Source: Naegleria gruberi (Eukaryota). Taken from it: a DNA stretch of 64,000 bases. This document shows, one piece after another, positions 1 through 64,000 of this stretch (the first letter of the stretch is position 1; each line of letters starts with the position of its first letter). The translations under genes and the position numbers were made by a program. The notes below the pieces were generated by a model. That model saw nothing but the letters and a program-made list of their open reading frames with translations. It searched no databases and had not been told where the DNA came from. Where the stretch lies: assembly GCA_000004985.1 (NCBI GenBank), contig GG738926.1. One strand, 5' to 3'.

Positions 1-1368
1 AATTTTACCAAGTACCATATCTGAATCGAATGGAATGTGTAAATCAGTATAAACTGTATGGATGAAACGTGTTGATTTCTCACCAGTTCCAAAGAACATG
101 TAATTGAAGAGAATTTCAGCATCAACTCTATGTTCCTTATTCTTTCTCAAATCTTCTTCAATTTTGCAAGTGTGGCCAATATTCATATAACAATTGACAC
201 TTTCATCATAAATTGAAGTCATGGTGTGAGGTAAATCTCTATTCTTGAATAAACTCAAGTTCATTAAAATTCCCAATTCACCAATTTGAAGAGCCAGTGG
301 TGGATGTTCAGTGGTGTAAATGTTATCTCTATGGTCGTATGCTAAATGATGTGATTTGAGCAAATCATTGGAAGTCTTATTACATGGTGAAATGTATTTC
401 AATAATTTAAAATCATCCATTAAGGTGTTATCCAATTTGAAACGAGTATTCATATCACAATATGTTGTCCAAACATCTTTAACTGAATATGGCAGATGCA
501 TTACAATCTTGAACAGTTTCATTCCCTTCATTCTATCCTGACCTATCGAATAGGATGTTTTTGAGACGAATGTTTGCAGTGGATTTGGCTTTTCATGATA
601 GGAAAGTTCTTTCCAATCAGGTGTGTCTTCACTCAACGTATAGGCAAAGAAAATGTCCTTCTCTGTCATGAGTTGAGATTGAAAATCTTTTGGTTTGAAT
701 CGAATATCAACATTGTAACCATTAGAAACATTAATGGCAATAGTTCTTGTGTAATCTTTACCCTTCTTTGATAAAAACTTGTGTAATGTAGCAGATCTTA
801 CATATCTCGGAAATTGGTCATAACTGTTATTCATTAAATTATTATACATCATTGTAAATAAAATTGTAAACTATTTAACAACTCACCTCAAATCCAACAT
901 TACTTGATATTCAACCTTTCCAAACAATGCATGTGGTTCCAAATAATCAATCATCAACATGACATAATATTCATAATGATTATTATTCGAATCATTAACC
1001 TTCTCCAAACAATTTGTTACATTCTCCCACATGTTCAATGTAGAATCAATTACAACCTGACTCAAATTCAATCCCTTCGGTCCATTGCCAAAATATGTAC
1101 TAATTATTTGCTTGGCAACACTCACTAGATGGAGCACCTTCTTTACACATTCATTCTCCTTCCTCTCAACACCACCATTAGAAACTACCAACAGATTATC
1201 TTTAGTCTTGTGATAATCCAACTTGTAATGATCGAGAGAATTGAGAAAGAGCAATGGTTCATCATTGTGTTGAAATCTGAGAAATTCTATAAAGTTTTCA
1301 CGTGCCTCTGGTGCTTTCATCACCTCCTCAAATACAACTGCATAGTGAGCAGGAATAAACTTTGACAT
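1..1368 (-). CDS. RGS (regulator of G-protein signalling) domain protein, 2 exons: 1368..887 and 823..<1 (3' partial, runs off the window)
   Basis: ORF 883..1440 carries an RGS-like core (ARENFIEFLRFQHNDEPLLFLNSLDHYKL ... IISTYFGNGPKGLNLSQVVIDSTL). The ORF-track start is GTG; the real ATG (MSKF) is at 1368 after an A-run. A GTGAGT donor at 886 and an AACAG acceptor at 824 give a 63-nt AT-rich intron that joins in frame to an open minus-strand frame 823..1 (MMYNNLMNNSYDQFPRYVRS...FGTGEKSTRF...) with no stop before the window edge. The alternative, two genes 30 nt apart, is implausible. Confidence 0.6.
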
Positions 1369-2331
1369 TTTTTGTTGTCGTTTCGTTATCGACGTCGTGG
1401 TTATTAGAAGAAGATAATCTGCTGCATTTGATGGGTTCACTGAATTTTTGTTCTCTATTAGAAAGGTTAATCTCTAAATGGTGTATCCATTACAATCTAA
1501 TGATAATTTAGCTTCGCAAAATACAATAACAATATTTGACCATTAATATCCAGGTGTTTCTCTTTAGAATGTATGTCTCGTAAAGTCTTCAACACGATGA
1601 ATTGTGCTGTTAAGACGGCAGCAGTCTGGACATAAGATGATTTTTGGTTCTTAGATTGTAATGTATGAAATTCTCATGTAAATCTTAAAAAGGTTCGTGT
1701 CGGACCTGATTGGGTTATTCAGGTTTATCTTCGTGATAGAGATTACAATGAATTTGTTATCAAAAAAGACAAATATTAATTAAAATATTATTTGATGAGT
1801 AAGCTTCATCTCTGTTTGTTGCGGTTAAAGTTATCGTTAGTTTTTTTGATTAAATTTTTTAAAATAAAATAATTATTGAAAAAATTACTCTCCTTTCAAC
1901 ATGACACCATGGTTGGAGCAATGAAATTTTAGTAACAGTTTTTACAAAGACTTCCTTTAATTAAATTTTTCTTTGATTCAGCTCCGGTGTGTTTGTTGAT
2001 TAAATCTCTGCATGAAGAAAACCATCAACTAACGAAAACATTTACCAAACAATAATAAAAAATGTACAACATTTTCCTACTCTGTGTTGGCATTATTTCT
2101 TGATGAATTATTACACACTCTAAGGCTGATAGTTACATCTTATCGGAGGAAAGATATTTTGTTCATTATTCCTCACAACATTTAGCCAAGACAATGTAGT
2201 AACAAAAAACAATTTGTACCAACTCTCTCGATTGTTGAATATTCCAAGATGATTCACTGAAGTTTACCATCTTCTCAATGTCATCATCCATATTCACTGC
2301 CAACTATCAGCTGTAGAACTTTCAGAAAAAA

Positions 2332-5300
2332 ATGGTCATTCGTACAGAATCTTCAACGTCTCTGTCGAGTGTATTACACGAAACATCATCCACCAATGGA
2401 TCAGTTTCCAATAGCACATCTAGTAGTGCTTCTTCATCATCCTTCACAAATACAAGTAATACACTCAGATATGGTGATATTATTTCATTGGCTATTTACT
2501 TTAATCCAACCATTCAATCATCACAACAACAACAACAAACAATTTCATCATCATCCTTTGATAAATTAAATAATTCAATGATGGATATTTTACATGATAG
2601 AAATTCTACTACAACACCATCAACACCAACTTCCAACTCTCCATTTCCATCATCACCATCCGCACCTACTACCACTACAACAACAACAAGCCTTGAACAA
2701 ATTGTTGGGTTTTTATCGATAAAGGGTTTACCTGGTCATACAAGATGTGGTCTATCTGTTGATGAATCAATTTTAAAGTCTTTTGACAATTCATTGTTTA
2801 TGGTCTGTCAAGGAGATACTTATACAGCAAGAAAAAAGTTTAACAAATTTCAAAGTCATCTTCAAAGTTTACAAAATTCCAATAATAATGGTGCTGTCAA
2901 TCATGTTAATAGTACTAATAATTTGAATGCTAGTAGTTATAGTTTTGGATCTTCATTTAAAAATCAACAAGTTAATACTAATAACAAACAACAAGTAATG
3001 ATTAATAATTTAAATTATCAAAATCAGTTAAATGAATTGAAGGAACGTATGAATCGTGAAGATCAGGAAAATACAATTGAAAAGGAAAGATCGTGGGGTA
3101 AACCTATACTTTATGGTCAACGTATTCAATTGTATCATATCAAATCTGGCATGTATTTAAATGTACTGAGATCGAATGCTGATTTGGAAAAATCTTCATT
3201 GAAATTATCTTTGAGTGAAGGTGATAGAATGTGTCATTTTCAATTTGCTCCACACTTTAAATTCAGAACAGAAGGAGAACCAATTCGTTTGACTGATAAG
3301 GTTATTATTATGAATGAAAAAACCAAACATTCTGTTCACATTTCACACTACAAGTATGTGAGACCAATTATTGTTAGAGATTTTGATAGATATGAAGTGA
3401 ATGCTAGTAGTCATCCTGGTGATAATATTTGGATTTTAAGATTGTACAGATCATACCTTCCTATGGATCAATTATTTATCAAGGGAGGCGATACAATTCG
3501 TATTGTACATCGTGACTTGTTGGGTGCTCTCTATCATCCAACTCCTTCTATTGAGAATACATCTGCTACTGTAGTTTCAACACCAACAACATCTTCAGAC
3601 GAAAGTTGTTCACTCAACTTGAATGGTAAATATAGTAGCTCTAGTATTACTACTCTATTCCAAATTGAAGGTCTTGATAGTTCGAGAGGTGGAATCATGT
3701 ACTATGCAACTCCTTGTAGATTTAAACACGTTTCTACAGGTAAATATATTGCTGCTAAACAAGTCGAAGTTCCTGATATTGAAGGAAACTCAGGTTCTCT
3801 TATTGGAAATAGTAACAACAATACAGCAACTACTACTGGTGCCACCAATAATACTGCCACATCAACCAATACAGTAAGTGCAGCTAGAAGTGGTTGGAGA
3901 AATTTACGTCGTCGTGTTAAAATCAAATTGAAATTAGTCTTGACAGATAATCCTAGAGATGAAGCTAGTGTATTCTATTTGTACTCTTCCGAGAATTCTA
4001 ATCAATTCACAACTTCTGATCCAATTCTTGGCCAAAGTTTACTTCGTATCAAACATGCTCAATCCAATACATGGCTCAGAGCCAACGATTTGAGTAACAA
4101 GATTACTTTTAATAATAGCAATAACAATAGTAATAACTTGATGGAATTATGGTTTGACTTGATTCAAAGAGAAAAAGACGTATTTTCAATGGAACATGTT
4201 AATAATACTTTCCAAATTAACTTGATCAAGGAAATTTATCCAATTCTAACAAATTTTGATATTAATTCTCATTATCAAAGAAATGACATTGACATTTTGT
4301 TGAATGCTCTCAAGTTAGTCATTTATTTATGTACAGATTCGATACAAGAAGATCCATTGAAACGTGAAGGGTCTCCTCATACTGAAATTCAGAACCACTT
4401 TAAAGAAATGAATATTATTGATGCCATCTTTACAATTATAGATTTATTAGATAACAATAACAATGCTATCAAAATGACAAGCACCCCTAGAGACTCATCT
4501 CCAATGTTACGTCGTTCTAGTATGCTGACTGATAACAATGAAACAACTGTATATAGTACGAGATTTAATAGTATTCTTGTACAAATGTGCTACAGAGCCA
4601 TTAAGCAATTGGCTAAACAAAATATTGTCAACTGTACACATGTGCTAAATAAGTATTTTACAACCATGCAAGATCACTTGTCGAGAGACGTTGGAGGTCA
4701 AGAGGTTTCTAATGCTCTTGTTGAAATTATTCACAACAATATGGAAGTTTTGGAACAAATTCCTAGTGAGAAGATTAATCACTTTTTCAAATTGATTACC
4801 ACTAGACAAAAGAAACCACTTTTTGTTTCCTTTTTGTCTAATCTGTGTAGATGTGGAGAAAGACCGGTTACAAAGAATCAAAAACATCTTGTCATGCTTC
4901 TTTCTGAAATTGATTGTAGAAACGTTTTCTATCTTCCAGAATATGATGATAGAGATGGTAAAATTTATGTTTACTGCAATGATGTGGATTCTATTGAATC
5001 TGAATCTCAAGTAGCAATAGATGAAGGAGTTACAGTCATTGATGAAACCAAAAAGGCAGAGCGTATTCTCTTGTCGGAACTTTCATCATACAATAACCAA
5101 ATGTTTAGAATTTTAATAGAAGGACTAAGCTTGTTATCTTCTTTATGTGTTGGTAGACATTTGGCAGGTATTAACTATGTTTCTGAATTATTACCATTGG
5201 ACTTGGTTATGGGAGTTGTTGAAAACGAATCTTATGGTATTGAGTTGAGAAGTGCCATGTGTGAAATCTTAGAATACTGTTTCCTTGATAACACCTCAAC

Positions 5301-8300
5301 TGGTGAGTGGCCTGCAATTAACCTGAGTCGTCCACTCGATCATGGCAATGCAAGAGAGGGAGCTAGAAATACCCAAACATCATCTAATAAGAAGGGTCAA
5401 GTTGAATTTGTTGACTATAGAAATAGATTTAAATCATTGAGATTATTTTTAATTGAATTCTTCCAAGCCAGTAAGAATTATCAATTAGAAGCAGAAAGAA
5501 CACCACTCATTTACAATTTAGTCAAAATCAGCTACAAATGCCTAATTTACCGTATTTTTAATCCATATGGCAACGATAGCGATTCACTCCAATTAAAGGC
5601 TAAGCTGGAACCAACTAATGCACCAATGTCTAACTCTGAAAGCTTTAAACTAATTGTAGAAGGTCAGGATGAGTACTTGTACTCCATGAAGGAAATGGAA
5701 GAATTCTTTAGTGCTTTATTGAAGACTCTTGATTCAACCAATGATAAGGGTGATAGAGCTACCATGTTTGATGACATTGAACAAAATTTAAATACCATGA
5801 AGATTAAGAAGAAGATTCTTGATATTTTCCTCTATGCTATGGATTTAAGAATTGACTATAGAATTTCTCTTATTATTACTGCCTACAATGCAAGAAACAA
5901 GATACTTATCACAGAAAATCAATTGAATGAATTCATCAAGAAAACAATTTATCAACCTGTTAACTTTTTCCAATTTGATAATGACAGCAGTGGCTCATAC
6001 AAGAACTTTGCATTCCCACTTTTAATTTTATTTAAATATCAAAATAGAGAAATTCCAGAAACAGCTTTGAAACTTTTGCAAAGATCTTTCAATCAAGCTA
6101 AGGAATTGAAAGAAAATTTACAAAAGGTTTCAATTTTAATTTCACAAAAATCAAGAAAGGCTTATCAATTGATTTATGCACTCTTTAATAGAATTCAAGT
6201 TCTTGTTTCTACAAGTACCTTCACCGGAGGTGATACATCTCCTGATTTTACCCTATTCAAAGACACTTGCTCTCAGTTAGGAAAATTAATGAAGGAAATT
6301 AAGGGTACGAAATCAGCATTCCGTAATCTTGGAGGCCATGAGCTTATCCTAAAGTGTTTGAGTACTTCATATCCTCAATACATCAAGGATAGGTTGAGTT
6401 TGTGCTGTATTGAATTGTTGACCGAGTTTGTAAGAGGGGACCAGAAGAATCAATTGGAACTCTTTAGAGAATTCAGATTCTTATTGGAAATCATGTCAAA
6501 TCAACTGGATACAACCGAGTTGTTGACAGAAATAGTACGTGAAAATGATCAAATCTTACTTTCAATGATCGACCCATTACTGATTAAATTATACTTGGAA
6601 AAAATAATATCAGTAGGTGCCAAGTCCTATCATTTAAACTTTTTACGTATCTTGACATGTGACTCTATGGGACATTCAATTCCTGCCAATCAAAACGAAA
6701 TTATTAATAATTTGAAAGAAGATTACCGTTCAATGATTGTTCTCTATAATGAAGAAGACTCAATGAAGGAACGTGAACGAATGATCAAAAATAATGACCA
6801 TCTTATTATTGGATCTGATTTGAATTACCATATTAACCTTTTATATTTGTTGAGAGATTGTACTCGTGACAAGGTTGGTCTTGCTGAAGGATCTGTACAG
6901 GCTATTTTACCATTCTCTGAGATGTTGTCTCATTTGACTGACTGTTATCTTATTCCTCCAGTTAGAGATCCAATGATGAAACTTTTGACAGAGTTGTACT
7001 TTATTACTGAAAAAGAGTCCACTCAAGATTTGTCTGATGTTAAAATTTGGAAACTTTTCCAAAAAATCAATGTTGAAATATCAACTTGGCTTCAAAATGA
7101 TGGTTGTATGAGATATCCAAAGGAATTTGAAGATGCATACTATTCTAAATATCCAGGAACAGAGATTCGAACTGTTTCAACTAATAACACAAATCAATCA
7201 AATTCTGATGAAACTAACAGTGAGGAGGTATTCAAGCGTGCATTCTTCAATGGATCTGATGAAGAAATATTTGTCAATGATATTTACATTTTCAAAGTTT
7301 TACTTCCTTTCATTGAAAGCTTCTTTGAAATGGTTTTCAATAAGGATGTTAAAAAAATGTTGTTGCAAAAGGAAAATAAGGAAGAAATCAAGACCATTAT
7401 TTATGATTTATTGAATAATATCACCCAAATTTACCTACATTGCTCATCCCATCGTGAAGATGTCAAGAGATGCCACATGTCCATTCAAAAGATTATGATA
7501 ACATCCGACATTGATGTGGACAGCAAATTCAAGCAACTTACCAAATTGGCTTTGGCTAAATCATCTACTGCCATGATGATCAAACAAGAATCTAATAAGG
7601 TTATGAAGCAAAAATATGCTGTTAAGAATATTGAAGAAGATTTCTTGCTCAAATACAAGAATTTCCTTGAAGAACTTGAAAAGAAAGGATTCTTCAAAGA
7701 GAAGGAACAATCTGATTTACCAAAGTTTGCTCAATTGCTGCAATCACATATTGAAGAATACTTACCAAGACTTGTTATGGTTCTTAAAATAATGATTGAA
7801 AATGGCGTCACAAGAGAAATGCAAGAAACATTCTTGGATTCAATTTCTACAATTGGTGCCATAGTACAACAGTACAATGCCAAGGAGGATTATAACTTCT
7901 CTGTACAACATTCCATTCCTGAATTGGTTCTCTTTTTGATTTGTTCAAGCAATAATGTATTTTCCAAACATGGTTTGGAGTTGGGAATTTCAACACTTGA
8001 TGGTGGTAATATTGAAAATCAACAACTTTATAATCGTCTCTTGAGAAGTGGAAATTATGAAAATTTCTTTGTGTCTATCAAGAACAAGATTAAACAATCC
8101 ATCTTGGAAGAAAAAGAAATGAGGAAGAGAGGAGCAACAAAATTGACAACCGAGTTGACATCCTATGCATGGGAGGTTTTAAGATTCTTACAATTGTTGT
8201 GTGAAGGTCACAACTTGGAGAATCAGCAAATGTTGCAAGATCAATCATCATTCAACAGAATGAGTATTGATCTTGTCAGTGAGTGCATAGAATATGTGAT

Positions 8301-10665
8301 CCACTTGTTCAAATATCTCAGTGCTTCCAACATTGACAAGGTTATTCAGGCCTTCAACTCTTTGAATGAATTTGTTCAGGGTCCTTGTGAACAGTCAATC
8401 CGTACTCTTTCATACTCATCAGGTTTATTTACAGTATTTAATGACATTGTTGAAAATGATATCATGATTGACAAGTCTTTACAAACTGAACCAACTGGAG
8501 CTTCTTTTGCAATGCATCAGTCACGTTCCACTTTCCTTCTCAAACATCAATCTATGGCTAATCAAAATGCTAATCTGAAAGCTGTAGAATTGGTGGATCA
8601 CATTACACTTAAGAAGGAAATGAACTTGTTAAAGACAGCCATTATCACACTTACAAGTATGTTGGAAGGAGGAAATAGATTGGCCAAGAGAATGGAAAGA
8701 AAATATCTCAACATCGAGCCTCTTATCGAACGTATGGAACAATGTGCTGATATGTGTATGCAAATGTCGTTCATTCAAAGTTTGATCATCAAAAGAAGAG
8801 AATTTAAAAAGTTTTCATCTGGAATTTTTGAACAATTCAGAGCTAACAAATCAAATATGGATCAAATGTTGTCATCAAAACTCAGCAAAGATTTTGGACA
8901 ACTACCAATAGAAAAGAAGCTCAAGTACTCAAATGATGTCAACCAGTATATCAGCAGGATGAAAGAATATGTTATTGAAGAATGTGAAGAGATAGGAACT
9001 AGTATTTACATACTTCTTAAATATTTAAATATTGAGATGGCAGATAGTTTTGAAGATGAGGACAGTGTTAGAAGAACTATAGTTTATCAATATTATCAAA
9101 GCTTGACAGGAAGTATCGAAATTATCCGTGATTCTAATATTGAAATTGTTAACTTTAAAAAGCCACACATGTGTCATAATTTATTGGAACAAACGAAGGA
9201 TGAGTTTGTACAACAATGTAATCGTGAAACAGCACAAACCAAAGTTGCAGATCTCTATGAATGGACCTATACTGTATTCTATACTGAAATGTTGCATTTA
9301 GAAAGGTATAGACAGAATGCAAATGGTTGGGAATCAAAAACTTGGAGATTTTTGGAAAATTACTGGAAGTATATGAAGAATTTATCCTTCCTTTTCTCTC
9401 TTTGTATTAATATTATTGTGCTCATATCTTTCCACAAGAAGTATGATGTATTCTCTGGAAATCTACCTATTCCTGGACAAAGTTATGGAGATAAAGGAAT
9501 TGATGGCATGATTATTACCCAAGGATTCAAGTGGTGGGGTGTTGGTATATTGGTTATTGTGTTAGGTATAATTCAGCTCATCACAACTCTATTACTGATA
9601 TTAATTTATTTGAGATTCTTCCTATTATTGAATGTGAAAAAGAAATTTGAACTAAAGAAAGGAGAAACATGGGAAGATGCTAAAACGAAGGATGACTTTA
9701 AGAAGAAGCTAATAATTAACATTCTCTCTGATAAGTACCTCTGGTGGTTGATTATTTACTTCTTGATTTCACTGATTGGTCTGTTTGTTACTCCACTGGT
9801 TTATTGTCTCCAGTTGTTTGAAGTAGTTACTTTGAGCCATGTTTTGCAAGATATTGTATTTTCAATTTTTGAAAACAGGAAGAAATTCTTCTTGTTCTCA
9901 ATCCTTACCATTTTCTCTCTGACTGCCTATGCTTTTACAGTATTTGCCTTCAAATGGGAGCAATGGATTATTGGCACAACGAATGCGTGTTCCAATACCA
10001 TACTGTGTTTTGCCACCACAATCAATTACAGTGTTAGAGCTGAAGCCTTCTTGGAAAATATTATGGACCCTCAACCGAATGACGTATTCAGATTCTTTAT
10101 GGATATTGTTTTCTACTTTATTGTAGTAGTTATTTTGTTGGATGTCTTGTTTGGTTTGATTTTGGACTCTTTCAGCGAACGTCGTGAAGCTCGTAACAAA
10201 TTGGAAAAGGAAAAGAAGGAGATTTGCTTTATTTGCCATAATGAAAAGAGTAGATTTGATATTCATGCCAATGAAGGTATCAACTTTGAAACTCACATTA
10301 TGAATGAGCATAACATGTGGAATTATGTCTATTTCCTCATTTACCTTTCCCAAAAACCACGTGATGAATATACTGGTACTGAGCAATATGTAGAATTGAA
10401 TGCAGCTAAATTATCATTCTTCCCAACCTTGAGAAGTAGAACTCTTGAATTGGTAGAAAGTGGATTATTGATGGAAGAAAAGTTACAACCTGACCATACA
10501 TCCTCCTCTGCTGATTCTGATGATGAGGATGAAAATGATTCTCATGACAACAGAGCAGATTTTGACATTTCTCAAACGCAATCAAAGAAGGGATCACTTA
10601 CAAAGATGAATGATGACTTTGAATCTATGATTAACAATAAGGATAGTTTGTTATTGTACATTTAA
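2332..10665 (+). CDS. iplA-like: Inositol 1,4,5-trisphosphate receptor-like Ca2+ release channel (IP3R/RyR family), single exon, 2777 aa
   Basis: Continuous 8.3-kb ORF. N-terminal ligand-binding/MIR-like region, long helical RIH-like central part, C-terminal multi-TM channel region followed by the family-specific CFICHNEKSRFD...FETHIMNEHNMWNYVYFLIYL motif (compare IP3R CFICGLERDKFD...EHNMWHYLCFIVL). Real ATG in aaaaaaATG context. Confidence 0.92.
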   Translation: MVIRTESSTSLSSVLHETSSTNGSVSNSTSSSASSSSFTNTSNTLRYGDIISLAIYFNPTIQSSQQQQQTISSSSFDKLNNSMMDILHDRNSTTTPSTPTSNSPFPSSPSAPTTTTTTTSLEQIVGFLSIKGLPGHTRCGLSVDESILKSFDNSLFMVCQGDTYTARKKFNKFQSHLQSLQNSNNNGAVNHVNSTNNLNASSYSFGSSFKNQQVNTNNKQQVMINNLNYQNQLNELKERMNREDQENTIEKERSWGKPILYGQRIQLYHIKSGMYLNVLRSNADLEKSSLKLSLSEGDRMCHFQFAPHFKFRTEGEPIRLTDKVIIMNEKTKHSVHISHYKYVRPIIVRDFDRYEVNASSHPGDNIWILRLYRSYLPMDQLFIKGGDTIRIVHRDLLGALYHPTPSIENTSATVVSTPTTSSDESCSLNLNGKYSSSSITTLFQIEGLDSSRGGIMYYATPCRFKHVSTGKYIAAKQVEVPDIEGNSGSLIGNSNNNTATTTGATNNTATSTNTVSAARSGWRNLRRRVKIKLKLVLTDNPRDEASVFYLYSSENSNQFTTSDPILGQSLLRIKHAQSNTWLRANDLSNKITFNNSNNNSNNLMELWFDLIQREKDVFSMEHVNNTFQINLIKEIYPILTNFDINSHYQRNDIDILLNALKLVIYLCTDSIQEDPLKREGSPHTEIQNHFKEMNIIDAIFTIIDLLDNNNNAIKMTSTPRDSSPMLRRSSMLTDNNETTVYSTRFNSILVQMCYRAIKQLAKQNIVNCTHVLNKYFTTMQDHLSRDVGGQEVSNALVEIIHNNMEVLEQIPSEKINHFFKLITTRQKKPLFVSFLSNLCRCGERPVTKNQKHLVMLLSEIDCRNVFYLPEYDDRDGKIYVYCNDVDSIESESQVAIDEGVTVIDETKKAERILLSELSSYNNQMFRILIEGLSLLSSLCVGRHLAGINYVSELLPLDLVMGVVENESYGIELRSAMCEILEYCFLDNTSTGEWPAINLSRPLDHGNAREGARNTQTSSNKKGQVEFVDYRNRFKSLRLFLIEFFQASKNYQLEAERTPLIYNLVKISYKCLIYRIFNPYGNDSDSLQLKAKLEPTNAPMSNSESFKLIVEGQDEYLYSMKEMEEFFSALLKTLDSTNDKGDRATMFDDIEQNLNTMKIKKKILDIFLYAMDLRIDYRISLIITAYNARNKILITENQLNEFIKKTIYQPVNFFQFDNDSSGSYKNFAFPLLILFKYQNREIPETALKLLQRSFNQAKELKENLQKVSILISQKSRKAYQLIYALFNRIQVLVSTSTFTGGDTSPDFTLFKDTCSQLGKLMKEIKGTKSAFRNLGGHELILKCLSTSYPQYIKDRLSLCCIELLTEFVRGDQKNQLELFREFRFLLEIMSNQLDTTELLTEIVRENDQILLSMIDPLLIKLYLEKIISVGAKSYHLNFLRILTCDSMGHSIPANQNEIINNLKEDYRSMIVLYNEEDSMKERERMIKNNDHLIIGSDLNYHINLLYLLRDCTRDKVGLAEGSVQAILPFSEMLSHLTDCYLIPPVRDPMMKLLTELYFITEKESTQDLSDVKIWKLFQKINVEISTWLQNDGCMRYPKEFEDAYYSKYPGTEIRTVSTNNTNQSNSDETNSEEVFKRAFFNGSDEEIFVNDIYIFKVLLPFIESFFEMVFNKDVKKMLLQKENKEEIKTIIYDLLNNITQIYLHCSSHREDVKRCHMSIQKIMITSDIDVDSKFKQLTKLALAKSSTAMMIKQESNKVMKQKYAVKNIEEDFLLKYKNFLEELEKKGFFKEKEQSDLPKFAQLLQSHIEEYLPRLVMVLKIMIENGVTREMQETFLDSISTIGAIVQQYNAKEDYNFSVQHSIPELVLFLICSSNNVFSKHGLELGISTLDGGNIENQQLYNRLLRSGNYENFFVSIKNKIKQSILEEKEMRKRGATKLTTELTSYAWEVLRFLQLLCEGHNLENQQMLQDQSSFNRMSIDLVSECIEYVIHLFKYLSASNIDKVIQAFNSLNEFVQGPCEQSIRTLSYSSGLFTVFNDIVENDIMIDKSLQTEPTGASFAMHQSRSTFLLKHQSMANQNANLKAVELVDHITLKKEMNLLKTAIITLTSMLEGGNRLAKRMERKYLNIEPLIERMEQCADMCMQMSFIQSLIIKRREFKKFSSGIFEQFRANKSNMDQMLSSKLSKDFGQLPIEKKLKYSNDVNQYISRMKEYVIEECEEIGTSIYILLKYLNIEMADSFEDEDSVRRTIVYQYYQSLTGSIEIIRDSNIEIVNFKKPHMCHNLLEQTKDEFVQQCNRETAQTKVADLYEWTYTVFYTEMLHLERYRQNANGWESKTWRFLENYWKYMKNLSFLFSLCINIIVLISFHKKYDVFSGNLPIPGQSYGDKGIDGMIITQGFKWWGVGILVIVLGIIQLITTLLLILIYLRFFLLLNVKKKFELKKGETWEDAKTKDDFKKKLIINILSDKYLWWLIIYFLISLIGLFVTPLVYCLQLFEVVTLSHVLQDIVFSIFENRKKFFLFSILTIFSLTAYAFTVFAFKWEQWIIGTTNACSNTILCFATTINYSVRAEAFLENIMDPQPNDVFRFFMDIVFYFIVVVILLDVLFGLILDSFSERREARNKLEKEKKEICFICHNEKSRFDIHANEGINFETHIMNEHNMWNYVYFLIYLSQKPRDEYTGTEQYVELNAAKLSFFPTLRSRTLELVESGLLMEEKLQPDHTSSSADSDDEDENDSHDNRADFDISQTQSKKGSLTKMNDDFESMINNKDSLLLYI

Positions 10666-10683
10666 TAAATCCAATAAACCGGT

Positions 10684-11661
10684 TTATTTGCAAGAAAAAC
10701 AAGAACATGCTGGTATTATTTGGGAAGAACTGACACAATGGTCAATTTTGACAAGCGTGGAGGTGCTGATTTGTTCTGGAAAGTCAAATTGCACATTTCT
10801 CTTTACCCTCTTGTAAACAGCATTGGATTTAATAAACTCTTTGATATTTTGTGAATTACTAGTATTCATGTGATATTCAATTTTGATAAATTCAATGGCT
10901 TTCAGGTAGTTCTCTGTTGCATTATCGTAAGATTTATGACTGGTGCAAAATTCTCCAAAGAGTGAGAAAACTTCTTGTAAGTGTCTATAACATTGTATCT
11001 TGGAGGTGGTTGTGTCAAAATTGTCATTACTCAAAGCTTGTTTAAAGTAATTTATCGATTTTTCAAAAACGTGAGACTTGGTCAAAAGGGTTTTGGTTTC
11101 ACTAGCATTTTCGGAATTGATGTAAACTGTTTCTATATATCCAAACTCATCAATGTTTAATTTACTAAATATTGTAAATAAACAAACTCCAATAGTATCA
11201 CAAGTATGTGATTTAAATGATGTCGAGTCTCCTATTTCTATTAAATATTTAAATAAATCTATTAAATGTGTATAATTCACATAAATATCTTCCGAATCCA
11301 TTAGTGCTTGATCAATAGATACTATTCCGAACTTGTGATAAATATTCATAGTCCTATGCATAAAATCAAAATAAACATTCTTAAATTCCAACAATCTATT
11401 TAACACCTTCAACATTAAAACAATATTTTGATAATGCTCGGCTTGTTCAAATAAATTTAAAAGCTCCACTTCATTACATTCACTAATATCACCCAGTAAA
11501 CGACTCGATTTTTTCAATGATTTTCTTGGTGGTACAACCTGAGCCTTCGGAGGAGATGCTGTAATTTCCTTCACCTCCTGTTCTTCATCATCAGTTTTCT
11601 TCTTCAATTGTTTAATGCTGATCGGAGAAAAACTGGTCGAGGCTTCTTCATTGTTGTTCAT
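10684..11661 (-). CDS. hypothetical protein (325 aa), no recognisable domain
   Basis: Complete ORF with ATG in aaaaaaaATG context. Convergent with the IP3R gene, stop codons 18 bp apart. Confidence 0.55.
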   Translation of the reverse strand: MNNNEEASTSFSPISIKQLKKKTDDEEQEVKEITASPPKAQVVPPRKSLKKSSRLLGDISECNEVELLNLFEQAEHYQNIVLMLKVLNRLLEFKNVYFDFMHRTMNIYHKFGIVSIDQALMDSEDIYVNYTHLIDLFKYLIEIGDSTSFKSHTCDTIGVCLFTIFSKLNIDEFGYIETVYINSENASETKTLLTKSHVFEKSINYFKQALSNDNFDTTTSKIQCYRHLQEVFSLFGEFCTSHKSYDNATENYLKAIEFIKIEYHMNTSNSQNIKEFIKSNAVYKRVKRNVQFDFPEQISTSTLVKIDHCVSSSQIIPACSCFSCK

Positions 11662-11690
11662 TTTTTTTGATTATTATTTGGAAATGAAAA

Positions 11691-11700
11691 ATGGCGCCAT
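11691..11700. promoter_or_regulatory. palindrome ATGGCGCCAT (E2F-like core), 30 bp upstream of gene 10684..11661
   Basis: Same GGCGCC core motif. A further copy GAGCGCCAAAA sits at 19071..19083 in the 18905/19149 divergent promoter. Confidence 0.25.
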
Positions 11701-11874
11701 AATTGTCCAAGGCTTGAGGTTTAATTAAGGAATCGACAAGTTATTCCATCGGTTCTTATATTCCCGACCAAAGTGACTTGTTAAAAATCAGTGGAATCAA
11801 TAAACAATTGAACCAGATTGGAATCTAGGATTGGAGGATGTGGACAGATAAAAGTTTATTCAAAATTTTTTGAT

Positions 11875-13482
11875 TTATTGTGTTGATTTCTTCTTCTTTC
11901 TATTAAAACATGAACAGAATGGCCAATAGATAAATTCATAGACATCCAAAACTGATTTCATATTCAATAGATAGAGAGTAAGCAATAATAGGATCCATAT
12001 CAAAATGAGTTCTGATATGAATTCCAATGCCAAACTACCATCACCCATTGAAAAACTAGTTGACTCTGTGTTGAATTGAATATTCTCAACGGAAATCAAT
12101 ATGAGAAAGATGCACAAGACAATGAATGAAATTGTAATGAGCATTATAAATCTGGTAAATTTGAGAGATTTGAATGAATCAATCTTCTCCTGTGCATTCT
12201 TTGTTCTCGTCAAATCAAGGAATAATTTCATTCCAAATCCAAATATGGCCAAGCTCAAAACAATGAGGATTGTAATGAAGATGAGAAGAATGATACCAGT
12301 TCCCAACACTTCATTCAAACTAGAGGTGATAATATATGAAATTGCCACCGATAAGAAAAATCCCAATCCAACAAATAATAAAACTCTGAGTGGAATTAAG
12401 AGTTTTGGATCTGTGAGTTGTTTTCTCTTTTCACTGAATGCTAAATTGACCCACAGCAAGGTTACTACAAAGACACAAACAGTGATGAGGTAGTACACGA
12501 TGGCAATGATTAGTCTGGTTCTTTTAAAATCCTGAACTCCTAAAATTACTGCTCTAGCTATGGCATAGCCAATTATGGTGAGTGAAATCATAACTTTCAA
12601 AATTAAGGTAAAATGTTTTACAGAAAACCATGTAAATTCTGGATAAATATCAGAATCCTTTTCAATACCCATTGATCCCTCTTCACTGCCAGTCCACAAC
12701 GATCTAACATAGGTATTGAACTTGACAATTAAGTTTCTAATAACTTTGAATATTCTCAATTGAATAATAGAAGGAATAAGTGAAACTGTAATTGACACAA
12801 ATGCAACAATAAATGCCAAAATAACTACAATATAATGATAGGCATAAAAAGCTCGTTTCGAATGAATCAAATTACAATTAGTGGCCCACAAATTCTCCTC
12901 CTCGCAATAACACATAATAGTTGTGGTGTTTCCTCTATACGAATCTACAAAAGGACTACTTTTCGAATTGCCACACAATTGTGTTTGATCATAATCTGGA
13001 TTTTGAGCCATTATAATATCAATAGTTCTGTCCACTCCTCTACACTCTGAAACATTCCACATTTTCATTCGAAACTCATTACTCACCACATTACACAACA
13101 TGCAATATCTCTGAAAAACATAAGAAGGAAGGTCAAGACAAATTTCCTGACACGTTGTTTCGTTCCAATCGGGATGACCATTCCTTGCAGACTCACAAAA
13201 ATCATAAACTAAACTATCCATCACAACTTGTTGGTTATTTGGAAAGGGAACAATGTAGGAATCGGCTACAAGAATCTTGTTGAAACAAGGATAGGGAGTT
13301 GTGTTATTTTCACATGGCTCTTGGAAAATAAAGGGACTGTAATAGAGTGAATTATTATTGGCAGTTGAGTTGAGTGAAGTGTTGTAATAGAGTTGTTGTT
13401 CTTGTCCTAAACAATTATTAGAAACTGATGTGAATAAACAAAAAAGAAGGACAAGAAGAAGAATACCAAGGTTGTGAGACAT
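11875..13482 (-). CDS. 7TM receptor with N-terminal signal peptide and Cys-rich ectodomain (Frizzled/Smoothened-like, tentative), paralog A
   Basis: Signal peptide MSHNLGILLLVLLFCLFTSVS, about 190-aa ectodomain with at least 12 Cys (PCENNTTPYPCFNKI...), seven hydrophobic helices, short C tail. Strong paralogy to the next gene, including the identical NYCMLCNVVSNEFRMKMWNV block. Confidence 0.75.
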   Translation of the reverse strand: MSHNLGILLLVLLFCLFTSVSNNCLGQEQQLYYNTSLNSTANNNSLYYSPFIFQEPCENNTTPYPCFNKILVADSYIVPFPNNQQVVMDSLVYDFCESARNGHPDWNETTCQEICLDLPSYVFQRYCMLCNVVSNEFRMKMWNVSECRGVDRTIDIIMAQNPDYDQTQLCGNSKSSPFVDSYRGNTTTIMCYCEEENLWATNCNLIHSKRAFYAYHYIVVILAFIVAFVSITVSLIPSIIQLRIFKVIRNLIVKFNTYVRSLWTGSEEGSMGIEKDSDIYPEFTWFSVKHFTLILKVMISLTIIGYAIARAVILGVQDFKRTRLIIAIVYYLITVCVFVVTLLWVNLAFSEKRKQLTDPKLLIPLRVLLFVGLGFFLSVAISYIITSSLNEVLGTGIILLIFITILIVLSLAIFGFGMKLFLDLTRTKNAQEKIDSFKSLKFTRFIMLITISFIVLCIFLILISVENIQFNTESTSFSMGDGSLALEFISELILIWILLLLTLYLLNMKSVLDVYEFIYWPFCSCFNRKKKKSTQ

Positions 13483-14168
13483 TTTGTTTTTTCAGAGAAT
13501 TGACCACGTTCCATTGGTGGTCTATCCGTCTCAATTTGGTAATTGATTTGTGAACAGGAAACTCTGCAAAAACTGAGCAATTTGATAGGTGGAACAATCC
13601 ATACCCAACAGAAGAGAGAAGAATTTCTGTTTCATTGAAGCTGTTAATTGCTTGAGATTCATTGTTTATTCAATCTGCCTCCTAAATAGAGCATTGATTT
13701 AACTATATTTGTGAACATGAGAGTTGCTCTTTGTTTTGCAGTATCTGACACTTGAGATATGAACGGATCATTTATTAAGGAAGAAAAACTAATACAGAAA
13801 TTAAGAGTGAAAAAAAATGAATCAACAACCCTCAACTCCACAAAGCCAAACAAAACAGCAAATGTTCTTGTCCACCCTTAATCCAACGGAATATTTAGAT
13901 CAAATGTTGGTGACTGCTCACTTGAAGAATGCTATTACACAGAGTAGGTTTCCTAATATTTTCCGAGGTATTTAAAATTATAAAATAGTATTGGAAATGA
14001 GACCCGATGATCCACTAGAATTTATGGCGGAATAGTAAGTGGTTTTTTGTGAGAGTAATTAGTATTTACATATTCTATATCTGACCATAGTTTTAGTGAA
14101 GCTGCAAAGGAAAAGAAGAAAGTTTAATTGATGCAATCCAAATAGTACCTGTTTGAAGAGTATTAATG

Positions 14169-15734
14169 TTAGTTACTCGCTACTTGTTGAGGTGTTTTCT
14201 TCTTTTTGAATAGACCTACAATAGGCCAATAGAGAAACTCATAGGTATCCATAGCAGAGTTATGATTATACAAGTAGAAAGTTATCAAAGTAAGCATCCA
14301 AATCATAACGAGTTCAATAACAAATTCTATTGCCAATCCCAAATCGCCTCGAATAAAATTCACACCAAAGTTTTCTAATGAAAATATTATCAATAGTACA
14401 CACAAAATGATAAATGACGTGGTAATGAGAACTATGAATCGTGTAAATTTCATTGAAACAAAGGAGTCAATGTTATCCTTTTTGACTCTTGTAACTTTGT
14501 AATAGAGAGTAAAACCTGCAATAATAATAGCCAATCCTAACACTATTAAAATAGACATGAAAACTAGCAAAATTGTTCCTGATCCAATATTCAATGCCAG
14601 TATTCTTGTAATGACATAAGCAGCTAAGACTAGAAACATGAAAATTAATCCCACAATATAAATCACTCTGAGAGGAATCAACAATTGATCTTCTGTTTTT
14701 TTCTTTAACTCTTTAACCATCAAATTAATCCATAAAATGCAAATTGTAAATGTACTAATTGTAATCAGGAAAAAGACTATTGCTAAAATTATTTTGTAAT
14801 TGCTGAAATCTTCCACTATGAATAAAGCTATTCTAGATGCAAAGTATCCAAAGGCAGTACATGGAATAAGTAGATTTAACATGAATATGAAATGCTTGAG
14901 AGAAAATGCTTGCTTGGGCAGGAAAATTTCAGAATCACTTAAAACCAATCTCTCGTCTCCCTTAAAGGCAACCCTAACTAAATTATTGAGTTTTTGATTT
15001 AAAACTCTCACCTTTTTGAATAGTCTCGACTGAATTAGGGTTGGCAAGAGAAGCACAGAAAAAGAGAACACAGAAATGAGGAATGATAGAATAATAATAA
15101 TGTAGTGATAGGAGAAATAAGCAAGCTTTGTGGAGAGGTAGCCACAATTGGATGCCCAATAATCCCCCTCCTCACAATAACAAATAGTAACTGTTTGTTG
15201 AATTAGATAGAGAAGTAAAAGAGAACTTTTCGAACTGCCACAAATTTGGGTTTGATCGTAATCTGATGATTTTGTCATGGCCATATCAATTCTTCGGTCA
15301 GGAGCTGGACACTCAGTAACATTCCACATCTTCATCCTAAATTCATTACTCACTACATTACACAACATGCAATAGTTTTGGAATGTTGGATTTGATGATT
15401 TAGTACAAAGCTCTGTGTAGCATTTTGTTGCATTCCAATTATTTCGTGTGGCATAATAGTGGCAAATATCAAATCCTCTTGGTCCAAACGAAACAAGTTT
15501 TTCATTTGGGAACAAAATAAAGCTTGAAAAGATGGTTATCTTGTTAAAACAAGGATAGGGTGTAGTGTTGTTTTCACACGGTTCCAAGAAAGCATTGGGA
15601 CTGTAGTAGAGAGGTTTGTTGTTTGCGGTTGTGTTGAGTGAAGTGTAATAGTAATAATTTTGTGATGATTGTACATTTGACATTAAAAGCAGTAAGAAGG
15701 CAACCACAACAATCATAACAAAGCAATTGAACAT
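14169..15734 (-). CDS. 7TM receptor with Cys-rich ectodomain, paralog B (tandem duplicate of 11875..13482)
   Basis: ORF 14169..15761 begins with a TTG in the track; the real ATG (MFNCFVMIVVVAFLLLL signal peptide) is at 15734. Same architecture and conserved blocks (EPCENNTTPYPCFNKI, NYCMLCNVVSNEFRMKMWNV) as paralog A. Confidence 0.75.
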   Translation of the reverse strand: MFNCFVMIVVVAFLLLLMSNVQSSQNYYYYTSLNTTANNKPLYYSPNAFLEPCENNTTPYPCFNKITIFSSFILFPNEKLVSFGPRGFDICHYYATRNNWNATKCYTELCTKSSNPTFQNYCMLCNVVSNEFRMKMWNVTECPAPDRRIDMAMTKSSDYDQTQICGSSKSSLLLLYLIQQTVTICYCEEGDYWASNCGYLSTKLAYFSYHYIIIILSFLISVFSFSVLLLPTLIQSRLFKKVRVLNQKLNNLVRVAFKGDERLVLSDSEIFLPKQAFSLKHFIFMLNLLIPCTAFGYFASRIALFIVEDFSNYKIILAIVFFLITISTFTICILWINLMVKELKKKTEDQLLIPLRVIYIVGLIFMFLVLAAYVITRILALNIGSGTILLVFMSILIVLGLAIIIAGFTLYYKVTRVKKDNIDSFVSMKFTRFIVLITTSFIILCVLLIIFSLENFGVNFIRGDLGLAIEFVIELVMIWMLTLITFYLYNHNSAMDTYEFLYWPIVGLFKKKKTPQQVASN

Positions 15735-15977
15735 GTTTTTTGATTTGTGAAAGCGTAACAATCATACACTCATATTATGAGCCCTTCTGTTGAAACGTTT
15801 TGCAGATCTACAAACAATTGTTTTGCCTTACCATAAATAGAAGGAACACTCAGAGATGTAACAGAGATGTAATATTACCTCTCTGAGAGGCATTTCCTTG
15901 AGTTCTTTAACAAGATGGGCTCTGATGAATATTAACCAAGTTGTCTGTTTTATCAATTACTGACTATCAATTGATAA

Positions 15978-16790
15978 TTACTTTTGTTTAAAAGACTCCC
16001 TTATTGTCTTCTCCATCTCTTTTAATCCTAGAGTAACACAAGTTGAGTTTTGGGAGCGAACTTCATCTACACAATCAAAGAGTAAGCCTACTTTTTCATT
16101 CTCTAAAAGGTTTCTATTCACTTTCTCTGCGCAGTCAGCTACTTTTCTCTGGCAAGAAATCATCAATGCCTTATAGAAATATTCCTGTGAAGAGGCTAAA
16201 CAAAACTCATTTGACATTGATATCAGATCTTGGTCCTTGTTTGCTCTAGGTTTAGATTCTAAACAGTTTAACAATCTCTTCTTCACATCAGGAATAGAGA
16301 TACCCAACATGGTTTCCAACTCTTCCTGATTGTTCACATCTTGGTAAGATCCCTTATTGGCTGCTTTCCATTCCCTCATACGATTAGAAAATTGTGGCAT
16401 AAAATCTCTGAACCTACTGCCTCTCACATTTCTAACAAAATTCTCATTTGTCCGTGTAGTTCCATCCAATATTGAGGAATCACTTTCAAAGCAATTATCA
16501 ATTTTAGCTAAAGTACTATCAATTTCATCATTTTGTACATTGAAAGAATTTCCCTGAATCAAGTTTATGTTTGTTAAACAATTTTCCTTTTCTTTTTGTC
16601 TTTCCGCTTCCATCAAGAATAAACAAGACCAATTAAATTTCATCTTGAATTCATAAGGTAAATTCTTAATACCATCATGTTTTTCCATCATTAATTTACA
16701 CTTGTTGTGATCTCCGAGTGCTCGAAGAAAGTTTCTCGTCTGAGCAATCTCAGCCTTGTACTGTTTATCGTTTTCCTTTGGTATCGACAT
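15978..16790 (-). CDS. hypothetical protein (about 270 aa)
   Basis: ORF 15978..16835 has a GTG start in the track; the first real ATG (MSIPKENDKQ) is at 16790 after ttttaaaaaaATG. Confidence 0.5.
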   Translation of the reverse strand: MSIPKENDKQYKAEIAQTRNFLRALGDHNKCKLMMEKHDGIKNLPYEFKMKFNWSCLFLMEAERQKEKENCLTNINLIQGNSFNVQNDEIDSTLAKIDNCFESDSSILDGTTRTNENFVRNVRGSRFRDFMPQFSNRMREWKAANKGSYQDVNNQEELETMLGISIPDVKKRLLNCLESKPRANKDQDLISMSNEFCLASSQEYFYKALMISCQRKVADCAEKVNRNLLENEKVGLLFDCVDEVRSQNSTCVTLGLKEMEKTIRESFKQK

Positions 16791-16973
16791 TTTTTTAAAA
16801 TTGCTTGTTCCGAAATTATATTCCTCTTCATACACATACTAGACTATTAGAAAATACAAAGAAATAAATTATAGAGAGGAACTAATTTTCAAAGCCTATG
16901 CTAAACATCAAGCCATTCTTCATCTTCACAAGCAAATCATCATTATATTTTTTAAAAATAAAAATTTAAAAAA

Positions 16974-17318
16974 ATGTTGAACAGACTTGCCCGTGCCTCT
17001 CGTGGTATTCATCATCAAATTTCCACTCCTCTCATCATCAACCAAACTAGATTCTACAGTAACTCTCCATCCTATCCAAAGAATGTCATTGAACAAAAGG
17101 TCATCGAAATTCTTACTAAACACGATAATATAAAAACAACACCAACAGGTACTTCTCATTTAGTGAAAGATTTAGGTTTGGATTCTTTGGACTCTGCTGA
17201 AATTATTCATGAAGTTGAAAATGAATTTGTTCTTGAAATTAATGATGACGTTGCTTTCCAACTTCAATCTGTCCCACAAATTGTTGAATTCGTATACAAG
17301 GAAACTCATCATCATTAA
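16974..17318 (+). CDS. mitochondrial acyl carrier protein (NDUFAB1-type ACP)
   Basis: N-terminal presequence MLNRLARASRGIHH..., phosphopantetheine-attachment motif DLGLDSLDSAEIIHEVENEF, 114 aa. Confidence 0.9.
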   Translation: MLNRLARASRGIHHQISTPLIINQTRFYSNSPSYPKNVIEQKVIEILTKHDNIKTTPTGTSHLVKDLGLDSLDSAEIIHEVENEFVLEINDDVAFQLQSVPQIVEFVYKETHHH

Positions 17319-17420
17319 ATAATTTATTAAAAGGGTGATTTAAATAATGAATTTAAACTCGGATTCTATGTTGGGACTTGAATTAGTATTAATAATCGGA
17401 TTAACCTATTGGTTGACATT

Positions 17421-18905
17421 CTATTCATCTTGTCTTATGCTAGCAATAGTCTTTTCAAATTCATCTTGCTCTCTTTGCTTTTTCTTTCTCATTTCGGTCT
17501 TGTACTTTCTTGCTCTGGATATATATTGTTCTCTACTGATTCTATCTGCTTGATGAGGGTTTGCAAAGATTCTGGCTATTGTCATTCCTGTTTGCAGTGG
17601 GATGTCTTTCATTAATTCATTACTCAACAGATTAATCTGTTTTGCATCATAGGTTACTCTTTCCTCTTGGCTCATAATCTTTTCCTTTTGTATTTTCTCT
17701 TCATTTAAAAAGTATGTCACTAAACCATCTCTAAGCTCAGCATCCCTGGCAGAAGAGATTTCCTCGTTTTGTTGAGATTGTGGTAAACTCTCTGCAGTTC
17801 CTCTGACTGTGTGTTGATCCTCTGGCAGTGATTTAAGGTATTCGTATTGTTCATAGCTCTTATTAAGATAGGATAAATCAACATTTCTTCTCCTTATTTC
17901 TCCTTTCAATCTTGCCATTTTCAATTTTTCCAAGTCAGGAAGAACTGGTTCAACGTAGTTCTTCCTTTCCTCCAGTGCATCTTTAACATACTCACTCGGT
18001 CTTAGCATATGTACGATATGTTTGTTATGAGAGTTGAGTGATGGATCAATGAATCTAAAGTCATTTTCTCTTCTTTCGTACGAGATGGATAACGTCTCCA
18101 GATCAATATTATTGTCTATATCATCAAATCCAAGTAATCTGAGAGTTGTCAAATACTCTCTTTTAATATGTGTCTCTCCTTGAGTTTTTCTCTTTGGAGC
18201 TCTTAAATAAAGTGGTCTCGTGTAAGGGTCATCAAAGTTGTTAGGTTCTGGTGAATGTGAATAAAGGAAATTTGTCCTCTGATTCAGAAAATGCTGATAG
18301 TCCTTGTCATTTTCGTCATCATCAAATGTAATGTACACTCTCTCGTTAAATTGAACTGATTTCCTTTCCTTTCCCCTGCTTTCGTCCGAGAGTGGTTCCT
18401 TAAGTATTGTTTTGTTACCTCTTTTTTGTTGTCCAAACTTTAGAGGAGAAAGTCTGTTCCCCCTTGAAGTTGGAGAATCAACAGAGTATTTGGAAGGTGA
18501 ATTATTAAATAAGGGACTTCTGGGATATTTTGGTGTAGCAACTTTTTTGAATACAGTCTTCTTTAGACCAGGATTCTTCTCGATGGTTATTGTTATGTTT
18601 TTCCTTGCATAAGGATTTCTATATACATATGTATCCTCATCCTTAGGAACATCAATTTTCAATTCCTTTGGAATTTTTGGTGGAGGTTGATGCTGCTCGG
18701 TAGAGGAATTTGTTGGATCAATGTTGACATTAAGAAACATCGACTTCCTTGGAGTCAATGTATCCCTTTTGGGTTCATCAAACATCCAATTTCTCTTCGT
18801 TGCTGTGCTGGAGTGGGCCAATCTCGGTGCAGTCTTTAAATCTGAATCTGCTGTTGAAGCCCTGGCCTGGCTTGTTTTTAAATATGGTCTTCTCTTACTG
18901 GTCAT
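17421..18905 (-). CDS. hypothetical basic low-complexity protein (494 aa)
   Basis: Complete ORF with real ATG, K/R/P/S-rich. No recognisable domain. Confidence 0.5.
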   Translation of the reverse strand: MTSKRRPYLKTSQARASTADSDLKTAPRLAHSSTATKRNWMFDEPKRDTLTPRKSMFLNVNIDPTNSSTEQHQPPPKIPKELKIDVPKDEDTYVYRNPYARKNITITIEKNPGLKKTVFKKVATPKYPRSPLFNNSPSKYSVDSPTSRGNRLSPLKFGQQKRGNKTILKEPLSDESRGKERKSVQFNERVYITFDDDENDKDYQHFLNQRTNFLYSHSPEPNNFDDPYTRPLYLRAPKRKTQGETHIKREYLTTLRLLGFDDIDNNIDLETLSISYERRENDFRFIDPSLNSHNKHIVHMLRPSEYVKDALEERKNYVEPVLPDLEKLKMARLKGEIRRRNVDLSYLNKSYEQYEYLKSLPEDQHTVRGTAESLPQSQQNEEISSARDAELRDGLVTYFLNEEKIQKEKIMSQEERVTYDAKQINLLSNELMKDIPLQTGMTIARIFANPHQADRISREQYISRARKYKTEMRKKKQREQDEFEKTIASIRQDE

Positions 18906-19148
18906 ATGGATTGTATCATTTCAATTTAATGATGAACGATAAAACCCGAAACAAAACTGGGGGTTTTAGAGTGATGAAGTTTTCATGCAGCACTTGTTGT
19001 TGCTTCTCAGAGTTCCAGCAACGGTAATTTTTTTAAGGTTTTCTTCAGTACATTTTTGTGATTTTGATTTTGAGCGCCAAAATTTTGTACAAAAAAAACT
19101 GTGATATTGCCTTAACGATTTTGGAGGCAAATTTATTGTTGTAGTATC

Positions 19149-20168
19149 ATGAGAAATAGGAAAGAAAATATGTTGAAGAGCAATACAATAACAACAACTC
19201 TTAATAATTTTAATAATTCTAAGAATACAACAAGGGAAGAGGAAAACCTTCAATTCAATTTTCCAACTTTTCCGAAGGGATTTGATGAGTCACAGCTATC
19301 ACTCTATCATTCTCTTTTATTAAAACAATGTACAAAATGTGATCATAGAAACGAGCATGCTAACAATACAACTAGTAAACCAGAGATTCCAACAAGAAGC
19401 ACAATACAAAATGATTGTATTAAAACAATCCCTAGAGTTAACCCTTTATCGAGTGGAGTGAGTTTCCGATCACTACCAAAAGCAACCTGTGATGATATCA
19501 TCAAAGTGTGTAACTTTTACGTAGAGAAGTGTGAGGGAAAATACAGTGAAAAAACTAGAGCCTACAGAATGATGGTGGAAATGGCGAATGAAATTATTAA
19601 ATTAACAAACATTATACAAAGGGATTTCGAAGTGGAATATAGCAAACAACGAGAGCAGAATGTTCACTTGAATAAGGTTTGTGAGGAGTGGAATAATTAT
19701 TTTGGAAAAACAGTAGATGATAAATATTCAAAACTGAGCCCACGAGATATTCGATTAATAATTGATAAACTGGAAATGGATGTGAAGAAATATGAGGATA
19801 CATTGAATGAGGAGCGATTAAGACACTACGAACAAGAACGAAAATTACACTTGATGATCAATGAGCATCACGAGGCCAGCAGGAAGAGCATTAGAAACAT
19901 GATGAAACAAACATCAGCACCAACTTTTCAAAAGAGTCCAACACCTCTCTATCAACCAAATTTCGAACAGACCTCCCTCGTTGAAACTCTTCTAGAAGAA
20001 AACAGACAATTGAAAAAACAAGTTCAAGAACTGACAGGCAGTACCTCCAAATATCGAACAAGCCACCACAACATGACCTCATCCTCCACCCTTCAAGATT
20101 CAATCAGCAGTAATAGTAGCTCTTCCCAAAGTACCTCCTCCATCAAATACAACACCCTATTCCAATAA
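19149..20168 (+). CDS. hypothetical coiled-coil protein (339 aa)
   Basis: Complete ORF with real ATG and a predicted coiled-coil centre (EERLRHYEQERKLHLMINEHHEASRK...). Confidence 0.5.
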   Translation: MRNRKENMLKSNTITTTLNNFNNSKNTTREEENLQFNFPTFPKGFDESQLSLYHSLLLKQCTKCDHRNEHANNTTSKPEIPTRSTIQNDCIKTIPRVNPLSSGVSFRSLPKATCDDIIKVCNFYVEKCEGKYSEKTRAYRMMVEMANEIIKLTNIIQRDFEVEYSKQREQNVHLNKVCEEWNNYFGKTVDDKYSKLSPRDIRLIIDKLEMDVKKYEDTLNEERLRHYEQERKLHLMINEHHEASRKSIRNMMKQTSAPTFQKSPTPLYQPNFEQTSLVETLLEENRQLKKQVQELTGSTSKYRTSHHNMTSSSTLQDSISSNSSSSQSTSSIKYNTLFQ

Positions 20169-20392
20169 TAAAGCACTCAAAGAGATACTCGTTTCATAAT
20201 ACATCATACTACTGTCGTAAAAAACTCTCGATCTTGAAGAGAGAAGTAATCCATTACATAGGATATCTTGGTAAATAAACAGTAAGTTTGTTTGCTCAAT
20301 ATCATAAATCGGGTGATGAATCCTTTTAAAAAAATCAACGGTAACTTTTAAAAAATAGTGCACACCACATCTTGCATTATCACACAAACAAA

Positions 20393-22066
20393 ATGGCAGA
20401 CCTTGAGGATCTACATCACCATCAGAATGGTGTTATTGTTGGACCAACCATTGGTGATGTTATTTCTAATGGAGATGATGATGATAACCTGGATGAGATT
20501 GAATTAAATTATCAATCTTCTCTCACTCTGGATAACAAGGAGAGTGTACTTCATGAAGCTCATTCCGAACCATCTTCTAACGTTGATGAAAAGGAAGTTG
20601 AAGAACATCATCATTTGAATAATAATAATAATTATCAAGATGAAATTGTTCCACCTCCTTCCGAACAGAGAGCCATCTTTACAAGCAGCTCAACGAGTGA
20701 TATTCGTTCTAGGAGTGATTCAATTACGAGCCAATCCACTCATTCATCAAATTCAGAGACATCGTCATCCCTTTCTATAGGGGCTATTCATCAGACAAAT
20801 AATTTATCTTCATCATCATCGTCTTCAGTAGAACCAAAAAGATCAAGCCTAAGAACACCTGAGAATGGTGATATTACCATTGATATGATTCAACAAAATA
20901 TTAAATTACAAAAACAATTAATTGAACAATCTATGAAAGAAAAGGAAAGGAAAAGGAAAGAAAAAGCAAAAGAACAATTAATTCAATCAAATTTAGATTA
21001 TTGGCATAATACAATACTACCACATATTGAAAAATATGGTTGCATTGATAAAACCATGTATAAGAAGTGGTATAAGAATGGTATTCCAAGTCCTTTGAGA
21101 AGTAAAATGTGGGTGGCTTCTCTAGGAAATGAGTTACAAATTACTCCTGGTCTATATGAAATTCTGAAAGATAAGACAAATCAACCTTCAACTATGGAAA
21201 GACAATGTTCAAGTATTGATCTAATTTCTGTGGATTTATCAAGAACTTTCCCTGCTCTCCAATTTTTCCAATATCCTGATGGTCCATACTATCAACCATT
21301 TAAAACAATTTTGGAATGTTATTCAAAGTTTAGACCAGATATTGGCTACGTACAAGGAATGAGTTATATGGTAGCAACATTATTACTTTATATGGATGAA
21401 TATGATGCATTTGTTTGTTTTTGTAACTTGTTACATAGATCAAAATGTAATTCTAACCCTCTAGCTATGAGTTTAGTTGGAACACCAGCAGGATCTGCTT
21501 CATCTTCTGCCACTACATCTTCTGCTTCTGCTGCATCAGTGGTGTCTTCAATTTTGTTTGGACCAAAGAAGAGAACTGCAGAATTCACTTCCAATTATCA
21601 TACACTCTATACCAGCAATCATTTCATTCCATTTTTTACTATGAACACTGATTATATTGATAAGAATGTGAAATTTGTACGAATACTATTAAGAGAACAT
21701 CACGCACAACTTTACAAGCACTTGGTTGTGGATTTGGGAGTTGAATTTGCAGTAATTATAATAGACTGGTTCCTTACATTGTTTAGTAAATCTCTTCCAC
21801 TTGATGTGGTTGCAAGAATTTGGGATGGTTATCTAGTTCATGGTAGACTTTACATGTATTCTTGCACAATGGGAATATTGATCTATTACCAAAAGGAATT
21901 ACTTTCTGCTGACTATGAACGAGTTATGTATTTCTTAACTCATTTATCTACAGCCACCAATCAATTCGAAACATTGGATGTGGAAGAAATGTTTTCAATT
22001 ATAAATACAGATTGTAGATTAAGTGAGAGACGTATCAATAAGTATATTAGAATGATGGAAAAATAA
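20393..22066 (+). CDS. TBC-domain Rab GTPase-activating protein
   Basis: Arg finger IDLISVDLSRTFP and Gln finger YVQGMSY of TBC domains. The ORF-track start 20372 is TTG; the real ATG (MADLEDLHHHQ) is at 20393. Confidence 0.88.
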   Translation: MADLEDLHHHQNGVIVGPTIGDVISNGDDDDNLDEIELNYQSSLTLDNKESVLHEAHSEPSSNVDEKEVEEHHHLNNNNNYQDEIVPPPSEQRAIFTSSSTSDIRSRSDSITSQSTHSSNSETSSSLSIGAIHQTNNLSSSSSSSVEPKRSSLRTPENGDITIDMIQQNIKLQKQLIEQSMKEKERKRKEKAKEQLIQSNLDYWHNTILPHIEKYGCIDKTMYKKWYKNGIPSPLRSKMWVASLGNELQITPGLYEILKDKTNQPSTMERQCSSIDLISVDLSRTFPALQFFQYPDGPYYQPFKTILECYSKFRPDIGYVQGMSYMVATLLLYMDEYDAFVCFCNLLHRSKCNSNPLAMSLVGTPAGSASSSATTSSASAASVVSSILFGPKKRTAEFTSNYHTLYTSNHFIPFFTMNTDYIDKNVKFVRILLREHHAQLYKHLVVDLGVEFAVIIIDWFLTLFSKSLPLDVVARIWDGYLVHGRLYMYSCTMGILIYYQKELLSADYERVMYFLTHLSTATNQFETLDVEEMFSIINTDCRLSERRINKYIRMMEK

Positions 22067-22355
22067 ACAGCCCTACAATCTATTCGCACCCAAAGCAAGG
22101 ATTAGGAAACGATTCTTTTTGGCTTGCTTTTCTCGTCGCACATGTTTTTTGTTTCACACTAATTTTTTGTTTTAGCTCATTTCTTGCTTTAGTATCTTTA
22201 TGAGGTGTGTAGTTTGTAGTGTTCCACCATTTCTGGCACAATTTTGAAAATTTAATTATTTCTTTCACTCCGATCAACCAACAGTTGTGAGATTCACCTT
22301 TCAATCATATGATTTTTAATTGTGATAATTTATTTTTCCATGATGATGAAATAAT

Positions 22356-22844
22356 TTAAAACATGAAAGTAGCAACAATGGCAGCAAGAGCAAACAAGAC
22401 CCAATTGACCTTTCCACTCAATGGAGCACTATTCCAACAATTAGTTTCAGGATAGGATGAACAATCTTTGAAATTAGTAGAAGATGTTCCACAAGCATCC
22501 TTAACCTTTTGACAATATGAACGACAAACAGTAATTGAACCAGAAGAGCTGGCATATTTAGCATTATTTACATCACAAACAGCACATGAATACATTTTCA
22601 TATACATGACACATGACTCTGAAGCTTTGAGAAGTGTGAGAGCACTAACAACGATAGAAGCTGCTGTATCTTGAATTACACTACAACATGATTTAGTTAC
22701 ACCTGTACAAGTGGTGCATGAGGAACATGGACTTGGATCAAAGGCAACAATTGCATTCTTGCAGGTTTGAGCTGTGACAGATGTGGTAGAGACACAGAGA
22801 ATGAGAGAAATGAGGAGAATTACAAGAATTGATTTGTTTAACAT
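22356..22844 (-). CDS. small secreted Cys-rich protein with C-terminal hydrophobic GPI-signal-like tail (ponticulin-like, tentative)
   Basis: Signal peptide MLNKSILVILLISLILCVSTTSVTA, about 20 Cys in 162 aa, C-terminal WVLFALAAIVATFMF. Confidence 0.5.
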   Translation of the reverse strand: MLNKSILVILLISLILCVSTTSVTAQTCKNAIVAFDPSPCSSCTTCTGVTKSCCSVIQDTAASIVVSALTLLKASESCVMYMKMYSCAVCDVNNAKYASSSGSITVCRSYCQKVKDACGTSSTNFKDCSSYPETNCWNSAPLSGKVNWVLFALAAIVATFMF

Positions 22845-23839
22845 TTTTTTGGGATTTGTTTTTATCGGTTGAGATGGCTCTCTAATTTATTCTCCATGAT
22901 GAATATTGGCACATGACATGTTTGGATAACATGAAGGGTTGAAAGGTAAAATGCTCATTGTAAATGTGAAGATCTTCTGAAAAGATGCGTAACGTTTGAT
23001 GGACAACATAGCGACGAGGTTGAGCTTTTTACTAGCTGATTAACTGTAGATGTTTGAGATGCACTTTCTAAACGAATGCCATGGACTGCATTGACTTGTT
23101 GTCCATTGTAAGATTGAGAGAATTTATTGTAATACTACAGTTAAGATTCGGATAAAGACCAGTGACTTACTGTAATGTTACAATCAAACTCTTCAATTTT
23201 GTGTACAATTTTGGAAATAATATAATGTGCTTTTCACTTTCATTTGTCATGTGGTCATCCTCATTCTTCTGTATGGTCTTTGACATTGAAATCTCAAACA
23301 TACTCATTATCTCCAGCTGTTAAAATCACTTTTTATCAAGTAATCCTAATTCAATACAGGAAACAACTGGTGTTCTGGTTAGATGTTTGGGGAAGACTCA
23401 GAAGTGGTCGCTCACAAGTGTTGGATATTGAATTAATTGTTTTATTACATTATAGATTCTAACCAAAAGTTACAAGAATTTTTTTCAAACAATTTTACAC
23501 ATGCTGTACCAATGATCACTTTTCTCAGCAATCACACTGCAATTAAAACACATCACTTTGAGGAGAAGCTGCAGGCTAGGGTCATGGAAGGTGATTGCTG
23601 TAAAAAACCCGGAAGTGATCTCTGCAGTTTTGTTTTTTGGCTATTTTTTCAAAATTTGATGTGGAATTCCACAGTGCATATGAAACATATCATGTGTGAA
23701 TTGAATGATGGATTTTATCTATCATGTTCTTACTCCAAACAATCTAAACCTGAAACTTTCCAATACTTAATGTGAAATGAATTGAGATTTAACAAAATTC
23801 GCGAATATTACTTGGTGCTAGTATACATTATAATGTAAA

Positions 23840-23913
23840 GCCGTCATAGCTCAGTTGGATAGAGCACAGGACTTCTAATCCTGGGGTCGTGGGTTCGAGC
23901 CCCATTGTCGGTA
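23840..23913 (+). tRNA. tRNA-Arg (anticodon UCU)
   Basis: Cloverleaf: acceptor GCCGTCA/TGTCGGT (one U-U mismatch at 5:68 and one G-U pair), D arm GCTC-AGTTGGATA-GAGC, anticodon stem CAGGA/TCCTG with loop CTTCTAA, T arm GTGGG-TTCGAGC-CCCAT, discriminator A. No intron. Confidence 0.85.
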
Positions 23914-24059
23914 TCTGATTTTATTCTTAAAGTAAACATTTTTGAATTTATTGCTAAGATGATTAGAGTGACCAATGGTTGTGTGAAAGATCAATTTTGT
24001 GTTAGCCAAATCAATATGATAATAGCTATTTAACCTATTTTAATTTTCAGTTTAAAGTA

Positions 24060-26744
24060 TTATTCATCACTACTATAGCTACTATCACTAGTATCACTAT
24101 CAGATGAGTAGCTCGATTCCAATGTTTCTATTTTTCTAATAACTCTCTGAGCTTGAATTTTAACAGAGATAGGGAACTGATCTAGATGTCTCAGAATAAA
24201 TAAAACATTTGTAAAATCATGATCTTCAACATCCAGTGAATCGGTATCAAACAAGTATTCTACAAACTCAAAAATACAGCCAAAGATGAGAAATTGCTTT
24301 TCCTTTGGAACTGTAGCTTTGAAGGGATAGACTAAAAGGTTTGGCAGAAAGTCATATAGACTAATTGCAAAGCTACGATTTCTTGTTAATAATAATATAG
24401 CAATCAATACCTCCTCGAATAGGTCAATGTTTGATAATTTCATCAATGCCAAATGAGCAGTTTCAAAATGTTCATCAGTTACATGAGAGAGTAATTGCTC
24501 TCCTCCATTTTGTACAATTTCATTGAGAATGATTGAACTCAAAGCCGAAGCGGAAAGCTGTAAACTCTGAACAATACTTGGAAATGATGGGATAATGAGT
24601 GATAAATGGGTGAGCAGGGCTTCTGATGGAATGGATGCCTCAATAAGTTCGTTAAACAAGTAATCATAGAGAAAATCCTTCTTTTCTTCTGATTGAATTT
24701 CATTCACATCAAATGGACAATGAATCAATAATCCCTTCTCGTAAAGATTTTCAATTAGGACAGCTAATGATCCAATATCAGCTAGTGTATTGCTCATAGC
24801 AGTATCTACTTTCTTTTTTGAAATTACAATTCTAATGAACTTGGTAAGGAATGGATAAAAATCAAACTGTTCAAAAACTCTCGACAATGCGTTTAGATCT
24901 GTTTCTTTGATTATTTTGGCCATGGCTTTGGTGGTTGATAATATTAATTCGTCATTTAGCTTAAACTCATCTTTCTCAAATATTTCCTCAGTCTTTTTCT
25001 TAATAACCAAAAGAATCTTTTCAAATTTAATATTATCATTAATAAATCCAAATAATGTCTCAATCATGTCAAAGCATTCTATAACATTTTCTTTGTGTGT
25101 TTCTAATTTTTCTTCATCACTTAAATCTTGCATATCTTTCAAGTATTCGATTGTGTCGCTCATTATTATGGTTTCAAACAGATTGCTGATAAGCTGTCTA
25201 AATCTCTCCAACATTGAACCGTTCATATTATTGACATCAAAGCAGCAACTAACATTTTCCAGCATTTCACAATATTCCTTGATATTTGTGATATTGGCTT
25301 GGCCAGCATTGATTATTGTTCCCAGTAAATCATCAGAGCACTTCTCTTTTTCGAGGAAGTAACGGGCAATAGTCCTATTAGCAGAACTTCTGATGATTCT
25401 ATTGCTAGAGAATAAAGAATTTTTCCATATTTCTAAAATGCAAGAAATCATCTGTTTAAACTCTTCTGGTATTTCTTCCAACTTGTCCACATCAAGGCAT
25501 ACAGCAGGTAATGAAATGATATTAGCTGACTCTCTCAAAAGTCCTTCGTATTGTGTTTTAATTTCGTTTCTCTTCAAGTTTTCAATTATTAAATCTTTAA
25601 ATTGTAGAAGTACTGAAACACGTAAGAGAATATCATGCCTAATTATCAGTTCATCCTGGTCTTCGTACTCCTTTTCCATCAATACAAATCCAAGAGTGTT
25701 CATTATTTTGCCTTTAACAATGTACACATGATCTCCAAAGTTTTCAGATTGTTCGTTCGTAATATTCGAAGCTTCCATATCCTTAACTTCTTCGTAATCT
25801 TTCTTCATTAAGGAAAACAAATGACTCCACCTTGTGTCGTCAGTATTTGCTAGTTTTGCAAGAGTTAACATTTTCGTTGCATCTACTTTTAAATCCTCTG
25901 TATCATCCTCCAAGCTTAGCCCAGTAAGTTTATAAATTAATTCAATGTAAATTGGAATACAGTTTAAAATTTTTGATCTTAATTCATCCAATTCATCGAT
26001 TTCAATTGAAAAGATATCTTTAAGGAATGGAGGCCAAAACGAAATATTAGAACCCATTAAAGGTTGGTTCTCTTGTTTCCAATTTTGGTCATTGTTTTCC
26101 TTCAAATACTTGACCTTCTTTTCCTTCATATATTTCAACGTAGTCAGCATTACAAAACATGAATTGTAATATTTTTCCATATCCGAAATAGGTAAATATC
26201 GATAACTGAAAATGTCAACTTGTAATTTAGTATATAAATGTAAAACAATTTTCTGCCAAGCCTCCAAAATTCCAATTCCAGTTTCGAATTGTCTCACCTG
26301 TCCATTATATGCCTCCTTTTTCAATTTCTTGGCACAATCAAACACTTCCTTCAATACATTCTCTTCAACATAATAAAGAAATGGAACAAAAGCCTCTGAT
26401 CTAATTCTTGTCATTGTCTCACGTGAAACTATAAAGTAATGATAAATCATCAGCATGGTCTTGATACAAATTACATCTTCGTCATCATGATCCCGCTCAT
26501 CAAATACAAATAATTTAGAACCAGTATAATATGATAAATCATCATCAAAATCAAAATGACTTGACAATATTTTGTTAGTTTCTTTATGACGGTCTTTCCA
26601 GAAAATGGAAACTAGTGAATAATTAGTTCGGACAATCATCTTTACTTCATCAAAATTTCTACGTAAATCATTCAAAGAGTCAAGTTTTCTACATTCCGAC
26701 ATGTAGTCCTCTTGAATGAACGGAAAAATTCCATCTTTAATCAT
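24060..26744 (-). CDS. large helical hypothetical protein (894 aa)
   Basis: Complete ORF with real ATG in aaaaaaaaATG context. C-terminal acidic Ser/Asp tail. No recognisable catalytic motif. Confidence 0.55.
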   Translation of the reverse strand: MIKDGIFPFIQEDYMSECRKLDSLNDLRRNFDEVKMIVRTNYSLVSIFWKDRHKETNKILSSHFDFDDDLSYYTGSKLFVFDERDHDDEDVICIKTMLMIYHYFIVSRETMTRIRSEAFVPFLYYVEENVLKEVFDCAKKLKKEAYNGQVRQFETGIGILEAWQKIVLHLYTKLQVDIFSYRYLPISDMEKYYNSCFVMLTTLKYMKEKKVKYLKENNDQNWKQENQPLMGSNISFWPPFLKDIFSIEIDELDELRSKILNCIPIYIELIYKLTGLSLEDDTEDLKVDATKMLTLAKLANTDDTRWSHLFSLMKKDYEEVKDMEASNITNEQSENFGDHVYIVKGKIMNTLGFVLMEKEYEDQDELIIRHDILLRVSVLLQFKDLIIENLKRNEIKTQYEGLLRESANIISLPAVCLDVDKLEEIPEEFKQMISCILEIWKNSLFSSNRIIRSSANRTIARYFLEKEKCSDDLLGTIINAGQANITNIKEYCEMLENVSCCFDVNNMNGSMLERFRQLISNLFETIIMSDTIEYLKDMQDLSDEEKLETHKENVIECFDMIETLFGFINDNIKFEKILLVIKKKTEEIFEKDEFKLNDELILSTTKAMAKIIKETDLNALSRVFEQFDFYPFLTKFIRIVISKKKVDTAMSNTLADIGSLAVLIENLYEKGLLIHCPFDVNEIQSEEKKDFLYDYLFNELIEASIPSEALLTHLSLIIPSFPSIVQSLQLSASALSSIILNEIVQNGGEQLLSHVTDEHFETAHLALMKLSNIDLFEEVLIAILLLTRNRSFAISLYDFLPNLLVYPFKATVPKEKQFLIFGCIFEFVEYLFDTDSLDVEDHDFTNVLFILRHLDQFPISVKIQAQRVIRKIETLESSYSSDSDTSDSSYSSDE

Positions 26745-26819
26745 TTTTTTTTAATTATGACAAAAACTTGATCAAAACTTTCCCAATGGCATGCTATTCT
26801 TTTAATATGAATTAAAAAA

Positions 26820-27083
26820 ATGGCGCAAACTACTGCCAATGAGTTACTGGAGGAAATCATGCATTTCATGAAGCAGCAGTTGGAGAAGGCTGTTACAAAT
26901 TCTGATGTTTCGATCCTTAACAAAATCTTACCAAGTGATCTGTGTGCTTATCTGGTGCCGGATAAAAGCAAAAAAAATAAGAAAGAAAAACTAGCTGATA
27001 TTTGCCTGCAACTAGGAATCAAAGAAGATGGAGATGGTGCATATGAATATTATGAAGAAGATGAAGATGGAGATGGTGCATAG
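26820..27083 (+). CDS. small acidic hypothetical protein (87 aa) with duplicated EDGDGA C-terminus
   Basis: ATG in aaaaaaATG context, only 75 bp from the divergent start of the 24060..26744 gene. Confidence 0.35.
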   Translation: MAQTTANELLEEIMHFMKQQLEKAVTNSDVSILNKILPSDLCAYLVPDKSKKNKKEKLADICLQLGIKEDGDGAYEYYEEDEDGDGA

Positions 27084-27164
27084 AAGATAGAATGATACTG
27101 ATCCTTCACTCGTATAACTGATGAATTTTCATCGATTCTTAAACTGGATGAATCTCCATATTTT

Positions 27165-27659
27165 GTGGGAGTCCTAATTGATTTTAATTCGTCTAGATTA
27201 GAATGTCAGAATTTGATATCAGACGAATATTTTCCTCTCTGCACACACAAACCTCAAGATCATGATGAATTCTTTGAGAATGAAACTATTCCAACCATTT
27301 CATTCACAAAAGCTCATGATATTTATGCACTTTCGTTTGTAATGACACAACTTGTTACAATTCTATTTTTTGTAATGAGCCACCTTTCAAATATTAATCA
27401 AGCCATCACTCAATTCTTGATTGATTATAGAAATCCAGTTGATAAGGAATGGATATTAAAACAGTGGGAATTTTTATGTAAGGAATCAAATTATATCTTT
27501 AAGAATGCTCAACATTTGGAAATATTTTCACAAATTTCCAAATTTGTTTTCAAATCCTTCGTCTTTTTCCACAAGTTCATATTACGAAAAAGAGTTGCAA
27601 TCCATCAAGCATTCTTTATTAACATAACTCCCATACTATTCGTAAAGTTAAATATTTAA
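27165..27659 (+). other. ORF without ATG start (GTG in track), hydrophobic. Possible exon or spurious.
   Basis: Listed in the ORF track but no in-frame ATG near the 5' end. Confidence 0.15.
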
Positions 27660-27732
27660 GAAAAAGGTTTAATACCTGTGGATTTGGAATTGGTGTGTCA
27701 AATATCTTGGGAGTTTGAAAAATCCACAAAAA

Positions 27733-28763
27733 ATGTCGAAACATGTTGAAGGTGTGATATTTGCCCTGCTCCTCCCCACGCTTCTCGTCATATTGCAACT
27801 ATGTGAAAACTCTATACAATCAATTGCCATTGGAGGTGGTAAAATTTCTGGAAATGTTGAATTTCCGTTTATGGTTTCCATTCAATATAGATTTGATTCG
27901 GGAGAATTTAATCACTTTTGTGGAGGATCTATTATTTCTAAGCAACACATTCTAACAGCAGGTAATTTGAAGAATTTATTAAAATTAATTGGAATTTGTA
28001 AATGCTAGCTCATTGTTTCTATTCGAAAGGAGAGCTAATTTCTATAGAAAGATTGAGGATTAGATATGGAAGTTCCGATTTATCTTCTAATGATTTATTG
28101 GAAATTATCATTTCTGATCTGTTTATTCATCCAAATTTCACATTAGAAACTAACCGAAATGATATTGCCATTGTGAAAACAATTAATGAATTGGAAATCA
28201 ACAACTCAACCACTCGTATAGCATTCTTAGAATCAGAAACTATACCTAATGGATTTAAATTGATTGCAGTTGGATGGGGATTTTACAATGAACAACAAAC
28301 TTCATTTTCAAACAAATTAAGAAGAGCAAGAATTCCACTCACTTCATTGTTGAATTGTAATGGAATGGGATTGAGAGCTAATTCTCCAAATCAATTATGT
28401 GCTGGCGATGGAGGTGGTGCAGATACTTGTAAGTTGAATTGTTGAATTGAGTTTCGAATATAGGATTGAGGTATTGGAGATAGTGGAGGACCATTATTTA
28501 GATTTGAAGGACTTTTTGATTTTGCATTGGTTGGAATTATCAGTTATGGAAGAGATGTTAAATGTGGCTCAATGAATAGTTTGACAGTTTACACAAATAT
28601 TTCACATTACAATCCCTTTATTGTAAATGTTATTGGAAATGTAACATTTTCTCCCTTTGATCCAAATGCCAATTACAATAGAGCACTAATCAATCACTCA
28701 ATTATTTTACAACTTTCTTATTGGATTATTGGTTTATGCCTTTTATTTCAAACCATTACCTGA
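27733..28763 (+). CDS. secreted trypsin-like (S1 family) serine protease, 3 exons: 27733..27961, 28009..28428, 28471..28763
   Basis: Three ORF fragments in the track. Splicing GTAATT..TAG (47 nt) restores the His motif ILTAAHC, and GTAAGT..GAG (42 nt) restores DTCIGDSGGPLF. Catalytic Asp is in NDIAIV. Signal peptide from the real ATG at 27733 (track start 27715 is TTG). Confidence 0.8.
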
Positions 28764-29046
28764 ATTGACATGAGATACTTTCCTTTAATGAAATTTGAAT
28801 ATTTCCCATTAATTGGACTTGGGACGTAAAGAAGTAGTTCATTAGAAAACCAAATTGAAAATAAGATTTAGATCAAAAGAGTGAAATGAATTTAAACTTC
28901 TACTGTTGAACTCTTTTAGAAATATCAGTTTCTTCAATTGATTCTCTCTTTCTCTTCTCAGTTTCTTTGAACTGTTCTATTCTCACAATGTTTTCCCACG
29001 AATGAATGCGTATTAGAAATATACATTTGCTGGAAGATCAAAAAAA

Positions 29047-29514
29047 ATGGCAGAAAGCAGTTGGCACGATTTACCTCAAGTTGTTCAATTAGAAATATTC
29101 ACCTTTTTATCAATTAAACATCTCGGAAAGGTTCTTTCTTTGAGCAAGACGATTCAACAACAATTGGACGAAAGTGAATACTTTTGGCAGAAATTATCAG
29201 TCAATTATGCTCGAGTTCTGGATGATCCAAACATTATGGAGCAAACCAAAGCATTAGCAAATGATCAAACTGAAAAGAATCTTCATGAAAAGTATTCGAA
29301 TCATTTCGAATTATTGATGAAAGCAAAAGATAAGAAAAAAGTAGAGTTACAAACCAAGGTAATGGTTGAGAAGAGAAGAAAAAAATTAGAATTGTTGAGA
29401 AGTAGTTTGATGTCAGCACTTTTGACTCGTGCTTCTGGCTCAGAAAAGAAAGAAGAAAAGAAAGAAGAAAATTTCGATTTGGAAAAGGAAATTGAAAAAT
29501 TGCAGTTTGATTGA
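29047..29514 (+). CDS. F-box-like domain protein (155 aa)
   Basis: LPQVVQLEIFTFLSIKHLGKVLSLSKTIQQQL fits the F-box pattern (LP..I...IF..L....L). Charged coiled-coil C-terminus. Confidence 0.5.
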   Translation: MAESSWHDLPQVVQLEIFTFLSIKHLGKVLSLSKTIQQQLDESEYFWQKLSVNYARVLDDPNIMEQTKALANDQTEKNLHEKYSNHFELLMKAKDKKKVELQTKVMVEKRRKKLELLRSSLMSALLTRASGSEKKEEKKEENFDLEKEIEKLQFD

Positions 29515-29662
29515 AATGAGCTCGAGTGTTATTCGAATGATTGGAACTGACTTTCTAATAAAATTTTACAAGGTCACTCAATCATTTTGTATGCGATTTT
29601 TAAAAATAAAGTCTTCATGCTGAGCTATTGTCACAATTCATAACAATAAAAAAAACTGTCAA

Positions 29663-30019
29663 ATGCCAAAAGGTTCCATTAAACTCAAAATTAGTGGTGG
29701 TAGAAGAAGTGGTTACAATAGCAGTAGCTCACACAGATCCGAGGACTCCCAAACTATTTTCACTAATTTTTCAACTTCAAAGAGACAATTTGAGTGTTGT
29801 GAGAATGAATGTCCAGTTCAAGGTGAAGTTGAACCCAAAGTTCAATATGGAAGCATGCTTGAAAGACAAGCACAACTATTTACACAATCCATGCACACAG
29901 GTTTATATGGATATTGTACCAAGAAGGGAATGGATCAGAATGCAATTGTTCCAGCTATTAAGATGGGGAGTCAATATTTGGAAGGAATAAGCAAGAAAAT
30001 TACAAAATTATTCCAATAA
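29663..30019 (+). CDS. hypothetical small protein (118 aa)
   Basis: ATG-initiated ORF. The overlapping ORF 29628..29990 starts with TTG and is less likely. Confidence 0.3.
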   Translation: MPKGSIKLKISGGRRSGYNSSSSHRSEDSQTIFTNFSTSKRQFECCENECPVQGEVEPKVQYGSMLERQAQLFTQSMHTGLYGYCTKKGMDQNAIVPAIKMGSQYLEGISKKITKLFQ

Positions 30020-30857
30020 TAAATGAGTAAAAATCTTTCTCAATCATCTTACAGAAACTTGTATTAGAAATTGACCATTAATAATTTAATAATAGAATAC
30101 AAATTTATAACAGAAACTGATTATTGTAACTTTAATAGATATTTTAGTTGGATGGACCAAAAACAGCTGTTGTAAAATTTTATCACATGATGGAAAGTCC
30201 GAAAATGGGCTGTGAAAAAAAACCATTGTAAACAACATAGACGGTTGACAGAATGACAACTTATTTAAAAAAAAATTAAAAAAAAAGAAAATGTATCACC
30301 ACTTCTTGACTCAGCACTTTGAAACTTGTAGAACTACACTTCTTCCCATCAACAAACCTGTGTTCAATTATTGGTACCAATACCTATTTGACTATACACC
30401 AATATACCAATAATTACAGTGTTGAGTAGAATTGTTCCTTCTCACACCATTACCCAAGTTGTTGGTGCACCATTAAAGCTGTAATAGAGATGAATATTGG
30501 CTCCCACACTTGAAAGCAATTTTTAAATTGCACAAAGTTTGTGAGATTTGCACACCACCAACAGTGATATGAGCACAATCACGATTGATGATTTGACTTG
30601 AAAAAATGGAGATTCTATAAATGGTTGAATTGGGCGAAAATTAAGAAATTGTAATCAGTAACACTATAAGTTGAGAAAATCACGTCCCTGGATGGTGATT
30701 GCGTGAGTGACATTAAAATAATCGATGATTACTTCAGTGATGTCACAGCCCCATTAAGCTTTCATTTACTAAATTGATTGTGGAATGGAAACTCAATGGC
30801 ACCTTGTGGATTTTAAATAGATTGTTTGTTTAAACTAAAGCTTAAAAAAACAACAGA

Positions 30858-31302
30858 AATGAAAATTGCAGAGATTTTAAATTATATCCAACATTCACAC
30901 AGGTATAATCATGATGATATTAATTATTTGTGCGGGTACTTTGCCATTGTGCAAGACGGAAAGAGGGGAATAGATATTTCTGCAACCAATATTCGTGCGT
31001 TTCTCGACACACTTCTCAAGACCCCAAAAGGTGAAGTTACAAAACTATTTTGGTACGGAAACTATGGCGGCCCAGGTACCAACTCAACACTGCTTCCAAT
31101 AGATGCTCTTGATGCAGCATGTCTATTTCATGATAAATACTTGCCAAAAGATAGGTTTCAAGACCTTACAAAATTTATTAGACGTCATTTCGGTGCACAA
31201 AATTGCTCAACAGACGCAAATTGGTATATCGATAGAATCAATGGTTTATTTTTTAGTTACGTAGAACCTGTTTATATGAATTGGTTTGTGTCAAAGAGCT
31301 AA
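30858..31302 (+). CDS. phospholipase A2-like protein with parvovirus-type motif set (YxGPG...P.D..DAA..HDxxY)
   Basis: WYGNYGGPGTNSTLLPIDALDAACLFHDKYL matches the Ca-loop and HD catalytic dyad of group XIII / parvoviral-VP1u-like PLA2. Real ATG at 30858 (track start 30826 is TTG). Confidence 0.45.
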
Positions 31303-31504
31303 GCTTATTATTGAAAAGTGTGCTCATCAAGAATACAACCAATTCAATATTAAAGCTTTGAATTAAATTTTAAATTAAAAAATCAAAAAAAATTCATCAC
31401 AGCACCCGAAAGATTCACATTTTGATGCTTTTTTGATATCCATCATTGAAACCTTTTTTGAAATTTAATAATTTATTATATAGATAATAATACATACAAG
31501 AATA

Positions 31505-32827
31505 ATGGAAGCAAACAAGGACTCTGCCATTCAATGTTTGCATATGGCAAAAGAATCAATTACCGATGCTTCTAATTCATCTCATCCCGAGGCTTGTTAT
31601 GATAAAGCAATTCGATTGATAAATAAGGCCAAGAAGTTGTATGAAGATGTAAATCCCTCTCATCACGGATTTGATAAAAATTTAAAATCAATTGATGATT
31701 TACTTGGATATGTTTTAACGAAAAAACATCAACATGGTCCTCATCATCAATCAAGTGCTGCTAGTAGCAGCAGTTCATCAACAACTCCATCATCTTCAAG
31801 AAGTAATAATCAAGAATCTTCTTCATCATCAGGTAATGAAAGTGGTAATGATTCATCTCCAACATATACAAAAGAACAAAAAGATGAAGTTCTTAAAATA
31901 ATTTCCTACAAGGACGATTACTACAAAGTTTTGGGAGTTGACAAGAAGGCAACCAAGGATGAAATTAAAAAGGCATATAGAAAATTAGCTTTGAAATTTC
32001 ACCCTGATAGAAATACTGTACCAGAAGCCACAGAAGCTTTCAAAATTATTGGTGGTGCATATATGTGTTTGAGTGACGAAGAAAAACGAAAATTATTTGA
32101 CACTTACGGAACTGAAGATAAACAGAAAATTGGGATGGACCAACAAGAAAGAATGTTCAGAAGATTCAATGGAGGAGGAGGTGGCGGATTAAATGGAGCT
32201 TATTATACTAATGGCTTCAATGATGACGAAATATTCTTTGATTTATTTTCACAAATGTTTGGAGGAGGGGGTAGAAATATCTACATGTCTCATCCTAATA
32301 TGAGAAGATATAGACAAGCACAAAGAGCTCAACATCATGATCATGATGACGATCAAAGTGTACCACAAACAACCTTCTCTTTCGGATGTATTCAAATGGT
32401 TTTCATTTTCTTCATTCTTTTCGTTTCTATGGCTCCTACTTTACTTTCTGGTCTATTTACACAAAGACCAACAAATGCCCATTCAGAGTTTTATGCAAAT
32501 GGATATTATCACTTTGAAAAACACAGTACTTATACTGTGGAACGATCAATGGAGTATACACCACCCTTCAAACGTGACAAACATCAAATACCGATCTTCT
32601 TCCCTCATGAAGTGATTAAAGCATATGGTGATTCAATTCAAACGAGGTATAGAACAAAGGTTCTGACAGATTATAGAACTTACTTGAACCGAAGATGTGA
32701 GGAACAAAAGTATTATGATAGATTGCCATCATCAGATTCAGAAAAGCAAAAGTGGAATAGAAGGAGACCAAAGAATAGAAGAGAATATGTAGATAATTGT
32801 GAAATACTTGCAGATTTGTTTGGATAA
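31505..32827 (+). CDS. DnaJ (Hsp40) protein, DNAJB12/14-like (J domain plus TM plus DUF1977-like C-terminus)
   Basis: J domain [33 protein letters not shown], Gly-rich stretch, TM helix [22 protein letters not shown]. Confidence 0.88.
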
Positions 32828-32844
32828 ATAAAATTATTTTGAAT

Positions 32845-35160
32845 TTACTTGCTCTTGAACTTGTTATCAACCTTCAAAGTCACAGATCTGTTAAACACTA
32901 ATTGATCATTAGTTGTGTCTTGATCAACAACAAAGAAGCCAACTCTTTCGAATTGGTACTTTTCATAGACGGCACGGTTCTTAGCATCTTGGAAATATGG
33001 GTCAACAAATGCGTTTGGCTTAATAATTTCAGAGTTTGGATTAATATAGTTCAACCATTCATCACCAACTTCATCCAAATCGTCACAAGTGAACAACTTT
33101 TCATAGAGTCTGACTTCAGCCTTCATTGGATCAACACCAGGAGCAGATTGAGACAACCAGTGAATATATGTCTTTGGCTTTTCCTTCTTGTCAAAATCGG
33201 CAGTACAATGCAATTCAACAATCTTACCATTTTCATCCTTAATAACCTTTTCACAATGAATGTTACATGGAGCATATCTCAAACCAACGCTCTTATTTGG
33301 AGCCAAACCATAGTAATCTTCAGAGTCAACTTCTCTAAAGTCAGAGCTTTCAATGTAGAGAACTCTGGAGAGTGGCAATTGACGAGATCCTCTTTCGGCA
33401 AGCTTAGGGTGATTCTTAGCTTCAACATGTTCAACCTTGTTAGCATCATAGTTAGTCAAAACAACCTTAAGTGGTTCCAAAACAGCAAAGACACGGTTAA
33501 CACGTTCATCGAGATCAGTACGGAGGGATTGTTCCAATCTTTCAATTGGAATCAAATTTTCAACACGAGTAACACCAATATCATCACAGAATGATTTGAT
33601 ACCTTCTGGTGTGTAACCTCTTCTTCTCAAACCAGCCAAAGTCAAAACTCTTGGATCGTCCCAAGAACGAATAATCTTTTCCTTAACCAACTTCAAAACC
33701 TTACGCTTGGAAAGCAAAGCAGTTGTAATATTCAATCTACTGAATTCATAAACGTGAGGTCTATATAATTTCAAAGTAGCCAATAACCAATAGTAAGAGT
33801 CACGTCTGTTTTCAAATTCCAATGTACACAAAGAGTGAGTAATATTTTCCAAAGAGTCAACAATACAGTGAGAGAAATCATAAGTTGGATAAATACACCA
33901 TTTGTTTCCTTGATGTGGGTGAGCAACATATTTGATACGATAAGCAACGAAATCTCTCATGTTGTAATTGTCACTGCTCATATCAATCTTGACTCTAAGA
34001 ACAGCAGCACCTTCATCGTAAATACCCATCTTCATTTGTTCGAATCTCTTCAAGTTTTCTTCTGGAGTAGTATTTCTGTACTTTGATTCAATCTTATTTT
34101 CTCTTTGATCGTGAATTTCCTTCTTTGATGAAAAGTCAACATAGGCCTTTCCTTCCTTAATTAATTGAACAGCAAAATCGTACATTTGATCCATGTAATC
34201 ACTAGTGTATGTAATCTTAAATGGCTTGAATCCCATCCATTCCATCATTTCTCTAATAGAATCAAAGTAAATCTTTTCTTCCTTTTCTGGATTTGTGTCA
34301 TCATAACGAAGATATGTGCAACCACCTTCTGACATGGCATAACCAAAAGACAAATTCATGGCCTTGGCGTGACCAATGTGAAGGAATCCGTTTGGTTCAG
34401 GTGGGAAACGTGTCATAATTTTACCACCAGTTTGGTTCTTATGTTGTTCCAATAATTCAGGTGGGTTGACAGCAGTTTCAAGGAAACGAGCATCAAAATT
34501 ATAAGTCTTCTTTTGTGGTTGAGTGGCAACCTTTTCTGTGGTAGTGGCAGTTTTAACAACAGCAACCTTTTCTACTTTCTTTGGTGCTTCTTCTACTGGA
34601 GTATCCTTCAGTTCTTCGGATAATGCTTGGAAGGCCTTTTCAACAACTTGTTTAATAATGTTACCATCGGCAAACTTCAATAATTTAATTTCGTTACGCA
34701 AAGTACCAACAAGTTTACCAACATTGGCTTTTCCAATGGTGTAATATGAAAGCTTGTTGCTTGAAATTTGTCCATTAACTAATTCAGTAACCTTTTCTTC
34801 ATTGACATCAGCACCAACACCACATTCAACTTCAAAATCTTGAATTGGGAGTGGTGTAGTACCAATCTTTTTAGCATACTTGATTGCTTCTTCGACTTGG
34901 ACACCAGTCTTGAGTTTACCTTGGGCAATATATTTAGCAATGATTAATCTATTATCAGCCAAATTATCTGGGATGGATTGGATCAACTTCAAGATGAGTG
35001 GACCACAAGAATAATTAAATTCACTAGACTTGTTTTCCAAAGGAATGTTGACTTCGGTGATGGTACGAAGGAATTTTGTTGTGAGGGCTTCATTCTTGGT
35101 AAGATTGAAAATATCCTTTTCATTCAAACCAACAGCCAACAAGATTGCGTCTCTCTCCAT
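32845..35160 (-). CDS. glnS-like: glutaminyl-tRNA synthetase (glutamine--tRNA ligase), cytosolic type with N-terminal extension
   Basis: RFPPEPNGFLHIGHAKAMNLSFGYAMSEGGCTYLRYDDTNPEKEE (HIGH motif, GlnRS signature), KMSKS-like LLSKRK, 771 aa as in eukaryotic GlnRS. Confidence 0.93.
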   Translation of the reverse strand: MERDAILLAVGLNEKDIFNLTKNEALTTKFLRTITEVNIPLENKSSEFNYSCGPLILKLIQSIPDNLADNRLIIAKYIAQGKLKTGVQVEEAIKYAKKIGTTPLPIQDFEVECGVGADVNEEKVTELVNGQISSNKLSYYTIGKANVGKLVGTLRNEIKLLKFADGNIIKQVVEKAFQALSEELKDTPVEEAPKKVEKVAVVKTATTTEKVATQPQKKTYNFDARFLETAVNPPELLEQHKNQTGGKIMTRFPPEPNGFLHIGHAKAMNLSFGYAMSEGGCTYLRYDDTNPEKEEKIYFDSIREMMEWMGFKPFKITYTSDYMDQMYDFAVQLIKEGKAYVDFSSKKEIHDQRENKIESKYRNTTPEENLKRFEQMKMGIYDEGAAVLRVKIDMSSDNYNMRDFVAYRIKYVAHPHQGNKWCIYPTYDFSHCIVDSLENITHSLCTLEFENRRDSYYWLLATLKLYRPHVYEFSRLNITTALLSKRKVLKLVKEKIIRSWDDPRVLTLAGLRRRGYTPEGIKSFCDDIGVTRVENLIPIERLEQSLRTDLDERVNRVFAVLEPLKVVLTNYDANKVEHVEAKNHPKLAERGSRQLPLSRVLYIESSDFREVDSEDYYGLAPNKSVGLRYAPCNIHCEKVIKDENGKIVELHCTADFDKKEKPKTYIHWLSQSAPGVDPMKAEVRLYEKLFTCDDLDEVGDEWLNYINPNSEIIKPNAFVDPYFQDAKNRAVYEKYQFERVGFFVVDQDTTNDQLVFNRSVTLKVDNKFKSK

Positions 35161-35503
35161 ATATTAAATTACTCTATAATCGCGATTAATGAAAAAAACA
35201 ACAAAATGATGAAGAGGAGTTTATGACTTCTTCCGCGCTGCTGATGATTATTTTTTTAATCGTGAAAAATAATAAAATTTTATTTTTTTAAAGGTTTTTC
35301 ATCAGCCATTTATTTTTATCTTTGCTGCTTGTTTGAATTTCTACTCCTTACCTTTTTTTAATGGTAATTACAAAGTGCATCATTGTTTAGATGAAATAAT
35401 GAATTTTGTTTCAATCGATTGTTTTCCAACAAGTTTGATTTTGGAAGATAATCAAGTTGTAAACAAACAAAATCAATTTTCATAAAAAAATTGATCAAAA
35501 AAA

Positions 35504-35920
35504 ATGCAAACAAGTACAAATGAGGAACCATTAGGAGGATCTGGGGTGGCCACCTCCAAACCATCATCATCAACAGCCATGGTCACGGTTGAAATTTCCT
35601 ATTGTCTACATGTCATTTCTCCTCTACCTTTGGCCAAATGCGAAACAATTAATGTCAAACAAAAAATAGATATTACAAATGAATTTCAAATTCACTCGAA
35701 TGAAACCCTATCTAAAATTCAGAAAATTATATCTTGTGTATTGTTAATGGAAGTGGACCACGGAGAATGGATGATTTCGGATGATAATAATTTTGTAACA
35801 ATATCGGAAGATAACCTCATCCAACAATTACTTTCTCAATCACCAACGAGATACCTCGTTTTCAAGTTACCAAGAAGTTTAAGTGGAATAACTCAAATTA
35901 AAATCAAAATTTCACGATAA
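35504..35920 (+). CDS. hypothetical protein (138 aa)
   Basis: ATG in aaaaaaaATG context. Confidence 0.4.
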   Translation: MQTSTNEEPLGGSGVATSKPSSSTAMVTVEISYCLHVISPLPLAKCETINVKQKIDITNEFQIHSNETLSKIQKIISCVLLMEVDHGEWMISDDNNFVTISEDNLIQQLLSQSPTRYLVFKLPRSLSGITQIKIKISR

Positions 35921-35939
35921 ACGTCATATTTACATTTAT

Positions 35940-37412
35940 TTACAGTATAATATTGTTTTTCTTTGCGTAGAGTAAGACTGGTTTTGGATCTAAAGTTTCG
36001 TCTGATGTGTTTGAAAGCATATTTTCGAGAATAAACTTGGATAACATTTTTTCTTCTCTTTGTTTGGCTTTCTCCATCATTATGGATTCTTTTCTCACTT
36101 GTTTCATTTCTTCCAATCTCTTTTGTTCCTTTTCAGTTGCTTGCAATTTTTGATAATCTTGCACACGTCTGGCTCTTTCTTGAGAATTCTTCTTGTCAAT
36201 AAAGTCTTCAATCGCCATTTGCTTGTATCTTTCTCTTGCTTGTTGAGCCATAATCTTGTCAACTTCCTTATCCTTTTCAGAGACTAGCTTTTTGAATTGC
36301 ATTTGTTGTTTCCTGCTGTTATCCACGGTTTCCATAAATGCTTTCTTTCGTTGTTCTTGTTTCTCTTCTTCTTCCTTTTGTTTTTCTTCCATTTCTTGTT
36401 CTTGCTTGACATATCTTTCCTTTTCATTGGCTTTCATTTCCTCGAGCATTTTAGACTGTTTATCGATCAATTTTTGTCTGGATCTCAGTTTTTCTCTCAT
36501 ACGTTCCTCTTCTCTTCTCTTTTGCTCAGTTTCCTTTTCTTCCTTTTCTTGGATAAATTCCAAGTTTTTGAGTTTCTGCTCTTTTTCGTATTCAGCTTGT
36601 CTCCTCTTCTTTTCCTCGATTTCTTCTAATTCTTTTTTGTATTGAGCTGTTGCTCCTAATTGTTGTTCAGCCTTTTTCTTCTTTTTCTCCTCCTCTTCTT
36701 TGGAAAGATTAATCAGATGCAATCTCATTTGCTCCTTTTCTTTCTCCAACTCTTCAATTCGTTTCATGTGTCTTTGCTTGATACTATCAATTTGTGTGTC
36801 TTGATCTTTCCTGATTTCTTTTGCCTTTTCCTTAGCTTTTTGGGAGAGAGCTAGTTTTTCTTGAGCTGTTTTTTGGAGTTGTTCTCTTTGAACTTCCATC
36901 CATGATTCAACTTCTTGTTTTTCCATTTCTTCCATTTGCTTTTTAATTTCAATTTGGCGTTCTCTTTCCCTCAAAACCTCACCCAACAGAACCTTTCCTT
37001 GAACTGCCTTGACACGATCATCTTCAAGCATTCTCATTTTGTTTAATTTCTCTATTTGTTTTCTTTTGATTTCAGCTTGGTAGAGCGCTTCTTCTCTTTC
37101 AAGCCTTTGTTGTTCTTCTTCCTTAATTCTATTACGTTCTTCTCTTTCTTGCTCTTGCTTTACTCGAATGGCGTCAATTGTGTTTCCCCAATTTTGTGCT
37201 CTTCTATCGGACTGTTCTTTAAGTCTCTTCTTTCTCTCATTCTTATCTTCCTCCATATCTCTTTCATCTTTTAATTGGTTCATTATTGTTGAGAATTCTC
37301 CTTTGGTTAGAACAGCATATGTTCCTCTCTTTGGATTATTATCGTAATTTTGATGCCACAATCCCTTTGAGGCATTGTGTTGTTGCTTTGATCCTTGATT
37401 AAATGATATCAT
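35940..37412 (-). CDS. highly charged E/K/R-rich coiled-coil protein (TPH/trichohyalin-like repeats), 490 aa
   Basis: Continuous ORF. Dense ERK heptads. Its antisense strand yields the spurious poly-S/F ORFs seen in the track. Confidence 0.6.
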   Translation of the reverse strand: MISFNQGSKQQHNASKGLWHQNYDNNPKRGTYAVLTKGEFSTIMNQLKDERDMEEDKNERKKRLKEQSDRRAQNWGNTIDAIRVKQEQEREERNRIKEEEQQRLEREEALYQAEIKRKQIEKLNKMRMLEDDRVKAVQGKVLLGEVLRERERQIEIKKQMEEMEKQEVESWMEVQREQLQKTAQEKLALSQKAKEKAKEIRKDQDTQIDSIKQRHMKRIEELEKEKEQMRLHLINLSKEEEEKKKKKAEQQLGATAQYKKELEEIEEKKRRQAEYEKEQKLKNLEFIQEKEEKETEQKRREEERMREKLRSRQKLIDKQSKMLEEMKANEKERYVKQEQEMEEKQKEEEEKQEQRKKAFMETVDNSRKQQMQFKKLVSEKDKEVDKIMAQQARERYKQMAIEDFIDKKNSQERARRVQDYQKLQATEKEQKRLEEMKQVRKESIMMEKAKQREEKMLSKFILENMLSNTSDETLDPKPVLLYAKKNNIIL

Positions 37413-37545
37413 CCTCCTCCAATAATTATTATTTTTATTTAAAAACTACTGATAAATTGTTTGATGCTTTTGTTGTTGTTGCTATTGATGCAATGATGAT
37501 ATTTTTTACAGAGATGTTTTATTGCAACGAACAGATTAAGGTACT

Positions 37546-37558
37546 TTTTGGCGCCAAA
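37546..37558. promoter_or_regulatory. palindromic E2F-like site TTTTGGCGCCAAA
   Basis: Perfect palindrome matching the overlapping E2F consensus TTTSGCGC/GCGCSAAA, about 135 bp upstream of the minus-strand coiled-coil gene start (37412). Confidence 0.35.
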
Positions 37559-37945
37559 CGAACAACAACACCTTTTGAAAGGCAACCTGAAATGTAACCG
37601 TCAAAAATTATATTAAAAGATTAAATTGCTTAATGTTTTCTTTGAAAAGTTTACGTGGTAGATTATCTTCCTATCTTTCTCATTTTGGAATTGATGAAAC
37701 AATGAAAAAATAGTGCAATATAGGAAAAGTTGGAAAAGTCCAATATTTCATCGAAAAATAAATGGCGCGCCCGCCTTAATCACAAAACAAATTTCATAAA
37801 ATTGTAAATCAAACGTTCCTACCCGAATGTTGAAAAAGTACACTATTTTACCAAATATTTCAATGAAAGATGACATTTCTTGTTGTACTCCAACTTGTAT
37901 TCACACTACAAATTGAGCGCCAACAAGTATTTCATAATAGTATAA

Positions 37946-37957
37946 ATTTGGCGCCAT
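37946..37957. promoter_or_regulatory. E2F-like site TTTGGCGCCATT (with related GAGCGCCAAC at 37914 and TGGCGCGCCCGCC at 37763) in a divergent promoter
   Basis: Three GGCGCC-core elements within 200 bp between divergent genes 35940..37412 (-) and 38163..38822 (+). Such GC islands are unusual in the AT-rich intergenic context. Confidence 0.3.
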
Positions 37958-38162
37958 TTTTTTACATTCACTACAAACACTTACTCGAAAAAAAAGAATA
38001 CAAATCTCGATTTGACAACTCATACTGTCAAGTTGCATAGCTGCGAATCACTACCACATATTATCTAAATCCCTAAATCAATCTAGTTGTTATCTAGTTG
38101 TTGTTTATATAAATTTATAAATCGCCTCATCCTCTAACATTGTACAATTTCACACTTTCAAA

Positions 38163-38822
38163 ATGATGATCAAATCCTCCCTAGTTACTCCAATGCCTTC
38201 CATTCATACAACAACAAATTCAATGAATCAACCATACCATTCTCATTCCTCTTCCCTTCATCATTCGACTACCACCACTAATAATAATAACCATCATCAC
38301 AATACACAATTTTTGAAATCAAACCAGAGCTCAATTGATGCCATGTTCAGAAAATTGATGGAAGCCAAGTTTTCATCAACACTTTCGGATATTGAATCAA
38401 ACTTTAACCAATTCGATAATAATTTAAGTTCAACATTGAAAATGATTGAATCAGATTTTAAGAGCCTGTTCGAAACAAAAAAGAGAGGAAGAATTATTTC
38501 ATCTGACACCTCTTCGACAATGTGTGATCAAGACGATTATTCAACTGCCTCAGGAAGCAAGAAGAGAAAGAGAAGCAACTTTTCAAAGAAAGATAAAGAG
38601 CTCCTTATTGAATGGCTTCAAAATCACTCCGACTATCCTTACCCATCAGATGAAGAAAAAGACGAATTACTTGAAAGAGTCTCAATGACCAAAGACCAAT
38701 TAGAAACATGGTTTGTCAACAATAGAAAGAGATTACTCCCAACAGCAACAGCTAGAAAAACACCAGCCATGTTACAATGTGAAGAATTCAACACTAAATT
38801 AGAAAAGAAACTCGTTGTATAA
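38163..38822 (+). CDS. TALE-class homeobox transcription factor
   Basis: KKRKRSNFSKKDKELLIEWLQNHSDYPYPSDEEKDELLERVSMTKDQLETWFVNNRKRL: three-amino-acid loop extension (PYP) and the WFxNxR recognition helix. Confidence 0.85.
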   Translation: MMIKSSLVTPMPSIHTTTNSMNQPYHSHSSSLHHSTTTTNNNNHHHNTQFLKSNQSSIDAMFRKLMEAKFSSTLSDIESNFNQFDNNLSSTLKMIESDFKSLFETKKRGRIISSDTSSTMCDQDDYSTASGSKKRKRSNFSKKDKELLIEWLQNHSDYPYPSDEEKDELLERVSMTKDQLETWFVNNRKRLLPTATARKTPAMLQCEEFNTKLEKKLVV

Positions 38823-38864
38823 ATTAATTTGTATACAATTGAATTCTCTAAAGAATAACACTTT

Positions 38865-39629
38865 TTATTGATCATATTTCTGATGAGCGGTAACTTCCAA
38901 GATTGGTTGATTTTCAGTTGCTTCAGTTGCAGCAGTAGTGTTGGATGTTTCTGTTTTTGCTCTCTCAGATTTTGATTTAATCCACGAGGAGGAAGATCTC
39001 TCATAATATTTAACCTTCTTCTTTTTTCTTGATGCAATAAAACTGAATGCAATTCCAATAATTGTCAATACTAACAATAACACAAATCCAAAAATGCTAG
39101 CCGATGAAATTACAATCCCAATAGGATTGTATCTAATGAGAGGTAAAAGGGCAAGTTCAGTTTCTTTCTTATTCAGGTAGACACTTATTTCGGTTGAGTA
39201 AGGTGGCCAAACATTTGAATCTTTAGGATATTCATCGACAGATAGATAGGTATGTTCATTCTGATAGACCAATACTCTACCCCTACAGAATGTCTGATCT
39301 CCTTTCGGATAGCACAATTGTTCAACTAATTGTCCAACGTATGGACCTTGAACAATATTCCCAAAATCAACCAGAAAGAACACACTCATACCTGTAATGA
39401 AGAATGACGCTGATAATAGAAGAATAGTGAAGAGAAAGCAAAATCCAACTGCTTGACAAATGGTTCTCTTGTAATGCAGACTACCCATTTGGGTGTTCAA
39501 TTGACCAACTAAATCACTAATATCACTATTAGAATCATATTCAACATTAGTTTGATTGAGTGGCTTTTCGTCGTTTTTAACTAATGTGTCTCTCTCCTGT
39601 GTAAACGATGCTTGGATTGATCCAGACAT
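38865..39629 (-). CDS. hypothetical two-pass membrane protein (254 aa)
   Basis: Two hydrophobic helices (AVGFCFLFTILLLSASFFITGMSVFFLV and IVISSASIFGFVLLLVLTIIGIAFSFIA). Real ATG. Confidence 0.5.
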   Translation of the reverse strand: MSGSIQASFTQERDTLVKNDEKPLNQTNVEYDSNSDISDLVGQLNTQMGSLHYKRTICQAVGFCFLFTILLLSASFFITGMSVFFLVDFGNIVQGPYVGQLVEQLCYPKGDQTFCRGRVLVYQNEHTYLSVDEYPKDSNVWPPYSTEISVYLNKKETELALLPLIRYNPIGIVISSASIFGFVLLLVLTIIGIAFSFIASRKKKKVKYYERSSSSWIKSKSERAKTETSNTTAATEATENQPILEVTAHQKYDQ

Positions 39630-40059
39630 TATTTTTTAAAGTTAATCAATAGAATGAACTCTTTCAATCGTTATTTGAATATATCCAAATTCCATTTTCA
39701 GAGATTTTCTTGGAATGAACTACTTCCATTTTTGGTCATTAATAAAAATATGCTGCTAGTGATGATTTACTGTCCACTTTGATTTTTATTACCAGTATTA
39801 CCAGTACATGGAAGGCGCAGAGTCCTATTCTTGGAGAGAATAACTTTTGATTGGCAGTTGATTTTTGAAAAATGTCTTTTTATCCATATTTGGACATTAA
39901 AATAAATATTATTTATTAAATTATTTACAAACTTGTCGGAATGTTATTTTCATTAAATTCAAAAATATTGTGAAAGTCAATTTGTCCATATTTGGAGTCC
40001 AAAAATATTATTTTAAATATTAATCGAAAAAGTATTCGGAATTTTCTTTTCAAAAAAAA

Positions 40060-41100
40060 ATGAAAAAACTTCTCTTGAGTGGCTTTGCAGTTATTGGAGC
40101 TGCTACTGCTGCTGCTGGCTACAAACCTCTCAGAAATTATTATAATGGACCCATGGTTGACCCAAAAATTATGGAACATGCAAATTTAAAAGATAATGTA
40201 ATTGTCATTACTGGTGTTTCAAAGAATGGCATTGGCTATGAAACATGTAAATCCTTATTGGCAAAGAATGGTACCATCATCATTGGAGTGAGAGATTTGA
40301 AGAAGGGAGAAGCGACGAGAAGGGAAATTTTGGAACAAGTTGCACTTGAGGAGAATAATCAAAATAATAGTAAGGGAAATATTTATGTAATGCAATTGGA
40401 TTTGAATGATTTGGATTCGGTGAAACATTTCGCTGATGAAATTAAGGAGAAATTTAAGAGATGTGATATTTTGATTAATAATGCAGGAATTTCCAATGTT
40501 CCTCATGCATTGAGTAAGCAAAATGTTGAGATTCATTTTGGAACCAACCATTTGGGTCACTTTTTACTTACTAATTTGCTAATTGACCAGTTGAAAGATT
40601 CCAAAGGAAGAGTAATAACTGTTGCATCTAGAGCTCATGAAAATTATTATGGTAAAACTTTTAAACTGGACGAGGTTTACAATAATACATGCCACTACGT
40701 TCCAAGTCACTATTTATATGCTAGATCCAAATTTGCAAATGTTCTCTTCTCAAAAAAGCTGGACAGAATTTTGGCTGAGCAATCTAAGGATGAGCTAGAT
40801 AGATGTACCTCTTATTCACTCCATCCAGGATTAGTGACCTCATCAATTGGTCGTTATAGTAGTCTGATGAGTTTTGTTATTGGCACTGTGGGTAGAATTT
40901 TCGGAAAGGACTTGGTTCATGGTTCTCAGACCACTCTCCATGTTGCCCTAGCTGATAAAAGTCAACTGAGAGGAGGTGCATATTATGCAGACTGTAAAGA
41001 AAAGCAAACAAATCCTCTTGCTAATGAAATATCTATACAGGATGAATTATGGCAAACAAGTAAGGTTCTTTGTGCAAAATATTTACGAGAAACAGATTAA
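40060..41100 (+). CDS. short-chain dehydrogenase/reductase (retinol-dehydrogenase/WWOX-like SDR)
   Basis: Rossmann motif ITGVSKNGIGYET, NNAGI, catalytic YARSKFANVLFSKKL (YxxxK). N-terminal hydrophobic anchor. Confidence 0.85.
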   Translation: MKKLLLSGFAVIGAATAAAGYKPLRNYYNGPMVDPKIMEHANLKDNVIVITGVSKNGIGYETCKSLLAKNGTIIIGVRDLKKGEATRREILEQVALEENNQNNSKGNIYVMQLDLNDLDSVKHFADEIKEKFKRCDILINNAGISNVPHALSKQNVEIHFGTNHLGHFLLTNLLIDQLKDSKGRVITVASRAHENYYGKTFKLDEVYNNTCHYVPSHYLYARSKFANVLFSKKLDRILAEQSKDELDRCTSYSLHPGLVTSSIGRYSSLMSFVIGTVGRIFGKDLVHGSQTTLHVALADKSQLRGGAYYADCKEKQTNPLANEISIQDELWQTSKVLCAKYLRETD

Positions 41101-41176
41101 ATTCTTTCAATGTCAATGACCTTATTTTTTGAGAGTGAAAGGACCAAGTTGTTAGCTCACGTGATTGGAAGATTTA

Positions 41177-44011
41177 TTAGATGGATTGGGTGTGAGATTT
41201 ACCATGCTTTGACATTAATTGAGCAATTAAGGAGACTCTTTTTGGGATACTGTAACTCCAAAATTCTTTTATACCTTCCAATAGCCTCTCTCGTTCATAA
41301 TTATCTTGACAATAATCCCAAATGAAAACTAGATAGAATTTGAGTTTTGAGAACCTCTTATCGATGTTATCGACAAATGATTTCTTTAGAAGGTTCTTTG
41401 TGAGACCTTCTGAATTTTCCACTTGTTTGCATTCCATGAATAATTCTATTGATTCTTCACATAATGTTCCAAAGTATTCTAATGATTCATTAAATAATTT
41501 TATGCCATCTACGCAAATTGTGTGTTGGGCACTGATATTTTGCTTGTCATATTTGAAGAATTCTGAAAGTTCCTTTCCCCAGTTCTCGTTAATTCTCAAC
41601 AAATCGAAACAGAATCTCTTGTTGGAATTGGCATTATTGGTGTGAAAATTGATATTCACAATCTCAGTTAAACTTAAAATTTGAGGACTAATCATTTGGA
41701 ATAGTTTGAATGAAGTATTGTACTGATCAGTGACAACTAAACCTTCACATTGTAGAGGATGTAAGTGCCTTCTTAGCATGGTTCTCAAATTATCTTCTAA
41801 TTCTCTTACGTCCAATACGAAAGTTTCCTGTCTATTTCCAAATAGTTCATTGAATTTTTCGTTGAGCACATTTGGTGTTGGAATATTAATGTCCTTGGAA
41901 ATTGCAAAGATATTTTCTGACTTGATACTGTTACCTGAATTCATGAAGGAATAACTTCCGTGAAGAAAGAGTTTAGTCTGATCGTATTGTACAGGTTGAA
42001 ACTTTAAACTCTTCAATAATTTTTCTTGTTCACTTCTTGTTTGGTTGTGGCTTACAATGCACAACTCGAAAACATAACATTGATTCTCTTTGAAATCTAT
42101 TTTTCCATTTTGTTTTTCTAAAGTTTTCCAAAAAAGGTCAGTAATAAATTTTTGCTCCATCTCTTCCTCATCACCAATGCCTCCAATTGATTGAGAAGTT
42201 TCACTGAATAGAGAGTCAATTCTCTTGTAGACCCCCAAGTTCCAGTTCAAATCTTTGGTGAAACGTTGCTTTTTTTGAACATCTGGACTGAATACCATCC
42301 AATCCATCTTTCCTGTGCCTTCATTCATGTAAGAAAAGACTATTATGGCTATTCCATTCAATTTCTCCATAATTAATGTACCTTTAGAGAAATCCAAGTC
42401 TGTGCTTCCTACAATCAAATCGTTGTCAAGGCCGTCATCAATAAACAAATTGAACATTGGTCTGTGATTTAGTGCTACAATTTCATACTGGTCATTTTCC
42501 AATTTCTTCAAGACAATACTCTCAAAGTATTGGCAAACATTGATCTCATTATTCATGGCCTTTGATACTTGGGTTGGATCATTCTTGGCAATTAAATACT
42601 CTTCCGTTGTGGTATATTGTACCCAGATTGGTGAGTGCTGTTTGTCAGCAACACAAAATACAAGCTCTGTACTTCCGTTTTTGTAATGATGAAGAGAAAA
42701 TGAAAAATCTCTCTTGAGAGCTTCAATGCCTTTCTTCTCAATATATTTCAAAACTTGTGAGAAATCTCTGGTTGGAGTTTCAACTTGAGAGTACTTGTCA
42801 TAATTGGAATGAATGTGAACCTTCTTTTTGCTTCTGTTTCCTCTGATAGATTTTGAACTGCTTACATTTTTTCTAACCACCAATTTATCGCTTGAGTCAT
42901 TATTCTCAGAGTAGAGGTTAGAATTAATGTATGTAAAGTGGAAAAGATAGTGCATTTCTTCACTTATTCTATCCTTGTAGTGGACTTCCAATATTTCATA
43001 CGTCTTGCTTCTCAATAGGTTCTTTTCAAAATTGGTTTCAATCAAGAGCTTTAATCTTGAAAGCATATCCAAGTAAACCTTGTTTTCTGAAATTTCAATC
43101 TCACTGTTGACTATTTCTAATAATTTCTCTGTAGATTCGTCAGCCATCTCCTCAATTTTTTTTACAATGGTACTGAATGGTTTCAATATAAACTCCCACT
43201 CTTCATTAGCAAATGAAAAGTTAATCAAGAGTTTGTCTACCTTTGTTTTTCCTTCAATAATATCTATAATTTCAGAGTTTGATCTTTCGTGTAAATCAAG
43301 CATGTCTCTTGACAGGCCCAAAAATCTAGCTGCATGAAGGAGATTCTTTGCTCCTTTTCTAAAATCACCATCGTTATTCCACAATCTTTTAGATTTTGCT
43401 ACGTGGTGTGAAATATCAGTGAGTGTGGCACTCTTAAACTTGACCAAATTGAATCCACCAATACCATCCATCTCATCCTTATTGTCTGAATAGTTGTCGT
43501 GCAATCTCAATGGATAGTAGAATTTCCTTACCAAGTCCACCTCTTCTTTCCATACATATTCACCTCTGTCACTGAATGGCATTTTCAAATAACACAACAT
43601 AATCACCCAAATATATTGTTCCTTCAACAAGTTTAGAAAATAATCCATATGATATATATTCACATTGATATTCTCAATACTATCATCTTTACATTTCAAA
43701 TCTCCCTCTATCAACATTGATCCATCAAAATAATACTTTTCCGATTTAATAATCATGATAAAATCATAATCAGAGGTAGAATCCTGACAATCACACGTTC
43801 TATACAACTTTGATCCGAACAAGTACAAATTCAAAATATCTTCTCTCTGTATCGTGAATATTGTATTACGAGTAGTAATCATCACGGAATCCACCAACTT
43901 GCTCTGCAAAATACCATCATTCAGAGTTTGTACCTGTGCAGTCGCATAGGCTGGATTATGTTGATTCTCCAAAACAAAGTTCATCACATCCGTAAGATTA
44001 AATTTAGTCAT
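41177..44011 (-). CDS. large protein (944 aa) with N-terminal Pol-beta-superfamily nucleotidyltransferase motif, family unassigned
   Basis: LYLFGSKLYRTCDCQDSTSDYDFIMII matches hG[GS]x9-13[S]DhDhhh of minimal NTases/TUTases/OAS-cGAS. The downstream 800 aa have no recognisable motifs. Confidence 0.6.
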   Translation of the reverse strand: MTKFNLTDVMNFVLENQHNPAYATAQVQTLNDGILQSKLVDSVMITTRNTIFTIQREDILNLYLFGSKLYRTCDCQDSTSDYDFIMIIKSEKYYFDGSMLIEGDLKCKDDSIENINVNIYHMDYFLNLLKEQYIWVIMLCYLKMPFSDRGEYVWKEEVDLVRKFYYPLRLHDNYSDNKDEMDGIGGFNLVKFKSATLTDISHHVAKSKRLWNNDGDFRKGAKNLLHAARFLGLSRDMLDLHERSNSEIIDIIEGKTKVDKLLINFSFANEEWEFILKPFSTIVKKIEEMADESTEKLLEIVNSEIEISENKVYLDMLSRLKLLIETNFEKNLLRSKTYEILEVHYKDRISEEMHYLFHFTYINSNLYSENNDSSDKLVVRKNVSSSKSIRGNRSKKKVHIHSNYDKYSQVETPTRDFSQVLKYIEKKGIEALKRDFSFSLHHYKNGSTELVFCVADKQHSPIWVQYTTTEEYLIAKNDPTQVSKAMNNEINVCQYFESIVLKKLENDQYEIVALNHRPMFNLFIDDGLDNDLIVGSTDLDFSKGTLIMEKLNGIAIIVFSYMNEGTGKMDWMVFSPDVQKKQRFTKDLNWNLGVYKRIDSLFSETSQSIGGIGDEEEMEQKFITDLFWKTLEKQNGKIDFKENQCYVFELCIVSHNQTRSEQEKLLKSLKFQPVQYDQTKLFLHGSYSFMNSGNSIKSENIFAISKDINIPTPNVLNEKFNELFGNRQETFVLDVRELEDNLRTMLRRHLHPLQCEGLVVTDQYNTSFKLFQMISPQILSLTEIVNINFHTNNANSNKRFCFDLLRINENWGKELSEFFKYDKQNISAQHTICVDGIKLFNESLEYFGTLCEESIELFMECKQVENSEGLTKNLLKKSFVDNIDKRFSKLKFYLVFIWDYCQDNYERERLLEGIKEFWSYSIPKRVSLIAQLMSKHGKSHTQSI

Positions 44012-44188
44012 TTTTTTGTGTTTTGTGTTTTTGGGTTGTTTTCAGAGTTGCACCATCATCACAATCCGCGTGCGTGTTTGTGGGAGTGTATGTCTCACGT
44101 TTTTGCATTTTTTTTAATATTAAATATCTTAATGGGTTTACAATGAAAATTAAATAGTATTGGTGATTTCAAATAAACTTGATAAAAA

Positions 44189-45904
44189 ATGACTCAACAT
44201 GATACGGTAAAAGTTTTGCTGATTGATTTTTTAGATCAGCGAATAGAAACTCAACAATTTCTCCGATGCAAATTCCAACAGCAACAATTAGGAAGAATGA
44301 AATATTTGAAAAGAAGAGAGGAAAATTTGAGGAATTGTAAAGATTGGTTTCCCATTGAATTTGCAAAAGATAAATATTTTGTCATCAACCAAAAGTCCAT
44401 TGCAAGGGCAAAGATCTTTCGTCTACTTTCGGATGAATTAAAGAATGATAACGATGTTATTATTAGCTGCTACTCATATTTCGTTCATTTCAGTGATTAT
44501 TACAATGTTTTGATGAATTTATTGAAATCTAAAGAATTAGCTGAAGAATTTTTGAAACGAAACAAAGTTAGCAATTTTAATTTTGATCCACAAACGTGGA
44601 AAAATACAGAACTTTGTAAAATGTATTTAAGAAATTTGAAATATCCCAGGTCGAATGTTAGGCAATTTGATGATGAATTTATAGTGGAAGCTTCATGGTT
44701 CAATGTTTCTTATTTTAGACATGGATCAGTAGAATTGAGACGAAATAGAGAGGTGGTGCTGAAACTTTGTAAACATAACGGAATGGTGATTCAATATGTT
44801 AATGCAAAATTGAGATTTGATAGAGAAATAATATTGGAAACTCTGAAAAATTGTCCTTCAGCCATTGAGTTTATTCCAAATGAATTGAAATTCGAAAGAG
44901 ATTTAATTAATCAAGTATTTATTCATCACTATAGTGATGAGATCAACCTTGAGGATTTATCAGATGATATTGTATGGTTACGGACCTATTTGAAACTCTT
45001 TGGAATTAATAATATTCCAAGAACATGGTCAAGGAAATATTCGAATAACAAAGAGCTCATGATGGAATATATCAAAGAGAATGGAGATTATTTGAAATTC
45101 GTCTCTATGGAACTGAAAAATGATAAGGAATTAGTTTTGCAAGCTGTGAAAAATTCAGGCCTTGCCATTTACTATGCCTCTGAAGAATTGAAGCGAGATA
45201 GGGAAATAGTTTTGGAGGCAGTTAAGCAGGATGGTACTGCTTACAATTATGTGGCTCCTCATTTCTCTTCTGATAAGGAAATTATCTCATTGGCTCTTTG
45301 CAGAGATTCGAATTTTTTCAATCTTGCATCTGAAAGTTTGAAAAATGATTATGAATTTGTGATGGATATAGTATCAACAAGAGGAATGATATTGAAATTT
45401 CTACCAGAAACACTAATGAATAACAGGACAATTAATTTGGCAGCTATTTTAAATAATGGAAGAGTTATTGAATTTTCTCCTTTCAAACATGATCCAGAAA
45501 TATTGAATCAGGTGGTTAAAGTAGTTCCTTATTATTACTTGAGATTTGTAGATTTATCAATGTTTTCGGATGAAACCTTGATTGAGGCAGTAAGATTTTC
45601 TGAAGATCCTTTTTTAATCACCAAAAGAGCTAACTATTTGGATTTGCTACAACGATCTATTGAATACAATGTGCGTTTGGCATCTTCATTTCCATATGAA
45701 CATTTGACTGAACAACTGGTGTTGAAATTCATTAGAATGGATGGTTCTGTAATCGAATATCATAATATTAAGCGATTCATTCATTCAGACAAATCAAAAT
45801 ATTTCATCGAAGCTGTCAAATCAAATGGATTCTTCACTGAATTCGATCAGGAATTGTATCGACTGAGATTGAGTGAAGAATATCACGGAGCTATCATGCA
45901 CTAA
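44189..45904 (+). CDS. DUF4116-like repeat protein (571 aa)
   Basis: Tandem units of about 38 aa of the form ELKNDKELVLQAVKNSGLAIYYASEELKRDREIVLEAVKQDGTAYNYVAPHF. Confidence 0.55.
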   Translation: MTQHDTVKVLLIDFLDQRIETQQFLRCKFQQQQLGRMKYLKRREENLRNCKDWFPIEFAKDKYFVINQKSIARAKIFRLLSDELKNDNDVIISCYSYFVHFSDYYNVLMNLLKSKELAEEFLKRNKVSNFNFDPQTWKNTELCKMYLRNLKYPRSNVRQFDDEFIVEASWFNVSYFRHGSVELRRNREVVLKLCKHNGMVIQYVNAKLRFDREIILETLKNCPSAIEFIPNELKFERDLINQVFIHHYSDEINLEDLSDDIVWLRTYLKLFGINNIPRTWSRKYSNNKELMMEYIKENGDYLKFVSMELKNDKELVLQAVKNSGLAIYYASEELKRDREIVLEAVKQDGTAYNYVAPHFSSDKEIISLALCRDSNFFNLASESLKNDYEFVMDIVSTRGMILKFLPETLMNNRTINLAAILNNGRVIEFSPFKHDPEILNQVVKVVPYYYLRFVDLSMFSDETLIEAVRFSEDPFLITKRANYLDLLQRSIEYNVRLASSFPYEHLTEQLVLKFIRMDGSVIEYHNIKRFIHSDKSKYFIEAVKSNGFFTEFDQELYRLRLSEEYHGAIMH

Positions 45905-46211
45905 TAAGACTAGATTAGTATTTACAGAAAGATTAATATTTTTGTAAAGAAATAGACATTTGTGGGGATGCTGAAATAAACGATATATTATCTCTAGATA
46001 TTATAATATTTCAACGAACACTGCCAATACTTCACTCTCCCATCATAAGACAATTCACCATTTTGAATTATTTATGAAGGTTACATTTTTTAACAACAGG
46101 TTCCTTGGAAACTTTACAAAAACTATAAATAGAACTTTTTGCGTTTATTTCATTCAATTCATGTTCAAAAAAAAATTCACAATTAATTAATTAGAAAATT
46201 GCACAGTAAAG

Positions 46212-47768
46212 ATGCTTCTATCAAATGTTGCTGAGTTGGCCAATTCTGTTGGCTCGGATTCGTCCGTTGGTTTATTCGGATATCCAATAATGATTGTTTC
46301 ACTTATTGGAATGTTGGGTTCTTTCTTCTTGTGGTATGCAAGAATGATTTTTGGCAATTTATTGTTTAGATGGATGTTTTATCAATTGAATTTGTCTGAT
46401 ACTTGCATTGAATATGCTTGGTTTAGTTTGTGGTTCTCACACCATCCTTATACCAAAAATGGAAGTACTCATGTTAAACCATTCCAAAAAACAACCAAAC
46501 TTAGAGTTAATAGAACAAATGAACCAAAGGAAGAAGACTCAATTGCCACTTCAAATATTTCAGAAATGATTTCCAATTTGAAAGTCAACTTTGTTCCGAG
46601 TTATGGAATTCACATCTTGTACAGAAATTCTGAACCACTCATAGTTTCCATTTCCATTAATACCAATCAAAATAATAATGCCTACAACACAGAGGAGAAA
46701 ACTCGTGAAGATATTGTCATTTGGAAACCAAGACATTTCCTCACTGATTACCTTATCAAATTTTTATTTCCATGTCAAGATGGAGTGAACAATTGTAATT
46801 CAGTAATTGATATGTTGGAAAAGGCAGGAGTTGCCAAAGAGTTCCTCTCCTTTAATCCAACCTATCCTCAATCTATTGAGAATGCCTACTCTGTATTTCG
46901 TGAATTATTGTGTGACTGTTTCTATGTCCATACTCTCATGACCAGAGAAAAGACCACAATTTACACACCTTATTTCTCCCAATGGGTTTTGGCATCTTTC
47001 AAGGAGAAACGTGCTCAACATACTGTCATTCTCGATGAAGGAGTTTGGGAAGATTTACACAATGACGTTTCCAAATTCTTAAAATCAAAGCAATGGTACA
47101 AAGATAGAGGAATTCCATACAGAAGAGGATATTTACTTTATGGAGAACCTGGATGTGGTAAGACAACGACCATCTCATCAATTGCTGCCTGTTTGAATAT
47201 GAATATTTGTGTATTTACCTTAGATTCTCAAACCAATGACACTTCATTGAATTCCTTATTTTCAACAGTTCCTCCAAATTCAATTCTTGTCTTTGAAGAT
47301 ATTGATTCAATCTTTCCAAAGGAAGAAGATGAGAAAAAGTCAGATTCTGCCACAGATGAAGTTTCACACGGTAGATCAGTTGTCAAGACCAATACCAAAA
47401 GTACATTTTCCACAATTTTGAATTGTTTGGATGGTATTTCATCTCAAGAATCGAGAATTGTCTTTATGACCACCAATTTTAAGGAGAAACTTCCACCTGC
47501 ATTGATTAGAAATGGAAGAATTGATAGAAAGATTTATTTGGGACTTGCCACAAAGCATCAATTCTACAAAATGACTCAAAACTTTTATCCTGAGGAATAT
47601 GTTAAGGAGAAAGTTGACGAAATGTGGGAAAATATGAAAGAATATAGTTTCGGAATGGCCAATTTGCAAGGTTTCTTTTTGAGAAATGAAACTTTGGATG
47701 CAGCTGTCAAATCTTCCAAGAATTTTGAAATGTACATGAAGGAGGAAGAAACTCAAACTCAATTGTAA
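46212..47768 (+). CDS. BCS1-like mitochondrial AAA+ ATPase
   Basis: N-terminal TM plus BCS1_N-like region, Walker A GEPGCGKTT, Walker B ILVFEDID, NGRIDRKIYLG. 518 aa. Confidence 0.85.
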   Translation: MLLSNVAELANSVGSDSSVGLFGYPIMIVSLIGMLGSFFLWYARMIFGNLLFRWMFYQLNLSDTCIEYAWFSLWFSHHPYTKNGSTHVKPFQKTTKLRVNRTNEPKEEDSIATSNISEMISNLKVNFVPSYGIHILYRNSEPLIVSISINTNQNNNAYNTEEKTREDIVIWKPRHFLTDYLIKFLFPCQDGVNNCNSVIDMLEKAGVAKEFLSFNPTYPQSIENAYSVFRELLCDCFYVHTLMTREKTTIYTPYFSQWVLASFKEKRAQHTVILDEGVWEDLHNDVSKFLKSKQWYKDRGIPYRRGYLLYGEPGCGKTTTISSIAACLNMNICVFTLDSQTNDTSLNSLFSTVPPNSILVFEDIDSIFPKEEDEKKSDSATDEVSHGRSVVKTNTKSTFSTILNCLDGISSQESRIVFMTTNFKEKLPPALIRNGRIDRKIYLGLATKHQFYKMTQNFYPEEYVKEKVDEMWENMKEYSFGMANLQGFFLRNETLDAAVKSSKNFEMYMKEEETQTQL

Positions 47769-48170
47769 ATATAATTTGACAACATTTGTAAATAAATAAT
47801 TAGGGAACTCAATTAACAAAAAATTTGATCTTTTCAAAGAGAGCTTATAAACAATTAAGCAAATATACAGGAGAGAATACAGAAAATCAGAGATAAGACT
47901 TTCTAGACCACCATTACACTTATTAGGATGAATACATCCAAACTGGGTACTCCTGTTGCCATTTCTCAATTTTCTCCAACATCAGCTCGAGCAAGCTCAG
48001 TAGTGCGACCAGTTTTGGTGCACCTTATTGCTATTTCGCCACAATTACGAATCAGCAAAAAAAGAGCTACTCTCAAACACACAACATTCACCCAACACAA
48101 AATTGTTTTATTGATGAATCATCTAGTTAAACTATTAAGCAGAATAATCACACCTTAGTAAATATTAAGT

Positions 48171-50167
48171 ATGTCCGTTAAGAAGATAGTGCCTGTGAAT
48201 TCGGGCCAACAACAACATGTCGATACATCTTCATCATTTGCCGTTACGAGTCATAAAGTTCTCAGTCGTTTATCAAATATTAAGGCCTCCGAAGAACCTC
48301 TCACATCGGATGGTGGCAATAATTTTCACACAGGACGAGGATTCTGCGTAGACTCACTCTGTTCACTCAAGACAATGCTCATCTCATTTCTGGTGATCTC
48401 TCTCTTTATAACATGCCTCATCATTTGGATCATTTTAATGATTTTGTCTTCACAACAAGTTGAAATTTCAATGGGAATTGCCTCAATAGTCGTGTGGTGC
48501 ACATTCGTCGTATCTTTGATAGTATTTTCCATTCTGACATCTCTGGGAGTGTCCACTCTGATAAGGAAACCCATCACGGAATTAACTCGACAACTCTTTC
48601 GCATGAAAACATTAAGGTTTGACTCTGTGAAAAAGCTCAAATCCATTTTGTATGAATTCATTCCACTATTCACTGTGTTTTTCGATTTGAATAATTTAAT
48701 GAAGGATATTAGACCTTTCATTCCCGAATCCATCACTCGGCAGTCGGATGATGATGAAGCTGAACTTGAGGAACAACAAAGGGAAGAAGAACGAAAACAA
48801 TTACACATGATGCAATTGAGAAAATCCATCTTTTCTGCATCATCTGCTGGAATACCAACTCCTTCCATTGCTAATTCATCAGCAGCAAACAATGGTGGAG
48901 GTGGAGGATTGGCCATTCCACCCTCCATTCAACCTCCTCCAGCTGTGGCCACAATGACCATCAATGGACTTCCTCCTCCAAATCCAAATGTATCCGGCAC
49001 AGGATCTTCATCACCATCAATCCAATGCTTACAGTTTCCTCTGTGAACAAATTAAGAAAGGCAGTGAGTAAGGTAGGAGTTGTGGTTGCACTCTCAAAGT
49101 CAAGAAAATCCTTTGCTTTGGAAGGGACACATGCTGTAAATCATCATGATTCTGTTAGTGATCATGGTAGTGTAAATAATTCAGTAGGTGCAGCAGCTGT
49201 TAAGGACGCTAATGCAGAGAGAACAGTTGGATTTTCACCTCAGCTGTCGAACAATTTAGGCCTAGGACTAACCTCACACATTACAACAATAATTATCATT
49301 CAATTTAGAAATTTTGATGGTAAATCGTATCCGAATACTGCTGATTTGCTTGCTGTATTTACATTACTCTTCCAAAAGGTTCAAAGTGCCAGCAGACAAT
49401 ATAAAGGAAGATGTTCGATTATTACACCAAAAGTTCTAATGGTTAGTTTTGATGTTGGAATGAATGTTGAAAGAAATGCTCTACTCTGTGCACTGCAGTT
49501 GGATAAACAAATGCAATCAGTCAATTCACAACTTGAAGAACAAGTCAACTTGCCAAAAATTGAGTATGGCATTGGAGTTTCTCGATCAGAATGTCTCGTA
49601 GGTAATGTTGGTACTTCAGCAGTGAGATTTGCAGCATTAATTGGTGCATGCTCGAGTAATGCATTGAGATTGGCTGCATTGTGTGCCTATTTTGGAACCT
49701 CAATTTTAACAGATGAATCCTTGGCATTGCCATTACAAACAGGATTCATCACAAGAGCTGTGCATTTCATGCAGAAGAAATCAATATTTGATAGTGAGAA
49801 ATTGAGTTTGGATGATGGAGGCGATGATCGTCAAGTGATTTATCAATTACTTGCTGAGAATCGTGTAAATGATGACGAATGGCTCTATGAATTGGAACAA
49901 CAGGAAAATAACAACAAATATAGAGAATTCGATCAGGCATTTGGGTTGTTGAGAGGAGATGTAAATATTGAACTGCTAGGTGAGATTTGTGAAGTGTTTG
50001 GAACCTATTCCACAAAGAATCCTCAAGATAAGGTTGTTTCCTTACTGTATACTCAATTGTCTGATTATTTAAAGCTAGATACGAAAGAAGTGGAAAGTGC
50101 TGTGAGGTCGTTTAGCTTGGAAAAGACTGATATTCCACTCCATACAGATCCATCATTTATTCTGTAA
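48171..50167 (+). CDS. membrane-anchored class III nucleotidyl-cyclase-homology protein, encoded by two overlapping ORFs (48171..49046 and 49025..50167), joined by an undetermined intron or frameshift
   Basis: ORF1 has 2 TM helices, an acidic coiled segment and a Pro/Gly linker. ORF2 has a cyclase-homology core: KIEYGIGVSRSECLVGNVGTSAVRFAALIGACSSNALRLAALCAYFGTSIL (compare RIGIHSG.V.AGVVG....RY.LFGD.VN.ASRMES) with the catalytic Asn and Arg retained. The metal-binding Asp positions look substituted (FRNFDGKS). Confidence 0.55.
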
Positions 50168-50392
50168 ACATGTTTGTCAGGATGAATGGAAGAGATGGAC
50201 AGAGAGGATTTAAGATATTTAACGAAATTTGTGGATTCGCTTATGGCTGACATTAAATCCTGCATATTTGAAAGATTACAATGGATCAATAGAGAATTGG
50301 AAAATAATGAGGAATCTGATATTATAAGGTCTTTTTTTAATAGTGATAGCTGAACTGTCAATCAGTCGACTTACATAATAATAAATTACAGT

Positions 50393-53300
50393 TTATTTGT
50401 TTTGTTGGTCATTGAGTTTAAATCCTAATTCCTGAGCGAGGGCTCCTGCATTGGTTCTCAAACTTCTTCGCTTCTTGTAAGCACTTCCATCTCTCAGTGA
50501 ATTCTCCAAACCTTCCAATACACCCTTTTCATTTGGCTTGAGACCAATACTGTTGGCATTGAGTTGCACAGATTTCTTTCTCATAGCTTCCTCTTCCTTC
50601 TTCTTTCTCTCTTGAATATATTTACGAGCTGACTTGAACATTTCAAAGAATTCGTCAAGTTTAGTGAAGAAATCTTCTGGCTTGTTGGTAACCATGGTCT
50701 TGTCTTCATCGAACAAGATGGCAATTTCTTCCAATCCTTCCAATGTCTTTTTCAATTTCTCTTCAAGCATGGCCAAATCAGTCTTGGTTTGTTCGTAGAA
50801 TGGTTTCATCTTTTCAATGAATTGATCTTGTTTGTTGATTTGATCAGCTTCATGTCTTTCCTTTTCCAAAGCTTCTAAAACATTTCCAAGAGCATTGGAT
50901 GAAGATCTGATATTTTGTAAACTTTCCTTAATTTGAGAAATTGAGGCCTTCTTGGCAGATGGAACATTTGGCAAATCATCGTAGAACATAGACAAATCCT
51001 TTTGGTTATTGTCAATGTATTCGACAAGGTAGTGCAACAAGGAGAAGCCATCACTGGACTTGGATTTGGTATCCTTCATCTTGTGAAGAGATGAAAGATG
51101 GAAACCATATTGATCCTTTTGTCTACCCTTTGCATTCAAATAGTTGGCAATTGACAAGACAACAGCAAGGAACTTGACAAACTTTTTAGATTCCTTGAGT
51201 TCAATAGTTGCCAATCTCAAACATTCAATATCTGGTTTCAAAGTGGACAAATCATCTTCATATCTCAACTTGAAGGTCCAAGCGTCCATTCTTTCCTTAA
51301 CTTTGGAAACATCCTTAACCTTGTAGAAGAAACAATCTGGATCTGACAATTGGGAAATGGAGCCTTCAAATGAAGCATAGGCATCACATTCTTCCTTTGT
51401 TGGAACAATGCTCTTCAGAATATTGATTTGATTCTTGTTGAGAACCTTTTCATCGAGTGCAATAATTCCTTGTTTGATAGTATCAACTGGCAAACGCATA
51501 GAAGCCAATTGAATACCAATATTGTAAGATCTCTTAGCATCGATGAATGATATTTTTTCATTGCTTTGCTTGTCACTTTGTTGAGATGGCTTATTGTGTT
51601 GATCCTTTTCGATGGTGAACAATTCTTCAATACGCTTTTCATCCAATTGAATTTGTTTGAGTCTTTCAATAACTCCCTTCTTGATAAAGATGGTATCCTT
51701 AACAACTCTCTTATTGATTGGATCAATATGAACATTTCTCAAATTGGCACTAGGATTGTAAGTTGGAAGTGCTGGAAGTGCTGGTTGAGCAACACCACCA
51801 AGCATACCAGGTGGAGGAGGCATCATTCCAGAACCAGGTGGAGGTGGGACGCCAACACCAGGAGGCATTGGAATACCTGTGCCTGGAGGAGGTGGAACAC
51901 CAACACCAGGAGGTGGAGGAGGAACCATTGTTCCTGGTGGAGGAGGAACTGATCCAGTTCCAATTGGTGGAGGAGGAACCATTACAGAAGGCACAACAAT
52001 AGCTTGTTCAACTGGTTGTTCAATAGTTGTTTCGACTGGTTTACCTGGAATGGTTGGAAGTGGCTTTCCTGTTGGAACAGGAAGTGATGGTGAGGAGGAT
52101 GATCCAGAAACAGTTTTAGTTGTTACTGATGTTACAATATCTTTCAACAATTCAAAATCATTTACATCAATAGAACCACCTTCATTGAGGGCTTTTGCGA
52201 GTTTTTCCTTTTCTGCCTTCAATTTTTGTTCCATATTTGTGAATTGAGTTTGTTGAGTTTTGACTTGTTGCTTTAAACGTTCAGTTTCTTCTCCCCAATT
52301 TCTGAGACGACCTTTCTGATCGACAGAATCAACAATTTGTTGAACTAATCCAGCCAAAACATGCCAATTTTCTTCTTGAATTGTATTATCAACACAAATA
52401 GAAGCACGTGAAACAATGGATGTACGGGTATCTTCATAGGATTGAGCAATTGAAAGGAATGAATTCAACATTTTTGTAAAGTACTTTTGAGAAATTTCAG
52501 ATAATTGTCCTAAAATAATTTCTGTCAATTCTGATGGATTTGAATCTACAATGGTCTTGAATTGTTCGAATCTATTCACATTTTCTTGATTAATTTCATC
52601 TTTGAAAGTGTTAATTTGAATTTGCAAATCAGGATCCGCAGAATCGATAGTATCCAAAACTCTTTCCAAATCCAAATTGATAAATTCTTGTTGAATCCTT
52701 GATCTCATCTTTGGATCGTCAGGAGTTGTCATTAAAGTGTTAATGAACATTAAAGCATTGACACGAAATTCAGTGCAAGCTCTTCCATGTCCTCCACCAG
52801 TGTACATAATTCCAGTGGCTGTAGTTCCACTTGCATAACTATTTTCACTCAAAATCCATTCAGCCAAATTTTGGAATCTCTTCTTTTCTCTCTTGACGAG
52901 TTTGTAATGATTCATAGCATCGAGAATGAGTTCAAATGCATCTTGTCCACTGTGATGACACAAGAGAGCAAGTAATAACAAGATGGTTGATCTGTTTTTA
53001 AGTGAAGATCCATCTAATACAAGTACCATAGTTCTGTTTTTAACAAATTTGTATGATAATTAAGTTTCATTTCAATTAAATGTAAAATTATATGAAAATT
53101 ATAAAACTTTCCATTAATATTTTCAGAAACTTACCTAATTGAATCTCTTTGACTCAAAAATGATTTAATACCAGCATCCACATTGAGCAAACTTGTAAAA
53201 CTCATTAAAATACTTGTACGTAATTGTTCAACATTATTCAAACTAGTTTGATGAACACCATTTCCACCATTATCAGTCGATGTAGAATAATTTCCAAACA

Positions 53301-54057
53301 AGGAAAAGAAATTAATGGTACAAGCCAACAAACAAGTCAATTGATACAATCCTCCTTGACGAATAAACTCTTCCAACCAAGTAATTGGTTGCGAACGAAG
53401 TTGAACTGTCAATTTTTGAACTATTTTAATCATTTCTTCAATTGACTTGTCACTATTAATTTTTTCCTATTAAAATTTTAAAACAAATCAAACAAATCAA
53501 ACAAATTCTTTTGTTACAAAACAATATATATCAAAAAATACTTACCATGGATGGACCCACAACTGATGCACTCTTTTGCAAACAGTGAATATAATAATCA
53601 ACCTTATTTCTCTCATCAGAACTGAAAGTATCTTGATTTTTACGAAGTGATTGGACGAAATCCCATTTCATTTCTTTTGTCTTGTGTTTGCTAATGAACA
53701 TTTGTTTGGCTTCATTTTGAATACCAATTTGTTCCTTTTATGGTCAATTTAGATATTTAATCAGTAGAATTAAATATTTTCGAATAGTTTACAAAGTTTA
53801 CATACAACTGCTTCCATAAATCTTCTGTTGATTTCTTCTTCATCATCTGGTATGGCTTCCTTGACAAAATTTCCTAATCCTTGATGATGAGAACCTGAAA
53901 GTGATTCTTGTGATGAAGAAGGGCTTGAAGGATTCGAAGAAGAATTAGACGAATCGTTATTCGAATTACCGGAAAGCTTGGAAAAGAACTTCTTCATAGA
54001 AGACTTTTTACGGTTTTGTTGTGGTTGTTGTTGTTCAGAATCTTGCTCGTTAACCAT
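50393..54057 (-). CDS. diaphanous-related formin (GBD/FH3-FH1-FH2), 4 exons: 54057..53806, 53734..53546, 53466..53135, 53033..50393. About 1137 aa.
   Basis: FH1 poly-Pro (VPPPPGTMVPPPPPGVGVPPPPGTGIPMPPGVGVPPPPGSGMMPPPPG) followed by the FH2 domain. Upstream exons are joined by GTATGT..AG (71 nt), GTAAGT..TAG (79 nt) and GTAAGT..CAG (101 nt) introns, all phase-consistent. N-terminal exons encode a GBD/FH3-like region (WDFVQSLRKNQD..., KIVQKLTVQLRSQPITWLEEF). Confidence 0.82.
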
Positions 54058-54358
54058 GATGACGATCTAGTAATTTTTAAAATTATTCGAAAATAGACTA
54101 AACTATCATTAACGAAATTGTTGCGTTAATTTTTTCACTGGTGATAGCACAATTTGACAGGGTGATTGGTGGATATGAAACGATTTCTTTCTATTTCGGT
54201 CAACATCTATCATCAATCCTATCAACATCATCCCCAACTATTCGAAACCAAGAACGAATCTTATCTACAGCCACTATTTTATTAAGATCTTCATTTAGTC
54301 ATTATGTATTCAACCCTTTCCACACGCATCTTGTTCTTTATAAAATCTTATTCGAAAC

Positions 54359-56105
54359 TCAAAAATCAGACAACTTTCCACTACTGTAAACTGAAGATTT
54401 ATCTTCATCATCGTCAGTCCACAAAGCATAAATTCCACTACTCAATTCTCGTTTTCCATTTTGGTTGACTTTATAAAATGATCCTGGTTCGTTTTCATCT
54501 TCAAATAAAAGTTTGGAAATGTCAAGAGGTTTGACACGTGTGTTTTCAATGAGATATTGAGCTAGTTCTTCATGATTGTTCATGTATGATATTTCGATGG
54601 GTCTGAATTGGAAGTTGATTGCTTGTTTGTGAGATTCTACATCGAGGAAACCTTCACTTCCTGTGTGTTTCTGGTATGTTATTGGAATCGAATAGGAATT
54701 AGTTTGAAACTTACATATTTCTGGGCAAGTTAGAATTTTTACAGAATGAATAGAGGACTACTTACAATAGGAGGACCTAACAGGTCTGGTTTCAAGTCCT
54801 TTCTCATATTTACAAATAATTTAACAATTTCTAAATCTCCTTTCGAACAAAGCTCATAAAATACGAAACCTCTATTAACATCCAAGTCTTTTCTAGAAAG
54901 TAATTTAGTGATTACTTCAAATTTGGTTTGGTTACTCAATTTGATGGCGCTTTTCAATATTAACCCATCTTCAATATTCAAATCAAGATTTGTATTCGTA
55001 AGGAAACGTGAAAGAATTTCAGAATTTTCTAAACAATAAGCAAGTGGACAACCTTGATTGATATCAATGTTTGGATTATTCAGAAATAGCTGCACCATTT
55101 CAAGATTACCAGATTTACAAACTTGAACAAACGATTGACATTCGTTTGGATTAGTTTTTGAGTTTTCCAACAATATTCCAATAATGTCCATACTATGATT
55201 ATCATCCAGAGCTATTCTCAGTGGTGTTATGTGCTCAATCTTATCCAAACTATCTCTCAAAATATGTGGAAACTTTTCAAATAGGTTCGTCTCTGAAACT
55301 TCCTTAATTCCAAAATTAGTATCAATATTTGGCTTTTTCAAAATCAATTTCACAATGTGTTTGCTCGCCTTCTTCATTGCCAGAAACAGTATCGACCTGC
55401 CATGTAATTCTGAAACACTCGATGTCCCAAATGTCAAATATCCTGCATATCCCTTATTAATATCAATGTCACTCCTTCCCATCAAAATCTCAGCAGTTGA
55501 ATAATGACCATTCTCAATAGCCACATACAAAGCTGTCTTGGCACATGGAAAAATCAAATCACCTTCAGATTTATGCTTCTTCTCATGAATTTTCAAATCA
55601 CTTTTCGATTTTCTAAATTCGTCTTGTCCCTTCTTTACATCATTCTTTTGGAAATTTAAAATTTTTGTAATTTTAAATGGAAAATTACTTACAATCTGAA
55701 TAATGGTCAAATTTACAAATTAAAATTCACTAAAATTGACAAGAAACTTACTCTTTCAATTTGAATTGAAAATTTGTTCACTTGAATGTGATTCGAATTA
55801 TTGAACGAAAGTAGCAGCTTGACAATTTCATCGTGACCTCTTTTACTGGCCAAATAGAGTGGAGTTTTGGTTGAATAGGCATTATCACATCCCAAATTAA
55901 TATCCAAATCAGGACATTCTAATAATTTATGAATAATCGAAAGGTCACCTCCGAAATGTTTAATTGCTTCGTATAAAAGCGAATGACCTTTATCATTTAG
56001 TTGGTTGATGATGTGGTTTAATTTCATGTGGGAAAGTTGTTCCACCTTTCCTTGTTGAATGAGTTCGAATGCATGATGCTTTCGGTAGGAATCTAATAGA
56101 AACAT
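54359..56105 (-). CDS. ankyrin-repeat protein, 3 exons: 56105..55752, 55695..54766, 54670..54359. About 535 aa.
   Basis: ANK repeats (TPLYLASKRGHDEIVKLLL, HYSTAEILMGRSDIDINKG...). GTAAGT donors at 55751 and 54765, acceptors CAG at 55696 and 54671. Introns of 56 and 95 nt keep the frame. Track start 56120 is TTG; the ATG (MFLLDSYRK) is at 56105. Confidence 0.7.
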
Positions 56106-56625
56106 TTTTTTTAATGTCAAAAAGAAATGAGGTTCAATAATGGAAAGTATGGTTGCTGATTGGTTTCGTTTTGGTAATTTTGTAGTTTATTCAAAGTCTT
56201 ACAGTTCCACAGCTTCACAAATATGTTTCTTTACAAAAGGTTAGTTTTATTCGAAACCATTCTTATTGTAAACTAACAAAAACCGTAGTTGATTACACAA
56301 ATCATAAACTACACATTGCTAATCACAAATCAACAAATAAACTGTCGTTTGACGATTAATACAATGTACGAAGAGATCTACAAGTTTAAATGACACGATA
56401 TTCTATTGGAAACTTAGTTTTCGAAACTTTAACACACTATTCCAAAATGTTGAAATTTACTAATAGAACACAATTTCTTTAATCATCAAGGTAACTTTCG
56501 TATAAAACCAGCTCACATTAGCTAAGCTTTCGAATAACATTGTTAACAAAAAATAACGTAAAACATGCAAGGAAACAAATTGATTATTTGCCTCTCTGTT
56601 GTGTTTATTCCTCTTTTTCATCCAA

Positions 56626-57444
56626 ATGTCAGCTGCCACTTGGCCTTCCCAAGTTGTCAACATTACCAGTTGGAAATTAACTCTTCCAATAGGTGAAATC
56701 GGTGATCCCATTGAAATCTACCAACCAACTCTCAACCAATACATTCTAAATCCTTATTTTGGAGTTGGACCAAACAAGACATCTATTCGATTCAGAGTTG
56801 TCATTACAAACGAAACTGTTACAACTTCTGGATCTAATTATCCAAGAAGTGAGCTTAGAGAAATGGATTCTGTTAATCCTAGTTCTGTAAAAGCTAGTTG
56901 GAATACTAGTGTTGGTGTTCATACGATGATTATTGATCAAACTATTACGAAACTTCCTGCTATTCGAAACAAATTAATTGCTGGTCAAATTCATGATGCT
57001 GACGAATTTATTGTGACCATAAATTTGGAGGGCACTAAACTCTACATTAATGTGCAAGATGTTGGAACCACAACCATCACAAAAAATTACATTTTGGGAA
57101 CAAGATTCCAAATTAAGATTCAAGCCAAAAATGGAACTACAAGTATTTATTACAATGATATGAATACCCCAGTTTATTCCGTTTCCAAGACCTATAAGGG
57201 AGCTTACTTTAAGGCAGGTTGTTATTCGCAATCCAATTGCGCCTACGAAGGAACTTCTTGTGGAAAGTCCAGTAATTATGCTGAAGTGTTAATTCACAAT
57301 TTGACAGTTACTCATGAATATCCAAAAACTGGAAGAAAGGGGATGAAATGGTTTGGAGAAACAAATGATGTACCTGCTGTGAGATTTGGATTGGTCAATT
57401 TGGTCATTGTTTGTTTAGTGTTTGCATTTATGGCACTTTTTTAA
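56626..57444 (+). CDS. polysaccharide lyase family 7 (alginate-lyase-like) protein with C-terminal hydrophobic tail
   Basis: All three PL7 signature blocks present: RSELREM, QIHD, YFKAGCYSQS. Real ATG at 56626 (track 56599 is TTG). An upstream ATG at 56565 encodes a signal-peptide-like MQGNKLIICLSVVFIPLF in the -1 frame. Confidence 0.7.
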   Translation: MSAATWPSQVVNITSWKLTLPIGEIGDPIEIYQPTLNQYILNPYFGVGPNKTSIRFRVVITNETVTTSGSNYPRSELREMDSVNPSSVKASWNTSVGVHTMIIDQTITKLPAIRNKLIAGQIHDADEFIVTINLEGTKLYINVQDVGTTTITKNYILGTRFQIKIQAKNGTTSIYYNDMNTPVYSVSKTYKGAYFKAGCYSQSNCAYEGTSCGKSSNYAEVLIHNLTVTHEYPKTGRKGMKWFGETNDVPAVRFGLVNLVIVCLVFAFMALF

Positions 57445-57461
57445 TAAAAATTGAAGAGATA

Positions 57462-58958
57462 TTATTCGAAAGTAAATCCCAAAGATTCAGTTTGTGTAAC
57501 AATTGAAACATCACTAAATATTCCCTTTTCATAACAAGATTTCACTTTCTTTGCCATTAATTCAGCCTTCGAATATTCTTCCTTATTGAACTTCCAATAG
57601 AAAAATGCAAACTTTTTGTGTTGTTCTTGCCACATCAAACAATCGATTTCGAATACTTTTCCATAAGGATAGCATACAGGTGAAGTGAATTTGTACGGAT
57701 AGGTCATGTGCTTATTTCTATCATCCACATCAATTGAACTGTCATTGTAAACTGTTACCAATAAACAGTCAACTTGCAAATATTTTACAATCTTTCGTTG
57801 AGTTTCAATGCAAGATTCTTCTTTAGCATTTTCTTCTTTATCTAATTGAATTTGTTCTTTTCTTTCATCCTCTTGAGTTTCTTCTTGAGTTTCGTCTTCA
57901 CTTTCTTCCTCACTTTCTTCTTCAATTTCTTCTTCTTCTTCACTCTCATCTTCTAAACTTTCTTCCTCATCATCTTCAGATTCCACTCCACGAGCTTTAA
58001 TAATATTTCCTCTTTGAATTTTAACAATTCCATAACCATCAGTAGTTGCCACAATTCCATCATGTCCAAAATCAACATCAATACATCTGACAGAATTTGA
58101 TAGCTCAATTTGCTTGAACATGTAAAAGTTTGGATAAACTCCAGAAGATTTCGAAACACAATATTGAGAAGCATTCTCACCACAAACATAAATTGTGCCA
58201 CTATTCGAAAGTGCAACAACTCTCCTATAAAATCCAACAACCTTAATAAAGAAAGGTTTAGGGCACTTTCTTTGGAGCTTGATTTCACATTCGCCAAGAT
58301 TCACAACGGTTTGCACATTTTTCTGACCTCTTGCAGCAGCTCCATCATAATTATATCCTAAACTGTAAAGGTTTCCATCAGAAAGTATTAGAAATAGAGC
58401 TGGCTCATTTGCTCCCATGCTTATGATGTCCAAATTTCTAGCCTCTTCAACTTCAAACAATGGACATTGTGTTTTGGTATTGTAAAGTTTCATTTGCATG
58501 ATTCCAATTTGTGTGAAATTCTTTCCAAATTGAGAATAATTATTTAGACGAAAGAGAGGATCCATTAAGTTGGTGTTATTGAGAGAAACAACAAGTAATC
58601 TCTTGTAAACTGTTGATAGAAAGAGAAATCCTTGCGAATAGGCCATGTGTTTGACATCTTTCCATGAAAATGTTTGATTTCCATTCGATTCGATAAAAGT
58701 TTCGAATACTTGTTTGATTTTTAAATCAATGACGAATGGACCGGGACCTTTAACGATGAAGCATTTGATGTCATTCGCGTCTTTATCTGTATTGCATCCT
58801 AGACAAATTGTAACTCCACTCTTTTTGCAATCCGAAACCGCTTGGTCAATTCGCAAGTTGGCAAGATTAGGATAATGTTCAGAAGAAAGATAATTCTCTT
58901 GCATGTAACCCTTATAGGAAGGGAATGGTACAACTCCAGCATAGCTAGGATGAGACAT
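57462..58958 (-). CDS. hypothetical protein with RCC1-like repeats (tentative) and a poly-acidic E/S/D insert (498 aa)
   Basis: Repeated G..Y..G.N..G motifs (SDGNLYSLGYNYDGAAARGQ, SNSGTIYVCGENASQ). GAA-repeat-encoded acidic stretch at 57840-57960. Confidence 0.45.
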   Translation of the reverse strand: MSHPSYAGVVPFPSYKGYMQENYLSSEHYPNLANLRIDQAVSDCKKSGVTICLGCNTDKDANDIKCFIVKGPGPFVIDLKIKQVFETFIESNGNQTFSWKDVKHMAYSQGFLFLSTVYKRLLVVSLNNTNLMDPLFRLNNYSQFGKNFTQIGIMQMKLYNTKTQCPLFEVEEARNLDIISMGANEPALFLILSDGNLYSLGYNYDGAAARGQKNVQTVVNLGECEIKLQRKCPKPFFIKVVGFYRRVVALSNSGTIYVCGENASQYCVSKSSGVYPNFYMFKQIELSNSVRCIDVDFGHDGIVATTDGYGIVKIQRGNIIKARGVESEDDEEESLEDESEEEEEIEEESEEESEDETQEETQEDERKEQIQLDKEENAKEESCIETQRKIVKYLQVDCLLVTVYNDSSIDVDDRNKHMTYPYKFTSPVCYPYGKVFEIDCLMWQEQHKKFAFFYWKFNKEEYSKAELMAKKVKSCYEKGIFSDVSIVTQTESLGFTFE

Positions 58959-59160
58959 TTTTTAACACAAAATCTTTTTCGTGTTTCGGATAAGAATAGT
59001 TTCTTTTAAATAGTTTAATCATGTTACATCCAAAAATGTTACATTCCAAAGTAATTAAAAATGCTTCAAATATTTGCTTGGGTTATTATAATGATATCTG
59101 TGTCCATCCTTGACATTTGAAAGTTGGTTTTAATTGCACTTGTCAACCTTAGTGGTCAAC

Positions 59161-60105
59161 TTATGCTTTCTTCAATATGAATTTCCCGACACCCATGCAA
59201 CAATCCTTATTGTATCCATATATAGTTCCTTCCCATCCATTAATTGTTCTATTACCATCCAAATACAAGAAGTTTTTGTTATCTGCATCATCTGGTAAAT
59301 CCATGAAAGGAAATAAATCTGAAATTGAATTATCATAGTTCAGTACTATTCTATTGCTCATATCAAAGTATGGCTTTACATCATAATCATCTTTAATATC
59401 TGTGGCAGTGTAAATATTCCAATAATTATTGATAATATCTTGTCGTAGTCTTATTTCTTCCTTACTCTTTTCTAACATGATTGGATCCTTAATGATTCTG
59501 AAACTGCAACCCTCCGAAATGATGCATTCTCCAATAGGAGGATGAGCTTGTACTGGAGTTATAACCTTTATCATGCTCTTATCTTTAAATTCATAATTAG
59601 AAACAGAAAATTTCTTCTTTTCTGTATCGTAATACAAGTAATTATCCATATAGAAATTGAAAACTCCAATTTCAAAACATCCTGGAACTTTGACTTGACT
59701 CCACTTGTCCTTATTAGCATCAATTTTCTCCTCAAATTTAACATGTAAACTATGCTTCAATCCATTTCTCAATTTTTTCAACATACTTGCATAATTACCA
59801 TGTCCAACAAAGTTAAACAATAAAGTAGCCAATGAATCATTATATTCCAATTCAGCAATATATTCAACACCCAATTCTGGAACATTTTCCAATGCTGCAT
59901 TCGCTTCTCCCCAATTATCACTCACTTCCCAAGCACTAGCTCCCCATTCCTGAGAACTCACATCCACACCCCATTCAGCAACAGCTCCATCATCATCCTG
60001 AGCAACTGTATCTACTCCCCATTCAGCAACAGCTCCATNNNNNNNNNNNNNNNNNNNNNNNNNNNNNNNNNNNNNNNNNNNNNNNNNNACGTTCCGAAGA
60101 GACAT
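59161..60105 (-). CDS. hypothetical protein interrupted by an assembly gap, N-terminal 16-aa tandem repeats (GAVAEWGVDTVAQDDD)
   Basis: ATG at 60105 directly abuts the N-run 60040..60088. A 48-bp repeat unit is visible on both sides of the gap. Confidence 0.4.
   Translation of the reverse strand: MSLRNXXXXXXXXXXXXXXXXXXGAVAEWGVDTVAQDDDGAVAEWGVDVSSQEWGASAWEVSDNWGEANAALENVPELGVEYIAELEYNDSLATLLFNFVGHGNYASMLKKLRNGLKHSLHVKFEEKIDANKDKWSQVKVPGCFEIGVFNFYMDNYLYYDTEKKKFSVSNYEFKDKSMIKVITPVQAHPPIGECIISEGCSFRIIKDPIMLEKSKEEIRLRQDIINNYWNIYTATDIKDDYDVKPYFDMSNRIVLNYDNSISDLFPFMDLPDDADNKNFLYLDGNRTINGWEGTIYGYNKDCCMGVGKFILKKA
59940..60088. repeat. 48-bp coding tandem repeat spanning an assembly gap (N x49)
   Basis: The unit ccccattcagcaacagctccatcatcatcctgagcaactgtatctact recurs at 59968 and 60017 and runs into the N block. 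Confidence 0.6.
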
Positions 60106-60461
60106 GAAGTTGTTGTTGTGGATATTTTTTTTTCTTTCAATGAAAGTTAAATATTGAAATTGAGAGAATTTTGTTGTAATTTGTGAAATTGAATTGTTCA
60201 GGTTGAGTTAATAATTTAATATTATAGTTAATGGAGGGAGTTTAAAGGAGTAGTTCAATAGGTGATCTATCTATTGATTTCATTCAAATGAGCAAATAAC
60301 CAAAACTAAACTCCATACTTGGTTCCTCAACGACTTTCCATGTTACAGAATCAAATTCGAAACAAGGATGAAAATTTCAAAAACTAAAAATATCACAAAA
60401 AGCACAAAAACTTTAAAATTCACAAAATTTCGATGTGATGAAATTTTCAAATCATAAAAAA

Positions 60462-61178
60462 ATGTCTGCAACTATTAATAATAGATTGGCTGTTGTTCCT
60501 AATAGAATGACCTTACAATTAATGGAGAATCGTTTGAATAGTGCTAAACGTGGTCAGTCGATGCTTAGCAAGAAATCAGATGCTTTGAGAAATAAGTTTT
60601 ATTCGATTGTGAACGAAATCAAGGAAGAAAAGGAAGGAATGACAAGCTTGTTTCGAAAATCATTCTTTTCATTGACTGAGGCAAGATATAGTGCTGGAGA
60701 TTTATCATTTGCAGTTACTGAAAGTGTTAAATCTGCAGCAATAAGAGTCACAAGTCATATGGAAAATGTGTCAGGTGTCAAATTTGCTGTATTTACACAA
60801 GTTGATAATCAAGAAGATAAATTGCAAATGAAGAAATCACCTTCAAGAACCCAACTTTCATTCCTCTCAAGAGGAGGTGAAGAAATTCAAAATTGCAAAT
60901 TGACATTTTCTGAAACTCTTCACAAAATGATTCGTTTAGCAAATTTGCAAACAAGTTTCATTTCATTGGATCAAGCCATCAAATCAACCAATCGTCGTGT
61001 TAATGCCTTAGAAAAGATCATTCAACCAAAGATTTCCAATACCATTTCGTATATTAATGAAGAATTGGAACAAACTGAGAAGGAAGATATTTACAGATTG
61101 AAGAAAATTCGTCAAAATAAGATTAAGCAAGCAAGACTGAAGAAATCAAACTCATCCACTCCAAGAATATTGCGCTAA
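60462..61178 (+). CDS. vatD-like: V-type H+-ATPase subunit D
   Basis: RLAVVPNRMTLQLMENRLNSAKRGQSMLSKKSDALRNKF...AGD matches V-ATPase D (RLxVFPTRMxLTxMKxRLKGAQxGHxLLKKKSDAL). ATG at 60462 in aaaaaaATG context (the track starts at a GTG at 60435). Confidence 0.88.
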   Translation: MSATINNRLAVVPNRMTLQLMENRLNSAKRGQSMLSKKSDALRNKFYSIVNEIKEEKEGMTSLFRKSFFSLTEARYSAGDLSFAVTESVKSAAIRVTSHMENVSGVKFAVFTQVDNQEDKLQMKKSPSRTQLSFLSRGGEEIQNCKLTFSETLHKMIRLANLQTSFISLDQAIKSTNRRVNALEKIIQPKISNTISYINEELEQTEKEDIYRLKKIRQNKIKQARLKKSNSSTPRILR

Positions 61179-61418
61179 TTTGCCATTGATTTAACTGTAC
61201 ATACCAAAATTAGCAATTGAAAATAAATTCCAAATTAAGAACTTTAAAATTCATCAATTTCCAACAAAATTCAAAAATTCACTCTACAAGATCAAAAACA
61301 AAGCTAATCCAGAAATCAAGGCATGATGACGACGATGATGACGTATTTACATATTACAAAAGTTTTTTAAAGATTGATGGAAACTGTGAACTTGCTAATT
61401 TACAATTTTTAAAAAAAA

Positions 61419-63599
61419 ATGTCAGTGTTTCCAGATCTATCGAGCACTTCATTCCCTGCTCTCAAGGAATGCTCTGACTCATTAAAAGTCTGGAATCTTC
61501 AGGAATTGTATGATTTTTCCTCCTCCGAATACAAAACTGCATGGGAATCAAATATTGATCATCATGATAAGCTATCATGTGTTTATCATGATTGCGTCTA
61601 TTTGCAATCATTAAATAATTTTTCTTTTAATCATGCTGATGAGAGGGATGGAAGATTGATTTTAATTAATTTGAAAACAAAAACGAATCGAACAATTCCA
61701 GTGAGAGGGCTTCATTGTACAAAGGTTGATCGGGATGGGAAGGTGATATTGATTAGTTCTGATAGGAAGTCGTTGCAGGTTTTTCATTTGGAAATGAAGA
61801 GTAAAATAGCTGACATTCGGACAGAAAAAGAGTTTCATTTTGCTGATTGGTTGGATAGTGAGAATATTGTGTTTGTGGAGGGAAGTTCATTGTGTAAATT
61901 GAATATTTCACAACAAGATCAGCAGCAGGAAGTTATTATTGAGAATATTCCTGGTGAGTTCAATAAGGATATTACCGGAGTGATTTTTAATATGGAGATG
62001 TGTGCCATTCAAACAGTGAAGAAGGGAGAGTATTCGTTCTATTTGTACAAGTCAGATTTAAAGGTAGGTCAAATAGTGGGACCTAATAATGCATTTGGTG
62101 TTTGCTTGATGGAAGATTCGAAAAAGTTGGTATTGCTTTCTTCAAATGGCTTATTGTTTAAAGACCCTACTGTTGGAAATATAACTGAGCCAGTTTTGTT
62201 TTCAGAGAAGGCATACATGACACACTACTTTAAGGAGTCTCAATTGGTTGCATTTGTTGGGTATAAGGGTGATAGTGGTGTTATTGACCTTTCTTCTAAA
62301 AAACTTATTGCTAGACATGATTTCAAAACAGAAATAGTGAACAGTTTCAAGACGGATGATAGTCTCGTTATAGTTACAAAGGGAGGGAAAGTGATTGAGT
62401 GCTGTTTTAATGCAGAATTCATGTTACATACGTATAGAAACAACTACGATGTGTCAACAGAAATAATGGCTTATTGGAAACGCTTTTCAGAGAGCAATAT
62501 TAAGGATTTTAGACTTTCATCAATTCAATCAATCTTACCATTACAGACTCCTCTGAACAAGTACAATAGAGATTACTATATTCCTCATGGAGGTATTCAT
62601 ATTTTCCATCCGATTATTTCTTACTACTTCCCTTACATGTATCAGTGTGTAATTAGAAACGAACTCTCCATAGAATACACAACTGAGGAGCAAAATATCA
62701 TTAAGGATTTTGTTTCCTACCTGATTTATAGAGGCCAAGATTTGAAAATAGACAGAGACAATTATCTAAAGTGGATGTTCATATTCGATAGATGTTGGTT
62801 TGAATTTACAGAATTGGAATCAAAAATTGTAACTCTTTTCAATAATGATTTTGGTTTGATTTTGCCAGAAATTTCTCCCCTATTGCAGACGTTAACCGAA
62901 TATCAATCCAGAAATTTAAATTTTGAAAATGGTTTGTTACAAAAGTGTATCAACTATTGCAGAGATACCATGGATGGCAAAGAAGTTTCACAAGTAGAAC
63001 CTTTTATTAATGAACACATTCCAATTAGGTTGTCCATCGATTGTATCTACAACCGCCAAGATACTCATGATATCACATTGGTCGCTTATGGAAGGAAAAT
63101 TGGAGCTCATAAAACCGTTCTGGCATCTACAAGTCCAATATTGGAAGTAATGTTGGACGAGGAAGGATCGTTCAAGAGTGAAGTCACAGAAAATCAAGAG
63201 TTGGTGTTAGGTGGAGAAGATCTTGAGATACCAGAGAAAGATAGAGAGAAGAAGGGAGAACTATTCGAGTTACTTGTTAAATTTTGCTATACATCAAGTG
63301 TAGACTGTTCTCCAGAGGATGCATTTCTATTATATGAAATGGCTGATCAGTATCAAATTACTGATCTCAAGACATCTCTTGCAGACAAGATCATTGCACA
63401 ATTGAACCTTGACACATTTATGGAGATAGTCAAATGGAGTGATATTTTTGTACAAATTTCAAACAAACATCTGCACAGAGGAATTCTCAATTTTGCATCC
63501 CTTAATGGAATGAAACTTTTAGAATTATATTCAGATCAATTAGTTGCCTATCCAGAATTCCTTGTTAGATTTCTCAAATTTTCTTTTAATGTTGAATAA
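61419..63599 (+). CDS. BTB/POZ-domain protein (726 aa)
   Basis: C-terminal BTB core: DITLVAYGRKIGAHKTVLASTSPILEVML ... FELLVKFCYT ... LLYEMADQYQITDLK. Confidence 0.65.
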   Translation: MSVFPDLSSTSFPALKECSDSLKVWNLQELYDFSSSEYKTAWESNIDHHDKLSCVYHDCVYLQSLNNFSFNHADERDGRLILINLKTKTNRTIPVRGLHCTKVDRDGKVILISSDRKSLQVFHLEMKSKIADIRTEKEFHFADWLDSENIVFVEGSSLCKLNISQQDQQQEVIIENIPGEFNKDITGVIFNMEMCAIQTVKKGEYSFYLYKSDLKVGQIVGPNNAFGVCLMEDSKKLVLLSSNGLLFKDPTVGNITEPVLFSEKAYMTHYFKESQLVAFVGYKGDSGVIDLSSKKLIARHDFKTEIVNSFKTDDSLVIVTKGGKVIECCFNAEFMLHTYRNNYDVSTEIMAYWKRFSESNIKDFRLSSIQSILPLQTPLNKYNRDYYIPHGGIHIFHPIISYYFPYMYQCVIRNELSIEYTTEEQNIIKDFVSYLIYRGQDLKIDRDNYLKWMFIFDRCWFEFTELESKIVTLFNNDFGLILPEISPLLQTLTEYQSRNLNFENGLLQKCINYCRDTMDGKEVSQVEPFINEHIPIRLSIDCIYNRQDTHDITLVAYGRKIGAHKTVLASTSPILEVMLDEEGSFKSEVTENQELVLGGEDLEIPEKDREKKGELFELLVKFCYTSSVDCSPEDAFLLYEMADQYQITDLKTSLADKIIAQLNLDTFMEIVKWSDIFVQISNKHLHRGILNFASLNGMKLLELYSDQLVAYPEFLVRFLKFSFNVE

Positions 63600-63613
63600 A
63601 ATATGTACACGAG

Positions 63614-64000
63614 TTAAACATTTGGTTGTGCTGTCTTGGCAGCATTATTCTTCTTAGCTTCACATTCTTTTTGATAATTAGTAACAAATTCTTGAACTCT
63701 CTTATCCTTCTTTCTCAATCTGTCCCAAATATCCATCATGTCTTGTTCGCAATGCTTTGCCAGTGCATTAAAAAAGTCCTTAGATAGAGGTTTAGTGACA
63801 TCATCAATAGTCTTTCCAATTTCTTCCTTATTGAATTTAGAAGGTAAGTTTAATTCCATAGGAGCATCAGACTTTAAATATTTGTTTTGAATATTCTTTG
63901 CCAATTTTCTTCTTGCCTTGACATTTGACTTTCTCTTGTACAATTGAATTTCCTTCCAAGCTCTTTAAAGGTTATTAAATCACAATGTTGTTATACTTAC
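63614..64000 (-). CDS. 3' part of a spliced gene (terminal exon 63962..63614; intron GTAAGT..AG occupies 64000..63963; upstream exon lies outside the window)
   Basis: The ORF-track start is TTG. The frame stays open upstream to an AG acceptor at 63964/63963, and the minus-strand window edge reads GTAAGTATAAC...CTTTAAAG. Confidence 0.5.

What the first reader, a model, noticed from the sequence alone, without database searches (positions are those of the whole stretch)
56565..57444. PL7 alginate-lyase-like gene in an amoebozoan genome: candidate horizontal acquisition, with a -1 frame signal peptide upstream
The protein carries all three diagnostic PL7 blocks: RSELREM, QIH and YFKAGCYSQS. That family is overwhelmingly bacterial or algal-associated and, to my knowledge, not a standard component of dictyostelid proteomes. 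The gene is intronless. A textbook signal peptide (MQGNKLIICLSVVFIPLF) starts at an ATG at 56565 but is in the -1 frame relative to the main ORF, with the switch inside a T5 run around 56610-56618. Either a homopolymer sequencing error hides a secreted enzyme, or the protein is truncated.
Basis: partly seen in the sequence, partly recalled or inferred. Interest (0 to 1): 0.7.

Follow-up and report, generated by a model that had tools for sequence, protein, structure and literature searches.

The report
Frameshifted bacterial-type alginate lyase in Naegleria
This is a real polysaccharide lyase family 7 (alginate-lyase type) gene, but it lies in the amoeboflagellate Naegleria gruberi rather than an amoebozoan, is one of four bacterial-like paralogues there, and in this reference copy is cut off from its start codon by an 8-base deletion.

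Summary
The ORF at 56599-57444 is a full-length PL7 lyase: Pfam PF08787 E 1.2e-33, all three motif blocks, and an AlphaFold model that matches polyguluronate lyase 1UAI (TM 0.94).

The window is not amoebozoan. Three neighbouring ORFs are identical to Naegleria gruberi NEG-M RefSeq proteins, and the flanking genes are plainly eukaryotic.

The locus seems to have no protein model. It would be a fourth paralogue beside three annotated N. gruberi PL7 proteins (54-71% identity). The four form one clade (100% NJ bootstrap). Their nearest named relatives (~50% identity) are mostly candidate-phyla-radiation (CPR) Microgenomates bacteria. Fungal PL7s are far more distant (15-22%). An old bacterial acquisition followed by duplication is the best reading.

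A second, unidentified eukaryote, possibly heterolobosean, carries three related copies and groups weakly with Naegleria. The transfer may therefore predate the genus.

The frameshift is real in this sequence but is not at the T5 run. A 98.5%-identical contig from an ENA metagenome has 8 extra bases (TCACAACG) after 56586. That restores one 295-aa protein with a signal peptide and a GPI-like hydrophobic tail.

No independent data show whether the reference deletion is a true null allele or an assembly error.

Verdict: an ordinary member of a known family, of modest interest.

The parts
56565..56586 (+). Start codon and first seven complete codons (MQGNKLI) plus the first base of codon 8, in the frame of the ATG. 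In this sequence they are out of frame with the rest of the gene.
   Evidence: They are identical to the start of the intact allele L001/P0001.
56586..56587 (+). Junction of an 8-bp deletion relative to the intact allele. L001 has TCACAACG here. Placement is ambiguous by one T.
   Evidence: Alignment A1. Codon comparison. The tblastn break lies at 56587.
56587..56637 (+). Rest of the signal-peptide coding sequence (FASLLCLFLFFIQMSAA), read in the main ORF frame. The predicted cleavage site follows SAA, before TWPSQ.
   Evidence: P0001 N-terminus. Paralogue P0002 has the homologous LTFAVICLFFIHNLNA|IWPSQ. Hydrophobicity. The cleavage site is inferred by eye, not predicted with a tool.
56614..56618 (+). 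It is not the site.
   Evidence: It is identical in the window and in the intact allele.
56626..56628 (+). First in-frame ATG of the main ORF in the window allele. Starting here gives MSAATWPSQ..., which has no hydrophobic signal core.
56656..57315 (+). PL7 catalytic domain (beta-jelly roll).
   Evidence: PF08787 covers residues 20-239 of the 281-aa ORF. phmmer against 1uai_A gives E 2.4e-51. AF2 model pLDDT 90.7, Foldseek TM 0.94 to 1uai.
56845..56865 (+). RSELREM block. It contains the conserved Arg that positions or activates the catalytic Tyr.
   Evidence: R97, E99, L100, R101, E102 and M103 are invariant in alignment A2. The role of the Arg is taken from PMC11920209.
56986..56994 (+). QIH block (active-site Gln and His).
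   Evidence: Q144 and H146 are invariant in A2. It aligns to AQIHD of 1uai.
57205..57234 (+). YFKAGCYSQS block. It contains the catalytic Tyr.
   Evidence: Y217, F218, K219, G221, Y223 and Q225 are invariant in A2. The Tyr as base/acid is taken from PMC11920209.
57316..57387 (+). Short hydrophilic linker after the catalytic domain (EYPKTGRKGMKWFGETNDVPAVRF). It is absent from the bacterial homologues.
   Evidence: The AF2 model has pLDDT below 50 for residues 262-273. Both amino-acid differences from L001 lie here.
57388..57444 (+). C-terminal hydrophobic tail (GLVNLVIVCLVFAFMALF) plus the stop codon. It looks like a GPI-attachment signal or a membrane anchor.
   Evidence: Kyte-Doolittle mean of 2.9 over the last 17 residues. 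P0002 has the same kind of tail (2.6), whereas the bacterial homologues end at VTHQ. No GPI predictor was available.

Best explanation
The locus is a polysaccharide lyase family 7 (alginate-lyase type) gene of Naegleria gruberi NEG-M. It is a fourth paralogue, apparently without a protein model, in a small family.

Origin (inferred). The family descends from a bacterial PL7 gene taken up by an ancestor of Naegleria, possibly an earlier heterolobosean. It was then duplicated and adapted to the eukaryotic secretory pathway.

Product (shown for the intact allele L001/P0001). The intact gene encodes a 295-aa pre-protein with three parts:
- an N-terminal signal peptide;
- a ~225-aa beta-jelly-roll catalytic domain carrying the full PL7 active site, namely Arg in RSELR, Gln and His in QIH, and Tyr in YFKAG;
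- a short linker followed by a terminal hydrophobic segment, which would hold the enzyme on the cell or phagosome membrane, most likely through a GPI anchor.

Function (inferred). The enzyme would cleave polyuronates by beta-elimination, with the Tyr abstracting H5. By similarity to AlyPG the substrate is probably guluronate-containing alginate. This would help a bacterivorous soil amoeba break down alginate capsules, biofilm matrix or cyst coats of prey such as Pseudomonas or Azotobacter.

Frame break (shown). In the reference sequence an 8-bp deletion inside the signal-peptide coding region separates the start codon from the rest of the ORF. This copy can at best give a non-secreted protein from the ATG at 56626. 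The deletion is either a recent null allele (my estimate ~0.65) or an error of the assembly (~0.3).
For: Identity as PL7:
- PF08787 matches full length, E 1.2e-33.
- phmmer against PDB gives 1uai_A polyguluronate lyase at 2.4e-51 and AlgAT5 at 1.7e-48.
- Motif residues are invariant in a 40-sequence alignment.
- The AF2 model has pLDDT 90.7, and Foldseek gives TM 0.94-0.95 and rmsd 1.8 A to 1uai and 5zqi.

Host and integration:
- Three window ORFs equal N. gruberi RefSeq proteins.
- Neighbouring genes encode an IP3-receptor-like protein, GlnRS, a formin, BCS1, a BTB protein, an RCC1-like protein and ankyrin proteins. One neighbour has a GTAAGT...CAG intron.
- The convergent neighbour's stop codon lies 17 nt downstream.
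- GC3 is 0.275, within the neighbours' range.

Bacterial origin:
- After three N. gruberi paralogues (65, 65 and 55% identity), the hits are ~45-52% identical proteins.
- Of the 12 named non-Naegleria proteins, 9 are CPR bacteria, 8 of them Microgenomates.
- One such contig shows a bacterial gene layout.
- The Naegleria sequences are monophyletic in 100% of NJ bootstraps.
- Fungal PL7 structures are only 15-22% identical and are absent from the phmmer hits.

Frameshift:
- Alignment to L001 shows the 8-nt indel.
- Paralogue P0002 confirms the reading frame of the signal peptide.
- The two alleles differ by 9 synonymous and 2 non-synonymous changes. Both non-synonymous changes lie outside the catalytic domain, which indicates purifying selection until recently.

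Anchor:
- The window protein and P0002 have terminal hydrophobic tails. P0003 has a linker plus a TM segment. The bacterial homologues have none.
Against: - No expression, activity or localisation data exist for any Naegleria PL7.
- Substrate specificity is only inferred. PL7 also contains beta-glucuronan lyases (7nde is hit 8; PMC11920209).
- The window allele was not found in any other dataset. The deletion could therefore be an assembly artefact.
- L001 could come from another strain rather than from the second haplotype.
- The trees are NJ only and contain just the 120 best hits. The Naegleria branch is long (46.5% mean identity to bacteria, against 65% among the bacteria), so its exact sister group is unresolved.
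- Absence from N. fowleri, N. lovaniensis, Willaertia and Acrasis is inferred only from their absence among the top 120 hits.
- GPI anchoring was not tested with a predictor.
Confidence: 0.75

Rival explanations
1. A homopolymer sequencing error in the T5 run (56614-56618) hides an otherwise intact secreted enzyme.
For: Both frames are open between 56584 and 56696. From this sequence alone the switch could be placed anywhere in that stretch.
Against: The T5 run and everything from 56587 onwards are identical in the intact allele. The only difference that restores the frame is the 8-nt TCACAACG at 56586/56587. Paralogue P0002 supports the main-frame reading FA..CLF.F.I upstream of the T5 run.
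Confidence: 0.02
2. The 8-bp gap is an assembly or consensus error of the reference. In that case the NEG-M gene is intact and functional.
For: - The window allele is found nowhere else.
- The only other copy seen (L001) is intact.
- The 9:2 ratio of synonymous to non-synonymous changes suggests a gene under selection.
- The same ENA sample holds a contig whose product equals the NEG-M protein P0002 exactly. L001 may therefore come from NEG-M or a very close strain.
Against: - An 8-base loss in non-repetitive sequence is not a typical sequencing error.
- L001 differs from the window at about 14 substitutions and 2 other indels. It is a different haplotype or strain and does not report directly on the reference reads.
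Confidence: 0.3
3. The frame change is bridged by a small intron, so the window allele is normally expressed and secreted.
For: N. gruberi genes do have introns; the neighbouring ankyrin gene has one. Ten GT/GC...AG combinations restore an open frame.
Against: - None of the ten has a GTAAGT-like donor.
- Each would delete the hydrophobic core of the signal peptide, conserved N-terminal residues of the domain (for example P30 or L36 of A2, and in several candidates also W39, K40, T42 and P44), or both.
- The intact allele and paralogue P0002 are colinear ORFs without an intron at this position.
Confidence: 0.02
4. The PL7 family is ancestral in eukaryotes, or at least in Heterolobosea, and was inherited vertically. 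It would not be a Naegleria-lineage horizontal acquisition.
For: - Three related PL7 paralogues (P0022, P0044, P0054) lie on clearly eukaryotic contigs of JGI sample 3300062347.
- A neighbouring RING protein has Acrasis kona as its best named hit.
- These three group with Naegleria in the NJ tree and share 3 rare residues with it, against a mean of 0.2 in 95 control triplets.
Against: - Support for that grouping is weak (32% bootstrap).
- The second eukaryote's proteins are 62.5% identical to bacterial ones but only 49% identical to Naegleria's.
- No other named eukaryote is among the 120 best hits, although Acrasis and Willaertia proteomes are in the database.
- Fungal PL7s belong to distant branches.
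- At most this moves the transfer deeper into Heterolobosea. The source would still be bacterial.
Confidence: 0.1
5. The gene is bacterial contamination of the assembly.
For: The closest relatives outside Naegleria are bacterial, and the gene is intronless.
Against: - The gene lies mid-scaffold between N. gruberi genes, 17 nt from a convergent RCC1-like gene.
- Composition is that of the host.
- It carries eukaryote-type additions: a short cleavable signal peptide and a C-terminal anchor.
- There are four diverged paralogues. The three annotated ones lie on three other large scaffolds of 418-507 kb.
Confidence: 0.01
6. The enzyme is a PL7 lyase, but its natural substrate is not alginate. It could act on beta-glucuronan or another polyuronate from prey or from the environment.
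For: PL7 includes the Trichoderma parareesei beta-glucuronan lyase (7nde; PMC11920209). The substrate of the CPR homologues is unknown. One of them sits next to a GH18 chitinase.
Against: The two closest characterised relatives (41-42% identity in the Foldseek structural alignment; TM 0.94-0.95) are both alginate lyases, AlyPG and AlgAT5. The glucuronan lyase is only 22% identical.
Confidence: 0.25

Closest known systems
AlyPG, polyguluronate lyase of Corynebacterium sp. ALY-1 (PDB 1UAI; PL7)
   Same: It is the best solved relative: phmmer E 2.4e-51 over the whole domain, and Foldseek TM 0.94, rmsd 1.8 A, 41% identity. It has the same YPRSELREM, QIHD and YFKAG.Y.Q.NC blocks and the same single-domain beta-jelly roll.
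   Different: AlyPG is a bacterial secreted enzyme with no C-terminal extension. The Naegleria protein adds a eukaryotic signal peptide, a linker and a terminal hydrophobic anchor. Its activity and specificity are untested.
AlgAT5 of Defluviitalea phaphyphila (PDB 5ZQI; PL7)
   Same: phmmer E 1.7e-48; Foldseek TM 0.95; 42% identity. It shares HTMIIDQ.IT.LP with the Naegleria proteins.
   Different: It is bacterial and has no membrane anchor.
Annotated N. gruberi 'predicted proteins' with PF08787 (P0002 299 aa, P0003 424 aa, P0004 247 aa)
   Same: They are paralogues in the same genome, 54-71% identical over the domain, and monophyletic with the window gene (100% bootstrap). They have the same signal-peptide layout. 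P0002 has the same kind of hydrophobic C-terminus.
   Different: - The window locus has no protein model in the collection and carries the 8-bp frameshift.
- P0002 has QVH instead of QIH.
- P0003 has a long Asn/Ser/Thr-rich linker.
- P0004 lacks the tail.
PL7 proteins of candidate-phyla-radiation bacteria (Levy-, Roizman-, Gottesman-, Davies- and Shapirobacteria; for example P0011, P0025, P0041)
   Same: They are the closest relatives outside eukaryotes, at 45-52% identity over the full catalytic domain.
   Different: They have an N-terminal transmembrane anchor plus a Pro/Thr/Ser linker in place of a cleavable signal peptide, and they end directly after VTHQ. They are 65% identical to one another but only 46.5% identical to the Naegleria clade.
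Fungal PL7 enzymes (Paradendryphiella salina PsAlg7A/C alginate lyases; Trichoderma parareesei PL7A glucuronan lyase)
   Same: They are also eukaryotic, secreted PL7 beta-jelly rolls with the Tyr/His/Arg active site (PMC11920209).
   Different: They are only 15-22% identical and fall below the phmmer threshold. They belong to a different branch of the family, so the Naegleria genes are an independent eukaryotic occurrence.

Membership tests
Polysaccharide lyase family 7 (Pfam PF08787 Alginate_lyase2) | Significant full-length match to the family profile, above the curated cutoff | tested here: met
   E 1.2e-33, 117.3 bits against a cutoff of 29.7, profile positions 1-225 of 225.
Polysaccharide lyase family 7 (Pfam PF08787 Alginate_lyase2) | Conserved blocks R(S/T)ELR, Q(I/V)H and YFKAG.Y.Q, carrying the active-site Arg, Gln, His and Tyr | tested here: met
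   RSELREM at 56845-56865, QIH at 56986-56994, YFKAGCYSQS at 57205-57234. The residues are invariant across 40 homologues and align to those of 1uai. Their roles are taken from PMC11920209.
Polysaccharide lyase family 7 (Pfam PF08787 Alginate_lyase2) | Beta-jelly-roll fold | tested here: met
   AF2 model with pLDDT 90.7 and pTM 0.82. The top 43 Foldseek PDB hits are all PL7 structures, the best with TM 0.94-0.95.
Polysaccharide lyase family 7 (Pfam PF08787 Alginate_lyase2) | Beta-eliminative cleavage of alginate or another polyuronate | not testable with these tools
   This needs an enzyme assay (A235 on polyM, polyG, polyMG and glucuronan).
Secreted, GPI-anchored surface enzyme | In-frame N-terminal signal peptide | tested here: not met
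   In the window allele the ATG at 56565 is out of frame. The first in-frame ATG (56626) gives MSAATW..., with no hydrophobic core. In the intact allele L001/P0001 the feature is present: MQGNKLIITTFASLLCLFLFFIQMSAA.
Secreted, GPI-anchored surface enzyme | C-terminal hydrophobic segment ending at the C-terminus, preceded by a short polar spacer with small residues (omega site) | tested here: inconclusive
   The tail GLVNLVIVCLVFAFMALF has a Kyte-Doolittle mean of 2.9 and follows ...ETNDVPAVRF. No GPI predictor was available, so a simple tail anchor cannot be excluded.
Gene acquired horizontally from bacteria | Closest relatives outside the recipient lineage are bacterial, and the recipient clade is monophyletic | tested here: met
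   for the named hits. Searches give 100% bootstrap for the Naegleria clade. One search shows the bacterial context of a top hit. Limits: NJ trees only, and only the top 120 hits.
Gene acquired horizontally from bacteria | Physically integrated in the host chromosome, not contamination | tested here: met
   Flanked by exact N. gruberi RefSeq genes and by genes with eukaryotic domains and introns. Composition is host-like.
Gene acquired horizontally from bacteria | Absent from related eukaryotes (patchy distribution) | tested here: inconclusive
   No named eukaryote other than N. gruberi is in the top 120 hits. However, three copies exist in an unidentified eukaryote, possibly heterolobosean. 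Other heterolobosean genomes could not be searched directly.

The most novel reading that the evidence does not exclude
Heterolobosean amoebae took up a PL7 lyase from candidate-phyla-radiation (Microgenomates-like) bacteria, duplicated it and tethered the copies to their surface. They now use them as feeding enzymes that open alginate capsules, biofilm matrix or Azotobacter-type cyst coats of bacterial prey. The QIH/QVH split among the paralogues would reflect different block specificities. The frameshifted reference allele would be a segregating null in a heterozygous diploid.
Probability: 0.25. Interest if true: 0.5.

Novelty: new member of a known kind. Interest (0 to 1): 0.3.

Why it matters
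The finding adds a fourth locus, apparently without a gene model, to a small family of bacterial-type PL7 lyases in the model amoeboflagellate N. gruberi. It also corrects the reading of the frame break.

If the enzymes are active and surface-bound, they would be a concrete example of a bacterivorous protist using a horizontally acquired lyase against bacterial exopolysaccharide. That bears on protist grazing of biofilms.

The link to CPR bacteria and to a second, unidentified eukaryote is a small but testable point about the routes of gene transfer into Heterolobosea.

None of this changes what is known about PL7 enzymes. Three of the paralogues are already in public databases with the domain assigned.

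Tried and rejected
- **Homopolymer slip at the T5 run.** Rejected by alignment to the intact allele.
- **Intron rescue of the frame.** I enumerated all GT/GC-AG combinations. Ten keep an open frame, but all have poor donors and would delete the signal-peptide core, conserved N-terminal residues, or both.
- **Amoebozoan or dictyostelid origin.** Rejected by exact matches to N. gruberi proteins.
- **Contamination.** Rejected by the flanking genes and the composition.
- **Independent confirmation of the window allele.** Exact-protein look-ups of the 272-aa and 281-aa products found nothing. A junction pattern allowing either allele found nothing in JGI metagenomes. A look-up of the neighbouring RCC1-like protein in the gene-position index also found nothing, so reference-genome gene models could not be viewed.
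- **Close orthologues in JGI metagenomes.** Only two bacterial-like loci at 48-50% identity turned up.
- **Identifying the second eukaryote with a second marker.** The adenylate-cyclase search gave only unnamed or cyanobacterial hits and was uninformative.
- **Literature.** I found no paper linking Naegleria or other Heterolobosea with alginate lyase, PL7 or polysaccharide lyases, and no paper citing PRJEB11402. The N. gruberi genome paper is not held, so I could not check its list of lateral-transfer candidates.
- **N-glycosylation sequon density as a mark of eukaryotic adaptation.** It does not differ from the bacterial homologues.
- **L001 and L002 as transcripts.** There is no poly(A) tail, and several upstream ATGs lie in the supposed 5' UTR. 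No conclusion about expression is possible.
Full report
**1. What is in the sequence**

An uninterrupted ORF runs 56599-57444 on the + strand, and its first in-frame ATG is at 56626. Its product matches Pfam PF08787 (Alginate_lyase2, equivalent to CAZy family PL7) over the whole profile. The match has E 1.2e-33 and 117 bits against a curated cutoff of 29.7.

- RSELREM at 56845-56865;
- QIH at 56986-56994;
- YFKAGCYSQS at 57205-57234.

An ATG at 56565 opens MQGNKLII... in another frame. The core observation is therefore real.

**2. Whose genome it is**

Three ORFs of the window are letter-for-letter identical to Naegleria gruberi RefSeq proteins on a 174,974-bp scaffold:
- 57462-58958(-) equals XP_002669494.1;
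- 46212-47768(+) equals XP_002669458.1;
- 61419-63599(+) equals XP_002669462.1.

The window is 31-39% GC throughout. Other ORFs encode an IP3-receptor-like channel, glutaminyl-tRNA synthetase, a formin, a BCS1-type AAA protein, and BTB, RCC1-like and ankyrin proteins. The ankyrin gene just upstream has a GTAAGT...CAG intron.

The host is therefore a heterolobosean (Discoba), not an amoebozoan. The PL7 gene lies inside a genuine eukaryotic chromosome region, and its stop codon is 17 nt from the stop of a convergent host gene. Its GC3 (0.275) falls within the range of its neighbours (0.23-0.37).

**3. The frame break**

The best database hit is P0001, at 99% identity and 295 aa. It comes from a 1,186-bp contig (L001) of ENA metagenome assembly ERZ929261.

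The DNA alignment shows that L001 is about 98.5% identical to the window. L001 carries 8 bases, TCACAACG, that the window lacks between 56586 and 56587. With them, the ATG at 56565 reads straight into the main ORF: MQGNKLIITTFASLLCLFLFFIQMSAA|TWPSQ.... tblastn of P0001 picks up the window frame from residue 11 at 56587.

The T5 run at 56614-56618 is identical in both sequences, so it is not the site. Paralogue P0002 begins MNKQSVVLTFAVICLFFIHNLNA|IWPSQ. This confirms that the main-frame reading of 56587-56637 is the true signal peptide.

I enumerated every GT/GC...AG intron that could bridge the frames. Ten keep an open frame. None has a good donor, and each would remove the signal-peptide core, conserved N-terminal residues, or both.

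In the window allele the first in-frame ATG gives MSAATW..., which has no hydrophobic core. This copy could not be secreted.

Within the coding region the two alleles differ by 9 synonymous and 2 non-synonymous changes. Both non-synonymous changes lie in the linker after the catalytic domain. This indicates purifying selection until recently.

I could not find the window allele in any other dataset. Whether the deletion is a true allele or an assembly error therefore remains open. Published work describes Naegleria as mainly a heterozygous diploid (PMC9928731). I put a true allele at about 0.65 and an error at about 0.3.

**4. The protein**

phmmer against PDB sequences gives polyguluronate lyase AlyPG (1uai_A) at E 2.4e-51 and AlgAT5 (5zqi_A) at 1.7e-48.

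In a 40-sequence alignment the following residues are invariant, in P0001 numbering:
- R97, E99, L100, R101, E102 and M103;
- Q144 and H146;
- Y217, F218, K219, G221, Y223 and Q225.

An AlphaFold2 model of the repaired protein has mean pLDDT 90.7. It is a beta-sandwich flanked by an N-terminal and a C-terminal helix. Foldseek places it on 1uai and 5zqi with TM 0.94-0.95 and rmsd 1.8 A, and the top 43 hits are all PL7 structures.

According to recent mechanistic work on PL7 (PMC11920209):
- the Tyr of the YFKAG block abstracts H5 and protonates the leaving oxygen in a syn beta-elimination;
- the conserved Arg lowers the pKa of that Tyr;
- the His contacts the +1 sugar.

All of these residues are present here.

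After the domain come 24 polar residues and then GLVNLVIVCLVFAFMALF at the very C-terminus, with a Kyte-Doolittle mean of 2.9. P0002 has an equivalent tail. P0003 has a long Asn/Ser/Thr-rich linker and a hydrophobic segment. The bacterial homologues end right after the last strand. I read this tail as a GPI-attachment signal or membrane anchor. That is inferred, not tested.

**5. Relatives and origin**

The search returned 1,921 significant hits. After P0001 come three N. gruberi 'predicted proteins' at 65, 65 and 55% identity, located on three other large scaffolds. Everything else lies at 45-52% identity.

Of the 12 named non-Naegleria hits, nine are candidate-phyla-radiation bacteria. Eight of those are Microgenomates (Levy-, Roizman-, Gottesman-, Davies- and Shapirobacteria), and the ninth belongs to Candidatus Moranbacteria. 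One of the unnamed top hits sits on a contig with a bacterial layout, next to a GH18 gene.

No protein model from NCBI or UniProt matches the window locus itself. It therefore seems to lack a protein model in the reference.

In NJ trees of the catalytic domain (221 columns, 121 sequences) the Naegleria sequences form one clade in 100% of bootstraps. That clade sits on a long branch. Mean identity is 46.5% between Naegleria and the bacteria, against 65% among the bacteria themselves.

Fungal PL7 enzymes are only 15-22% identical. This is therefore a separate eukaryotic occurrence of the family. Taken together, the data support uptake of a bacterial gene followed by duplication.

**6. A second eukaryote**

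Three hits (P0022, P0044, P0054) are 239-243 aa long and have short cleavable-looking signal peptides. They come from three contigs of one JGI sample, 3300062347.

Their neighbouring genes are plainly eukaryotic. They include Kelch, RRM, RGS, START, LIM, P450, AP-5 sigma, F-box, metacaspase and RING genes.

The RING protein's best named hit is Acrasis kona at 35% identity (E 2e-45), and Willaertia appears lower in the list. This hints at a heterolobosean, but it rests on a single marker. A second marker was uninformative.

These three proteins are 62.5% identical to the bacterial ones and 49% identical to Naegleria's. They join Naegleria in the best NJ tree, with only 32% bootstrap support. 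They also share three rare residues with Naegleria, against a mean of 0.2 in 95 control triplets, of which only one reached 3.

The transfer may therefore predate the genus Naegleria, or there may have been two transfers. This is unresolved.

**7. Function**

It is shown that the locus encodes an intact PL7 active site and fold, and that the intact allele has a secretory signal.

It is inferred that the enzyme is a surface-tethered polyuronate lyase, most probably acting on alginate. N. gruberi is a soil and freshwater bacterivore, and alginate in such habitats comes from Pseudomonas and Azotobacter. That last point is general knowledge and was not tested here. The most likely role is breakdown of prey capsule, biofilm matrix or cyst coat.

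PL7 also contains beta-glucuronan lyases (7nde), so another polyuronate substrate is possible (~0.25).

From my own knowledge of the PL7 literature, QIH is associated with G- or MG-preferring enzymes and QVH with M-preferring enzymes. P0002 has QVH, whereas the window gene, P0003 and P0004 have QIH. The paralogues may therefore differ in specificity.

**8. Known or new**

I found no paper linking Naegleria or other Heterolobosea with alginate lyase or PL7. The genome paper could not be read.

Three paralogues are already in public databases with the Pfam domain assigned. The window locus is a further, frameshifted member of a well-understood enzyme family.

I rate it as a new member of a known kind, with interest about 0.3. 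The horizontal-transfer reading is sound and the frameshift is now explained, but neither would surprise a specialist.

Noticed in passing
L005:5930-6661, L006:10001-10720, L007:10001-10732 (JGI sample 3300062347, contigs Ga0606064_0653, _0015, _0121): Three PL7 paralogues (239-243 aa, about 78% identical to one another) lie on compact contigs of ~36% GC (measured on L005). Their neighbours are eukaryotic genes: Kelch, RRM, RGS, START, LIM, P450, AP-5 sigma, metacaspase and RING. The organism is unidentified. One marker points to Heterolobosea, with Acrasis kona as the best named hit at 35%.
   Followed up: partly
L002:238-1137 (P0002, N. gruberi paralogue): This paralogue has QVH where the window gene, P0003 and P0004 have QIH. 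In the PL7 literature, as I recall it, this position is linked to M- versus G-block preference. The paralogues may have diverged in specificity.
   Followed up: no
L001 and L002 (ENA ERZ929261, run ERR1078381, project PRJEB11402): One 'metagenome' assembly holds two relevant contigs. One encodes a product that equals the NEG-M protein P0002 exactly. The other is the intact variant of the window gene, 1.5% diverged. Both contigs are ~1.2 kb, with ~240 nt upstream and 30-50 nt downstream of the ORF. The sample may contain NEG-M or a close strain. I found no paper citing the project.
   Followed up: partly
L003:2093-4142: In a bacterial contig of probable CPR type (inferred), the PL7 gene is followed 17 nt later by a GH18 (chitinase-family) gene on the same strand. 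Most other ORFs on the contig have no Pfam match.
   Followed up: no
window 2332-10665 (+): A single 2,777-aa ORF carries Ins145_P3_rec, MIR, RIH and RIH_assoc domains. It is an IP3/ryanodine-receptor-like channel encoded without introns.
   Followed up: no
window 55690-55750 (-): The two ankyrin ORFs (54739-55710 and 55713-56120) are separated by an in-frame stop. The stop lies within a short GTAAGT...CAG intron, so they form one spliced gene rather than a pseudogene.
   Followed up: yes
window 36001-38000: There is a strong strand asymmetry (AT skew -0.34, GC skew -0.22). It coincides with a trichohyalin-plectin-homology (TPH) gene on the - strand (35940-37412).
   Followed up: partly
window 23840-23913 (+): This tRNA-Arg(TCT) is the only RNA gene found in the window by ARAGORN and Rfam.
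   Followed up: yes
window 44189-45904 (+): A 571-aa ORF consists largely of repeats of DUF4116, with six matched stretches and E 2.7e-85.
   Followed up: no
window 26744-31505: This ~4.8-kb stretch has no ORF of 200 aa or more. It contains only several 97-164-aa ORFs on the + strand, which may be exons of a multi-intron gene.
   Followed up: no
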